The position numbers were made by a program, and so were the translations under genes. Source: Isurus oxyrinchus (lineage: Eukaryota). Taken from it: a DNA stretch of 64,000 nt. The notes below the pieces were generated by a model that saw nothing but the letters and a program-made list of their open reading frames with translations, had not been told where the DNA came from and did no database searches. Shown here in pieces: positions 1 to 64,000 of this stretch (its first letter is position 1; each line of letters opens with the position of its first letter). The stretch is taken from contig JANJGN010000007.1 of the NCBI GenBank assembly GCA_026770705.1, forward strand, positions 109,678,001 through 109,742,000. The letters are read 5' to 3'.

Positions 1-1235
1 TAGTGTATTTAGACTTTCGAAAAGCATTCAACAAGGTGCTGCACAGGAGGTTATTAAACAAAATTAGGACTCATAGGATTTGTGGTAATATAATAGCATA
101 GTTGGAGAGAAACCAAAAAGAGTAGGACATTTTTGGTTTGACAGGCTGCAGTTAGCAGGGTACCACAAGGATCAATACTTGGACCTCAGCTTTTTACAAT
201 CTATATTGGTAACTTAGATAAGGGGACTGAGTGCAATGTAGCCAAATTTGCTTGTGATACAAAGTTAGATGGAGAAGTAAGCCACGAGGAGAATGTAAAA
301 AGGCTCAGAGAAACATAGACAAGTTGGGTGAGTGGACAAGAGCAAGGCAGATGAAACATAAATATGGTGAAGGTGAAGTTGCACACCTTGGTAAAAAAAA
401 GAAAAGCAGAATAGTTTTTTGAATGGTGAGAGGCTGGGAAGATGTTTCATTTCAGGGGGACCTGGGTGTTCTTGTACAAGAATCACAAAGTTAACACACG
501 AGTGCAGCAAGCAATTAGGAAGGCCAATGATGTGTTAAGTTTTGTGGCAAAGGGACTAGAGCATAATAGTAAAATAAGTCTTACTACAATTATACAGGGC
601 ATTGGTGAGACCACACCTGGAGTATTGTGTGCCGTTTTGGTGCCTATACTTAAAGAAGGAGCTACTTGCCCTGGAGGGAGTGCCACAGGGGTTCAGAAAA
701 AGATGAGGGAATTGTCCAATGAGGAGAGGCTGAGTAGGCTTGCCCAATGTTTCCTAGAGTTTAGAAAAATGTGAGTTGATCTAACTGAAACCTGTAAAAT
801 AATTTCAAAAGAGGCTTGATAGAGTAGAAGGAGTTTCCCCTGCCTGGGGAATCTAGATCAAGGGGTGGCAGTCTTAAAATAAAGATCGACCATTTTAAGA
901 CTGAAATGGGGAGAAATTTCTTCACTCAAAGGATTATGAATCTTTGGAATTATCTACCCCAGAGGGCGGTGGACGCTCAGTCATTGATTATATTAATACA
1001 GGGATCAATAGATTGGGTACTTGGGGAATGAAGGGATATCGGGACCGGGACGGAAGGGATATCGGGACCGGGACGGAAGGGATATTGGGACCGGGACGGA
1101 AAGGATATTGAGACAGGAATGGAAGGGATATTGGAACAGTGCGTGAAGTTGGCGTAAAATGTCAGTCAAGATCTAGCTGAAAGGCGATGCAGGCTGGAAG
1201 GGTCAAATAGCCTCCCCCAGCTACTACTTCTTACC
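1..1235 (+). mobile_element. CR1 LINE, degenerate 3' part (RT C-terminus and 3' UTR)
   Basis: YLDFRKAFNKV, QGSILGPQLF, KFACDTKL, RPHLEYC remnants with frameshifts. Confidence 0.9.
1030..1144 (+). repeat. 23-bp minisatellite, 5 copies (GAAGGGATATCGGGACCGGGACG)
   Basis: Head-to-tail units start at 1030, 1053, 1076, 1099 and 1122. Confidence 0.92.
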
Positions 1236-2175
1236 TTATCTTAGGTTCTTAACAACGACCAGATAAGCCATTCGTAAACTCCATTTTCCAGTATATCTAT
1301 GCTGTAAATAATTTGCATTTAGCAATTTGAAGCAATAACTAAACAATAGCTTGGTGCTGTGGGCTAAAGGCGAGTCGTTGGGTAGAAACTGAAGTTGTCA
1401 TTCTCTATCTTTCCTGTTTTATCGTAAATTCAAAACATCTGGAATGTTGAAGAAAACGACTAGATAAAAGACGTTGCACTCTGCATTTACGACGGCAGGT
1501 AGATGAAGAGCCATCTAACTTCAGGCTAGTGACAGCATTTTTAAACTACACCAAACATTCCAATTTACAATGGAATTCAGAAATGCTGGTTGTTAGCTCA
1601 GGTCATAAATTCTAAGGGACAATGTGCATCACAAATTAAATCCCAAGGCTAATCTCTGTTCAAACGACAAATAAAGATTCATCTCAGAATCAGACCTTGA
1701 ATTTTCTTACCCAGTTATTAGTTGGCGCATCTATTCATTCATGCGCATCAAGGTTGAAGTGAACGGTTGGGTTTAAACCCACTGAATTGTCTGTGAACAA
1801 CTTGGCAAGAACATACATTTGACACGGAGTTGAATAAGTTTTAACATTTAAATACTATTACTTTACAGGGATAGAAGAGTTTGTTATCTAGATTTGGGAT
1901 TAATCTAATGGGTATTTCACTCGGACCAGAGGAAGAGCCAGCGGGCCAGATGTGGCAGACGAGTCCTTGTAACACTCTCTCCATGGGGAGATGTGTCCTG
2001 TTGAAGATCGCTCCTGAAAGAACAGCCACAGAACTAACACGCCATCTAATAATTTTTATAACTTCATTTAGGGACACATTTCTCTCATGTGTAGTCCTCG
2101 AATTTCGGTGTTTGCTAATCTGATTCTGTACGTGTGGCCCGTGAGTTTAAAACAAATTGGCCAGTTAATACAGGG

Positions 2176-2266
2176 TAAAAGCAAAATACTACAGATGCTG
2201 GAAATCTGAAACAAAAAACAGAAAATGCTGGAAAAACTCAAGTCTAGTAGCATTTGTGGAGAGAGT
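2176..2266 (-). mobile_element. Penelope-like terminal repeat fragment
   Basis: gatgctggaaatctgaaacaaaaaacagaaaatgctggaaaaactc, similar to the pLTR ends at 20500-20560 and 44350-44430. Confidence 0.75.
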
Positions 2267-3221
2267 TGCAGTTTGTTCTAATAGTTCGCAACAATACTTT
2301 AGATCGACTGGGAGTGATTTTGGCAATAACGCTAAACGAGTGATATCAATGGGAATAAAACACTGGGGAGATGTAACATGTGCTTGTCAATTCGCTATCA
2401 ACCCTCTTTGTTCAGTAATGTACCTATGAATTTTTGCCTGTTGTGTAGGCCAATTCAGGCAACAACAAAACAATGTGAAGTTCCTCTCCAAATCGATCAA
2501 AACCAAGTTTTGGGAGATAACAATGAACAGGAAGTACAATACCCAACATATCGTTTCACATGTTATAGTCTCTCAGCACAGTCTCAATTTGAAGCAGAGG
2601 GGTTTTCCATTAAAGTTATAATAAAAAAGAGGAAATAAATCGTACAATAGTTTTAAGAATGGGCTTTAACTTTTAAGTATGCTCTCTAACCTGCACAAGT
2701 TGATGGGGTAAATATGGTATCATCTTAATTATAAGGATCACTTGTAAAATTAATTTGTGCAATTATAACTCAACTCCTACTTCAAAGCAAAAACTGCCCA
2801 AAATTTGTCCCTAGTGGAATTTAGCCACACTAACTGACTAAGGTTGCTGCATCATGGCATAAAATGGTGCCCTAAGAGAAATGAATCTTAATCACAAGTT
2901 ACGTACAATTAAAAAAATTAGCTGGCCCATCTTTGCTTAACCATCCAAAAAGATACTATGATCCTCCAATCAAATCAACCAACTGCTTCTTAAATTAATC
3001 TAACGTTTCAGCATATATTATCCATACCATTTTTTATGTGAAGAATTTCCTAACATCAAAAAGTGTGCATGTTTACACCACTTTAGCATCCTCAAGGCAT
3101 CTCAAAACATTTTATAATTAGTTCCTTTTTGAAGTGTATTTACTGTTGTCTTACAAACAGTAAATTACTACATAATCTATCTTCGGTGATTTTGGTTGGC
3201 AGAGAGATAAATGTTTTTTGT

Positions 3222-3566
3222 TTGTGGGACATGGGTGTCGCTGGCTCGGCCAGCCTTTATTGCCCATCCCTAATTGACCTTGTTCAGAGGGCATTTGAGA
3301 GTCAACCACATTGCTGTGGGTCTGGAGTCACATGTAGGCCATATCAGGTAAGGACAGATTTTTTTCCCCTAAAGGACATTTGTGAACCAGATGGGTTTTT
3401 ATGACAATCGACAATGGTTTCATGGTCATCATTAGACTTTTAATTCCAGATTTTTCATGGAATTCAAATTCCACTATCTGTCATGGATGGGATTTGAACC
3501 CGGGTCCCCAGAGCATTACCCTGGGTCTCTGGATAACTAGTCCAGTGACAATACCACTATGCCACC
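3222..3566 (-). mobile_element. tRNA-derived SINE, inserted into an older DeuSINE-like copy (about 3070-3690)
   Basis: A box TGGCATAGTGG, B box GGTTCAAATCC; 3' tail shared with LINE ends at 12843, 22070 and 39270. Confidence 0.8.
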
Positions 3567-3699
3567 AAATGTTGGCAACGACATCTGGAAAACACCCCCA
3601 TTCCATCTTTAACTTTTTGAATAGTGCACTGGGATTCTTTATGTCTACCTGAAGAGGTGGATGAAGTTTCATTTTTAATGTCTCATCCAAAAGTCAGCG

Positions 3700-5120
3700 G
3701 CTGCAAAATTCGGCTCTAAAAAGTCTGCTTTTTTCAGCGCTACAGGTGCCCTTTTGGTCACATCACATGTGTGCACATCCAGCGCAGCCCCTGTCCGTTT
3801 TGGCATTAGCATTAGCGCAGACTTTCAGATCATGCACCAGAAGCAGAGTACGCAGGTCCTAACATCAATCAGCGTGTAACATCATCTTTGACCTCAAAGC
3901 GCCATCTAATGCCCACTCTTACAATGGAATGTATTTAGCAATAGGAAAGACCCCCTACCAGCACTCTTTAAAGGAGTTATCACCTATTTTCAGGTTAGTT
4001 ATTGATCAATTTCTGCAGGTTGCTACTGAGTTTGTAGTAGTTTTTGGTGGTTTGTAGTGTTGCTTAAAGTTGGTGAGGTCTACAGAGAGTGGTGTGGCAC
4101 AGGGTGAAGGCCTTGATTCTCACTTCAAGGGTTCTGTTCAGATGACTTGCTCCCAACATGACAGGGAGAATAAGCAGAAATGACAGAGGAGAACAAGCTG
4201 CTCAAAGAAACAGGAGTAGGAGAAGTGCTCAACACCTGGAGTCTTCAGAGAATACTTCTCTTATCTCAACCTCACTGAAGGATAGTGTGTGCAATGTCTC
4301 AATTTTACGAAGGAGGTGCTCACTGAATCAGTTGCATTGTTCAGGCAGACTTGAAACCTCAAAGTGGGCAATGAAGGTGCTACCAGTGGCTTTGAAGGTG
4401 GCCATGGCATCAGGATTTGTCCAGGCTAGAGCAAGTGATATCTCTAACGTGTCCCAGTTTACCCTACAATGCTGCATGAGGGAGGTAACTTACATTCTTT
4501 ATGCCAGAAGAAGGGAGTAGATAGCATTCTTTTGGGCCAATGAGAAGCAAGTGGATACTTGGGCCACCACATCAAACTAGAGGGTAACTAATGGCCGACA
4601 AGGAAAATCCACTGACCACCTGGCTTTAGTTGTGCAACCCAACCACACAGGAACAGTACACATATAAAGAGAGCCAGACTGCCATAGAACCATCATTGAA
4701 TAGACCACTCATGAAATGCTTCTACTGCCTCCAAGCCCCTACACCACTCCTAAGGAACCCTGCAGTACTTGTCAGAACATATCATGATCTGTGGTGGTCT
4801 GCAGTATCCTGCACAACCTTGCCATCATGAGTGCACAACTCTTGCCACCAGGTTTCAGGCAAGTGACTGAGGAAGAAGAAGAGCAGGATGAAGGGAGGAG
4901 GTGACCAATATACTTCTTTTCCAATCAGGCCACGAACGATCACCTCGCACTGTAGCACCAGTGAATGCAATCCAAAATTCAACATTCCACAATCATCCAC
5001 ACCCTATCTTCCCTGTCATCGACACAATGCCTCTTGGCCACAATACAGAAATAAAAGCTACTGCAACACCACCATTCCAAACCCCAACTTTATCCAACAA
5101 GCCATCCAATGTTCCAAACA
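3700..5120 (+). mobile_element. Degenerate PIF/Harbinger transposon remnant
   Basis: LPVALKVAMASG...DISNVSQFTLQCCMREVTYILYARR resembles the Harbinger transposase HTH region also seen at 38800-38950. Confidence 0.6.
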
Positions 5121-5845
5121 AAGTCAACAAATTATCTTATGCATTATCTTAGTCTAATACATGTTCAGAAATTACTAGCTGAGGATGATCTCCCACTTCT
5201 CTGTTCCCTGCTTTCTCACTTGCCTCTTGGACATTTATTTTCAGGTATAATCCACTGCTTTCTTCCCAAATACTGTGTGGAACAGAGCCAATTATTCTCC
5301 CAGCACAAAGATCAAAAGATCCAGTAACTCAAATTTACAAAACTTAGTACAAAGTTAGGCTGCTCCTGGACACATTGAGAATCCTTGATAGCTCACATGT
5401 CATCCTCCAAACTTATCATGAGATACTCAACAACCACAATCTCTCTGTTGCTAACTAAACTCAAAATGTAAACAGCATCGGTTTGAATTCCCCTTAACAC
5501 AAACCCCAAAAGCAAATTCTGTTCATTCCTTTTGCCCAAGTATTAATTATAGAAAAAAAAGTCTCATCAACTTTGTCTTGGCCTGCAGCTTTAGGTCAAT
5601 GGCCTTTTCAGCATGAACTTCTGGACTGGGAAAAATGTCCTCCCTTAAATCACGCAATTTTCTCTTTTATTAAATAACTTTTATTGATTGGTGGAAATGA
5701 GTGGATAGGAGAAAGTCATACAATAATGGACCACTTGCCTTCCTTCATCTTCCACTCTGAATGGTCCCTTATGCAAATGAGCAATTGTTAGGGCAAAATG
5801 CCTACATTTGCCAGTTTTCACTTCTGTTCAACACTGGAAATAAGG

Positions 5846-6240
5846 ACCAGAATTTTCTGTTTGGCGTGCAGGGCCCGCACGTAAAATGACACGCGGCGAT
5901 GTCGGGCGTGCGTCCAATTTTTCGTTCGGCGGGCACACACCGGAGTCGGTTGCGCACCCACTAACCTGTCAAAGGCCTGTTAAGGCCATTAATAAACTAA
6001 TTAATGTCATTGTCAGGGCTGCTCGTCCAATCTTAAAGTTGGCAGGCAGGCAAAGAGCCCAGGCGGCCTTCGTATTCATTCACGGGAGGGATGAGGTTTC
6101 ATGAAGGTTTTATTAATTAAATAAAATTTATCAAAATTCATAAACATGTCCCAGCTCATGTGACACTGTCACATGAGGGGACATGTCTGAATAATTTTCT
6201 TTTTTCTTTTTTCCCAACTTTACAACTGCACTTAATCTCC
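5846..6240. mobile_element. Non-autonomous DNA transposon end (Harbinger-like)
   Basis: Starts GGACCAGAATTTT, like the left end at 38132; GC/CpG-rich subterminal region. Confidence 0.5.
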
Positions 6241-7100
6241 GTCCTGTATCACTGCAGCAAGACTTTCTTACTCTTATACTCCAACCCCCTTACAATAAAA
6301 GCTAACATGCTTCTTGTATGTTACCTCCTTACCTCAATCCTTACCAACCTCATTCTCTGCTCAGAACATTGCTGCCTGAAATACTGTGTTCTATATCGAC
6401 CTAGTTTCCACAGCATATAGTTAGATAATCTATTAAATACGTTACTCTAATGGATGCAAGTGAGGAATGAGTGAAATACTTTTTCTATTCAGCAACAAGC
6501 ATCCTCGGACAGGCAATTTCTCTTCTGTGGCATGGTTTGATGCAGACAATTTATCTGAATTCCCAATATCAGAACAACAGTTCCTCTTGCTTATACTTAC
6601 TTATATTTTCCACATCAATTATCTTTCCTGCAATTTCACGCTAATGAATGCCTAATATTGGATGTAGAATAAATCAAAGAAGCAGTTGTTGCCTGGACTA
6701 CTCACATCACTTCCTGTAGCCCACTTCTAAGCAAAATTGGCAGAGGACTAGCAATAGGTCACCTACTCACTGTCTCAGCCAAGGACTGGTACATAGCAAA
6801 AATTCGGAGATAGAGAGAAAACAATATAAATTGGAAGGCACACCAACAGAAAATACATCAAAAAAATCATAAGATTACATCATTACAAAAGTAAAGAAAC
6901 ATTAAAAGGAGCATCACTACACCTGCTGCAAAAGGCAATAACCTTACTGCCACGTTGAGTCTATGAAATGCTTGAAATTTAGAGGCCACCACCATGAGAA
7001 ACTTACAACATACAAGCAAGACAGATGATTGTGAAGAGAGGCCAAATGCAAAGAGATAAAAGAAATTAAAGGTTTGATTTGCAATTATTGCATAAATGTT

Positions 7101-7106
7101 TTTAAT
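7101..7106 (-). terminator. Candidate OGFOD1 polyadenylation signal ATTAAA
   Basis: About 300 nt after the stop, followed on the minus strand by a U-rich tract; more distal AATAAA candidates at 5666-5671 and 5680-5685. Confidence 0.4.
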
Positions 7107-7402
7107 TCAAAAAACTAAAATATTTTGATTACTATTTATAGCAGACTGTTATGGCAATTGAGACTTTAACACCAACCTCTTCCAGGCCAAATAAGTCTTT
7201 CTTCAAACATACAAACATCTGGCAAACCCAATAACAGCCCAGGCTAAGTACAGTGGTGATCTAACTGCCACAATCGTATATCAGATCTTAGAAGTGCACA
7301 TACTACAAAAGCCTCTTCATCAGTAAAAGCATGTCATTCGGCATTTTGATGTTTTATCCCACATCAGGTGCAAAGATCTAGTTACAGAAGGCAGATGTGC
7401 CA

Positions 7403-7564
7403 TCACTCATAATACACAAAGGAAAAGTCCCAGAACCCATTTCTCTCATGCGTCTTCTTATACTGACTGATGCTTCGCTGGTTAATGTGTTTCACAAACT
7501 TCAGTGTTTCTTTATCTCGGTAGATCAAGGCCAAGGAGTTGTCTTCTGGGCAAAGGGTAAGTAA
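7403..7564 (-). CDS. OGFOD1: OGFOD1 exon 13 (last coding exon, 162 nt including TGA)
   Basis: catttcag|[53 protein letters not shown]; characteristic OGFOD1 C-terminus. Confidence 0.96.
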
Positions 7565-8697
7565 CTGAAATGCAACACAAGCTGTTAAAAACGTTTTTAA
7601 TATAATGAGTTAACACTTCATTTCTTCTTATCCTCCTCTCCTAAACTCCATACTTACACTTTGTCTTTGGTCAAGATGGGAGGCATATGACAACTCCCAG
7701 GCTTCGGGTGTTTTGCTGAGAGTTAATACCTTGCTGGTATGTAAACTGAGGACATCCTGGGTGATTCACTATCTACATTTTGCTCCGTTCTCTTATTGGA
7801 GTACTAGACCTTCATTTAGTATCTCCTCAGGGTGACATGGTCCCTGTCTCAATGAGTTGGCTAATGCTTCAATGTATGGAATCTATGGAATCTTTCCACA
7901 CCACTGCAGGCACCAATTAGGGATTTGGTGCATTTAAGGGCACCACCCTTCCTCCCCCAAAGTTTATTGTACCATTAATATTGCAAAACATTTCAGGATC
8001 TTCATGCAAGTCCAAATTCTCCACTTGGGAAGAATGGGTATGTTGCTAGTGGTCACTGTCAGTACAATTCACTGATTGCTGCCTTGCAAACCCAAACTCA
8101 AATGGGGAAATTGGCAGCTTTAATCTGCCAATATGCAGAATTCCATGGCTGCACATAAGTTTGTTTTTGGAATGCCTGCTGTTATTGGATGAGGCTCATT
8201 AAAATGAATTAAGTAAATTACAATGTTGGGCATTTCTGCACATCAAAATCATAAGTTTCTGACTGAAAGTAAGTGGTATTCCACTTGGGTTACCAGACTG
8301 CTTGAGATTATTAATTTATTGTCTATTACAATCTAACATAAGAGCAGAGAAAGATGAGAAAAGAACACATGGCCCTTAAAGATCATACTTCTGGGGTTCC
8401 AAATCACCCAAGTTAGCATTCAACTGCATTTTGAATGTCTCAATGTCTTTACGGTCATTGTATGGCAAATTATTCTAAATATTTATCATTTTTTGATCAA
8501 GGCTTTTTCTTCCTACCTGCTTTAAATTTACTTTTTACTCATTTAAAATGACACTGTCTGATCCCACTGCCCTGACTTACCTTGGACTAGCATTATGGGT
8601 TTCTTTAGCATTCAACACTTCATATATCCTCATTGAGGTCACCACTTAACCTTCTTCAAGTTGCACCTGACACTTGGAGGTACTCCAGGCAGGCACG

Positions 8698-9030
8698 TCA
8701 GTGCAATACTGAAGGACTGCTATATCATCGGAGGGGCTGTCTTTCCGATGTGCCCAAGTACCTTCTCAGATAGGCGTTAAAGATTCCATTGCATGATTTT
8801 GAAAAACATCAAGGGATTTCTCCCTGGTGTCCCAGTCAATATTTATCCCTCAACCAAAGTTGCCAAATCTGATTTCTGGCTATTATCACTGCTGTTTGAG
8901 GGAGTTTCTGTGTACAAATTGACTGCCGAATTTCCTACAACTACCTTTAAAAATTACTTCATTGCCTGTAAAGTGCTTTAGCGTGTCCAGAGGTCATGAA
9001 AAGTGCTATATAAATGCATGTTCTTTTTTC
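8698..9030 (+). mobile_element. DeuSINE-like SINE (SacSINE1-type)
   Basis: Deu-domain-like cagtgcaatactga...tttatccctcaacc...aaagtgctatataaatgca; related copies at 17905-18096 + 20576-20760, 42520-42735 and 60540-60990 (all minus). Confidence 0.7.
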
Positions 9031-9073
9031 TTCTTTCTTCACTGAATTGCACCTGAATTAGCTTAAAGCATAC

Positions 9074-9132
9074 CTCTTCATCTTCTCCCTTAGCAATATA
9101 TGAAGTAACACCACCAAATTCATCATTCCAGC
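9074..9132 (-). CDS. OGFOD1: OGFOD1 exon 12 (59 nt)
   Basis: gtttcag|GWNDEFGGVTSYIAKGEDEE|gtatgc. Confidence 0.95.
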
Positions 9133-9389
9133 CTGAAACAGAGGAAAAGATACATATTGACATTCCTAATCAACTCCCTTTCTGATGACTTCTGATGCCA
9201 TATTTTCCTCCTCCATACAATAGCAGTCAACCATTGGGATTTCAAACAGCTGCATCCCATGATTATTAGACAGGATACTAGTTTCACAAAGACAAGGCAG
9301 GCTCTTGAGAATTATTCACCCCTCCTTATAATAGACTGTTCTCCATTACTAACCACAGCACAACTATGCAAATCATCCACTTAATGCAG

Positions 9390-10078
9390 TGGCAGTCAAT
9401 TTAAATCTAATGCAAAACAGTTTCCTGGAACAATATATTGTGGAACCAACTAGGGATAAAGTTATTTTAGATCTAGTATTGTGTAATAAAGCAGGCTTAA
9501 TTAGTAATCTCACAGGAAAAGATCCTCTGGAAAAAAGTGATCATAATAAAATTGAATGCATATTAGGTTTGAAAGTTCCATTCTCCAGTTCCAAACAAGA
9601 ATCTTAAATTTAAACAAAGTCAAATTCATAAAAATGAGGGGAGTAAGGTTGATTGAGTAAATAGATTAAAAGGTATAGCGGCAAATAAACAGTGGAAAAT
9701 ATTTAAAGAAACAACTATAAACATTCAACAAAAATACATTCCATAAAAAACAAAAACACAGCAAGAAAGATCCATCCGCAACATACTAAAGAAGTGAAGG
9801 ATAATATCAGGTTTAAAGGAAAAGCTTATAAAATTGCAAAGAATAGTAATAAACCTAAGGACTGGAGTATTTTAGAAACCAGCAAAGTTTGACCAAAATG
9901 TTGACAAAACATGGAAAAGTAGAATGAGAGTAAACTATTCATATAAATGCAGGTTCTAAGGGCTTTTATAATGTATACAAAAAGGTGAGTAACTAATGTA
10001 AACGCTGGTCCCTTGGAGGCTGAGGCAGGAAAAATCATGGGGAATGAGAAAATGGCAGAGGTGTTGAACAAATATTTT
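9390..10078 (+). mobile_element. CR1 LINE ORF2 internal fragment
   Basis: FLEQYIVEPTRDKVILDLVLCN...SDHN (end of the APE endonuclease). Confidence 0.85.
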
Positions 10079-10780
10079 GGGCATGATTTTTCAACAGCAC
10101 CCTGACATCTAAAACATTTCTGAGTCTGAACTACATTCTGACAATGAAGCAGTCCAGAGTCCCAGTATTCCCCAAAGTTGGCTCTAATTGGCTAGAGGAT
10201 GGGTTTAGTGGCCAATTAGTGGTGGCGGCAGAAGGAGGCAGGAGATTAAAATGCAGACCCGACTTAAAGGCATGACAGCAGCCATCACTGTGGCAGCTCA
10301 ATGGAAGGCTGAAGTCAGCAGGAGGAGAGGTAGAGGCCTGGCACTCGTGGCAGGGCTGTCCCAGAGTTTTGCAATACTGCCCTGGAGATCATGCTGAAAG
10401 CTGTACACAAAAGGCGAGGCTTCTTCTTCCTGGAGGGGAGGAGGAGAAGGCCAAATCAAGCATGCCTTCTGGAGGTGGCAGAAGACATGACCAGCCGCAG
10501 TGTCATCAGGAAGACCTGGGTGCAATATCACAAGAGATTTTATGATCTTCTTTGTCCTGACCAAGTGAGTGCAGCTTGACACCCAGTTGACGCCTCCAGG
10601 TCTGCAACCACCAGCAGACATGCCCACAGAAGAGCCTGAGGACACATGCTGCTGAACATGGGAGAAATGTATGTCCATGGTAATTTCTATTCCCATTTTG
10701 TTTCCTTTCACTTGGCAGGTTTTGGTTTTACTCTCATTTTTCTTTACCTTTTGCACACCAGCTGTTCATCATTCACACCT
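10079..10780 (+). mobile_element. Harbinger remnant with Myb/SANT-like exon
   Basis: LEVAEDMTSRSVIRKTWVQYHKRFYDL followed by a gtgagt donor; trihelix/MADF-like. Confidence 0.6.
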
Positions 10781-10904
10781 CCGCCAGACACATCTTTTGT
10801 TTTTTAACATGTCACATTGCTGTTCTCTACCACTCAGAACTTCCTGACCACACTGCAGCTGCTCACATGTTCTGCCACCTCCATCCAAACCTGCACAGTT
10901 TGGC

Positions 10905-11176
10905 CGAGTAGCCCTGCACTAGCAACTCTTTTGTCATTTAATCTCTCCTGCCTTCCAGCCTTATCACAGACTTTCCTTTTTGTTCTTTTTCCACCTTTTC
11001 CCCTTTCACCCATTTAAAACCTGTTACATTTCTAATCTTTCCCAGTTTAGGTATAAGGTCACTGACCTGAAATGTTAACTGTATCTCTCTCCACAGATGA
11101 AACTGATTTGCTGAATATTTCCTGCCTTTTCTTTTTCTATTTCATATTTTCAGCTTCTGCAGTATTTGGCTTTTGA
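10905..11176 (+). mobile_element. Older Penelope-like terminal repeat
   Basis: aggtcactgacctgaaatgttaact...ctccacagatg...gcagtatttggctttt. Confidence 0.7.
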
Positions 11177-11984
11177 TGTTCTTTCCTAATGAGTTGTACT
11201 TTCACTAATTCTAGAAATCACACAGGTGATGGTAGCCACTTGGCCCATCTTAATTCACCCATCCAATGATGCTAAATTCTTCCTATTTCAGCATTCAATT
11301 CTTTCTTAAAGATCCCAGAGGTTTTCAATTCCACTTCCCTGTGACGTACATTGATCACTTTCCGTGAGGAAGATGTTCCGACATCAGTCCTAAATTTGTG
11401 TCATATTTGTTCTATATTAAGGGGTTAAGATGTTTGTTGCTTTGACATAGAGAACAATAAAGGTTATAATTACATTAAATATACTGCTGGATTGAGTATA
11501 TTCACTTTCCTCTTAACGTTAATATTGTTTTAAAGCCTGAGCCACACAGTCTGCTATTTTCTCCCACCCAGTAGTCAAGGAGCTCATGTAACACATCATC
11601 CATAAGGAGTACATTGATGTGGGCTTTTGGCTCAGCCCAAGTTTCACTATGTTCATTCACATATAGAATATGTACAGACACAACTGATTCATAAAAGATG
11701 CAAAGTTTGCACATGGTAACAACTGGTCTCAACTAAATTCAAATATGCAGGTCAAACCAGAAGAAAATACAACTCTTCAGAACGGATCCACTGAAATATA
11801 ATAAAACCCACATGGATCACCAATACTTAAAGAGTAGTGGAATAGACTTTTGCTCATTCTTTATTTCATTGTATCTCTACTTTTGCCAATTTTATTGCAC
11901 CTCACATTTACAAGAGTTTTCCTCACAACTTCACAAGTGTGTTAAGTAATTCATTTCTGTCGGACTAAAACCATCAGCTCCTAC

Positions 11985-12113
11985 CTTCACATCCAAAGCA
12001 CAACAGCAGGTCCAGAGCAAATTCTGAATTTTCCACATTGGTATCATGAATAAGTGTGTAGTATCCATTTCTCCAGTGTCGTAACTCCCCTCTGCAAACA
12101 GGAACACTAGGAT
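11985..12113 (-). CDS. OGFOD1: OGFOD1 exon 11 (129 nt)
   Basis: atttcag|[42 protein letters not shown]|gtagga. Confidence 0.95.
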
Positions 12114-13394
12114 CTGAAATGAACAAACATGATGAAAGCACCTTCACAGTACCGTCACAGTCTTTAAGATATTGCTTTTGAGCATCTGAAGAACCAAACA
12201 TTGACTTGACCTGGTATTTTTAATTATACGATCGTATCTCCTTTTTTATTTAGTTTTCCTGGAACATTGACCAATTAACACGCAGGTGAGTTGGTCTTTG
12301 TCTCGTGTCAGTGGTACTCACATATACATGAGCGATCTACAGTGACATTTTCCAGCTCAGCGGGGAAGCTCTGGGTTTCTTGTCTCATTCTTCACCTGCA
12401 CGCAACTCCCTCAGTCATATCATGTGGAAGCATGGGCATTGTTTCTAAATTATACCAATAACACTTAACTATGTACCACCAGGGCCAACTCCCAAGATAT
12501 TGCTGTGCCTGCCACAGCAAATCCAAGGGAAATTTCCAGCAGTTCAATATTAAGACAGATGTCACCTTATTTGATTATTGCCAGCATCGGCATACCTCCA
12601 ACTCCATCAACTACCCTGGCTGCAAATTGAGATCAACACCAGTGATACATAATCTCAGTAGTTTGTTCAACCTTTGTTCAGTTTGTTTCCAAGACTGTCT
12701 TGAGAACTACCTATTTATGCCCATACATCACCTCCATTGCTACTAAACACTTCTCCATGTTTTTATCTAGTCATGATCAATTTCTGAAACATTAGGAGCA
12801 ATGTTAAACTAAACTACCGAACAAATTTTTTAAGAATTCTTTGATGGGATGTGAGCATTGCTGGCAAGGCCAGCTTTTATTGCTCATCCCTAATTGCCAT
12901 TGAGAAGATGGTGGTGAGCCACCTTCTTGAATCACTGGAGTCTATCTGTTGTAGGTACATCCACAGTGCTGTTAGGAAGGGAGTTCCAGAACAGGTGTTG
13001 GATGTAACACACTCAGCACTGATTAATATTGGGCAGGACATGGTTACGTCCAATTTCATCAGTTTCCCAAAAGGCAGGTCAGGTTAAAATTTTCCTCAAT
13101 GTCCACAACGGTCCCACCTGCTTCACAAACATCAGTACTCACGGTTTAGTACTACACCGGGACATGCCACAATCCATTTAGGTCACTGGAACAGCTTATC
13201 TGGATCAGCTTAAATTAAACCATCCATTAAAACTCACAGTACTCAATTCTGTGCATGCAGGCATCTAAGAGTAGAGAATTAAGATGATGATTTTACTGGT
13301 CTCATTTCCAAAGTGGCTTCAAATATCAGTTCTGAACCCCTCATAGCAATCATTCACCTGCTAGAGTTTTATAATGGTTTTCAGTGAAACTTAC

Positions 13395-13705
13395 TTTTGG
13401 GCCTCTTTCCTGGCATCCCAACTTCCTTTGGTCCAACCTCATCACCCTCTCTTCTCCCATCATCTTCTGTTGATTCAGATTTGTTTCTTTCTTCAGTGCT
13501 AGAACATGTGTGTTCATGGCCATCAGACTCCTTCACCTCAGCCTCCTGCTCATCTTCAACATCATTATTATCTGAGGTTGCGAGGAAATGCAGTTTTAAG
13601 CCAGTAAAATTGGATAGAAGCAGGAACATGGCCTCAGAACAAAACAGTTTCATACACTTGGCAAGAATATCAGGGAGGCCATCTTCCTCTGCTTGATCAT
13701 AGCAT
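13395..13705 (-). CDS. OGFOD1: OGFOD1 exon 10 (311 nt), includes acidic low-complexity loop
   Basis: ttttatag|[42 protein letters not shown]...acidic...KRPK|gtaagt. Confidence 0.95.
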
Positions 13706-14671
13706 CTATAAAACAAAGAAGAAATATCACAGTACCTGTTACATACCAGAAAAATAAAAGGACCAGATATTGGTTCCTCAATACTGACAAGGTTTGTCAT
13801 TTATTTCAGTGGTACAGGGGATCTGTCATATCTCTGAAGTCTGAATATACTTCAACATGAACTGGGCTTCTCACATGTATCAGTACTTAAAGAACCAGTT
13901 ATATAACTCAACATCAGGATTTATCAAGTACACTGGGGAAGAGGATGCAGACTGAGGCTGGGCCTCCAGTTGAGGTCTAATGAGGATGGGTATAAGGCAG
14001 CAGTCAGACTACAAGCATGGCAAACTATAGCATGGAGCGGGCAGAATCAGGCTGGGAGGGGGAAGGCTACCTGCAGAGTCAGGGTGGAGCAGAGATGCTG
14101 GTGTAAGATCAAAAGTGGACACACTGTTTTCATGGCTGTCAATGTGATTGGTCCCTGTTAATCACACTAGCTACAATACCACATGACTATCACAGACCAA
14201 ATGGCAAGGTCCAAAGGACACTCAAACATGATATGGTGCAGCCACATTTTCACAAAGTGATATGATTTTAAAAATATGAGATAGAAAATTTCCCCACCAT
14301 AACCCAACTGCTTTAAGCAAAAGCTTGAGCTTGCTTCCCATAAGGTCTGTAAAGTAACAAAATGTGTTTGGAGAGAAGCACCAATGTGTTATAGCAACAA
14401 TGCATGGTGCCGCTAAGCAAAGACAAAGGTGCTCAATTGTACAGAACTCATCATCCATACTGTTGTGAGGAATGAAAAAATAAAACGAGGGAGATCCATT
14501 ATAGAACCCTATAAATCAGCTGGCAGGACCTGTAATACCCATCTTCTTTGCATGTGGATGAAAAAAGGTTTGATAGGAATATTGAAAAAAGGTTTAATAT
14601 TTTTGCATTTACATGTTGTAGTGCAAATAATAGCTTTGTTTCCCTAAAACAAGAAAGTGTTGTGACATTCA

Positions 14672-15600
14672 CAGAACCACAGAATCATAGTGCAGAAGAG
14701 ACCCTTTGGCCCATTGAGTCTGCACCGACACGTGAGAAACACCTGACCTACCTACCGAATCCCATTTACCAGTGCTTGGCCCATAGCCTTGAATGTTATG
14801 ATGTGCCAAGTGCTCATCCAGATACTTTTTAAAGGATGTGAGGCAACCCGCCTCCACCACCCTCCCAAGCAGTGCATTCCAAACCATCACCACCCTCTGG
14901 GTAAAAAAGTTTTCCTCATATCCCCCTAAACCTCCTGCCCCTCATCTTGAACTTATGCCCCCTTGTGACTGACCCTTCAACTAAGGGGAACAGCTGCTCC
15001 CTATCCACCCTGTCCTTGCCCCTCATAATCTTGTACACCTCGATCAGGTCACCCCCTCAGTCTTCTCTGCTCCAACAAAAACAACCCAAGTCTATCTAAC
15101 CTCTCTTCATAACTTAAATGTTTCATCCCAGGCAACATCCTGGTGAATCTCCTCTGCACCCTCTCCAGTGCAATCACATCCTTCCTATAATGTGGCGACC
15201 AGAACTGCACACAGTACTCCAGCTGTGGCCTCACCAAAGTTCTATACAACTCCAATATGACCTCTCTACTTTTGTAATCAATGCCTCGATTGATATACTA
15301 AGTGTCCATATGCCTTTTTCACCACCCCACTAACATGCCTCTCTGCCTTCAGAGATCTATGGACACACACGCCAAGGTCCCTTTGTTCCCCAAAACTTCC
15401 TAGTGCCATGCCGTTCATTGAATACTTCCTTGTCAAATTACTCCTTCCAAAGTGTATCACCTCACACTTTTCAGGGTTAAATTCCATCTGCCACTTATCG
15501 GCCCATTTGACCATCCCGTCTATATCTTCCTGTAGCCCAAGACACTGTTAACCACCCGGCCAATCTTTGTGTCATCTGCCCAATCTTTGTGTCATCTGCA
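14672..15600 (-). mobile_element. Young 5'-truncated CR1 LINE
   Basis: ADDTKIG...WQMEFNPEKC...RPQLEYCVQFWSPHY; 3' tail near 14675; 20-bp tandem duplication (15560-15599) at the truncation point. Confidence 0.93.
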
Positions 15601-15782
15601 TTGCCATTCTCTTCTGGTTCCAGGTTTAGACTTCCTGGATTTTTTAGCATAATGAATTCCCTGCTGCATCTTCGCTGCAGTTGCGACTTCATGATGCATA
15701 CAGTCGGTTAACTGTGCCTTTAATCACTCCACAGTTCTAATATCCATAGGCTCCAATCTTCTGAGTTCAGAGAACCACCTAC

Positions 15783-15862
15783 CTCTTGTTGGCAGGTCCT
15801 CTTCTCTCCCATTTAATATCTGAGCTGTGTAAAGCCTCACAAACCATCTCAAACTTTTCTTT
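15783..15862 (-). CDS. OGFOD1: OGFOD1 exon 9 (80 nt)
   Basis: ttacgcag|KEKFEMVCEALHSSDIKWERRGPANK(R)|gtaggt. Confidence 0.94.
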
Positions 15863-16429
15863 CTGCGTAATTAGAGGAAATGTTAGTGTTATGGTTGCAC
15901 TCTGGAATGCCAACACAGCAAAGCTAAGTCAATTTGTATGGCAGATAGAAACAAACCATTTACTCCATCTAATAGTGCACAGCTCTTTTATTTGTTGGTA
16001 TCAACTGAATGCATATTACATAGCTGTATGGCTCACATACATCTTGGTGTCAGCTCCCTTGCATGTACAGTACACATCAAATAAAAAAAAATCACTCCAA
16101 TATGGGACCATGTAACATGTGCCTTGATGCTAAGTCTGCACCATTTACAGGTAAAAGGGAATAATGTGCTCCTAACACAGTGCAGCTTCAAGTCTCAGCG
16201 ACAAGTTCTGTACAAGCATGACGTAAGCTGATATATAAAAAGCTATAGCAGCCCGTTCACTAAAAGGTTTAGTGTAACATAAGTCAAGCACCACAAGATG
16301 CAAGACAAACTATTAGGTTTCCATGTTTCTTGCTAAGATCTAACCAGATTTTTCTAACCTTTTAGTACGAAGCCAATGATACAGATTGGATTTTTACCAG
16401 CACCTGTTTCTCATGCTGTGTGGCATGGT

Positions 16430-17550
16430 TTTAGGCAGAGTAAAGAATGGAGTGAAACAGGGCTGTGTCCTAGCCACCACATCTTCTTCTACATGTCTTC
16501 CCTCCAGTTACGAAAGAAGTCCACTTGCAACTAGGTCAGATGGTAATCTACAATCTATCAAGACTGAAAGAAAAGGCAAAAACAAATTGTACCTGATCAG
16601 GAAACTCTTCTACACTGATGATGCTGCACTAGTCGCCCACACAGAAACTCATCTACCAAGACTCATGGACTGCCTCTCCCACACCTGTAACTTGTTCTCC
16701 CTGACTATAAGCATGAAGAAAGCCATGGTCATGGGACAAGATATTGCATCTCCACCCCTGATCACACAAAATAAAACCCCACTGGAAGTGGTTAGCAAAT
16801 TCTGCTAACTTGGATCCACAGTGACAGGCAATCTGTTCCTTGGTGCAGAGCGCAATACACGCATAGGGAAAGCAGCTATCACTTTTGGCAAACTCACAAA
16901 ACATGCATGGGATAACACCAAGCTGACCCTTCAGACAAAGCCAAAATCTTATAAAGCCTATGTTCTCAGCACCTGTGAAGCACAAGTGACTTATGGTTAC
17001 CAGGAAAATAAGGTTAATAATTTCCATCTTTACTGTCAGCGGCAAAATTATGAATGCAACAGTCCTCTCAGAGGCAGAGCTCTGAGTGTGTTGACACTAT
17101 TCGAACAGAGGTAACTTCGATGGATCGAACACGTCCGCAGGATGAAAGACGGTCGCAAATCCAAGGACCTTCTGTACAATGAGGTGGCCAAAGCCAGACA
17201 ACTCATGGGCCATCCAAGTCTCCGCATCAAGCATGACATGAAGACCTTAAACATCGGCTATTGCATCTAGGAGTCAATAGCTAGTGAAAGATAGGATTGG
17301 CAATACCTACTGTGGGCTAGCATGTACCATCACGATGACCACTAGCTACAGCAGCTTGGCAACAAGCGCCAACACTAAAAACAACACTCTACAATGTCAC
17401 TTGGCAGCTTGACGTACAGCGCTTGGGTCAGAACCCTTGCCTCTCAAGGATTGGGCTTCATAGTCATGAGCAAAGGTGTGCCAAATGAAGACACTCGACT
17501 TAAATGGATTGTTTGCTGTGTGTCCATCATTCGTAAATGGAAGGATACCA
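16430..17550 (+). mobile_element. RTE-clade LINE, degenerate 3' part
   Basis: GVKQGCVLA, LFYTDDAALVAH, RIGKAAITFGKL, RWIEHVRRMKDGRKSKDLLY. Confidence 0.85.
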
Positions 17551-18096
17551 ACACAAATTTCTCAGGCAAACGTTTCAGGAGTTTTCACAAGCAGAAAACA
17601 AATTACAACCTAAAACCAGCATCTACTGCATAGCCCAGGACTAACAGTTAACCAACGATCATGCTAAGCTCCTGAAAATTAAGATGATCAGGCCACTTAC
17701 AGGAGTTCTTGATGGCACTATACTGACAAGGTGTCTATAACAGTATTAAATTAATAACAAGCTCACAGAACAGAAACCTTTTTAAAGTGTCATCTTTGTT
17801 AGAAGTGTAGCAAACTGCTCAATGTGCTGGTTATGATTTTGCCTGTTCTTCCACCTCTGGGAATCAGGTTATTTAGGTGAACTTTCGTATACAGTGTCTT
17901 TCATCATCTCAGAAAGTCCCAAAATGCCTTTCAACCAATGAAGTACTTTTGAATTGTACTCATTGTTATGAAGTGAAACTTGGCAGCCAATTTGCACACA
18001 GCAAGCTCCCAGAAACACCAATGAGGTAATGACAAGATAATCCGCCTTGTAATGCTGGTTAATGGATAAATTTTAGCCAGGGTTATCAAGAGAATT

Positions 18097-20563
18097 AAAA
18101 CAAAAAACAAAAAACTGCGGAGACAAAAAACAAAAAACCACCCTTGTCAGCGGGTTTCATGACGATGTCAGGGTTGGACCTGAGATAATGGAGTGCAGTA
18201 AGTGCAGCAAGAGAGAGATTACAATGGGTGAGAGGAACAGAGAAATTGAGACAAGTAATGTCGCACCGACAGTTCTCAATGAAAAGATCAAGGTGGAGCT
18301 GTTGTTGTCTGGCGCACTGACCTCTACCTCGCGGAGGCTGAGCGTCAACTCACAGACACTTCCTCCTACCTCTCCCTGGACCATGACCCCACCACTGAAC
18401 ATCAAGCCATTGTTTCCAGGACTGTCACTGACCTCATCTCCTCTGGTGATCTTCCTCCCACAGCTTCCAAACTGATAGTCGCCCAACCTTGGACGGCCCG
18501 CTTCTACCACCTACCCAAAATCCACAAACAGAACTGTCCCGGTAGACCGATCGTGTCAGCTTGCTCCTGCCCCACAGAACTCATTTCTCGTTATCTTGAC
18601 TCCCTTCTCTCTCCCCTTGTCCAGTCCCTTCCCACCTACATCCGTGATTCCTCTGACACCTTACGTCACATCAACAATTTCCAGTTCCCTGGCCCCAACC
18701 GCTTCCTCTTCACCATGGACGTCCAATCCCTCTACACCTCCATCCCCCACCGTGATGGTCTGAGGGCCCTTAGCTTCTTCCTCGAACAGAGGCCCGAACA
18801 ATCCCCATCCACTACTACTCTCCTCCGTCTGGCTGAACTTGTTCTCACATTGAACAATTTCTCCTTCAACTCCTCTCACTTCCTCCAAATAAAAGGTGTG
18901 GCTATGGGTACCCGCATGGGCCCCAGCTATGCCTGCCTCTTTATGGGGTATGTGGAACATTCCTTGTTCCAGTCCTACTCCGGCCCCCTTCCACAACTCT
19001 TTCTCCGGTACATCGATGATTACTTCGGTGCTGCTTCGTGCTCTCGTCGGGACTTGGAAAAATTTATTAATTTTGCTTCCAATCTCCACCCCTCCATCAT
19101 TTTCACGTGGTCCATCTCTGACACTTCCCTTCCCTTCCTTGACCTCGCTGTCTCAATCTCTGGTGATAGACTGCAAACCAATATCCATTACAAGCCTACT
19201 GACTCCCACAGCTACCTTGACTACAGCTCCTCACACCCCACTTCCTGTAAGTACTCCATCCCATTCTCTCAGTTCCTTCGCCTCCGTCACATCTGTTCCG
19301 ATGATGCTACCTTCAAAAACGGTTCCCCTGACGTCCTCCTTCTTCCTTAACTGAGGTTTTCCACCCACGGTCATTGACAGGGCCCTCAACCGTGTCCGGC
19401 CCATCTCCCGTGCATCCGCCCTCATGCCTTCTCCTCCCTCCCAGAAACATGATAGGGTCCCCCTTGTCCTCACTTATCACCCCACCAGCCTCCACATTCA
19501 AAGGATCATCATCCGCCATTTCCGCCAACTCCAGCATGATGCCACTACCAAACACATCTTCCCTTCACCCCCACTGTCGGCATTCCGTAGGGATCGTTCC
19601 CTCCTGGTCCACTCCTCCATCACCCCCTACTCCCCAACCCCCACTTATGGCACCACCCCATGCCCACGCAAAAGATGTAACACCTGCCCCTTCACTTCCA
19701 CTCTCCTCACCGTCCAAGGGCCCAAACACTCCTTTCAAGTGAAGCAACATTTCACTTGCATTTCCCCCAAATTAGTCTACTGCATTCGTTGCTCCCAATG
19801 CAGTCTCCTCTACATTGGAGAGACCAAACGTAAACTGGGCGACTGCTTTGCAGAACACATGCGGTCTGTCCGCAAGAATGACCCAAACCTCCCTGTCGCT
19901 TGCCATTTCAACACTCCACCCTGCTCTCTTGCTCACATGTCTGTCCTTGGCTTGCTGCACTGTTCCAGTGAAGCCCAACGCAAACTGGAGGAACAACACC
20001 TCATCTTCCGACTAGGCTATTTACAGCCTTTCGGACTGAATATTGAATTCAACAACTTTCGGTCTTGACCTCCCCCATCCATCCCCACCCCCTTTCTGTT
20101 TTTTCCCCCTTCCTTTTGTTTTTTTCCAATAAATTATATAGATTTTTCTTTTTCCCACCTATTTCCATTATTTAAAAATATTTTTAAATCTTTTATGCTC
20201 CCCCCACCCCCACTAGAGCTATACCTTGAGTGCCCTACCATCCATTCTTAATTAGCACATTCGTTTAGATAATATCACCAACTTTGACACCTATGTGTTC
20301 TTTTGTTCTGCTGTCTGTGACATCTTTTGATGATCTGCTTCTATCACTGCTTTTGCCTACAACCACACCACCCCCCTCCACTTCTCTTCCCCCACCCAAC
20401 TCCACCCCCCCACCACCTTAAACCAGCTTATATTTCACCCCTTCCTGGGATTTGCCTAGTTCTGTCGAAGGGTCATGAGTACTCGAAACATCAACTCTTT
20501 TCTTCTCCGCCGATGCTGCCAGACCTGCTGAGTTTTTCCAGGTAATTCTGTTTTTGTTTTTTA
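18097..20563 (+). mobile_element. Penelope-like retroelement (RT + GIY-YIG endonuclease), 5'-truncated with inversion, 12-bp TSD
   Basis: Frame open 18292-19350 with LPKIHK, GRPIVS, MDVQSLYTSI, GVAMGT and RYIDD; frameshift near 19333 plus TGA at 19352; then CxxxxCxxC, VYCIRC...YIGET to 20068; pLTR to 20563; TSD ATCAAGAGAATT at 18085-18096 and 20564-20575. Confidence 0.95.
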
Positions 20564-21363
20564 ATCAAGAGAATTCCTCTGTTCTTCTTGCATTCAATTG
20601 ACCAGGAAGATGGGCCCTTGATTTAATGTCTCATCTGTAAGATGGTATCTCTGCACACTGCAAAGCTCCATTAATACTGCACTGGACTATGAGCCTAGAT
20701 TATGTGCACATGTCTTGAAACTTTCTGACTCAGGTGAGAGTACCAAGAGTGAGCCAAGACTGACACTTTAAATACATCTGAGCACTAGTTTAAGTTGTGC
20801 AAAAATTTTGAGTATTGTGAATATTTCCACTTTTTGAATTGCCACGAGATGTATCCTTCTTTATTAAGGAGTTTAGCATGATCAGAAGAAATGAATGTTA
20901 GTCTAAGTTGGTTGGTCTTTAAGCTGAATCTAAACAGAATCTGAATTCTACCATATAACCCTGGAACAGGACTCTTCTCCTTTAAGTATCATGTCTATCA
21001 CAATCTGTCTGCCTTGATACATGGCTTCCAAATGTCAAGCTAGCTTTCAGTGTCTATGTTTCTTTTTTTTTCAATGTCTGACTCCAGTGGCAGCTTTTAG
21101 CCTAAACTAAAAAAGCCCTCTCTTTCCTCACTAGAGCTGAATCCACTATCATGCAGTATATCTGTATATGAAACATCACAAAAATATCAGCAGTGAATAG
21201 AAGTGGACACCTCTGCTGACACTTGTACAAAGAAATGGATTAACTTCATGGGCCTTCCCTTGGCAGTTCCCAATGAACCACACCATTTTCCTATTCATGT
21301 TCCACAAGCATTTTTTAAAGGGCTCTTGCCTTTCAACCGAATTAATCTCGACTGAGTTTTCAC

Positions 21364-21477
21364 CTTGAAAAAGTTCCTTAGAAGTATCTCTGATTTCTCC
21401 TCAAACTCATCCTGGACATGAACTTGAGTTGACACATCCAGGTAAGTTGGATTGATCCAGTCATAAAGAATTTCTTC
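21364..21477 (-). CDS. OGFOD1: OGFOD1 exon 8 (114 nt)
   Basis: tttcag|[38 protein letters not shown]|gtgaaa. Confidence 0.96.
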
Positions 21478-22067
21478 CTGAAACATAACAAAAGGAAGCA
21501 AATATGTTTCATCTAATTGGTATCACTGCAATACTAAGATCATCCCAAAGCATCAGCTTCCTGCTCTGTTCCAGCATAGCACTGGTTCTGTGCTCCAATT
21601 AGGTATTTAATCCTAAGATTTGGAATTCTCTGTCCTCTTATCTGTTCCTCTTCAATTAAGATGTTTCTTAAAATCTCCCTCTTTGACTGAGATCCTGATC
21701 ACTTGTCTTAATATCTCATTATACAGCTTAGGGTTGAATTTTGTTTTGTAATGTTCCTGTGAAGCACCTTGCAGCATTTTATTATGTTAAAGGTGCTATA
21801 TGAATGGAAGTTCTTGCTACTGGATGTTCTTTCTGCCACTACATGACAGCCTCCTGCTAACTTCAGAAATGTTCTCACTTAAAAACAACTAAATAACACA
21901 GCAAAATGACAATGTGGTATGAAAAGTATTTTAATTATCTGATAATTAGACTGTATCCTGTTATTGGAATAATGTACTAGATTTAATGGAAACGACCGGG
22001 GTCCCACCCACCGGCTGGACAGCCGGTGAGAACCCAGCTTTAGCACCATGTTCTTTTTAAAAAAATT

Positions 22068-22572
22068 AATTTATGGGATGTAGGCCTTGCTGGCTAGGCG
22101 AGCATTTATTGCCCATCCCTAATTGCCCTTGAGAAGGTGGTGGTGAGTTGGCTTCTTGAGCCCTTGCAGTCCATGAGGTGTAGGTACACTCACAGTGCTG
22201 TTCGGGAGGGAGTTCCAGGATTTTGACCCAGCAACAGTGAAGGAACGGTGATATATTCCAAATCAGGATGGTGAGTGGCTTGGGGGGGGAACTTCCAGGT
22301 TGTGGTGTTCCCATGTATCTGCTGCCCTTGTCCTTCTAGATGGTAGAGGTCATGGGTTTGGAAGGTGCTGCCTAAGGAGTCTTGATGAGCTTCTGCAATG
22401 CACCTTTTAGATGGTATTCACTGCTGCCACCGTGCATTGGTGGTAGAGGAAGTGGATGTTGGAGCTGGTGGATGGGGTGCCAATCAGACAGGCTGCTTTG
22501 TCCTGGATGGTGTCAAGCTTGTTGAGTGTTGTTGAAGCTGTACTCATCCAGGCAGTTGGAGAATATTCCACT
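22068..22572 (-). mobile_element. LINE 3' end (tail partner of the tRNA-SINE)
   Basis: EYSPTAWMSTASTTLNKLDTIQDKAACLI is the post-RT region of an L2/CR1-group ORF2; other tails at 12843-12990 (-) and 39058-39345 (+). Confidence 0.75.
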
Positions 22573-23279
22573 GGCAGTGGGTGGTGGCATAGTGGTATTG
22601 TCATTGGACAAGTATTACAGAAACCCAGGATAATGCTTTGGATCACCCCAGGAGTAGGGTGTGGTGTAATGGCAGAACAAACATCCAATCCAGCAACAGT
22701 GGGATGAGGCCCTTAAGTGGCAGGGGCAGGAACACCAGCCACAAGCCTTCCCTCCACAGACTTAATCTAGGTGGATACAGGAAGAAAGGGGGTCCCCACC
22801 GGGTCCCCACCCACCCAGGGGTCCCCACCCATCCATCACCTTGCTGCCCAATTAAATGCCCCCCCCCCCACAAAATTCGCCATGGGGAATTGCAGCCAAT
22901 GATGCAATGGCTTTTTGTATTGGAAGTTGGATACTACACCACGTTGCACTCAGTTGCTGGTTGCAGCTCACGGAATGGTATAGGCAGAGACCTGTGAGTA
23001 GGCTAATGGTTAGGATGCAGTTGTTGGAGACCGTTTAGTCATGGAAAAATCTGGTACAGGGATTCCATTTCCTTTGTTAGCAAAAAGAGTTACATTAAAT
23101 AGTAAAACATAGTATTTAATAGCGCTTTATGTGGTGGAGATCCTCAGTGAATCTTCAAATTATAAATTTAATGCAAAAATCAACAAGCACCCTTCAATCA
23201 TATCTGAAACATTCCTACTAGCTCAGGATAAGGCTGTATCACAAGCTCAAAAATTGGAACTTGCATTGCAATTCACCAG

Positions 23280-23790
23280 AAGATTGTTTGGTTTATAGGG
23301 TTAAATTATGAGGACAGGTTGTATAAATATGTCTTATATTCCCTAGTACATACAAGATTGAAGGGTGATCCAATTGAGATGCTTGAAATGTTAAGTGGAC
23401 TGAATAGGTTTGATACAGAGCTAGTATCGCCTCTGGTGAGGGAAATCAAGAATCGCGTTGGAGGTGGAGGGTGTGCTGGGGGCATAACCTTAAAATTCGA
23501 GCTAGTCTATTTAGCAAGGAAATCAGGGAGCAGTTTTTCACACAAAGGACAGTGGAATTCTGGAACTCCCCACCAAAAGGATGTGGATGATGGGTTAATT
23601 GGAATTTTAAAGACAGGGATATGTTTTTGTTAGATAAGGGTACCAAGTGATATAGGGCCATGAGGGGCACCTGGGGACATTTTATTATATTAAAGATACT
23701 ATATAAATACAAATTGTTGTTGTTATTGTTATGAATTATTGAAATGGCAGACCAGGCTCGAGAGGATAAATGACCTATTCTTGTTCCTTT
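23280..23790 (+). mobile_element. Old CR1 3' fragment
   Basis: RLKGDPIE...FSHKGQWNS-like remnant and 3' UTR. Confidence 0.65.
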
Positions 23791-24270
23791 TTTTTTAGAA
23801 ATATTTTTGGCGAATTTTACATTGATTTGAGCAGTTTGGATAACCATTGTTATTATCAAGCACTCATAGATAAGGTATAACACAGGTTAGACACAGAGCA
23901 AAACTTCCCGTACTCTGGCCAACAACAAACCTCAGCCCCAGAAGATGAACCCCTACCACATCAGTTATGATATTTTCCATTTCCAATGTCAGCCACTTTT
24001 GAGGCCTTTCTAACAAATGACAATTGCCAAATGATGGGTACGTTGATACAGTGGTTTACGCCCAAGATCATTTCATATGTTAAACAGCTGAAGAGGAGAC
24101 CTTTCTCATCCCATCTGTCTTGTACTGGATTGAAATCCAAGTTTCGGAGGTGAAATAGTAATACAAGATTTCACAACAGCACTGAGTTCCCATCCCCAAA
24201 AGCGTACTATTTTAATCAGGGTGAAACTTTAGTGTGCTGATTGTAGCTAAGATGTAGAATCTGAACTTAC

Positions 24271-24399
24271 ATCACTTGCAATATGTGGGTGTCGGGGAGA
24301 AAGAGATTCGATGTAACGAGGTGGCCTCTCCAATGATGACCCATGGAACCAACCGCTGACAGAAAGGCGGCACTTTCCCTCTGACAGAACTTCAGAAAC
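24271..24399 (-). CDS. OGFOD1: OGFOD1 exon 7 (129 nt), 2OG-binding RxS
   Basis: tatccag|[43 protein letters not shown]|gtaagt. Confidence 0.96.
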
Positions 24400-25277
24400 C
24401 TGGATAGGTAAAATATGCAGAGCGGCATTAAGCATTGGATTCAGTCAGACATGTTATGCACTGCACTGAGAACAAGTTATTTGCTGCTTTATTAAATCAC
24501 ATTTCAACAATGAATGCTTTTATAAATAGCAAACTTCACCTTGTAATGAAAAAAACAATAGCAATTCCTAATATACCCTGCTACAAGGCACAGAAACCAA
24601 ACCAGTGAACAAGGTGTAGATCCCATCTAATTTTTCAGTTCCATTTACAGAATAGATGCGTTCCAATGGGCCAAGTAATGGAATGGTGTAACCTCCAACA
24701 GCCATTAAACAGGGGTCGAAGTGGAGGTGGTGCAAAAGGAGCTGAAAGTGAGAAGGGCAACCCTGCTTTCCACTCCAAGGTCCCCTTCCCCAAGTTAGAA
24801 TTGCAACATGTCTTGAAAGAGGCAACACATTTGAGTGCACAGTTAACCAGTAGCAGTTCCAAATACTAAACGCTAGACTTCAGCTTCAGCATCTTTGCAA
24901 CAGATGGCACAGCTCTGCATCTGGACCCAGAGCCTACATCATCAGTTCTACACAATTATTGCCAGGCAAAGGATGTTGCTCTGTCCATAAATGCAGATCA
25001 ATACAGACTGCCTCAGGTGCAGCTGTACCTGCCTATCATTCTTAATTCACGCTTTTTTCACATAAGTAAAGAGGGATTCACACTGGAAAACCCACAGTCA
25101 TAATGTTATGGACATACAAAAAAACTTAGCAATGCCAGATCACTTGGCAGAAAACATCGTGACCAAATAAGCGGAAACAAGAGCTAAATAGTCTCTATAT
25201 TATTCTGCATAACTTCATCGTTCACGTGCCACAAGTTGTTATCACTCAGCTTATCCTGAATTTTGTCACATCAGTAC

Positions 25278-25369
25278 CTGATGGTGAGACACAGGGGAAA
25301 CCTCAAAGAAAACTAATGTGTTCCATGACGGAGTTAGAGACTTGGCGATTTGCTGAGGCTGATAATGTT
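25278..25369 (-). CDS. OGFOD1: OGFOD1 exon 6 (92 nt), distal His
   Basis: ttttacag|[31 protein letters not shown]|gtactg. Confidence 0.96.
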
Positions 25370-26238
25370 CTGTAAAAGACAATTAATTTAGTTACATAAT
25401 CATAAATCTAAATTTCCAGGGTCATGCATGCAGGGTAAATTTATTTAATTGCTAGTTATAAAAGGCAATATAATTTTGCACCCACTTCACATTAGAATCA
25501 TCAAATTAAAGTCTCCATCCATCCCCCACTTCCAAATCTGCCTTAACTTGAACTAGAGATTGCAAGTGAAAGAAAAGAAATCTAACCCACTGCATCATCT
25601 AGTTCTGCATCAGGCAGTGGAAATTTTCAGCCACAATGCAGAACTGAGATTCAAGTTGGATTTCAAGTCATTGTCAGAGTTCTCATCAAGTTTTTCACCC
25701 ATCCGACATTCAAAAGAGCAGACCTTAATCTTTGAAACCTCAGCTGGGTTAATAGGAGAAGGCCAGAACTAAAAAAAGGTTTTTTGACACAATTCCATGC
25801 ATAATAGACAGCAGCATTCTAATTTTCCACATGAGACTCCTTACTTATAATGACCAGCCTATGTTTCCTCATTTTAATTTGGCCTGTCACAATAGTAATT
25901 TTAATTCTGAGTTCCACCATTAGAAACTGAAGCCTGCTAGGTCCATTTACCCTGCTGTAGCCTTGCTGTCCGTAAACACCAAAATCCTACCAACAGCATT
26001 AAGGCGCAGTGCTAGCATGTACATGGAAGTACTGTGTTAACACAATGGTTATGCCCAGTATCCAGCATTGTACCAGGATATTCATAATGTCAATTGTATT
26101 TAATTGTGACTTCAAGTTTGACACAAAACTAATGTCCACAACTATGCTGAGTGTCAGATTAACAAATCCCAGGTGGAAGCACTAATTAGTCAGGGCTAAA
26201 GCTGGTACATGCAATTATCTTTAGTTAATCCTACTCAC

Positions 26239-26355
26239 CATCTGCACCATAAAGGTCCAAAGTGCCACCGTCACTTGTTCTCCACTCAGGAACAAGATAC
26301 AGGATGAATGCTATTCTCCGTCCTTCTAACTCATCATCGTGACAGAGCAACACAT
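26239..26355 (-). CDS. OGFOD1: OGFOD1 exon 5 (117 nt), Fe(II)-binding HxD
   Basis: gttgcag|[39 protein letters not shown]|gtgagt; LLCHDD is the 2OG-Fe(II) oxygenase HxD motif. Confidence 0.97.
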
Positions 26356-26799
26356 CTGCAACAGCATCAGACTTAAATATCAGCACAGCTTGAGCATTTC
26401 ATTTTCAGTTTAACAATTTTGACTGATGTGCTTATGGATTTTTGTAAAAATGTGTTCCTCTGGGGCTCTGCTGATGGCTTAGTGAGTAACATCCAACATC
26501 CTGTACACCAAGCAACACAGGCCAGGAAGGTTCTAGATTCCATCACTGATCTGCATTGACTTTGCTGATCCGAGCAATCATTGCTGTAGGAAGACTACAA
26601 CAAATTGTCCTCATCCAATTCAATGGCGATGCTGCAGAGTGCACACGCGATAGCAGTCTGCAATCATCTGTGATGGCTCCATGGTCAAATATCCTGTTAA
26701 TACTAGACATCCTATTTCATGTGAAGGAGCTTTGTGCAAAACAATGGACAGTTGTCAGCACCTGTGGAACACAATTGGCAGGGTGAAGAATGCTTCTTA

Positions 26800-29700
26800 C
26801 AAAAAAAATAGGAGCAGGAGTGGGCCATTTGGCCCTTCAAGCCTGCTCTGCCATTATGATAATGGCTGATCATCCGACTCAACAGCCTGCTCTCGCTTTC
26901 TCCCCATATCCTTTGATCCCTTTCACCCCAAGAGCTATATCTAACTCCTTCTTGAAAACATACAATATTTTGGCCTCAACTATTTTCTGTGGTAGCAAAT
27001 TCCACAGGCTCACCATTCTCTGGATGAAGAAATTTCTCCTCATCTCAGTCCTAAATGGTCTACCCCGTATCCTCAGACTGTGACCCCTGGTTCTGGACTC
27101 CCCCACCATCGGGAACATCCTGCCTGCATCTACTCTGTCTAGTCCTGTTAGAATTTTATAGGTTTCTATGAGGCCCCCCTCATTCTTCTGAACTCCAGCG
27201 AAAATAATCCTAACTGACTCAATCTCTTCTCATATGTCAGTCCCGCCATCCTAGCAATCAGTCTGGTAAAGCTTCGTTGCACTCCCTCTATAGTAAGTAC
27301 ATCCTTCCTCAGATAAGGAGACCAAAACTGCACAAAATATTCCAGGCGTGGTCCCACCAAGGCCCTGTATAATTGCAGCAAGACATCCCTGCTCCTTTAC
27401 TCGAAACCTCTGGCTGTGAAGGCCAACATACCATTTGCATTCTTTACCGCCAGCTGCACCTGCATGCTTACCTTCAGCGACTGGTGTGCGAGGACACCCA
27501 GGTCTCATTGCACATTTGCCTCTCAATTTCTAACCATTCAGATAATAATCTGCCTTCCTGTTTTTGCTACCAAAGTGGATAACCTCACAATTATCCACAT
27601 TATACTGCATCTGCCATGCATTGCCCACTCACTCAGCTTGTCCAAATCACACTGAAGCATCTCTGCATCCTCCTCACTGCTCACCCTCCTACCCAGCTTT
27701 GTGTCAACTGCAAATTTGGAGATATTACATTTAGTTCCCTCATCTAAATCACTAATATATATTGTGAACAGCTGGGGTCCCAGCACCGATCCCTGCAGTA
27801 CCCCACTAGTCACTGCATGCCATTCGGAAAAAGACTCGTTTATTCCCATTCTGTTTCTTGTCTGCCTACCAGTTTTCTATCCATCTCACTACGCTACCCC
27901 CAATCCCATGCGCTTTAATTTTACATGCTAATCTCTTATGTGGGACTTCGTCGAAAGCCTTCTGAAAGTCCAAATAAACCACATCCACTGGCTCCCTCTC
28001 ATCAACTCTACTAGATACATCCTCGAAAAATTCCAGTAGATATGTCAAGCACAATTTCCCTCTCGTAAATCCATGCTGGCTCTGTCTGATTCTGCTTTTG
28101 TTTTCCAAGCGCTCAGCTATTAAATCTTTAATAAAGGACTCCAGAATTTCCCCCCCTACCAACGTCAGGCTGACTCATCTACAATTGCCTATTTTCTCTC
28201 TACCTCCCTTTTTAAATAGTGGCGTTACATTAGCTACCCTCCAATCTATAGAAACTGTTCCAGAGTCTATAGAATCTTGGAAGATGACCACCGCTATTTC
28301 TTGGGCCACTTCCTTAAGTACTCTGGGATGAAGATTATCAGGCCCTGGGGACTTATCAGCCTTCAATCGCATTAATTTTCCAAACCCCATTTCCCTACTA
28401 ATGCTGATTTCTTTCAGTTCCTCCCTCTCACTAAACCCTGTGTTCCCCAACATTTCTGGCATGCTATTTGTGTCCTCCAATGTGAAGACAGAACCCAAAG
28501 TATGTATTTAGTTGGTCAGCCATTTCCTTGTCCCCCATTATAAATTCCCGTGTTTCTGACTGTAAAGGACCTACATTTGTCTTCACCAATCTTTTTCTCT
28601 TCACATACCTATAGAAGCTTTTACAGTCAGTTATTGTGTTCCCCACAAGCTTACTCTCGTACTCTATTTTCCCCTTCTTAATCAATCCCATGGTCCTCCT
28701 TTGCTGAATCCTAAGCTGCTCCCAATCCTCAGGTCTGTTGTTTTTTCTGGCCAATTTGTATGCCTCTTCCTTGGATCTAATGCTCTAATTTCCCTTGTAA
28801 ACCATGTTTTGGCCACCTTTCCTGTTTTACTTTTGTGCCAGACAGGAATAAACAATTGTTGCAGTTCACCCATGCACTTTTTGAATGTTTGCCATTGCCA
28901 ATTCACCATTATCCCTTTAAGTAACATTTCACCATCCATCATAGCCAACTGTGTCTCACACTATTGTAGTTTCCTTTATAAAGGATTCAGGATCCTAGTC
29001 TCAGAATCAACTACATCACTCTACATCTTGAGGAAAAATTCATCAATCATATTATGGTCGCTCATCCCCAAGGGGCCTTGTACAACGAGATTGCCAATTA
29101 TTCCTTTCTCACTACACAATACCCAGTCTAGGATGGCCTGCTCTCTAGTTGGTTCCTCAAAGTATTGGTCCAGAAAACTATTCCATATACACTCCAGGAA
29201 TTCCTCCTCTACAGTTTTGTTACAAATTTGATTTGCCCAATCTATAGGCAGATTAAAGTCACCAATAATTACAGATGTTCCTTTATTGCACGCGTCTCTA
29301 ATTTCCTGTTTAATGTCATTCCCAACATCACCGCAACAGTTTGGGGGTCTATAGACAACCTCCACTAACATTTTTTGCCCCTTGGTGTTTCTCAGCTCTA
29401 CCCATACAGATTCCACATCGTCGGAGCTAATATCTTTCCTCACAATTGAGTTAATTTCCTCTTTAACTAGCAATGCAACTCCACTGCCTTTTCTTTTGTG
29501 TCTGTCCTTCCTAAATACTGAATATCCCTGGATGTTCAGTTCCCATCCCTGCAGCCATGTCCCCTAATCCCAACTATATCATACCTGTTTACATCTATTT
29601 GCGCAGTTAATTCATCCACTTTATTGCGAATGCTCCTCGTGTTAAGGCACAAGGCTTTAAGGCTTGTCTTTTTAACATTACTTTTCCCGTTCCCACTATT

Positions 29701-30225
29701 TTTCACTGAGGCCCTGTTTGATTCTTGCCCTTGATTTCTCTGCTTCTCACTTTTCTCATTCCCTTTTCTGTCTTTTATTCTTGTCCTTAATTCCCCCTCC
29801 TCTGACTCCATGCATAGATTCCCACCCCCCTGCCATTTTAGTTTAAACTCTCCCCAACCACTCTAGCAAATATTCCCCCAAGGACATCCCCCTGATCCTA
29901 CCCAGGTGTATCCCGTCCAGTTTGTACTGGTCCCACCTCTCCCAGAACCGGTCCCAATGTCCCAGGAATCTGAAACCCTCCCCCTAACACCAACTCTTCA
30001 GCCAAGTGTTCACCTGATATATCTTGCTATTTCTTCTCTGACTAGCACAAAGCACTGGTAGTAATCCTGTGATCACTACTTTTGAGGTCCTAATTTTCAA
30101 ATTACTTCCTAACTCCCTATATTCTGCGTTTAGCACCTCATCCCTTTTTTTAAACCTACATCGTTTGTACCAATGTGTACTACGATCAATGGCTGTTCAC
30201 TCTCCCCCTTCAGAATGCCCTGCAG
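26800..30225 (-). mobile_element. Long CR1 LINE: ORF1 3' end (SGNH esterase) plus essentially all of ORF2, disrupted
   Basis: ORF1 GFRFLGHWDRFW...YKLDGIHLG; ORF2 LCLNTRSIRNK, VYRPPN, GDFN, SDHN, KSPGPD, YLDFQKAFD, QGSVLGP, KFAVDTKL. Confidence 0.95.
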
Positions 30226-31219
30226 ACATCCCTGATCAGCCTTCACAAGATCTCGCTAAAAGAGTAGAGTCTTAACCCAAATCAGCATCAGCTCACCTTA
30301 CCTGGCAGCACTTTCACCTCTCGTTTACATGATAAGAACAAGTCACACTCTAACATAATTCATGCTGATATTCCAGTGTACCTATGAATAGTGTTGTATT
30401 GTTAAAAGAGTATTCCTCTGACAAAACTTCAAACAGATGCCCTGTTCTATGTTTCATGAACAACAAAGCATGGCATACCCACAGTGCCCTGGTCAGCTAT
30501 TCCGATTCAATCAACGCCGAAAACAAACTCGCCAGTTGTTCATCTCACTGCCATATGTAAAATAGCTATCACATTTATATACATAGAAAATCACTACACT
30601 TCAAGGTAAGTCATTGTGTGCATAGTATTTTGTGACATTTGTGAAGGACATAAAAGGCGCTGTATAAAAAGGCCCCTTCCTCAAGTTTTCTCAATCTTCT
30701 GCAATTTGGTTCTTTATGGCCATCAGGAGCACAAAAACTGCATCAGATGTACACTCTGCTTTTCTCTGAACACATCTAGTACATTAAACAGAGCATCCAA
30801 AATAAATTTGAAACTAGCAAAAAAATTATAACATTAAAGACCATCCTTACAGCTGAGTCAAATTAATTAATTGTCTGCAATATTCTCAGAGCATACCATA
30901 AGACTATCATCTATTATCTATCATGTATACCACAGCTTTGGTACACCAAACGTGCAATATTCCCAGTGTATCTGACATTGCCAGTGCGACATGATGATGA
31001 AGTATCTCCAGTTTAACACTGTTTATGCTATAATGTCCCCTGTGCCTACAGCAGTGCTTGTGAAATGTCACATATGCAATTGCTCCAGTGTGATCCAAGT
31101 GCCAATGTGATCACATGCGCAATAACATCAATGTAATACAATACATACAGTACCCGCAGTAAAATGTACGCATGCAATATATCCAATGTGTAAAACATTA
31201 TGTACTTAATGTTGTATAC

Positions 31220-31320
31220 CTGTGTATTCATATTTAGCACAGGATAAATCCACTGTGCTTTCCAGTTTTATACCAACAATATCTGACAACCATGTACGTA
31301 AGTCTTCAAAGAGAGCCTTC
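31220..31320 (-). CDS. OGFOD1: OGFOD1 exon 4 (101 nt)
   Basis: ctctccag|[33 protein letters not shown]|gtatac. Confidence 0.95.
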
Positions 31321-31894
31321 CTGGAGAGAGAAAAACGGCTGACTGACTGAATCTTAAACAAACAAAATTAGATCATTAATTCCACAAAATTTAAACTGAC
31401 TGGATGAGAAAGATTCTACAGGATATCTGCAGATACCATCCAGAATTAAGTATTTTACTTCACCGAGTACCGAATGAGAACAATGGTTTACACTAATGCT
31501 GACACCTCAATGAAGGATAACACAGTGCCTTTTTCAAAGAGGGATACTGTGCAGCAAATGTTAAGTTTAGTCAAGTTTCTGACTGACATCCCTTTAAGTG
31601 AAGGGTAAAAATTTTACAGCACATATATTCTAGCAAACCCTGGGTGAAAGTTGTGCGAAATGGTCAAACTAACTATCGCCTTTAAAAAGGCAGTTACTTT
31701 TGTGAACCTAATGTACAGAACTAAAGTTTCAAAAATGAACAATTCATAAAGTGATTGACAATGTGCACAGTTACTCTGCTAGTCAGAGAACTATTCTACA
31801 CTATCTACAAGTCCCTTATCTTGCCACAGCTGACTGTACTGTGCCATCTCCCTTTCCTGACATTCTTAAGTTAACCAGAAGCTAGTATCACATC

Positions 31895-34495
31895 GTGTGT
31901 TTATTATAGGCCCCCAGATAGTCAGCAGGAAATTGAGGAGCAAATATGTGCAGAATTTGTGGAGGTGCATAAAAACAATAACAATAGGCTAATTATATTA
32001 GGTGATTTCAACTTTCTCAACATTAACTGGGATAGACATAGTGTTAAGGGCTTGGATGGAGTGGATTTCTTGAAATGTGTACAGGAGAACTTTTTAGGTC
32101 AATATGTAGAGGGTCCAACAAGGGACAGTGCATTGCTGGACCAAGTTCTGGGGAATGAAGCCAGACAGGTGGCTGAGGTGGTGGTGGGCGAACATTTTAG
32201 TGATAGCGACAACATTGTATGGTTTAAGTTTGTTATGGACAAAGAAATTGACAAGTTGCAAAAAAATGTTTTGAATTGAGGGAGAGTGAATTTTAGTAAA
32301 ATAAGGCAGGATCTAGTCAAGGTAGACTGGGAACAGTTACTTGTGGGGAAATCTACAGAGGAACAGTGGGGGGTGTTCAAACAGGAAATGGGGAGGGTAC
32401 AGGCTCAGCATGTTCCTTCTAGGGTGATAGGAAGGAATAACAAGCCCAGAGAACCATGGATGACCAGAGATATCCAGGTTACGATGAGAAGGAAAAGAGA
32501 GGCTTTTAGCAGGTACAAGGGAAGCAAATCAGCAGAGGCATTAGTGGAGTACAGACAGTGCAGGGTGGAGCTTAAGAATGCAATTAGGAGAGCAAAAAGG
32601 GGATATGAGAAAGCTCTGGCTGGTAAAGGAAAGGAAAATCCTATGATATTCTAGAAGTATATCAATGGGAAGAGGATAACCAGGGAAGAGTAGGGCCCAT
32701 TAGGGACCAAGGGGACAATCTATGGGTGGAGACAGAGGACATCACTAGAGTGTTGAATGAATACTTCACATCCGTCTTCACCCAAGAGAATGAGGATGAA
32801 GGTATCGAACTCAAGGAGAGAGACTGCGAGGTTCTTAAGCAAATTGATATAGGGAGTGACAAGGTATTGGAGTTTTCGGCAGGCTTAAAAGTGGAGAAAT
32901 CTCCAGGTCCAGATGATTTGTGTCCCAGACTGCTGAGGGAGGCAAGGGAGGAGATCGCAGGAGCTCTGACCCGAATTTTTAATTCCTCTCTGGCCACGAG
33001 AGAGGTGCCAGAGTACTGCAGAACAGCTAATGTGGTTCCGCTATTTAAGAACGGCTGTAGAGATAAGCAGGGAACTACAGGCCAGTGAGTCTCATGTCAG
33101 TGGTAGAGAAACTATTAGAAGGAGAGTATCTATCTCCACTTGGAGAGGCAAGGTTTGATCAGGGATAGTCAGCATGGCTTTGTCAGAGGGAGGTCATGCC
33201 TAACAAATTTGATTGAATTTTTTCAGGAGGTGACCAGGTGTGTAGATGAGGGTAATGCAGTTGATGTACTTTATATGGATTTCAGCAAAGCCTTTGTCAA
33301 GGTCCCACATGGGAGACTTATAAAGAAGGCAAAGGCACATGGGATACAAGGTAATTTGGTAAGGTGGATTCAAAATAGGCTTAGTTGTAGGAGGCAGAGG
33401 GTGATGACAGAAGGATGCTTTAATGACTGGAAGCCAGTGTCCAGTGGCGAAAAACAGGGACCCATGCTCGGTCCCCTATTATTTGTCATTTATATAAACG
33501 ACATAGATGACTATGTGGGGGGTTAGGATTAGTAAGTTCACGGATGACACAAAGATTGGCTGGGTGGTTAACAGTGAGGTTGAGTGTCTTGGGCTACAGG
33601 AAGATATAGACGGGATGGTCAAATGGGCAGATAAGTGGCAGATGGAATTTAACCCTGAAACGTGTGAGGTGATACACTTTGGAAGGAGTAATTGACAAGG
33701 ACGTATTCAATGAATGGCATAGCATCAGGAAGTTCTGAGGAACAAAGGGACCATGGCGTGTGTGTCCATAGATCTCTGAAGGCAGAGGGGCATATTAGCG
33801 GGGTGGCAAAAAAGGCATATAGGACACTTGCGTTTATCAATCAAGGCATAGATTACAAAAGTTTAGAAGTCATGTTGGAAATGTAGAGAACCTTGGTGAG
33901 GCCACAGCTGGAGTACTGTGTGCAGTTCTGGTCGCCACATTATAGGAAAGATGTGATTGCACTGGAGGGGGTGCAGAGGAGATTCACCAGAATGTTGCCT
34001 GGGATGAAACGTTTAAGTTATGAAGAGAGATTGGATAGCCTTGGGTTGTTTTCGTTGGAGCAGAGAAGACTAAGGGGTGACCTGATCGAGGTATGCAAGA
34101 TTATGAGGGGCAAGGACAGGGTGGATAGGGAGCAGCTGTTCCCCTTAGTTGAAGGGTCAGTCACAAGGGGCATAGGTTCAAGGTGAGGGGCAGGAGGTTT
34201 AGGGGGGATGTGAGGAAAAATTTTTTACCCAGAGGATGGTGACAGTCTGGAAGGCACTACCTGGGAGGGTGGTGGAGGCGGGTTGCCTCATATCCTTTAA
34301 AAAGTTCCTGGATGAGCACTTGGCACGTCATAACATTCAAGGCTATGGGCCAAGTGCTGGTAAATGGGATTAGGTAGGTAAGTCAGGTGTTTCTCATGTG
34401 TTGGTGCAGACTCAATGGGCCGAAGGGGCTCTTCTGCACTGTGATTCTGTCATTCTGTCTGATTCTGTGTGCGTCATTCTGTCTGATTGTGTGTG
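31895..34495 (+). mobile_element. CR1 LINE ORF2, 5'-truncated, with ATTCTGT-type tail
   Basis: YRPP, GDFN, KSPGPD, YMDFSKAF, KFTDDTKIG, RPQLEYC; tail gattctgtcattctgtctgattctgt at 34443-34490. Confidence 0.95.
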
Positions 34496-35032
34496 CTACA
34501 CCTCCTCCTTGCAGAAAGTATCAGAAAGGGACCAGGAAGTGGACAAAGATTGCCACTGAAAGCATCAAGATGGAACAAATGGAGAAGAGGGTCTATCATT
34601 GAATGTACTGGACAGCTTCCCTCATTCCTGTCAAAATTTCTCAAAATGATGGCCAAAATTGTCTATTAATTGTTTATTTTCAGGAGTTAGGACCATTTCT
34701 GGGTCCTGAGCCCCTCATGGGTCTGCAATGCATAGTTCACAGCGATCTATCAGGAATCCTCCTCCTCATTGTCTGCGCTGTCTAATTAATGATGGCAGGC
34801 GAGTTCCTGAGGCCACAGGCCCAATCAGAGGGCCAGGAGCTTTGGAAGGCCGACAGGTCCACTGGGAGAGGTGGGTGCTCTCAGGCAGAAAGGAGAGCCT
34901 GAGGTTGCCTCAAAATAGAGGTTTTTTTGGCCATCAGTGAATGTTTCATAAAGGAAACATGATTCAGGATCTGTGAGCAAACATTCTGCAGAGATCACAG
35001 TCAAATATATGAAGGGCCATAATCACACAGTA

Positions 35033-35515
35033 GGGTGGGCAGTGGTATAGCAGCAATGTCACTGAGCTAATAATCCAGAGACCCAGGCTAATGGTCTGGG
35101 GACATTGGTTCAAATCCCATCACAGCAGCTGGTGGAATTTAAATTCAATTAATGAAACTAGAATATAAAGCTACTTTGTGACCGTGACAATTATCATCGA
35201 TTGTTGTAAAAATACATCTTCTGGTGGAGAGTCATATGTCAAAGAGTCGAAACATTAACTGTATTCTTCTCCGCAGATGCTGTCAGACCTGCTGAGTTTT
35301 TCCAGGTATTTTTGTTTTTGTTTCTGGTTCACTAATGCCCTTGAGGGAAGGAAATTTGTCATCATTACCACTCTGACCTGCATGTGACTCCGGACCCACA
35401 GCAATGTGTTGACTCTTAAATGCCCTCCAAAATGGCCCAGCAAACCATTCAGTTCAGGGGAAATTAGGGGTGGGCAATAAATGCTGGCCTTGCTCGCAAA
35501 ACCCACATCCCACGA
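35033..35515 (+). mobile_element. tRNA-derived SINE interrupted by a Penelope terminal fragment (about 35220-35323)
   Basis: B box GGTTCAAATCCC; homologous to 3222-3566; insert gaaacattaactg...gtttttccaggtatttttgtttttg. Confidence 0.8.
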
Positions 35516-36069
35516 AAGAATTTTTTAAAACTAACAGCATGGAGGGCAAGGGTTATACAAACCAGCATGATGATGAAGGATTGAATTAATCAGTCTGAGA
35601 CAGAAAAAGTACCTAGTGCAAAAGAGCAAACAAAAGGAGAAAACCTTTCCTTAAAAAAGCAGGAAAAAAATATGTGCGTCTGATTCCCAGAGTTTGCATA
35701 GAATTAAACGTCAGCCTGCGAAAACCACAAACTGAATGATAGCAACAATAAATATGCTGCAGTGCAGCAAGATGGCTCGCTTAAAAATTTACTTAAAATA
35801 TTTTATTTTCTGCCAGTGAATCTTCCAAATGGCTTATTTCTATTACATTTCACCCAAATGTGCAGCAGCAATTTGCTCTCAGAAGTGTTAACTTCACTTT
35901 CTCACTCGTCCCCAGAACATACACAAAGCATACTGGAAACCACTCAACTGAAAATTAATGTTGCAACAAGGGAAACATGCCTGAAAACACAACACATTTC
36001 AGTCCAATTATCCAGTTCAAATTATGTCCTGAGCAAGCTCAGAGAAGATAAGGGTTCACAGTAACTCAC

Positions 36070-36116
36070 CTTAATGCTGAGATATGATATCCTTTCTTCT
36101 TCTGCAGGTCATCAGA
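36070..36116 (-). CDS. OGFOD1: OGFOD1 exon 3 (47 nt)
   Basis: cttgacag|SDDLQKKKGYHISAL(R)|gtgagt; phase 0 in, phase 2 out. Confidence 0.93.
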
Positions 36117-37050
36117 CTGTCAAGAGGGAAAGAAACATAATATTTACATCCAATGTATTAGTTCTGTCTGAAAATATATCTAGAAACTTTCCCTTATTAG
36201 CTCCATTTGATTACCTACATCTAGAACCTAAATTAGTTCTGAATATTCACATCTAGAACCTCACTGTTAGCTCAGTGTGAATATTTAAAGTCATAATCAC
36301 ATCTCACCAGTGCTGTGGACTGATATTTCAGGCATCACAATAGCTGTGTTTTTTTCTTCCCAGTCTCTATTAAATATATTAGTAAATACTCAGACATTAA
36401 AAGATGCCTGCAACCTATGGCCTGTCCTAGTACAATCACAGTTCTCAGTTACAGTGTAAGTGGATAGACTGAACAAGTAGTTTGCTTGTTCTACATCATT
36501 CTGGAAAGGCTCTTTCACATCAGGTCACCTCAACCACTGGCATTCCAGTATGTCTGCTGCATAAGAATCACCTCACCTGACATCATTCCAGGATTTTTGC
36601 TATGCTAGGATCAGCTCAACCTATATCATTACAAGAATTTTGCCGCACAAAGACCTTCATAAATTACAACAGTGACTACATTTCAAAAGTACTTTAGCCG
36701 CAGTGAAAAGCTTTGGGACGTTCTGAGGCTATGAAAAGGCATTGCATGAATGTAAGTTAATTTTTTCCCTCTTTCATCTCACTTTATGACTCCAGTGTGC
36801 TCATTCCACTCTGCTGCATAGTGATTCTCTTGCCCTACATGCCTCTGGTGTATCTGATCCATCTGCTGTACAGAAATCCCCTCAGTCCACACCACTCCAA
36901 AGTACCTGTTGCACCATGATACATGAAGTCCTTTTATTCAATACAGTCTACAAACAATGGAACAATTTTATTGATGCACAGATAACAAAGAGGTAAGAAT
37001 TTTTGCGCTCTCGCCACCCAAACCTTCCCTTTGCAAAATCTGTTTCTCAC

Positions 37051-37199
37051 CTGCTTGAATTTATACAGATCATTCGATTTTTCATGAAAGTTCAGCTTTA
37101 GAAGCTCATTCTTAAGCCCTTCCAGGAATGTTTGACTCTGGATAAAATTTGATATCACACAGTGTGTAAACGGCTGAATGCCCACCAGCAGACCCTTCT
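37051..37199 (-). CDS. OGFOD1: OGFOD1 exon 2 (149 nt)
   Basis: tttacag|...(E)[49 protein letters not shown]|gtgaga; matches the OGFOD1 PF.HCVI.NFI...FHEK.NDLYKF.Q motif. Confidence 0.95.
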
Positions 37200-38131
37200 C
37201 TGTAAAGGGAGGAGGAAAGGCACTGTTAATACCTTGGCAAGGAGCACTTCTGCTGCAATAAATCACAGACATGGAATATTTTCCTTACCATTCCATATCT
37301 TTGTAAAAATAAAAAGGAAGTTGAATTGTCAGAGTCCAAAAGAATTATCTGTACACTGTTACACTGGATACAGATTAAGTACTCTTTCATTTATGCTACC
37401 TGGTTTGTACTGGAATTCTCCTGGCCAGATACGAGTTCAATGTGTGCAGAGCTCTCCTTTTGGCCGGTAGTGTTTGAGTGTACCGACTATGCAAGTCAGT
37501 GCATTCACAATGTATTTGCATTTAAATCAAATATGCTTGCGTTTAAAACATGTTTAAGAGGTCTAACAGACTTCCTGTGTGCTTTATGAACACAGGTTTC
37601 ACACCAAACTAGAGTTACATCAATTATGTAACCCAAGCCCAATGAGGTTGCTCCCCCTGGAGAACAACACATCATTTCACTCCAAAGTCAAATCAGCACC
37701 TGACCCTAATGTAACCTTAGCAACAGTGTGAAGTTGAGCCTGCTTCTCAGCAACTCTAAAGTTAATGCACAAATGCACCATAAATCCACCATAAATGTTT
37801 CCTCTGTTTGCGTGCCTTAAGGTTTAAAGCTTCCACTGGAAAAAGCCTATCACTTGTGAAGGCGCCACTAACCTCCAAAGCAGGTATCGATGGGCAACAT
37901 CCATTTCCCTAACTCCAGGTTTCCTGTCCAGGAACCAACTTTGAATTCAGGTCATTAGATTTTGAAGCACCACTGCATTTCCTTTGTCAAACGCCTTATG
38001 TTTTTTAACAAGCCTTTTTGCAAAACATCTTATCAGATGGCTTCTGAAAATCCTTATATATATCTCATTGCATTCCTTTATCTAACCAATCATCTCTGCA
38101 ATGTGAAATCTTGTTAAGTTTGTATAACACA

Positions 38132-41100
38132 ATCCAGAATTTTACATTGCAGGATCGGGCATGTGGCCAACCCGACCTTGTGTGAAATCGCACATCTGCG
38201 CACGTCCTGACATCATTGCGCCATATTACGGTCAGTGGGCGACACGGCCAGATAGTCACCCGTTTTTAAGTGAAACTCAATCCAGGGCAGGGTAAAAGTC
38301 AACCAGTGCTGTGGCTATATGAGTAGGCTGGAGCTTAGGTGAGAGTTCTAGGTGCTTTTCTGACAGTTATTTGCATTTCCTGGGTTTTCTAGAGGACTCT
38401 TTGGCTTACAAGCTTTCTTAAAGGCTTTCTGCCATGTGCATACTTCAGGGCACTGTAACATCTGTATTCCAGCAAACAGGGATTATCTACTCTGCTGGAG
38501 GGACCTCCCTGAAGAAGGAGAGGGTCAGAAGGGAGAGGGGGGCTAGTGTCCGCAGGCAGCATCCCAGAGAGTGACCGGTAGAAAGAGAGACGTAGCCACA
38601 CGAGGTGCAAGACCAGCAGGAAGTGCAAGGCAGAAGGGTCTGCAGAAGGCATCATTATCCTGCAGCCAGAGTCTACAAGCAATGCTGCAGCTATCTGGAC
38701 ATGTTAGAGGTCTGGTGCTGAAGGAGACTCCACCTTTTTACGGAGACTGTGATCTCCATTTGCCATATGATTTGCCCAGAGATCGCCTCAAACTGTGTTG
38801 GTGGTCACCCAACGCCAGTGGCCGTTAAGCTGACAGTGAACCTGAACTTTTTTGCCTCCTATTCCTTTCAAGGGTCAGCGCGAGATCTATGTGGTGTTTC
38901 CCAATCTGCTACCCACAGCTGTGTCACGCTGGTCACTGACACTCTGTGATGGGTGATGCACTTCATTCATTTCTGGACTGACGAAGCCAGCCAGGCTGAG
39001 CAAGCCAGAGTCTTCGCTGTAATTGCTGGGTTCCACGCATCCAGGTTACTATAAATTAGAAGTTCCCCTCCAAACCACTCACCATCCTGACTTGGAACTA
39101 CATCACTGTTCCTTCACTGGGTCAAAATCCTGGAACTCACTCTCTAACAGCACAGGGACTGCAGTGGTTCAAGAAGGCAGCTCACAACTGTAATATGGGG
39201 CAAGGATGTTGGGACATGTGCAGATGTTTTCTCATGCGATTTCACGCAAGGTCAGGTTGGCCACGTACAACCACCTTCTCAAGGGCAAATAGGAATGGGC
39301 TTAAATACTGGCCTAGCCAGCGACACCCACATCCCATGAACCAATAAAAAACACTCATGACAATAAAGTTGCCAGCAGGTAAGTTGGGTGCCTTCACCAA
39401 CAGAAAGGGTTCCCACTCCATCAACATCCAGATTGTTTGTGACCACAAGACACAGAACCGCCAGATTCCACGATGCCTACATCCTGCAGCACTCCCAGGT
39501 GCCAAGGCTCTTTATCGCACCGGCTCAGCTTGATGGTTGGCTCCTGGGTGACAAAGGCTATCCCCTGAAAAGGTGGCTCCTGATGCCACTCTGACACCCA
39601 AGGACAGAAGCGGAGCAGAGGTACAAAAGAAGTCATGCCCCTACAAAGACAGCAATTGAGAGGGCCATTGGCCTGCCCAAGATGAGGTTCCACTGCCTGG
39701 GCTGATTGAGGAAGCACTGCAACATCCTCCAAAGTGAGTTTTGCTTATTACCGTTGTGTGCTGCAATCTGCTCATTTTGGCTCAGTCAAAGGGGGACCTT
39801 TTGGAGGTTGAAAACAGCGAGGTAGCTCCCCAGGCCACAAAGGCAACTCAACTGATGGGTCTGACGAGGTGCCAGAGGAGGCGCAGGGTGAGGAAGTGGC
39901 TGCAGAAGTGATGAACCTTGTGAGAGGCAGGTTGATCAGGGAAGACTTGATTCTCTGTTCGTTCAGCTAGGCATCCAAGGCACGGCCAGAAGGTGAGGGC
40001 AAGGGTAACACCTCCTTACTGAGCATTCGTGATGAGGCCTGTGCACCCTATGTCAACTACCTCTGAAATAACGTTTGCAGCCCTACCATCTATCACAAGT
40101 CACTCCCATGCCCACATCAATGAGAAACATAAAGCAAATTCAGACCATGAAACATCATAACATCTTCCAAAGGTGGTTTTGTTTACACAGTTTGAACTTA
40201 GAACAGGTTTAAACTGAAGTAATATCACCCATGCCAACCCCTCTTGTATTTATAGTATTGTAAACTTCCACTTGCAAGTGCTGCGCCTAGGTGCCACTGG
40301 CAGTGGCATAGAGGCTGCCTGCTGACTGTGATGACCTGTCAGCCCTGATGACTTTGGCAGACATCCTCTGGCTGGCAAAGCCTGTGCAGGCACGATCTGG
40401 GAGGGTGCGTCCAGCGCCATTGCTGGGCGCTCCTCAGACATCATCTTATCAGATGCCATGGGCACTGGCAGAGGGGAGGAGCAGCTGCTGCCTTCATCTG
40501 GAGCACACTGAGAGGAGCCCACAGGTGTAACACGCAGCTGGCTTGCCAACATGAGGTTGTTTCGAACCTCCCTGCTTGCCATTGATGGACGAGCACCTAG
40601 CAGAGTGACTAGTTGCCTCGTCCATCTCTCACACAGGCAGTGACCTGCTGAGGTCAGTACCAGTGTGTGGGCTTGAGATCCGAGCGCGACCCCAGGAGCC
40701 TCTGATTCTGTTCCTGGAGTTGCCTCTTCATGAAAGTCGCCGCTTTCTCAATGGAGGAGGCCGTCCACTTGGAGCTCTGGATCAATGCAGTGCTCATGCT
40801 TTGTGTGGACTCCTCCATGACAGAGACCAGGCACACAGACCATCAGGGGTCTCTGCCAGATCTTCCCGCACATCCTGCTAGACATCCAGCATCTGCTGCC
40901 TGATGGATGACCACAGGGGCATCATCTGCCTCAGAGTCAGCATGTTCCTGGTCTCCAGCAGTCCTCCGACTGCCGGTGCCCTGGATTTTCCCTGCTTTCA
41001 CCAGCTCCTCAAGCGAGTGTGATGTGCCCTCACCACTGTGCACTACAAAGTGATCCGACGCGCTATTGCCCACTGACATGCCATATCTGCACTGGTGCTT

Positions 41101-42392
41101 GGATTAGAAAGGTGATGTGACACAGGCGCATCTGTCCGCAGCTCCTCCTCAGATGTCCGAAGAGTTCCCTCAGCGTCCATCGGGCATCGTGAGGATGGCG
41201 CTTCTGAGGGAGGAACAGAATACATCAGTTGATTACATTGTAACAAAGTGACTGTCCATGAATTACAGTTGCTTGTCAGAATGGACAGATGCCTCACTGA
41301 GGCACTGAGATTCGATGAGCAATGGAGACTGTTGATTAGAACTTCACATTAGAGATGTCTCGATCCTACAGCTCTTATTCACTTCCCCAGTCTCTCACTT
41401 GTCCTCTGGACTTTTACCTTCATCTGAGACCCCTGCCTCTCTGCGACCTGTGGACCTTGCTCCACGCTCACATATCCAGGGCGTCCATCTTGAACATGGA
41501 AAGTATCAGTATCTTGGGGGCCTCACCACCCATTCGTGCACACTCCAGCGCATTATGGCTTCTCTTCCCCTGTGCAGGCAAAAGTGCATTCATTAGTGCA
41601 CTCTCCACCTGCCACACCATCCCAGCCTCGCCCCCTCCAACCCAAGCAGACACAGGTTGAGGTGCCCATCAGTTTAGCATACCTTATCCTTCTATACACA
41701 CAAGGTAAGCAGGTACATCTCCCAGCCTTGGCTCGCACAGGGAAATGTGCCATTTGGCACTCTGCATCTCACATCCCTGAGAGCCACGAAGAACAACCAC
41801 TCTCCAAGATATTGATACATAGTTCCATGTCAAGTTGGTACTGACCTTTGCGGAGCACAGAAGATCATTGAACCATTTCAGCACTGGATCCATGTGCAAC
41901 GCACAACATCATGCCTGCTCACCTAAGCAACCACCTCCATCCAGGTCCTCTTTATCCGGTGGGGTGGCTTCCTCTTGCCATCCCACATCATGGGTATGTC
42001 ACTCACTGCCTACACTGGAGTGCACAGGCACTCATTCATCAGAGAATGGTGGTGGGGTGGGGGGGGCAGAGTGCCCAATGGCACTGCCCTCCCACCTGGC
42101 GTGCCCAGCGGGTGCTGACGCCATCACTCCTGTCAAGCATACGATCTTGCACTCTCTCATCAACAGTTCCCCAAGGGTCCTCCCCAACTCCTGGCAGCCT
42201 TCAGGGAGCTGCCTGCGCTCTTTTAAATGCCCCCTCCAGGTCACCACTGGATCCAGCTCGCGCCCCCGCCGGCAGCGCTGAGCCAGTGTCTGGGCATGTT
42301 TCATGCTGGCATGGCCCTTAATTGGCCAGCCAGCGTGAAATTGTGTCTGCGTTGCGATCGCGCATGCAGAATGTGCGTAAAGTTTAGGCCAT
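38132..42392. mobile_element. PIF/Harbinger transposon: degenerate DDE transposase (+, about 38560-39970) and convergent Myb/SANT-like gene (-, about 42100-40250)
   Basis: [65 protein letters not shown]; minus-strand KWFNDLLCSAK; imperfect TIRs CCAGAATTTTAC / GTAAAGTTTAGG. Confidence 0.88.
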
Positions 42393-42736
42393 GATATTTC
42401 TTTAGTAAATCTATGCTGGCTGCTCTCAATTAACCTACCCATTTCTAAATGTTCACCAATTATATCCTGGATTATTATGCATTAAAAAGCTTTGATTGTT
42501 TATCCAAAAGACATTCACAGCATGGTCACTATTGTTATGTAGACATGCACAGCATTTACCACCACAATCACTCAAAAAAAACTGCAGAGACGAATGGTCA
42601 GTTAATTTGCTTTTAGTAGAGTTGATTGAAGGATAAATGTTGGCCAAAGTACTGGGAGAAGTCCCCTGTTCTACTTCAAACAATGCAATTACATATTTTA
42701 CTTCCATCTACTCAAGCAAATGAAGTTTCAGTTTAA

Positions 42737-43447
42737 TGGCCCAGATTTCATCATCAGTGTTGAAGCGACAGCACTCACCACTGACATCAAAGGGAGCTGC
42801 CTACAAAAATCTACCAATTTCTATGGTATGGATTCCCCCCTTGCCAACCTCAGTTTGAATCTGGTGCCAAATCAAGGGGATCTTCAGACATCCAACCGTA
42901 GTGGTGTCATCAAGAAGGGTAAGCAGCCAATCACACTGAAGTATTCTCATAAACAGCTAACTAGGAAGTAAAATGCAGTGAACTTTTCGATTTAAATTAA
43001 AGCTTTATTGAGAGGAAAATAAATGATTGGAACATATGCATGGGTTCAAGGTGGAAACTGAAAGATAAACTATTTTTAAAAATTAAGATGTGATTTTTTA
43101 AATCATAAAAAAGAAATTTGACATCCCACAAATATAAAATTAGATTTCCATGGAGGAAGAAGCTGTTCAACAGTAATTATAACCAGAAAATCATTATCTC
43201 ATTCAACAAGGTGTAACTTTTTCAAAGATCTTTCCTCGTTCAAACGTGAAAATCTGTCAGTTCAATGATTTCTAATACGAAGCTTCAACAGCGCACCCTA
43301 TGGGGAAGCACAGAATCACTAACAGCAACTCCAGGGTTTCCGCGTAAACTTGTATAAATTAGGTCTTCAGAAAATGTCTTTAATTTCAGAGGATTATTTT
43401 GCCTATGCTAATAATTTAGTCGCCACTACTATCACAAAAATCGGGCA
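42737..43447. mobile_element. MITE-like non-autonomous element
   Basis: Ends GGCCCAGATTT ... AAAAATCGGGC are imperfect inverted repeats; it interrupts a DeuSINE-like copy. Confidence 0.5.
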
Positions 43448-43676
43448 ATATGCCTTCTGAAAGACAGCACTCCCTCAATATTGCATTGAATTGTCGGTCG
43501 ATTATTGCTCCGTGATCTTCTGATTCAAACAAAAGCGCACCCACTGATCTAAACTGACATTGAAATTGTTTCCTCGGCCTTGGTACCTCTGACTGTCTTT
43601 CGAGTCTTCTGATTGCTTAAGCCGTCTGAGAGTTTTAGCACCTTCTCCCAGCCCCATACGCCACGCCGCCCCTCAC

Positions 43677-43830
43677 CATGTGAGTACTCGAGCCCCCGGC
43701 TCCAGGCCTCGCTCACTTGCTCCTTCGTTTCCAGCAACAACGGGTTGAGTCCCGCAGGCTCCTGCTGCTTTAGCCGTCGCTTCCCTCCGCCTCCACTTTC
43801 TGGATCACTCTGAATCCTCTTGGAGCTCAT
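43677..43830 (-). CDS. OGFOD1: OGFOD1 exon 1 (coding part, 154 nt)
   Basis: ATG at 43830; MSSKRIQSDPESGGGGKRRLKQQEPAGLNPLLLETKEQVSEAWSRGLEYSH; donor G|GTGAGG; basic NLS-like KRRLK; GC-rich context. Confidence 0.88.
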
Positions 43831-43890
43831 CTCTACCCCGGAGAAGCAGTTCCAAATCCTGCGTCTCACCGCCTGCCGCTGCCTCACCAG

Positions 43891-43910
43891 GGACTACATT
43901 TCCCAGCAAC
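43891..43910. promoter_or_regulatory. ZNF143/THAP11-type ACTACAnnTCCCAG motif in the OGFOD1 promoter
   Basis: GGACTACATTTCCCAGCAAC about 60 bp upstream of the ATG in a GC/CpG-rich patch. Confidence 0.7.
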
Positions 43911-44109
43911 ACCCAGCTCACTACCAGAATCATCGCCTCCCGCAATGGCGTCTCCTAAAGGTCGGACAGGAGTTGCAGCCACTGGGGCAGCGCAGAATAA
44001 CCTGGCCAATGACAACTGCGCCATTCCCCACTCAGGCACTGGAGCGATGCGATGGTGCACTCCCAGTGGTAGCAAATGAGACTGCAGCCACTTGTGTTAA
44101 TATTTGCCG

Positions 44110-44285
44110 TTTGCTGTTTCTCTCAGCAGCATCAGAAGATTGCTGAAAGCTTCTGACCTTGCATTCATCAGGACAAATGGAAGAATGCCAAATTTCAAAC
44201 GCTCTATATTACAGGAGAAAAGGGTGCTGATTGATTAACAAGTTGATTCTGATTGGCAGAGTCATTGCCATGGAGCAAGCAACAG
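44110..44285 (-). mobile_element. Second Penelope-family terminal fragment
   Basis: Homologous to 53044-53196 and 53936-54088; CTGATGA hammerhead-like core on the minus strand. Confidence 0.65.
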
Positions 44286-44325
44286 GTCCATGTGATCCGC
44301 CGTTGGGCAGCCCTTGCTTAACAAC

Positions 44326-44958
44326 AGAGATAAAAACAAAGAAAACTGCGGATGCTGGAAATCCAAAACAAAAACAGAATTACCTGGAAAAACTCAGCAG
44401 GTCTGGCAGCATCGGCGGAGAAGAAAAGAGTTGACGTTTCGAGTCCGCATGACCCTTCGACAGAACTTGATTTCGAGTCCAAGAAAGAGTTGAAATATAA
44501 GCTGGTTTAAGGTGTGTGTGTGGGGGGGCGGAGAGAGAGAGAGAGAGACAGAGGTGCTTGTGTAGACAAACAAGCAGTGATAGAAGCAGATCATCAAAAG
44601 ATGTCAGTGACAATGCCCTACCATCCATTCTTAATTAGCACATTCGTTTAGATAATATCACCAACTTTAACTTTAACACCTATGTGTTTCTTTGTACCAT
44701 TGTCACTGACATCTTTTGATGATCTGCTTCTATCACTGCTTGTTTGTCTACACAAGCACTTCTGTCTCTCTCTCTCTCTCTCCGCCCCCCCCCCCCCGCC
44801 CCCCACACACACACCTTAAACCAGCTTATATTTCAACTCTTTCTTGGACTCGAAATCAAGTTCTGTCGAAGGGTCATGAGGACTCGAAACGTCAACTCTT
44901 TTCTTCTCCGCCGATGCTGCCAGACCTGCTGAGTTTTTCCAGGTAATTCTGTTTTTGT
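44326..44958. mobile_element. Palindromic Penelope pLTR insertion with 13-bp TSD
   Basis: Arms 44368-44615 and 44698-44958 are near-perfect reverse complements; TSD CTTGCTTAACAAC at 44313-44325 and 44959-44971. Confidence 0.93.
44859..44897 (+). ncRNA. Minimal type I hammerhead ribozyme-like motif in Penelope pLTR (variant core)
   Basis: AGUU-CUGUCGA-A-GGGUC augag GACUC-GAAAC-GUC-AACU; stems I and II pair; copies at 44429-44467 (-) and 20458-20497 (+); canonical CUGAAGA version at 55608-55643. Confidence 0.65.
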
Positions 44959-45149
44959 CTTGCTTAACAACTCTGAGTTCATGAAGAGCTACACAAACAA
45001 ACAGTTTAAGATAATCAGTGGAGTGCATAATGTGGCTCATTTATGCTTGCTAGAAGTGACATACTTTCATACGCAGGAGTTCATTCTCTGCAAACAAAAG
45101 GAATAAATTCAAGCCATGCACCTTTTTCAATTACCCTGGAGCTTGGAGA

Positions 45150-47375
45150 GCCTCTTGCTTAGGGATATAAGGTGCATTCAGAGGTCTTTAAAGGTGACAA
45201 GCCAAGTTGATATGGTGGTTAGGAAAGCAAATAGAACACTTGGATTGTACATAAGAGCATTGAATTTAAAAAAAGGAAATTATACCAAACCTTTATGAGC
45301 CACTGATTAAGCATCAGTTGGAGTATTGAGTTCAATTTTGGGCATCAGGCTTGAGGAAGCAGAGGGTGCAGAGGAGGTTTGCTAGGATGATACAAGTGTT
45401 TAAGAAAATAGATCATGACTCTCAACAAATGTATATCCCAGTGAGGAAGAAGGTTTCAAGGAAGGGGATAAACCAAACATGGTTAACAAAGGAAGTTAAG
45501 GACAGTATAAACTTGAAAGAAAAAATATACAATGCAGCAAAGATTAGTGGTAAAATAGAGGATTGGGAAAGTTTTTAAAACCAACAAAAGATGGCCAAAA
45601 TAATAATAAAGAGGGAGAAAAATTTTGAGGGTAAACTAGCAAGTAATATAAAAATAGACAGTAAGAACTTCTTTAAATATATAAAAAGGAGAGGCCAAAG
45701 TGAACAGAGGCTGCTCAGAGAATGAGGCTGGGGAAATGATAATGGGGAACCAGGAAATGTCAGTTGAATAAATGCTCAGTCTTCATGGCAGAAGACAGCA
45801 ATAGCATTCCAGAAGTACTAAATAATCAAGGGGCAAAGGGGGAGGGAGGATAACTATCACTAGGGAAAAAGTGCTAGGGAAACTAATTTGGCTAAAAGCG
45901 ATAAGTCCCCTGGACCTGATGGATTGTTGCATCCTAGGGTATTAAAAGAAGTAGTTACAGAGATAGTGAATGCACTGGTAGTAATCTTCCAAGCATCATT
46001 AGATTCTGGAAAAGACCTAGAGGATTAGAGAACTGCCAATGTAACACCCTTATTCAAAAAGGGAGGGAAACATAAAACAGGTAACTATAGCCCAGTTAGC
46101 TTGACACATTCATTGGAAAAATGTTGGAGTCTATTATACAGGATGTAATGCAGAACATTTAGAAATACATAATCTAATCAAGCGGTGTCAACATAGCTTC
46201 ATGAAGGGGAATCATGCCTAACAAATTTATTAGAATTATTTGAGGAGCTAACAATCAGGATAGATACAGGGGAACCAATAGATGTAATATATTTGGATTT
46301 CCAAAAGGTGTTCAATAAGGCAACTTAATAAGATAAGAGCCTTTTGTGTTGGGTGTAGTATATTAGCACGTATAAAGGATTGGCTAACTAATAGAAGACA
46401 GAGAGTTGGGATAAGGGGCATTTTCAGGATGGCAACCTGTAACTGGTGGAGGGCCACAGGGATAAGTGCTGGAGCCTCAATTATTTACAATATATGTTAA
46501 TGAGGCAAGTGGTGAGAATGACACAAGGAGCCTACAGAGGGATATAGACAAGTTAAGTGAATGGGCAGAAACTTGGCAGATGGGATATAATGTGAGAAAA
46601 TGTGAGGTTGTGCACTTTGGCAGGAAGAATAGAGAAGCTGAATATTATTTAAATGGAGAAAGACTGAAAAAAGCTGCAACACAGAGGGATTTGAGAGTCC
46701 TTGTTCATGAATCCCAAATAGCTAACATACAAGTTCAACAGGTAATCGGGAAGGCAGATGGAATGTTGGCCTTTATTTCCAATGGAAAGGAGTATAAAAA
46801 TAGGGAAGTCTTGCCAAAAATATGCAAGGCACTAGTTAGACCACACCTGGAATACTGTGAATAGTTTCGGATCCCTTATCTAAGGGAAGATATACTTCTG
46901 CTCCTATGTCTTATGGTCTTATGATGAGGAACTTTAATTATGTGGAGAGATTACAGAACCTGGAACTGCATAACCTTAGAATAAAATAAGTTAAAAGAAA
47001 GCCTAATAGAGGTAATCAAAAATGGGAGGGTTTTAATAGAAAAAGTAGAGAGAAACTTTACTCTGGCAAGTAAGTCAATGACCAGCGGTCATATATTTAA
47101 AATAATTGGCAAAAATTATGGGAAAATGAGGAAACAACTTTTTCACACATGGCGCTGTTAACATCAGGAGTGCAATACCTAAAATGGTGGTGGAATCAAG
47201 ATTCCATAGGAACTTTCAAATGGTGATTGAACATATACTAGAAAAGGATGAATTTGTCAAGAAATGAAGAGACATCTGGGATATAAGAGTAAATTGGAAA
47301 ACCCTTTCAAAGTGCTGAGACAAGCTAGATAGGCTGAGTAGTATTCTTCTGTGCTGTAAGTTCAATTCTATGATT
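45150..47375 (+). mobile_element. Nested CR1 LINEs: an older 3' fragment interrupted by an internally deleted CR1 (about 45395-46922)
   Basis: Outer RVQRRFARMI breaks at about 45392 and resumes at about 46923; inner copy has KSPGPD, YLDFQKVF, RPHLEYC and its own cttatg tail. Confidence 0.85.
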
Positions 47376-47519
47376 TGCAAACAATCTTCAACCATACTGA
47401 TTTTTTTTCAGTATTACCACAGATTATTATTTATGAAAGCAGAGCTATGAACGTTCCTAACAATCAACTTTCTGTCACACTGCTCATTATAGTTTGGATT
47501 TAGCTGAGTGCTGTACAGT

Positions 47520-47805
47520 CTCAGGGTAAAGGGCCGATCATTTAGGACTGAGATGAAGAGAAATGTCTTCACTCAAAGGGTTGTGAATCCTTGCAATTAT
47601 CTATCCCAGAGGGTTGTGGGTGCTCCATAGTTGAATACATTTAAGGCTGGGATAGACAGATTTTTGGTCTCTCAGGGAATTAAGGGATATGGGGACCGGG
47701 CAGGAAAATGTTGAAGACCAACAGGAGCCACAGATTGTATTGAAATGGCAGGGAAGGCTTGATGGGCCATGTGGTCTACTCCTGCACCTATTTTTATGTT
47801 CATAT
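47520..47805 (+). mobile_element. CR1 3' UTR fragment
   Basis: tttaggactgagatgaagagaaat...ctactcctgcacctatttttatgtt. Confidence 0.8.
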
Positions 47806-50800
47806 GTTACAGAAATGAGGTAATGAACACAATGTAATTCATGGAGTGAGAAGTAGAACATCAGCTTTTTAAAAATGTCAAATCAGGAGTTGTTCATCCA
47901 ATCCTGTTCGGCTATGTAAATTGTCTAACAAAGAATTGTTGCAACATTGGATTATTTTCATCAGAGATTAGACACTATGTTTATACAAACAGTAACTACT
48001 TACACCTCCAAATCCTAATCGAGGATGGATGCTTTTATCATTTACTCAAAATAATATGGTTAGCTAGCATTAAATTTCAGAAATGACTGATTTATTTAGA
48101 ACACAATATTAATGCTTATGATTCACCATAATTAATCATACACTTAAGATCAGCACTTACAATAAAATCATCTGAGCTTTTAGCCAGGGAACTCAAACAT
48201 ATTATGGTTCCAAGCTCAGGGTACTTGGTCGATCAGACTTTAATCAAATTCCAAAATATCTGTTCCAACAACCACTTTATATACCTTTTCCCCCAATGTT
48301 TGCATGTATTGTAGGTGCATTAATAGTAATTCAACACTGAATTGACTGTCCTGGACTTGTAGCCAGAGATCCATGCATTCTAATTTGTTATACTTGCAAC
48401 TTCCAGATTTTTGGTCTTTCTTGAGCAGGTGTTCATCTTCAAGTAAGACTTCAGTCTTCCAACAAAGGGAACTTCTCTGCTGTTCTGTGATTGCGAATTC
48501 TGACCATTTTAAAAACATTATCCACAAAATTAAACTTAAAATTATAAACCCATACCATTCAATATTAATCTCCTAATTATGATAAAAGGTGATCTAATTG
48601 TTTCTACTGAGTGCAATATCAACTAATTAAAGCTCTCTATTTTTAAATAGATTTATTGCCTAAACTGACCATTGCATTAAGGTCAGTCTTAGTTCAATAG
48701 TTCAGTGTTTCACTACATCTATATGAAAAATACATATGCAAAGGATAAAGCAAGACTGCCTTGTAATTATAATATTTGAAGACTTCAAAGCAATCTAATT
48801 ACCTCTTTCCTTACAGACCTGGGTATGAATCCAGCGTAGACTGATGAGAAGAAAATCTCTTCTTTCTTGGCTTTGTTTGGACCCAAGCAGCAGAGACAAA
48901 AGATGCATTACATTCAATTAGTCTTGTTATATCTAGGTTTTATATTTGATGCTATAATTTTTAAATCAATCTTTCCTCCCTCTTAAGCCAGCTTACTTTG
49001 AACATTAGCTATTCAAATTCACTTAGCAGTTGTTTAAAATACAAAAGCCTTCAACCAATTCTTTGATTGGCAACATTTAAAGTTAGGTTTCCACATTGGT
49101 AACAGCTGCATTCTAACCTTTGTTAGAATACAGTGCTTCACTACCTAAACTTTGAGTGTTAGGGCTCATCTTTATATTTTTATGTTGTTTGGTTCAATTC
49201 CGCACTCGTATAATGATCATTGCCTGGCACTTGTATGGAAAAAATGTTACTTGCCACTTAACAGTGCAAGCCTGGATGTTGTCCACGTGTCCCTGAATGC
49301 AGATACAGATTGCTCCAGTATCTGAGGAGTTGCAAATCTGTGGAGAGAGAGAAATAGTGTTAACATTTAAGCTTGATGTTTTTCATTCGTGCTGGAAGAT
49401 GTTAGAAATGAATAGCCTTTAAGGAAGTGCAGAGCCAGGAAAAATGGACAAAACTTCAGACTGTGAAAGTAATTACTGTTAGGGGAACTCGGTAGCCATA
49501 GTGAAAGATTCTGATTTAGAGTCTCCACTAAACCAGGGTGCATTATGAAAGGTTGGTTGTACATATACCTTTTAAGTGATGAGGGATATGTTGGTGAGTG
49601 GAAGAAAAGGAGGCGTGTCCCATGTGCTATGCTGCCTGCCCTGGAGGAGTCACTGCACTTCATTTGTCACAGGTTTGCAGTTATGGGAGTGAGAAAGTTG
49701 CCACTGAGTGTCAAAGTCAGTATCACCTAACTTCACGTGGAATAAATGACATGCCTGCCAAGCTTCCTAGTAAAAGCAATCTGTGCATCTTTAACTCAAT
49801 TTGCCCCAGGAGGACTTGAAACCCAGAATCAGGAAAACTCTATGCACTTCTTCACTAGCTTGATGCCATGAGCTGCTGCCTTGCTTGGTACACTGGAGAC
49901 ATATTTTTCAAAAATATCATAAAAAGGTAAATGAGACACACATGAAATTATCTGGGAGTCAAGTGAGGGCATCATCCACGCTCCTTCCTTACCTCCTTGT
50001 CCTTAATGCTGAATTGTGTAGATTGAACTGTCTTTATGAAAGTTGTCACCCGTTTCCATGTACTCCAGCCAATTATATATGTTTCACATGGGATGTACCA
50101 ATGACTACTCCAATTATGCAAATGAGCCCACTGTGGAAAATCCCTGATAAACTTTTCCAGACTACTGTTTACAATGGCTTGTCACTAGTGCCTGACAGTA
50201 GTATCTGAACAGGATTTGTTTAAGAATAAATAAATGCTTAAGAATCGTGCAGAAAGTTAATTAAACATATAAACTGAATTGTGCTTATGCTTCCTTTACT
50301 TATGTCTCTTAGTTAATGTTATAATGGGTATGGAAAGAAATTACTTGACACCTTCTGAGTATTATGACATCATAGAGGGGCACCAGCAATACCATGATAT
50401 CATTAACCATTGTTCTGATTGAATACTTGGAAGTTCATGGTTCAAGTTCCTTTAAACCTTACTAAGCATTCTCATCCATTCTTCAATGGTAATTAAGTTT
50501 TAACAAGATTTCAAATATGAACTTTACACTCATTTTTCTTCTATTTTCCACTTTTCCTGTCTTCTCTCTTGGAATGCTGCCTATGTGTTTGTTTCTATGG
50601 GTGCCAAGCAAGAATTTTCGAGGTGTAAATATATACAAGGAGTGTCTACACACTGTTTAACAGTGAAGGTATCTTGGCTGAGCCAATTCAGGCCTCAATT
50701 GCTTAGACCCTGGGAACTACAACAAACCCCACCTCAGATGGGAAGGCAGTACTCCCAACCTGTACCGTCATTTTCTGGATCGTCCAACTCAGAGCAACTG

Positions 50801-52904
50801 TGAGCTTGAGGTAAAGTTGTGCTCCCTATTGTTTGGTCTTTGCACACTGCCTTTACTAATGTCACTGAAGCAACTGATCAAAAGAAAAACCTCACTCAAG
50901 GTCAGCAATAAAGTTGATAACTGTAAAGGCTATCAAATAATTATTTATGCTAAGAACGTGAAGTACTTGAAGGATAGTACCCCTGCTAAGTTTTAATTTC
51001 CACTTAACTTAATGGTAAATTCACTTATGCTGTTCTCTTAGCAGGGAGTCAAGCTCAAAGGGAGCATGAGCTGGATAATCTTACAAATGAGCTATATCCG
51101 ATGTGGGTACCACTCAAAAGCAGCTAATGCCGGGATCATAGGATCACTGAACATTACTATATGTTTTTAAAGGTAGATCAGTCAGAACAATGGTTAATGA
51201 TGTCATGGTGTTGCTTGTGCCCCTCTATGATGCCATAATACTCAGGAAATGTTATTGCTTGATGGCATCATCAATATGGCAGGCATGCCAATCAAGTAAT
51301 TTCCTTCCATACCCATTATAATATTAATCAAGCGACATAAGTAGGAAACATCAGCACAATTCAATTTATTTGTTTGAAATTACTTTGCACATGATTGTTA
51401 AGAATTTATGTTGTACAATAAAAAGTGTAATATGACACTTTTATTTGCCAGGAACTGGACAATGTATTGATTACAGCACTATCATGTCAGCTCAGGAACC
51501 TAAGTATGAATCCAGCCCAGATTGAGAAATGATTGTATCTTCTATTTTGTTGGCCTTAAGAAGCTTAAGGAAATTGAATTTGAACAATTTCATCTCAGAT
51601 CTTGCTCCATATATTAGCTTTTTCTCTTTCATAAATTAATAAATGACTAACTTAGTTCAATAAAAAAAACTGTTCAAGGTTCTTAAAGTTGCATGTAATA
51701 TACAATACATATAACTCGGTATTTCAGTATTACTTAATGATTATCAACTTCTCTTTGATTTGCGTTTCTCCTATACAAGTAACAAAGTTAATGATCACTT
51801 TACTTTCTCTCTCCTCTTCAGACTGGAGACAATTCCAGCCCAGCGACCCCAAGGAATAATCTTGGTTCATTCTGCATCTTGGAATAATGCATCAGCTGAG
51901 TGATATGCAGTTGGAACCGGACTAGAAAGGAGATTGAATACTAGAAAGTAAAAATCAAAAACAAAGATCTGTATGGTAGAATAAGCTGGATGGATTGAAT
52001 TTCCTTGCCTTGTTCTCCATTCTATGTGCTTTGTTTTTACACCAGATGTAATGAAATCGCATTGTTAGATTATTTCAGCCAGGACCATTGAAACATTCTT
52101 GTTCTGTTATGTCAGGTATTGCTGGGCAATAGCAAACTGTATTGGACTCTTAAATGCTACACCTACAGAATATTTGCCTTCCATCAGTATCTATACCTTG
52201 CCCATTTCTGGTCCTGATGACTTACATTTTCAGCCTCTATTTCTTGCTGTTGTCTTTCATGTTCAGCCATTGGCATTCCCTCTCGAACTTGAACTCTTTT
52301 CTAACATTATAGACATTTCTCCAGCAGTTGGAGGCTGACAAAAGAGGATCTTGCTTTGCCTGAGTAGATAAATCTAAACAGTGCGCAGCACAACCAAGTT
52401 TTATCTATTCACAACACTCTCAAAACAGAACTTGGGTAAAACTTCAGTGCAACATAAATGCACCAACAATCCTCTAAAGTTGATCGTGTCAAGTCTGAAA
52501 ATCAGTCCAATAGGCTCTTCCTGCAGGAATGCATGTATATAACATATAAATAACATATGCTGGTATGCAGGCTGATGCAATAGAATGAATTACCATTTGT
52601 GATGATTATTTAGAAACTCTTATATAAATGTAACATTTATATTTAATAAAAATAAAGGTATATAAAGGTATATATAATTATGTAATTGGTTGATCTCACA
52701 TGGAATTGCTTATGAAGAAGATTATGAAAAGTATTGGTTTTCCATTTTTCCAATGTGCGTATCAGTGTGAGAGAGCAGAGGGACAGCACCAATAGGGTAG
52801 TTTAGATGAAAAATTCCTGTGATAAAAAGGCATTTTTTTGTATAAATCATTATTATCCAGTGCCCTATTTCTCTACTTTTCTCTGTGTGCCTTAATAAGG
52901 TTCA

Positions 52905-55605
52905 TGAAAGGCAATCAAGACAGTTTGCTAGAAAAGCATAGTAATAAACCAGCTCCAGAACAAGCTATTTTAGATCTAGTATTGTGTAATATGACAGAGT
53001 TAATCAGTAACTTTATAGTAAAGGGTCCTCTAGCAAAGTGATCTTGCTGAAAACAGAGAAATGTTGCCAAAACTTTTCATCTTGTACTCATCAGAACAAA
53101 TGCAAGAATGCCAAATTTCAAACGATCACAGCAAAGTATACTACAGGAGAAAAGGGATGCTGATCAGCTGGCAAGTTGACTCTGACTAGTCATGGCTTTT
53201 AAAGAAGATTATGAAAAATATTGGTTTTCCATTTTTCCAATGTGCGTATCAGTGTGAGAGAGCAGAGGGACAGCACTAAAAGGGTAGGTTAGATCTTAGA
53301 ATATTAGAATTCCATATTGAGTTTGAAAGTAATGGGATCACACCCAATGGGCTTGCAGGTCTTTAAACAAAGCCAATTGTGCAGGTACGAGTGGCTAGTT
53401 AGCTAAAGTAGAGTGGACATCAGTTTAAAAGATATGATACTAGATTAGCAATGGTAATCATTTAAAGAAATATTCCATTGTTTTCAACAAATATGAATTC
53501 GCTTGAGAAACAAAATCTCCACTAGAAAAGGGGTTGAAAAGTAACTAGAGAAGTTAAGAATAGTATTAGATTAAAAGAAAAGCCTTACGGTGTTGCCAGG
53601 TTTGCGGAGATAAACAGAGATTGATGGAGAGAGAAAGTAAAATATGAGAGTAAACAAGTAACAAATATGATTTAAGCACATGAAAAAGAAGAGATTAGCA
53701 AAAACAAACATGGCTCCCTTACAGACAGTGATAGGAGACATTATAATTAAGAAGAAAAAAATTAGCAGACACATCAATTTGTATATGCCTTCTCAGTAGA
53801 AGACACAAGAGCATACCAGAAATAATGGGGAATGGTGGGACTGATGAGTGTGAGGAATTTGAAAGCCTCCACCCTTTGTAAATTAGCCAGAAGCATGGGG
53901 TGTCTATAGTTCCCTGATGCTTTCTTCATGGCAATGCCATGACTAGTCAGAATCAACTTGCCAGCCAATCAGCACCCCTTTTCTCCTGTAGTATACTTTG
54001 CTGTGATCGTTTGAAATTTGGCATTCTTGCATTTGTTCTGATGAGTACAAGATGAAAAGTCTTGGCAACATTTCTCTGTTTTCAGCAATATTCAATCTCT
54101 GTACTATGAAGAATCTGTAATTAATATTAGTGAAGAGAAAGTCTTGGAAAATCTATGGGATTAAATGCTGACAGATCCTATGGAGCTGTTGGCCCACAAA
54201 CTAGACTTTTAAAATAGGTGACTGCAGAGATAGTGGATGTATTAGTTTTGATCTTCAAGAATTCCCTAGAACATTCCCTGTGGATTAAAAACTAGTAAAT
54301 GTAATCCCACTGTTCCAGAAATGAGAAGGAAAGAAAATAGGGAATTATAGACATGTTAGCCTGACATCAAATCCATTATTAGGGACATTGTAACAGGGTA
54401 CTTAGAAAATCATTATATTATTTGGCAGAATCAGCATGGTTTTATGAAAGGGAAATCATTTAGCTAAATCTATTGAAGTATTTTTGAGGATGTAACTGAA
54501 AGGGTAAACGAGGGAGAACCAGTATATATAGTATATTTGGATTTTTAGAAGTCATTCAATCAGTTGCCACGCAAGAGGTTGTGATACAAAATTAGGGGAT
54601 GGGTTTGGAAATAATATATTAACAGGGATTTAGGACTGGCTGATGAACAGAAAAGTGACAAGGATTAACTGGGTCATTTTCAGATTAGCAGGGTGCAATT
54701 TATGGAGTGCAACAAGGGCGATTGCTTGAGCCTCAGCCATTTGCAATCTATTTCCACTACTCAGGAGAACCAAATATAACATATGCAAGTTTGTTTGGGA
54801 CAGAAAGCTAGATGGATTGATAAATTGTAAGGACAATGCAAAGAGGCTACAAAGGGATATAGATCAGTTACATGATTGTGCAAGAAGATTGCAGATGGAG
54901 CACAATAAATTATTCACTTTTGTAGGAAGAAGTAAAAAGCAGAATACTTTTTTGAAAGGCGATAAAACTAGTAAGTATTAGAATTCAAAGGAATTTTGTG
55001 TTTTTGTACATGAATCACTGAAAATTAAGGTCTGGGTACAGCAAGCAATTAGAAAGGAAAGTTTTATGTTGAAATTTATTGCAAGGGAATTCCAAATGTA
55101 AGCTGCTTTGCTGCAATTGTGGTGAGCTTTGCTGAGAGCACATCTGGAGTAATCTGTACAGTTTTGGTCTCCTAACCTAAGGCAAGATATACTTGTCGTC
55201 GAGGAGGTGCAATAAAAGTTCAATAGATTGATTCCTGGAATGAGAGGTCTGTCCTTTGATGAGAGATTGAGTACACTGAGCCTATATTCTCTGAAGTTTA
55301 GAAGAATCACAGGTGACCTCATTGAAACTAATAAGATTATGTTGTTTTGACCAGTTTGATGCTGAGAGGTTGTATTTGCTTACGTGAGAATCAGATCTTG
55401 GAATATTAACTAAGGGTAAAAGACTAGTCCTTTAGTACTGGGAAGAGGAGAAAATTCTTTGCTCAAAGAGTTGTGAATCTTGAGAATTTTCTATCCCAGA
55501 GTGCTGTAGATCCTCGCTCATTGAGTATATTCAAGGCTAAGATTGATAGATTTTTAAACACTAAGGGAATCAAAGAACATGGGGTAAGGTAGGAAAGTGG
55601 AACTG
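52905..55605 (+). mobile_element. Old CR1 ORF2 with two Penelope-terminal insertions
   Basis: EQAILDLVLCN, QHGFMKGKS, YLDF remnants, collinear across the inserts at 53044-53294 and about 53865-54115. Confidence 0.85.
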
Positions 55606-55740
55606 AGCTGAAGAAGGGTCATACAGACTCGAAACGTTAACTCTGTTTCTCTCTCCACAGATGCTGCCAGATCTGTTGAGTTTTTCCAGCATTTTCTGTT
55701 TTTCTTTCAAATTTCTAGCATGCGCAGCATTTTGCTTTCA
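55606..55740 (+). mobile_element. Penelope terminal fragment with canonical hammerhead core
   Basis: CTGAAGA-A-GGGTC ataca GACTC-GAAACGTT AACTC, then ctccacagatgctgccaga... Confidence 0.78.
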
Positions 55741-57165
55741 TCCAGTGTTCTTATATTGACCAAGAGTAAAATCGTTTAAGGAAGCTGTCGTTCCTTGTAG
55801 ACAGTACGGACAAATGTTATAAAGTGTTAAGACGAGCCGTCATGCACTAGACTTAAAATGTTCAGGTGTTACAAAATAGCTAAAGAATTACATCTAAGTG
55901 ATGAAAGTCAACTTCAGCTAGGGGCAAATGAGGTGGCTGCTGAACGTCTGTCCACTTTACATCCTATCCGCTTTAGCAGCTGGTGCGTGATAAGTGGTTA
56001 ATCTACTATCACCCGTTTTGCGCCAACACCGAAGTTGAATTTCAAGCCAGATTTGGTGGAGCACAGGGATCTCAGAGGGTTGTCGGGCTGGAGGAGCTTG
56101 CAACGATAGGGCAAAATAACGGCCGGAGAGATGAAATTTTTAACTCCAGGGATAACCAGGACAACTAAAAATATCAACACCAGGCAATAAATCACTTTCT
56201 CAACCCGAATACTAAATCCCTGCATAACACGTCTCAACTAAGATGCAAAACTCAAGCAAAGAAACGCCCTCCAAAAAGCCTCACGACGACTTATAAGTCT
56301 TGCATAGCACATGTTAGAGGCGAAGTAAAGCACCCTCAAACGTCACCAACATTCCAATCGTAATAGAACATTCGTTATGAGCAACGTTTCTAACTCCCCC
56401 CGCAGAATCAGCCCTGCAACATTTCTGAATGAAACTGGCAAACACTGCTTTCACAAGGCAAAGGAACATTTCATTCTGCAAGTACGGACTACCCAATTAC
56501 GAACAATACCTGGACAGCTGTCTACCTCATTGCGTTCCGCTTAGTGTTCCTTCGGATAACAGTTTGGTATTCAATTTCAAATTGATAGTTTCAGTTAATC
56601 TGATTCCTGTGGCTCAACTGAGACCAGATCTGAATAACAACTTCACCAGTGTTAAAGTCTGAATTGAAAACTATCGTTGTCATTTAGAAGTAGTATTAAT
56701 CAATGGTGAGACAAGTGGAACAACAAGGAGACCAGAACAGCAACACGGAACCAATGGAATTTTGTCTGGACTGTCACTAGCCATCAACTAACGTGGGAGC
56801 ATAGGAATTTCTAGACAAAAAAATGACCAAGATCCATTTAGTCTCTCTTTTAGTATCCTAGGTTTAAACAGAGTTCGCGCATTGGTTTAAGATTAAGAGT
56901 TAGCTTGATAGAGTTTATGTTAGTTTGTTAGGGTTCGCGGTTGCTGTTAGGAGTTGGGCTAGTGGTTGGAGTTAAAGGTTTTGGGGTTAGAAACCGCTAT
57001 TTACATGGCAGTTATAAAGATATAGACAGGCTAATTCAAGGCACATCGCTACGGAATGTCACCAGCCTCTGACACATTTTTTCCCTGGCCTTGTGTAAAC
57101 TAACTCAATCCGAACTGCCTGAAGTACTTAGCTTACTTGCGTTCATTCCACTTCTACCATCCGAC

Positions 57166-57205
57166 ATGCTTCCATGTATATTGATCCTGGGGATTGCACC
57201 CACAG
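57166..57205 (+). CDS. IgSF receptor: leader exon
   Basis: ccgacATG; MLPCILILGIAPT + 1 nt, donor CAG|GTACT; phase-1 split leader typical of Ig/TCR/IgSF genes. Confidence 0.8.
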
Positions 57206-57379
57206 GTACTTTAATAGTTACTAGGTAATGATAAGAACAATACCTGTATAGTGATGTTATTTGATAAGTTTATTCATCTCCATTTATGGTTCTTATAATT
57301 TATCAATCTTTTTAACCCCGTTTCTACCTTTATTTATATGTATAATGAGATGTTTATTTTTATGTTTATATTCTGATAG

Positions 57380-57694
57380 TTGTTGCGGATTCCAAAATCG
57401 TCCAAATCCCGCCACTCACAGTTGCACTCAAAGAGACAAACATTACTCTCTACTGCACATTCCCACTCTTTCAAGAGGAGTCAGAGGTAACGGTTCACTG
57501 GTGGCGACATGGTGGAAACGGGTTCTTGGGCCACGGAGAAGCGACCAAGGAACAGTATAAGCTTTTGAGAAAAGGGGGAGCCGTCCTCCATCTTCTGAAT
57601 GTGAGCTTCAAAGATTCTGGCCGCTATTACTGCTCCGTGTACTGTGGGGGAAGAATGTTTGGGAATGGAACCGGCTCAGACCTCCTTGTGTCCG
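57380..57694 (+). CDS. IgSF receptor: germline-joined VJ-type domain exon (NKp30/NCR3-like)
   Basis: 315 nt, phase 1-1, open: VVADSKIVQIPPLTVALKETNITLYCTFPLFQEESEVTVHWWRHGGNGFLGHGEATKEQYKLLRKGGAVLHLLNVSFKDSGRYYCSVYCGGRMFGNGTGSDLLVS; B-strand Cys, C-strand Trp, DSGxYYC, diglycine G-strand; donor G|GTGAGT. Confidence 0.92.
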
Positions 57695-59113
57695 GTGAGT
57701 CCCCGTTCCAATCGGTACAGGTGTTGGTTGTGCAATGAGTATTTGCTAAAATAGCAAAGAGGTAGAGAAGGGTGCGGCATACGGGTTTGGGGTTTGTATC
57801 CAGTGCCAGCATCAAGACACTTTGGGGGTGACATCGTCGATTTACGGGGAAGCGTTTCTGTCTGTATTCTGCGCAATTCTGTTTCCCTGACGAGTACAAG
57901 AAAGACACCTTCCTCCTTCAGTGACAATGGGTAGAACATGACTTTGCGGCGCTGTCCAGAACAGTTGACAGCAAGTTGGTGATTCCAACTTCAATCGGAA
58001 TAAAAGTCGGGGCAGATGTAAAAGGAGCTGCCCGCTGACTCTAGTCCTGTTTCCATTACCACAAAAAGTCAATGTGTGCTATATACGGCCTGGTATCGGT
58101 ATGGAAGATTCCCTCTCGTTGTTGTTGGTCAAACATTTGCTCAGAAAGTTCCTACACGTTTACTGGAAACATCAAACATAACGAATTTCTGTTGTGGAGA
58201 AAGTAGGACTGGTCACTCCAATTTTGTTCAAAATTGACATGCAATTTTGTTCTCGAGGTATTAAGTCTTCTTTTGGAGCAACTTTATGATTTCATTAGAA
58301 GCAAAACCACAAAGGACCTTTATAAACACACTTACAATGCCTCTGCACATAGCGACCACAGAAACCCTTCATTGCGGTTCCTCGCAACACGACACGGGTG
58401 ATTTTCCCATTCATCTCCTAGAACCCCGGCTTCCTTGGATTCCTGCGGCTCTTTCGGCGGAATTAAGGCGAACCAGGGAGAAATTAAGCAAGCCTCTGAC
58501 GGGAATACCTAAAGAGGTGAAATATCCTTTCAGAAATAGTGATGCAAGCAGAATCTATGATTTTTTTTAGAAGGGGAACTGGATGAGTATGTCAATGTGA
58601 CTAGCTGGATTGTTCTGTCAGAGAGGGGACCAGAACACTAAGCCAAATGGATTCCTGCTGCATTGTAAAGCTTTATGACTCTTTAACCATAAAACCATGA
58701 TTCGGTAACCTGGAAGCGCAGATTTAAGCTAATTAACAAAAGAGTACCAGGGGAGAGGAGGAGAAATAGTTTTGCACGGCAGGTCCTATGATGTGCAAGT
58801 CACAACCTGGTAGCAAGCCGAATAAATAGTAATTTTCAAGAGGGTGTTGGGTATATACTTAAAATGGAAAGTTTTGGCAGGGCTATGGATAGCCTCCTGA
58901 CCTCTGTGACGCTCCCATATATATCACTCCTTTCTCCATTAAGGGCTCCATGTAATTTCTAGCTTCATATTTACTACTATTTGAAAATGTAGGAATTAAA
59001 AACGTTCCAATGAAGCACAATATTAAACCTACCCGTCCTAAATTCGTGTTATGAACAGAAATACAGTAATCATTAATATTTCAATCAATAAATAATGTTC
59101 TTTTTCTCCTAAG

Positions 59114-59415
59114 TTCGGCCAACGCCTCTGACGATCGGCTTGCTTGAGTCTAAATTCCGTCCGTCCACTGCCCTGACTCTTCGGTGTGACACGGCTAAGT
59201 TTTACCCCGAAGATCTCAATTTGACTGGGTATCGGAACAAGGCGAAAATTGTAACTGGGATCAATACTACGAAACAGCGAACCGGCGTGGGAATGTATGA
59301 GGTATATTCAGCACGTTAAATCATACGGGGCCATCCCGCAGCGCAGCTGTATACAGCTGTCAAGTGTCTCATCTTTCCCTTCAGACTCCCGCCAAAATCA
59401 ATTACAGCTTTGATG
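59114..59415 (+). pseudogene. IgSF receptor: C1-set domain exon, frameshifted
   Basis: ctcctaag|VRPTPLTIG...LTLRCDTAKFYPEDLNLT(G)YRNK...GMYEV, frameshift near 59302-59310 (TAA at 59317-59319), then STLNHTGPSRSAAVYSCQVSHLSLQTPAKINYSFD; C..FYP and YxCxVxH are C1-set signatures; the 3' donor position is uncertain. Confidence 0.85.
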
Positions 59416-59705
59416 GTACCGCTGATTCATTCTTTTCAGAAAGGTTCGCTCAGAAAACGTTTATCATTTTACCTAAGACACGACCACGTGTAAGCATTTG
59501 ATGCCTCTGCATTCGTTTATTGCATTGAGGATTCATTATTTAGGCTGTGAATTATTTCATTTGTTGGCATTTTATTTTGAATATTTTAAAACATATATTA
59601 AATTCCCTTTACAGGATTTCATGATCCTGTCTATCTCTGGGTTTTCTTGCTCGTCGAATTGATATTAATGCATGTTGACCATTTACCGCCGTTACTCTTT
59701 TGCAG

Positions 59706-59805
59706 GCGCTAACGACGTTAATCCATTGTTGGTGTCTCGACATTTAGTGGGTATATTAATAATAATGGTCCTTATGATCATCGTTGGGAATTCATTTAAG
59801 CTGAG
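59706..59805 (+). CDS. IgSF receptor: stalk/transmembrane exon with Arg
   Basis: ctcttttgcag|(G)ANDVNPLLVSRHLVGILIIMVLMIIVGNSFKL(R); phase-1 start; donor AG|GTACT, or read-through to TAG at 59878. Confidence 0.75.
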
Positions 59806-60109
59806 GTACTGTCAAATGAAAGACGCACCATTATTACAAGAGCGCATCAGCGCTTTACAAACCGCATATTTGCTGTAGGTCAGCGTTCACCTATAGGAGG
59901 CGAAAATGAATAGTCTTTGAAGTTGGATATGAGGACTACAATTTGCACATTGAAAGTAATAGGATGTTATCGTGGAGCAATAGTGGGCATAGGGCTCCCT
60001 CGACTATATCTTCAGGCCAGCAAAGCCTCACAAAGGACAGCGATCCTCTCCTTGGTTAGCAACGTTGTAAAGATATTTGGATTGTTTCTATGCTCCAGGG
60101 AAATAGAGG

Positions 60110-60395
60110 ACACGGTTTTAAAGGAAGAAGTATGCCGTTTAAGACGGGGATAAGGAGGAATTTCTTCTCTCAGAGGGTCGCTGGTCTTTATAATTCTGTT
60201 CCACAGAGGCCAGTGGAGGCTGGGTCGTTGAATATATTCAAGCCTGAGCGATACAGGTTTTGACGGGGTGGTGGGGTGGGGGCAGAAAGTGGAGTTAAGG
60301 CCACAATCAAATCACCATGACCTTACTAGATGGCGGAGCAAGCTCGATGGACCAAATGGCCTATTCCTATTTCTATTTCTTATAACCTTATGTTT
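60110..60395 (+). mobile_element. CR1 3' UTR fragment in the IgSF gene intron
   Basis: aggaggaatttcttctctcagagggtcg...aatggcctattcct...cttatgtt. Confidence 0.75.
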
Positions 60396-60539
60396 TTACA
60401 AGTGGTTTAAAATAAAGCATTTAAGATTTCACCAGATATAGCAAACAGAGGAATATATGGGGTACCAGTTACTAAACGACCGCAAAAATCTAATCGCTGG
60501 TTATGAGGCCAATTATTTCTTTCAAAACCATTTCAAAAA

Positions 60540-60990
60540 GAAAAAATAAATCTATATACCGCCTTTAATGGCCATTTAAAATCTCAAAGCATTTTAAAGC
60601 CAATGAAGTACTTTTGAATTGTAGTCACTGTTGTAATGAAGGGAACAAAGCAGCCAACTTGCCCATAGCGAATTGCCACAAACAACAATCTGATAATGAC
60701 CAAGTGATCTGTTTTCCTGATTTTTGATTGAATGATAAATATTGGCCAGGACACCAGAGCTGAATCGTCTGCTCTTCTTCTAAATCGTGCTATGGCTTCT
60801 TTTACTTGCACTTGAAAGGACAGACAGTGCCTCGGCTAAATATCTCATATCTAAAGACAGCACCTCTGACAGGGCAGCACTCCCTCGGTAGTGCACTTTG
60901 TGTCAGCCTTGATTTTTGTGCTCAAGGCCTGGAATGGGAGTTGCACCCACAACCCTCTAAACCAGGGGTAATAGAACTACCAAACGAGCC
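60540..60990 (-). mobile_element. DeuSINE-like SINE
   Basis: Reverse complement matches 8698-9030 and adds a tRNA-like head. Confidence 0.72.
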
Positions 60991-61171
60991 AAGGCGGACA
61001 CTCATTGTTAGAAAGGAGGAAGTTTTTTTTATCTGATGCTTGTTTGGGGTGATTGTAAATCCATTTTTGTTAAATAGCGTTTGTGATTTGGCTGGAGTCA
61101 GCGCAGGTAGCTTCCTTTTCATAATGCATTACTCATGATATATTGTGTTCACCTGTTTTGTTTTTCCTTAG

Positions 61172-61193
61172 GTTTTTTCTGCAAATTGAGTAA
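61172..61193 (+). CDS. IgSF receptor: candidate short cytoplasmic terminal exon
   Basis: Strong pyrimidine tract tgttttgtttttccttag| then (R)FFLQIE* in phase with the 59805 donor. Confidence 0.45.
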
Positions 61194-64000
61194 CTCAGAA
61201 AGCTTTCAAGAAACACATTCTACTTTAAGGCCGGCGTGCCGAAAACATGTGTACCCCAAGGAGAATAGAATCAATCTCCCAGATGCCTGTTTATTGATAA
61301 ACTCAGAGTAGAATACATTGTTTCCAATAGTTGGGTTGGAGTCTGATTTAACCATGTTTATGGATAAAATGAAGTTCGCTGATCACCCTGCTATTGTTAC
61401 AGTCTGGAGATAACCTGAGAAACTCGTTAAAGTTTGAAACAAATGTATATTTATGGTTAAAAATAGCAATAGCTAATAGTTGTGTTGTCAAAGGCTATAT
61501 TTAGGGAGTGGGAAGATCTCATATTCCATATTGGACTATACTGAAAGGGCTGATTTCTGCAAGTGGGGCAGTATGATCCCATTATGTTGTTTTTGTCCAG
61601 GGAGGGTGAAATCAGCCAGGTCAGACACTCAATGCCTGTACGGTTAGTCACTCCCTTGGAAAGACTTCATGAGTGAAGCTCAGGATGTGATGCTCCCTCC
61701 ACCTGAGACAAAAATCCTGCTCACACTTAGAGATTAAAATTAGCTTTGCACAATATCAAGTTTCAGGCCAAATTGAATCGTGGCCCGTTTTCACTCGGTC
61801 TGATTTGCTTTGTTCGTTGAAGAAAATGGAAAAGCAAGTCAGGCAGAATTCAAAAACAATTCGCTATTGCCAGTACTGCATTGTTGCCCGGGATAAACAT
61901 AGACCTCTTACCAATTAGGTTTACCCTTGAAAATTCGTCAGTTGAGTGAGATAACAGAAAGTGTACTACCAACATAGAAGGGAAGTTTATCAGCACGTAT
62001 GGAAGAGGACGGGTAAAATTGGTGGGGTTGGCAGTTTGTAATAATCATTCAAAGTAATCAGTAAATCAATCCAATGCCAGTATTGAATGTTGTGCTTTTT
62101 TAGCAGGTCCTGCAGGAAACAACTGTCTGGAACACGACAAACTGTGAGGAAGATTTCACTGTCTCCAAGAAAATTGTGAAACAGGTATTCTGTGCAGGGT
62201 ATGACGACTCTCAAGCCCCAATATGTGATAGGGGTAGATTTTGACTTGGTGAGATAGCGGAGAATGGGGGATAGAGAATTGGCAGTGCCTTTTACATCTC
62301 TCACAAGTTTTATTGCAGTGAGAATAGGAACAAAATTCATTAGGAATAAGAGGAATGTAAAACGGACTGCTACCTCACTGTCTTCCAGCTTACACTGTCT
62401 CCAAAATCCAAGATCTGGCCCCATGCTCCCTATAGTATTACATACCCAAATACAATAATTATACTGTCAGCGCCCACTGGCTCCAGCACAACCATTACAA
62501 TTTTGATTTCATCCATACACGGTAATTTGTTTTTTTGCTAAGTTTTGTAGCCAAACTTCTGATTAAACCCACAGAAATAGATACTTAATAATGATAGGAT
62601 CCAACTAAAATGTCCATCGTAATTGAATTGATTTTTAATAAAGCAATGCGGGATAGATCTTGTAAAACGATGACAGCTTCTTTGCAAACTATATCTCTCC
62701 TCATTGAAGTCAATCTGGTGTACGATAGATCCGATGTGCAATAACACGGGCAGCTGCCTTGTTGTCAGTCGTTTTACAATGTAGCACAAAATCAATATCG
62801 GCCTCATTTTCTCCTGAAAGGAAAACAGTAACATGAGTTTACTATGAATAGCGTTGGCCTGTTTAACAAAAATGAACTTCTAATGATATAATTGGAGACA
62901 CCAGAAAATTGGAGCCCAGTTCTGTTTAAATTACCACCTGTAGTGTACAATATATTGACAGTATTATTTTCATCATGAAGACTAGATCGTCAATTTGCCA
63001 CCTAGGGGTAAAACCGATATTGCGAATCAGCCGTTGGTAATAGAAACCGTTTGGGCAGCATGTGGAAAATCTAACCCGCGTCGCGTACTGCCAGCTTTTT
63101 AATGGAATGGGTGATTTCTGTTTGTACCATCACAGAATCTATTTAATAAAGGATTTTCGTGCAACCTATCTAAGCAAAGTGATTATTTCAATTACGCCTT
63201 TTGTATCAGTGGTAAGATTATAGGAAATAAAAATGTTTTTCTTCAAAATCCAGCGGTGTACAGGCTCCATTTCCCCCTTGGACGCTGTTGTGAGCTGGGT
63301 GATATTGAATTAGCCGCGCCGGATTTTCATCTCCAGTGAAGTAAATGAAAATTGGGACACCCATTTGAATATCGCGCATCTTACACCATGTCCAAAGTTA
63401 AAACTACCCCAGGCATTCTTTAATTTGATTTTTTATTAATATTCCTTAGGCCACTAGTTTCATTAATAGGAAGACTAATAGATTCTCCGGGCACTCTCCT
63501 CTCAGGGTCTGAACTCTTTGATGACTTTATCAGATGATAGTTTTTTTTTAGAAATTTAATAAATTGGTCTTCACTGGGGGACATGTTTAGTGACTTCCCA
63601 TGTTACCTGGTCTGTCGCTCACATGAAAGGTCCGAATAAAGGAGCGCTGAATTTGCTCTACTGGTCCTCCTCATCTGAGCAGTTGTAGCAGTTCCCGAAG
63701 ATATATGTCAAATACGTGGATGTGGAGCAGAAACCACGTCCCCTCACGCGTACACTCAACTTCCCATTCCAGATCGCAATCTCTACACTGAGGGCACTGG
63801 CAGAGAGTCATTTTGCGCTCCAAGCTGTGCACAACGCACCACTCACATCAAATTGAATGCAGCAAATTTCCACCAACTATATGACGAAGTTGCCCAAAAT
63901 ACTTTCATAATTCAATAATCAAAAGTTACTTGACCATTAAAATACACTTTGATATGAAGTCCAATACATTTGCAGGCATGCTTGATGAATGAAATTGATG

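Follow-up and report, generated by a model that had tools for sequence, protein, structure and literature searches.

A probably disabled activating-type gene of a chondrichthyan V-C1 receptor family beside OGFOD1 in Isurus oxyrinchus

Exons and neighbourhood of the gene

The window, a stretch of 64,000 nucleotides from the genome of the shark Isurus oxyrinchus, carries on its plus strand the exons of one V-C1 receptor gene and on its minus strand the gene OGFOD1. All positions are those of the window, and the main reference for comparison is P0001, a horn shark protein that is the nearest relative of the gene.

13384-37272, minus strand: OGFOD1, the neighbour gene, with exons at 13384-13800 and 36937-37272 (PDB 4nhx)
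57166-57205, plus strand: leader exon; ATG, 13 codons and 1 nt, phase 1, donor ACAG/GTAC
57380-57694, plus strand: V exon, its J-like G strand joined in the germline; open over 315 nt and in phase 1 on either side
59114-59415, plus strand: C1-set exon, disabled; 302 nt, delimited by tblastn and translations
59227-59229, plus strand: GGG (Gly) in place of the conserved C-strand Trp, which is Trp in 19 of 19 aligned family proteins
59305-59306, plus strand: frame-shifting extra bases TA, 2 nt more than in P0001
59706-59879, plus strand: membrane exon with Arg (LLVSRHLVG...); acceptor phase 1, short tail up to TAG at 59877-59879
61172-61193, plus strand: tail exon of 7 codons proposed in the preliminary description, unsupported

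Each exon piece was searched separately, and so were the C1 pieces on either side of the break in frame. Comparison of translations shows that the leader product, MLPCILILGIAPT (MLPCILIL...), matches that of P0001, MLPSILILLITHN (MLPSILIL...). The V exon exceeds the Pfam cut-off for V-set (29.5 bits, cut-off 26) as well as that for Ig_3 (33.5 bits). In family alignments it keeps all invariant and near-invariant columns, and it carries the V signature of the family (FYC..., VxWW, DSGxYYC, NGTGSxLxV). The AlphaFold model of the exon (pLDDT 88) presents a short V domain without a C'' strand. A germline-joined, non-rearranging V(J) exon, as the preliminary description had it, is borne out by the J-like strand NGTGSDLLV, which lies at the 3' end of the exon and is followed by a consensus donor (TCCG/GTGAGT), and by the finding of no RSS-like heptamer, spacer and nonamer between 56.5 and 60.5 kb. 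The arrangement of rearranging receptors such as IgL and TCR, with a split V exon bearing an RSS and a separate J, is not that of this gene.

Location next to OGFOD1 was likewise confirmed. In a PDB sequence search the minus-strand exons at 13.4 and 37 kb match PDB 4nhx (E 1.2e-19 and 4.4e-17), while a Pfam search of the two OGFOD1 ORFs gave no match; about 20 kb separate OGFOD1 from the V-C1 gene. The 64-kb window showed no MHC gene, and tblastn with 16 family proteins found there one V and one C1 exon and no second copy of the gene. An NCBIfam search returned nothing relevant.

Membrane segment and tail

Translation of the membrane exon from 59706 gives LLVSRHLVGILIIMVLMIIVG. Its Arg aligns with the Arg of 7 short-tail members of the family, the residue being invariant across 8 short-tail members, and the pattern of the segment is closest to that of stingray P0070. 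Catshark P0127 has the same spacing of 15 residues between the end of C1 and the Arg, and past the membrane segment it agrees in the RYxQxK stretch. The segment is too short to give the exon a significant phmmer match within the family, and its homology is judged by motif and spacing only. At this motif level the gene agrees with the family, whose membrane segments go with an ITIM tail or, as here, with an Arg and a short tail. The ending ...IIVGN might be taken for a decayed form of the family ending ...DH; this was ruled out, as stingray members end in ...IVIGT.

The additional tail exon at 61172-61193 is not supported. No homologue shows it, its seven codons lie beyond a high-copy repeat of about 1 kb (60061-61047), and it would require a donor at 59805, through which the tail of P0127 appears to read.

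Lesions of the C1 exon

Four well-supported exons joined in phase 1 had been described originally. The leader, V and membrane exons hold, but the C1 exon does not: with 302 nt it is not a multiple of three and by tblastn it is 2 nt longer than in P0001. The entry frame runs into the stop TAA at 59317-59319, four codons past the shift, and the remainder of the domain, with its ...YSCQVSH... motif, lies in a different frame. The exon is accordingly found by tblastn in two frames, as two pieces with 71% and 58% identity to P0001. The first C1 piece, whose best matches are the third domains of SIRP gamma and alpha, reaches 16.5 bits for Pfam C1-set, under the cut-off of 21, whereas intact P0001 scores 56 bits and relatives in general lie well over the cut-off. 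The second piece matches MHC II beta2, Ig light-chain C and TAPBPR.

Most substitutions listed for the C1 exon on the window lineage alter an amino acid, the exchange of Trp for Gly at 59227-59229 among them. This Gly codon is seen in the assembly only, as no window-identical read contig spans it. A micro-intron was considered in place of the frameshift and rejected: at 40 nt the GT...AG interval 59302-59341 is not long enough, and its removal would leave the wrong frame. Where intact members have a C1-set domain behind a VPPTPL-type hinge, the window has an exon that is present and homologous, but frameshifted and deprived of its Trp. The window gene is a member of the family by descent; its product is not.

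In the assembled haplotype, the two extra bases lead to a stop four codons on, in a domain that has also lost its core Trp. With frameshift, stop and Trp loss combined, the full V-C1-membrane protein cannot be made, and a message that contains C1 with its early stop is an expected target of nonsense-mediated decay. The reading we prefer, with a probability of roughly 70%, is that the locus is an activating-type gene of the chondrichthyan V-C1 family whose assembled copy is a pseudogene or a null allele.

A paired V-C1 receptor family in cartilaginous fishes

Among 1.84 billion representative proteins, P0001 is the closest to the V exon (72% identity, E 6.7e-46). The search returned 62 proteins at E<=1e-10; the V-C1 proteins matched, about 60 in number, come from 13 species of sharks, rays and chimaera. 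Automatic annotation names it inconsistently, under at least five labels: many members are called SIRP-alpha-like, others tapasin-related-like (P0001 itself is "tapasin-related protein-like" at NCBI) or Ig-lambda-like, and one NCR3LG1-like. In a tree of 90 V domains, the window V domain forms a clade with P0001 and P0151 (SH-aLRT 99). The preliminary description would have been refuted by both domains grouping firmly within a well-characterised family; they group instead in an unnamed chondrichthyan V-C1 receptor family. No paper on this family was found in the literature searched.

Common to the members are a leader, a short V domain that includes a J-like strand, a single C1-set domain and a membrane segment. 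In the inhibitory form the tail is long and bears ITIM-like LxYAxL and TEYAx[IL] motifs. In the activating-type form the tail is short and free of tyrosine motifs, and an Arg sits close to the outer end of the membrane segment. Near-identical V domains occur on Arg-membrane and ITIM members (P0056/P0057 and P0077/P0082), as is typical of paired-receptor families. The build originally proposed for the window gene, an activating receptor with leader, VJ, C1, Arg-bearing membrane segment and short tail, thus exists in exactly this form in intact relatives. Isoforms without C1 are annotated for relatives as well (P0019 versus P0153, P0046 versus P0063, P0139 versus P0090), and XP_067906047, the gene model of the horn shark, lacks a membrane exon.

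In intact members, the V domain would bind a ligand and the C1 domain would serve as a stalk. The partner of the buried Arg would be an acidic residue in an ITAM adaptor (FcR-gamma, CD3-zeta or DAP12 type), a pairing suggested only by the position of the Arg and by the short tail without tyrosine motifs.

Versions of the gene in read contigs

Contigs of run X1, from the same species, hold two versions of the gene. Window-identical contigs repeat the frameshift at 59305-59306 with a depth of about 34. X1 may be the source sample of the assembly, and for this reason its support for the window version does not count as independent. A second set of contigs differs from the window by about 5%; one of them, with depth 23, is without the two extra bases and therefore in frame, and this version reads T at 59227, giving TGG (Trp). 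Between 59166 and 59241 only the in-frame Trp version is covered in X1. Depths are about 36-41 where the window version stands alone and 52-57 where both versions are present. T at 59227, and thus TGG, is also read in contigs from organisms B, C and D, while contigs from C and D have no gap at 59305-59306. The RNA runs of this species, which are tiny in size, contain no sequence of the window gene and speak neither for nor against its expression.

Since an in-frame version with Trp occurs in this sample too, the animal may retain a working copy. One could go further and regard the damage as an artefact or a one-haplotype event, the real gene of the species being the in-frame Trp version, a working V-C1 activating receptor. 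The existence of the second contig set, with neither of the two lesions, and its exclusive coverage of 59166-59241 speak for such a view. The frameshift, however, is carried by the deeper contigs (about 34 against 23), the depths of single and double coverage do not fit two equal alleles, and contigs from other species align across 59305-59306 without a gap; we hold this view to be very improbable.

The V exon and the membrane exon show no damage, a counterpoint to the interpretation as a dead gene, and because both are in phase 1 a V-only product is possible. The gene might in that case still function as a single-V activating receptor of NKp30-like build, with the dead C1 exon skipped and V joined in frame to the Arg membrane exon. 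Such use would agree with the C1-less isoforms annotated for family genes in other species and with the contigs of organisms C and D, in which the +2 state appears to be shared; the C1 exon may thus be long out of use, with the V exon remaining open over that time. Against it, the splice sites of the C1 exon are still good, which makes inclusion of C1 and decay of the message the default expectation. Moreover, the C1-less forms found in the family are all of ITIM type, and at a divergence of about 5% an open exon of 104 codons is no evidence of selection. We therefore consider continued function as a single-V receptor unlikely. An extended form of this scenario, in which C1 lost its reading frame before several related shark species diverged and the V and Arg-membrane exons remained intact, the gene is turning into a single-V NKp30-like receptor by exon loss, and the in-frame Trp version survives in the population as an old allele or copy-number variant, appears to us distinctly unlikely.

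Comparison with known receptor systems

The preliminary description saw in the gene an NKp30-type V domain. Similarities to NKp30/NCR3 comprise the membrane Arg, the short tail, a germline V exon that contains a J-like G strand, and the short domain of V/I type. NKp30 consists of a single Ig domain, whereas the window gene has a C1 exon between its V and membrane exons, and the C1 of its nearest relative is intact. In PDB sequence searches NKp30 is not in the top 60 for the window V exon or for the family V profile, and it is absent among the matches listed by Foldseek and VIA-align (about 50 rows each). A control, the frog NCR3-labelled protein P0075, retrieves human NKp30 first in PDB (E 2e-12), six orders of magnitude ahead of the next match. 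Frog NKp30-like V domains match the window V exon weakly (28% identity, E 3e-9 pairwise, with 18 gap positions). By its predicted fold the window V domain looks like VNAR, CD79b or PD-1. Kinship with NKp30 is not supported.

The likeness to SIRP proteins lies in a non-rearranging V domain with J-like strand followed by a C1-set domain, and in the occurrence of ITIM members and activating ones (charged membrane residue, short tail) with similar ectodomains. SIRP alpha reaches E 3e-19 with the family profile and 3e-15 with P0001; CD276, Ig chains and UrIg2 score equally well or better in the same PDB searches. Contrary to SIRP, which has two C1-set domains and a membrane Lys, the window gene and the family proteins have one C1-set domain and the family has a membrane Arg, and the window V domain is short, without a C'' strand.

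UrIg and UrIg2 are non-rearranging antibody-like genes of elasmobranchs, and UrIg2, with its V-C1-C2-C3 structure, resembles a heavy chain (PMC12227049). They share with the gene described here a non-rearranging VJ exon followed by C1, in cartilaginous fishes, and UrIg2 is the second-best PDB match of the family V-C1 profile, after titin (E 1.7e-23). The V-C1 family differs from UrIg2 in its single C1 domain, membrane segment and signalling tails, and in being a large paired multigene family.

The best PDB match of P0001 is CD276 (E 1e-21, summed over the two repeats of CD276), and B7-H6 scores E 3e-12. In these B7 proteins (CD276/B7-H3, B7-H6), too, a C domain comes after the V domain. They are known as ligands, not as paired receptors with ITIM and charged-membrane forms, and the family is further set apart by its J-like NGTGSxLxV strand and the classical YxCxVxH signature of C1.

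Teleost NITR genes and the LILR, KIR, PIR and CHIR genes form clustered multigene families with ITIM and charged-membrane members, near-identical ectodomains and frequent dead copies; in NITRs the V domain has a J-like motif. The V-C1 family resembles them in having ITIM members beside charged-membrane members with near-identical ectodomains. Its second domain, however, is C1-set and not I/C2-type, and it is chondrichthyan; the likeness is one of build.

Taken at its widest, the preliminary description proposed an intact relic of the pre-RAG ancestor of antigen receptors, an NKp30-type V joined to a TCR/Ig-type C1. The J-like strand within a V exon without neighbouring RSS, the strong match of the V-C1 profile to UrIg2 and Ig chains, and the weak match to frog NKp30-like V domains are in keeping with this idea. 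Yet a true NKp30 relative retrieves NKp30 first, while for the window V exon and the family profile it is missing from the top 60 sequence matches and from the fold matches listed; the frog match requires its many gaps, and the window copy is broken. NCR3 is described as MHC-linked (PMC12227049), and the neighbour seen in the 64 kb of the window is OGFOD1. What is left of the proposed architecture is a generic resemblance, since by profile the V-C1 unit of the family is about equally distant from UrIg2, Ig light and heavy chains, SIRP and B7. The place of the pre-RAG ancestor is, in the literature, already filled by UrIg and UrIg2 (PMC12227049). We regard the proposed relic as extremely doubtful.

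Conclusions

The window gene is most likely not a special relic of antibody origins, and it bears on the origin of rearranging receptors no more than SIRP, B7 or UrIg genes do. The family matters more than the window copy: a large paired V(J)-C1 receptor family exists in cartilaginous fishes. To it the window copy adds an activating-type example, a location adjacent to OGFOD1 and evidence of turnover, with a dead or null copy beside an in-frame version in one sample. For the oldest jawed vertebrates, the chondrichthyan V-C1 family is a candidate system of innate or NK-type recognition.

Gene structure and genomic surroundings

One gene fits four plus-strand exons, encoding leader, V domain, C1-like domain and membrane segment, and normal-looking donors and acceptors are present at all four.

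Exons of the receptor gene and of its neighbour
57166-57205, + strand: leader exon; ATG, 13 codons and one extra base
57380-57694, + strand: V exon; 315 nt, open, phase 1 at both ends
59114-59415, + strand: C1-like exon; 302 nt
from 59706, + strand: membrane exon; product LLVSRHLVGILIIMVLMIIVG
13.4 and 37 kb, - strand: OGFOD1 exons; matching human structure 4nhx (E 1e-19 and 4e-17)

The V exon is closed by the J-like strand NGTGSDLLV, with a consensus donor right behind it. In a scan, no recombination signal sequence (RSS)-like site turned up within 56.5-60.5 kb, and only one in the whole window. The preliminary description of a J-like strand joined in the germline, with no RSS nearby and with OGFOD1 as neighbour, is thus confirmed. 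The position and strand of the OGFOD1 exons put the receptor gene some 20 kb upstream of OGFOD1, in the opposite orientation. RT/LINE-type ORFs occupy a large part of the OGFOD1 introns and of the intergenic space (18553-20068, 27538-29473 on the minus strand, 31959-34186 and 46466-46864), with RVT_1 matches at 18553-19347 and 33140-33523 (E 1e-6 and 2e-13). Immediately upstream of the OGFOD1 5' exons, window 38000-44000 is G+C-rich (0.50-0.52). Its long ORFs gave no Pfam match, and the stretch may be a CpG island/promoter or the first exon of another gene.

A family of chondrichthyan V-C1 receptors

The V exon was searched against 1.84 billion representative proteins, 62 of which matched at E<=1e-10, most of them 245-420 residues long and 35-48% identical. 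The best match (72% identity, E 6.7e-46) is the horn shark (Heterodontus francisci) protein XP_067906048, labelled "tapasin-related protein-like". It shares the leader of the window gene, has an intact C1 domain (56 bits on Pfam C1-set) and forms a clade with the window sequence in a tree of 90 V domains (SH-aLRT 99). Other members come from Mustelus, Heptranchias, Carcharodon, two Chiloscyllium species, Scyliorhinus, Hemitrygon, Hypanus, Mobula, Leucoraja, Narcine and Callorhinchus. Their NCBI labels vary from SIRP-alpha-like, tapasin-related-like, Ig lambda-1-like and NCR3LG1-like to uncharacterized, and our literature search found no paper on this family. Those non-chondrichthyan matches that were looked up were of other kinds: NCAM2, pIgR-like proteins of turtles and multi-V proteins of frogs.

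Members are built of a V domain, a VPPTPL-type hinge, one C1 domain and a membrane segment. Long tails with the ITIM-like motifs LTYAAL and TEYAx[IL] are seen in about 20 rows; another dozen or so combine a short tail free of such motifs with an arginine (in one case a lysine) within or just before the membrane segment. The two kinds interleave in the V tree, and the database proteins P0056/P0057 and P0077/P0082 have near-identical V domains, as is characteristic of paired inhibitory and activating receptors. In horn shark, at least four family genes (P0001/P0151, P0015/P0153, P0006 and P0060, P0001 being the nearest relative of the window gene) are found on one 99.65 Mb record, so that the family is at least chromosome-linked in this species.

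The membrane exon of the window belongs with the arginine-bearing group: its Arg falls in the column of the Arg that is invariant among short-tail members, in agreement with the Arg-bearing, short-tailed design described earlier. Being so short, the segment gives no significant sequence match, and the evidence is thus at motif level: in pattern it comes closest to a stingray member, and the distance from the C1 end to the Arg is 15 residues, as in a catshark member. Downstream of the membrane segment, RYCQMKD in the window corresponds to RYVQLKS in the catshark protein. This likeness suggests that the membrane exon continues to the TAG at 59877-79, in which case neither the donor at 59805 nor the seven-codon exon at 61172-93, previously put forward as a candidate tail, is needed. 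The latter exon, which is unsupported, sits beyond a repeat at 60061-61047. This repeat, placed between the membrane exon and the candidate tail exon, is of the high-copy interspersed kind; it has many internal joints, and its depth is 10^4 to 10^5 in each of the four sequencing runs compared.

Comparison with known receptors

An AlphaFold model of the V exon (pLDDT 88) shows strands A, A', B, C, a trace of C', D, E, F and G, with no C''. Foldseek finds it alike to shark VNAR, CD79b, PD-1 and TCR V (TM-scores 0.70-0.79). With VIA-align, skate IgNAR V scores Z 14.4 (rmsd 1.9 over 98 residues), and NCAM Ig1, CD79b, TCR V, PD-1 and IgNAR V all fall within about 2 Z units of one another. An NKp30-type V domain had been proposed for this gene. 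NKp30 is absent from the matches listed by either program for the model, as well as from the top 60 sequence matches of both the V exon and the family V-only profile. In a control search, human NKp30 was the first match of a frog protein labelled NCR3 (E 2e-12; next match 3e-6); compared with the window V exon, this frog protein shows only 25-28% identity, with 16-20 gap positions. The likeness to NKp30 therefore lies in the generic J-like strand and the Arg membrane design and not in kinship, and the window gene is not an NKp30 relative. Two amphibian comparison proteins, P0075 (Leptodactylus fuscus) and P0144 (Bombina bombina), have three tandem V domains each. Human NKp30 is the first PDB match of the P0075 V domains; the membrane segment of P0144 contains an Arg, a feature that would fit a putative multi-V NKp30-like activating receptor.

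The family V-C1 profile matches UrIg2 (E 1.7e-23), IgA1 heavy chain, SIRP alpha (2.7e-19) and light chains (about 1e-16), and the nearest relative matches CD276, light chains, SIRP alpha, UrIg2 and B7-H6. As no known family stands out, the two domains do not group firmly within a well-characterised family, and the V-C1 receptors form a family of their own. UrIg, UrIg2, NCR3 and PRARP are the non-rearranging VJ genes treated in the literature examined (PMC12227049, PMC10751288).

Damage in the C1 exon

All four exons had been described as joined in phase 1. This holds for the leader, V and membrane exons; at 302 nt, the C1 exon cannot have phase 1 at both entry and exit. In its entry frame a C1 domain is encoded for 66 residues, up to a TAA at 59317-59319; the remainder of the domain, including the classical YSCQVSH signature, is found in a different frame. 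The same split appears in tblastn searches with family proteins as queries, the window having two bases more than its nearest relative. Exon pieces were searched one by one, the C1 exon as two separate pieces. The first piece matches Pfam C1-set weakly (16.5 bits, cut-off 21) and SIRP gamma and alpha domain 3 best in PDB; the second matches MHC II beta2, Ig light-chain C and TAPBPR. This is thus a true C1-set exon, cut in two. In addition, the C-strand tryptophan, kept in all 19 aligned family proteins, is replaced by glycine (GGG, 59227-59229).

Contigs (not raw reads) of four public runs were compared over 57100-61300. Run X1 bears the label of the same species and may be the very sample from which the assembly was made, so that its agreement does not count as independent support. 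Its contigs are identical to the window across the V exon and the frameshift site (depth about 34). A second X1 contig set, about 5% different (depth 20-23), lacks exactly bases 59305-06, which restores the frame, and, with T at 59227, encodes tryptophan there (TGG). The three related organisms B, C and D gave contigs about 4-6% different from the window. Among the contigs listed, all three have TGG and show no two-base gap at 59305-06; that of C, of low depth, aligns gap-free across 59197-59463. The two extra bases are not confined to the assembly and may predate the compared species. The glycine change, with TGG in all other versions, is private to the window lineage; at 59166-59241 the X1 contigs listed are of the second version only, which leaves the assembly as the sole source of the Gly codon.

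X1 depth is about 36-41 for the window version alone and 52-57 for both together, which does not fit two equal alleles; the in-frame version may be a divergent allele, a paralogue or a copy-number variant. This second version, seen over window 57100-60214 at roughly two-thirds the depth of the window version, sides with organism D in most listed differences, is alone in lacking the extra bases and has a mosaic-looking pattern. Among the listed substitutions of the C1 exon, those that set the window apart from all other, mutually agreeing versions alter the amino acid (Trp to Gly, Asp/Glu to Lys, Ala to Gly). They fit relaxed constraint, though numbers are small and the listing is biased.

Proposed function

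In intact activating members, the V domain would bind a ligand, the C1 domain would keep it off the membrane, and an ITAM adaptor would offer an acidic residue as partner for the buried Arg. Paralogues with similar V domains and ITIM tails would counteract the activating signal. If the window copy includes its C1 exon, the stop falls 96 nt before the last exon junction and the message should be degraded. Protein could then arise only by skipping this exon, which would join the V and Arg membrane exons, both of phase 1. Isoforms that lack C1 are annotated within the family (P0019 versus P0153 being one case), and all those seen are of the ITIM type. A few small runs of the window's species, guessed to be RNA, contained none of the gene's sequence.

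Our results describe a real non-rearranging, activating-type V-C1 receptor gene of an unnamed chondrichthyan paired-receptor family, disabled in the C1 exon in the window haplotype. The window copy is of modest interest, the V-C1 family of greater interest.
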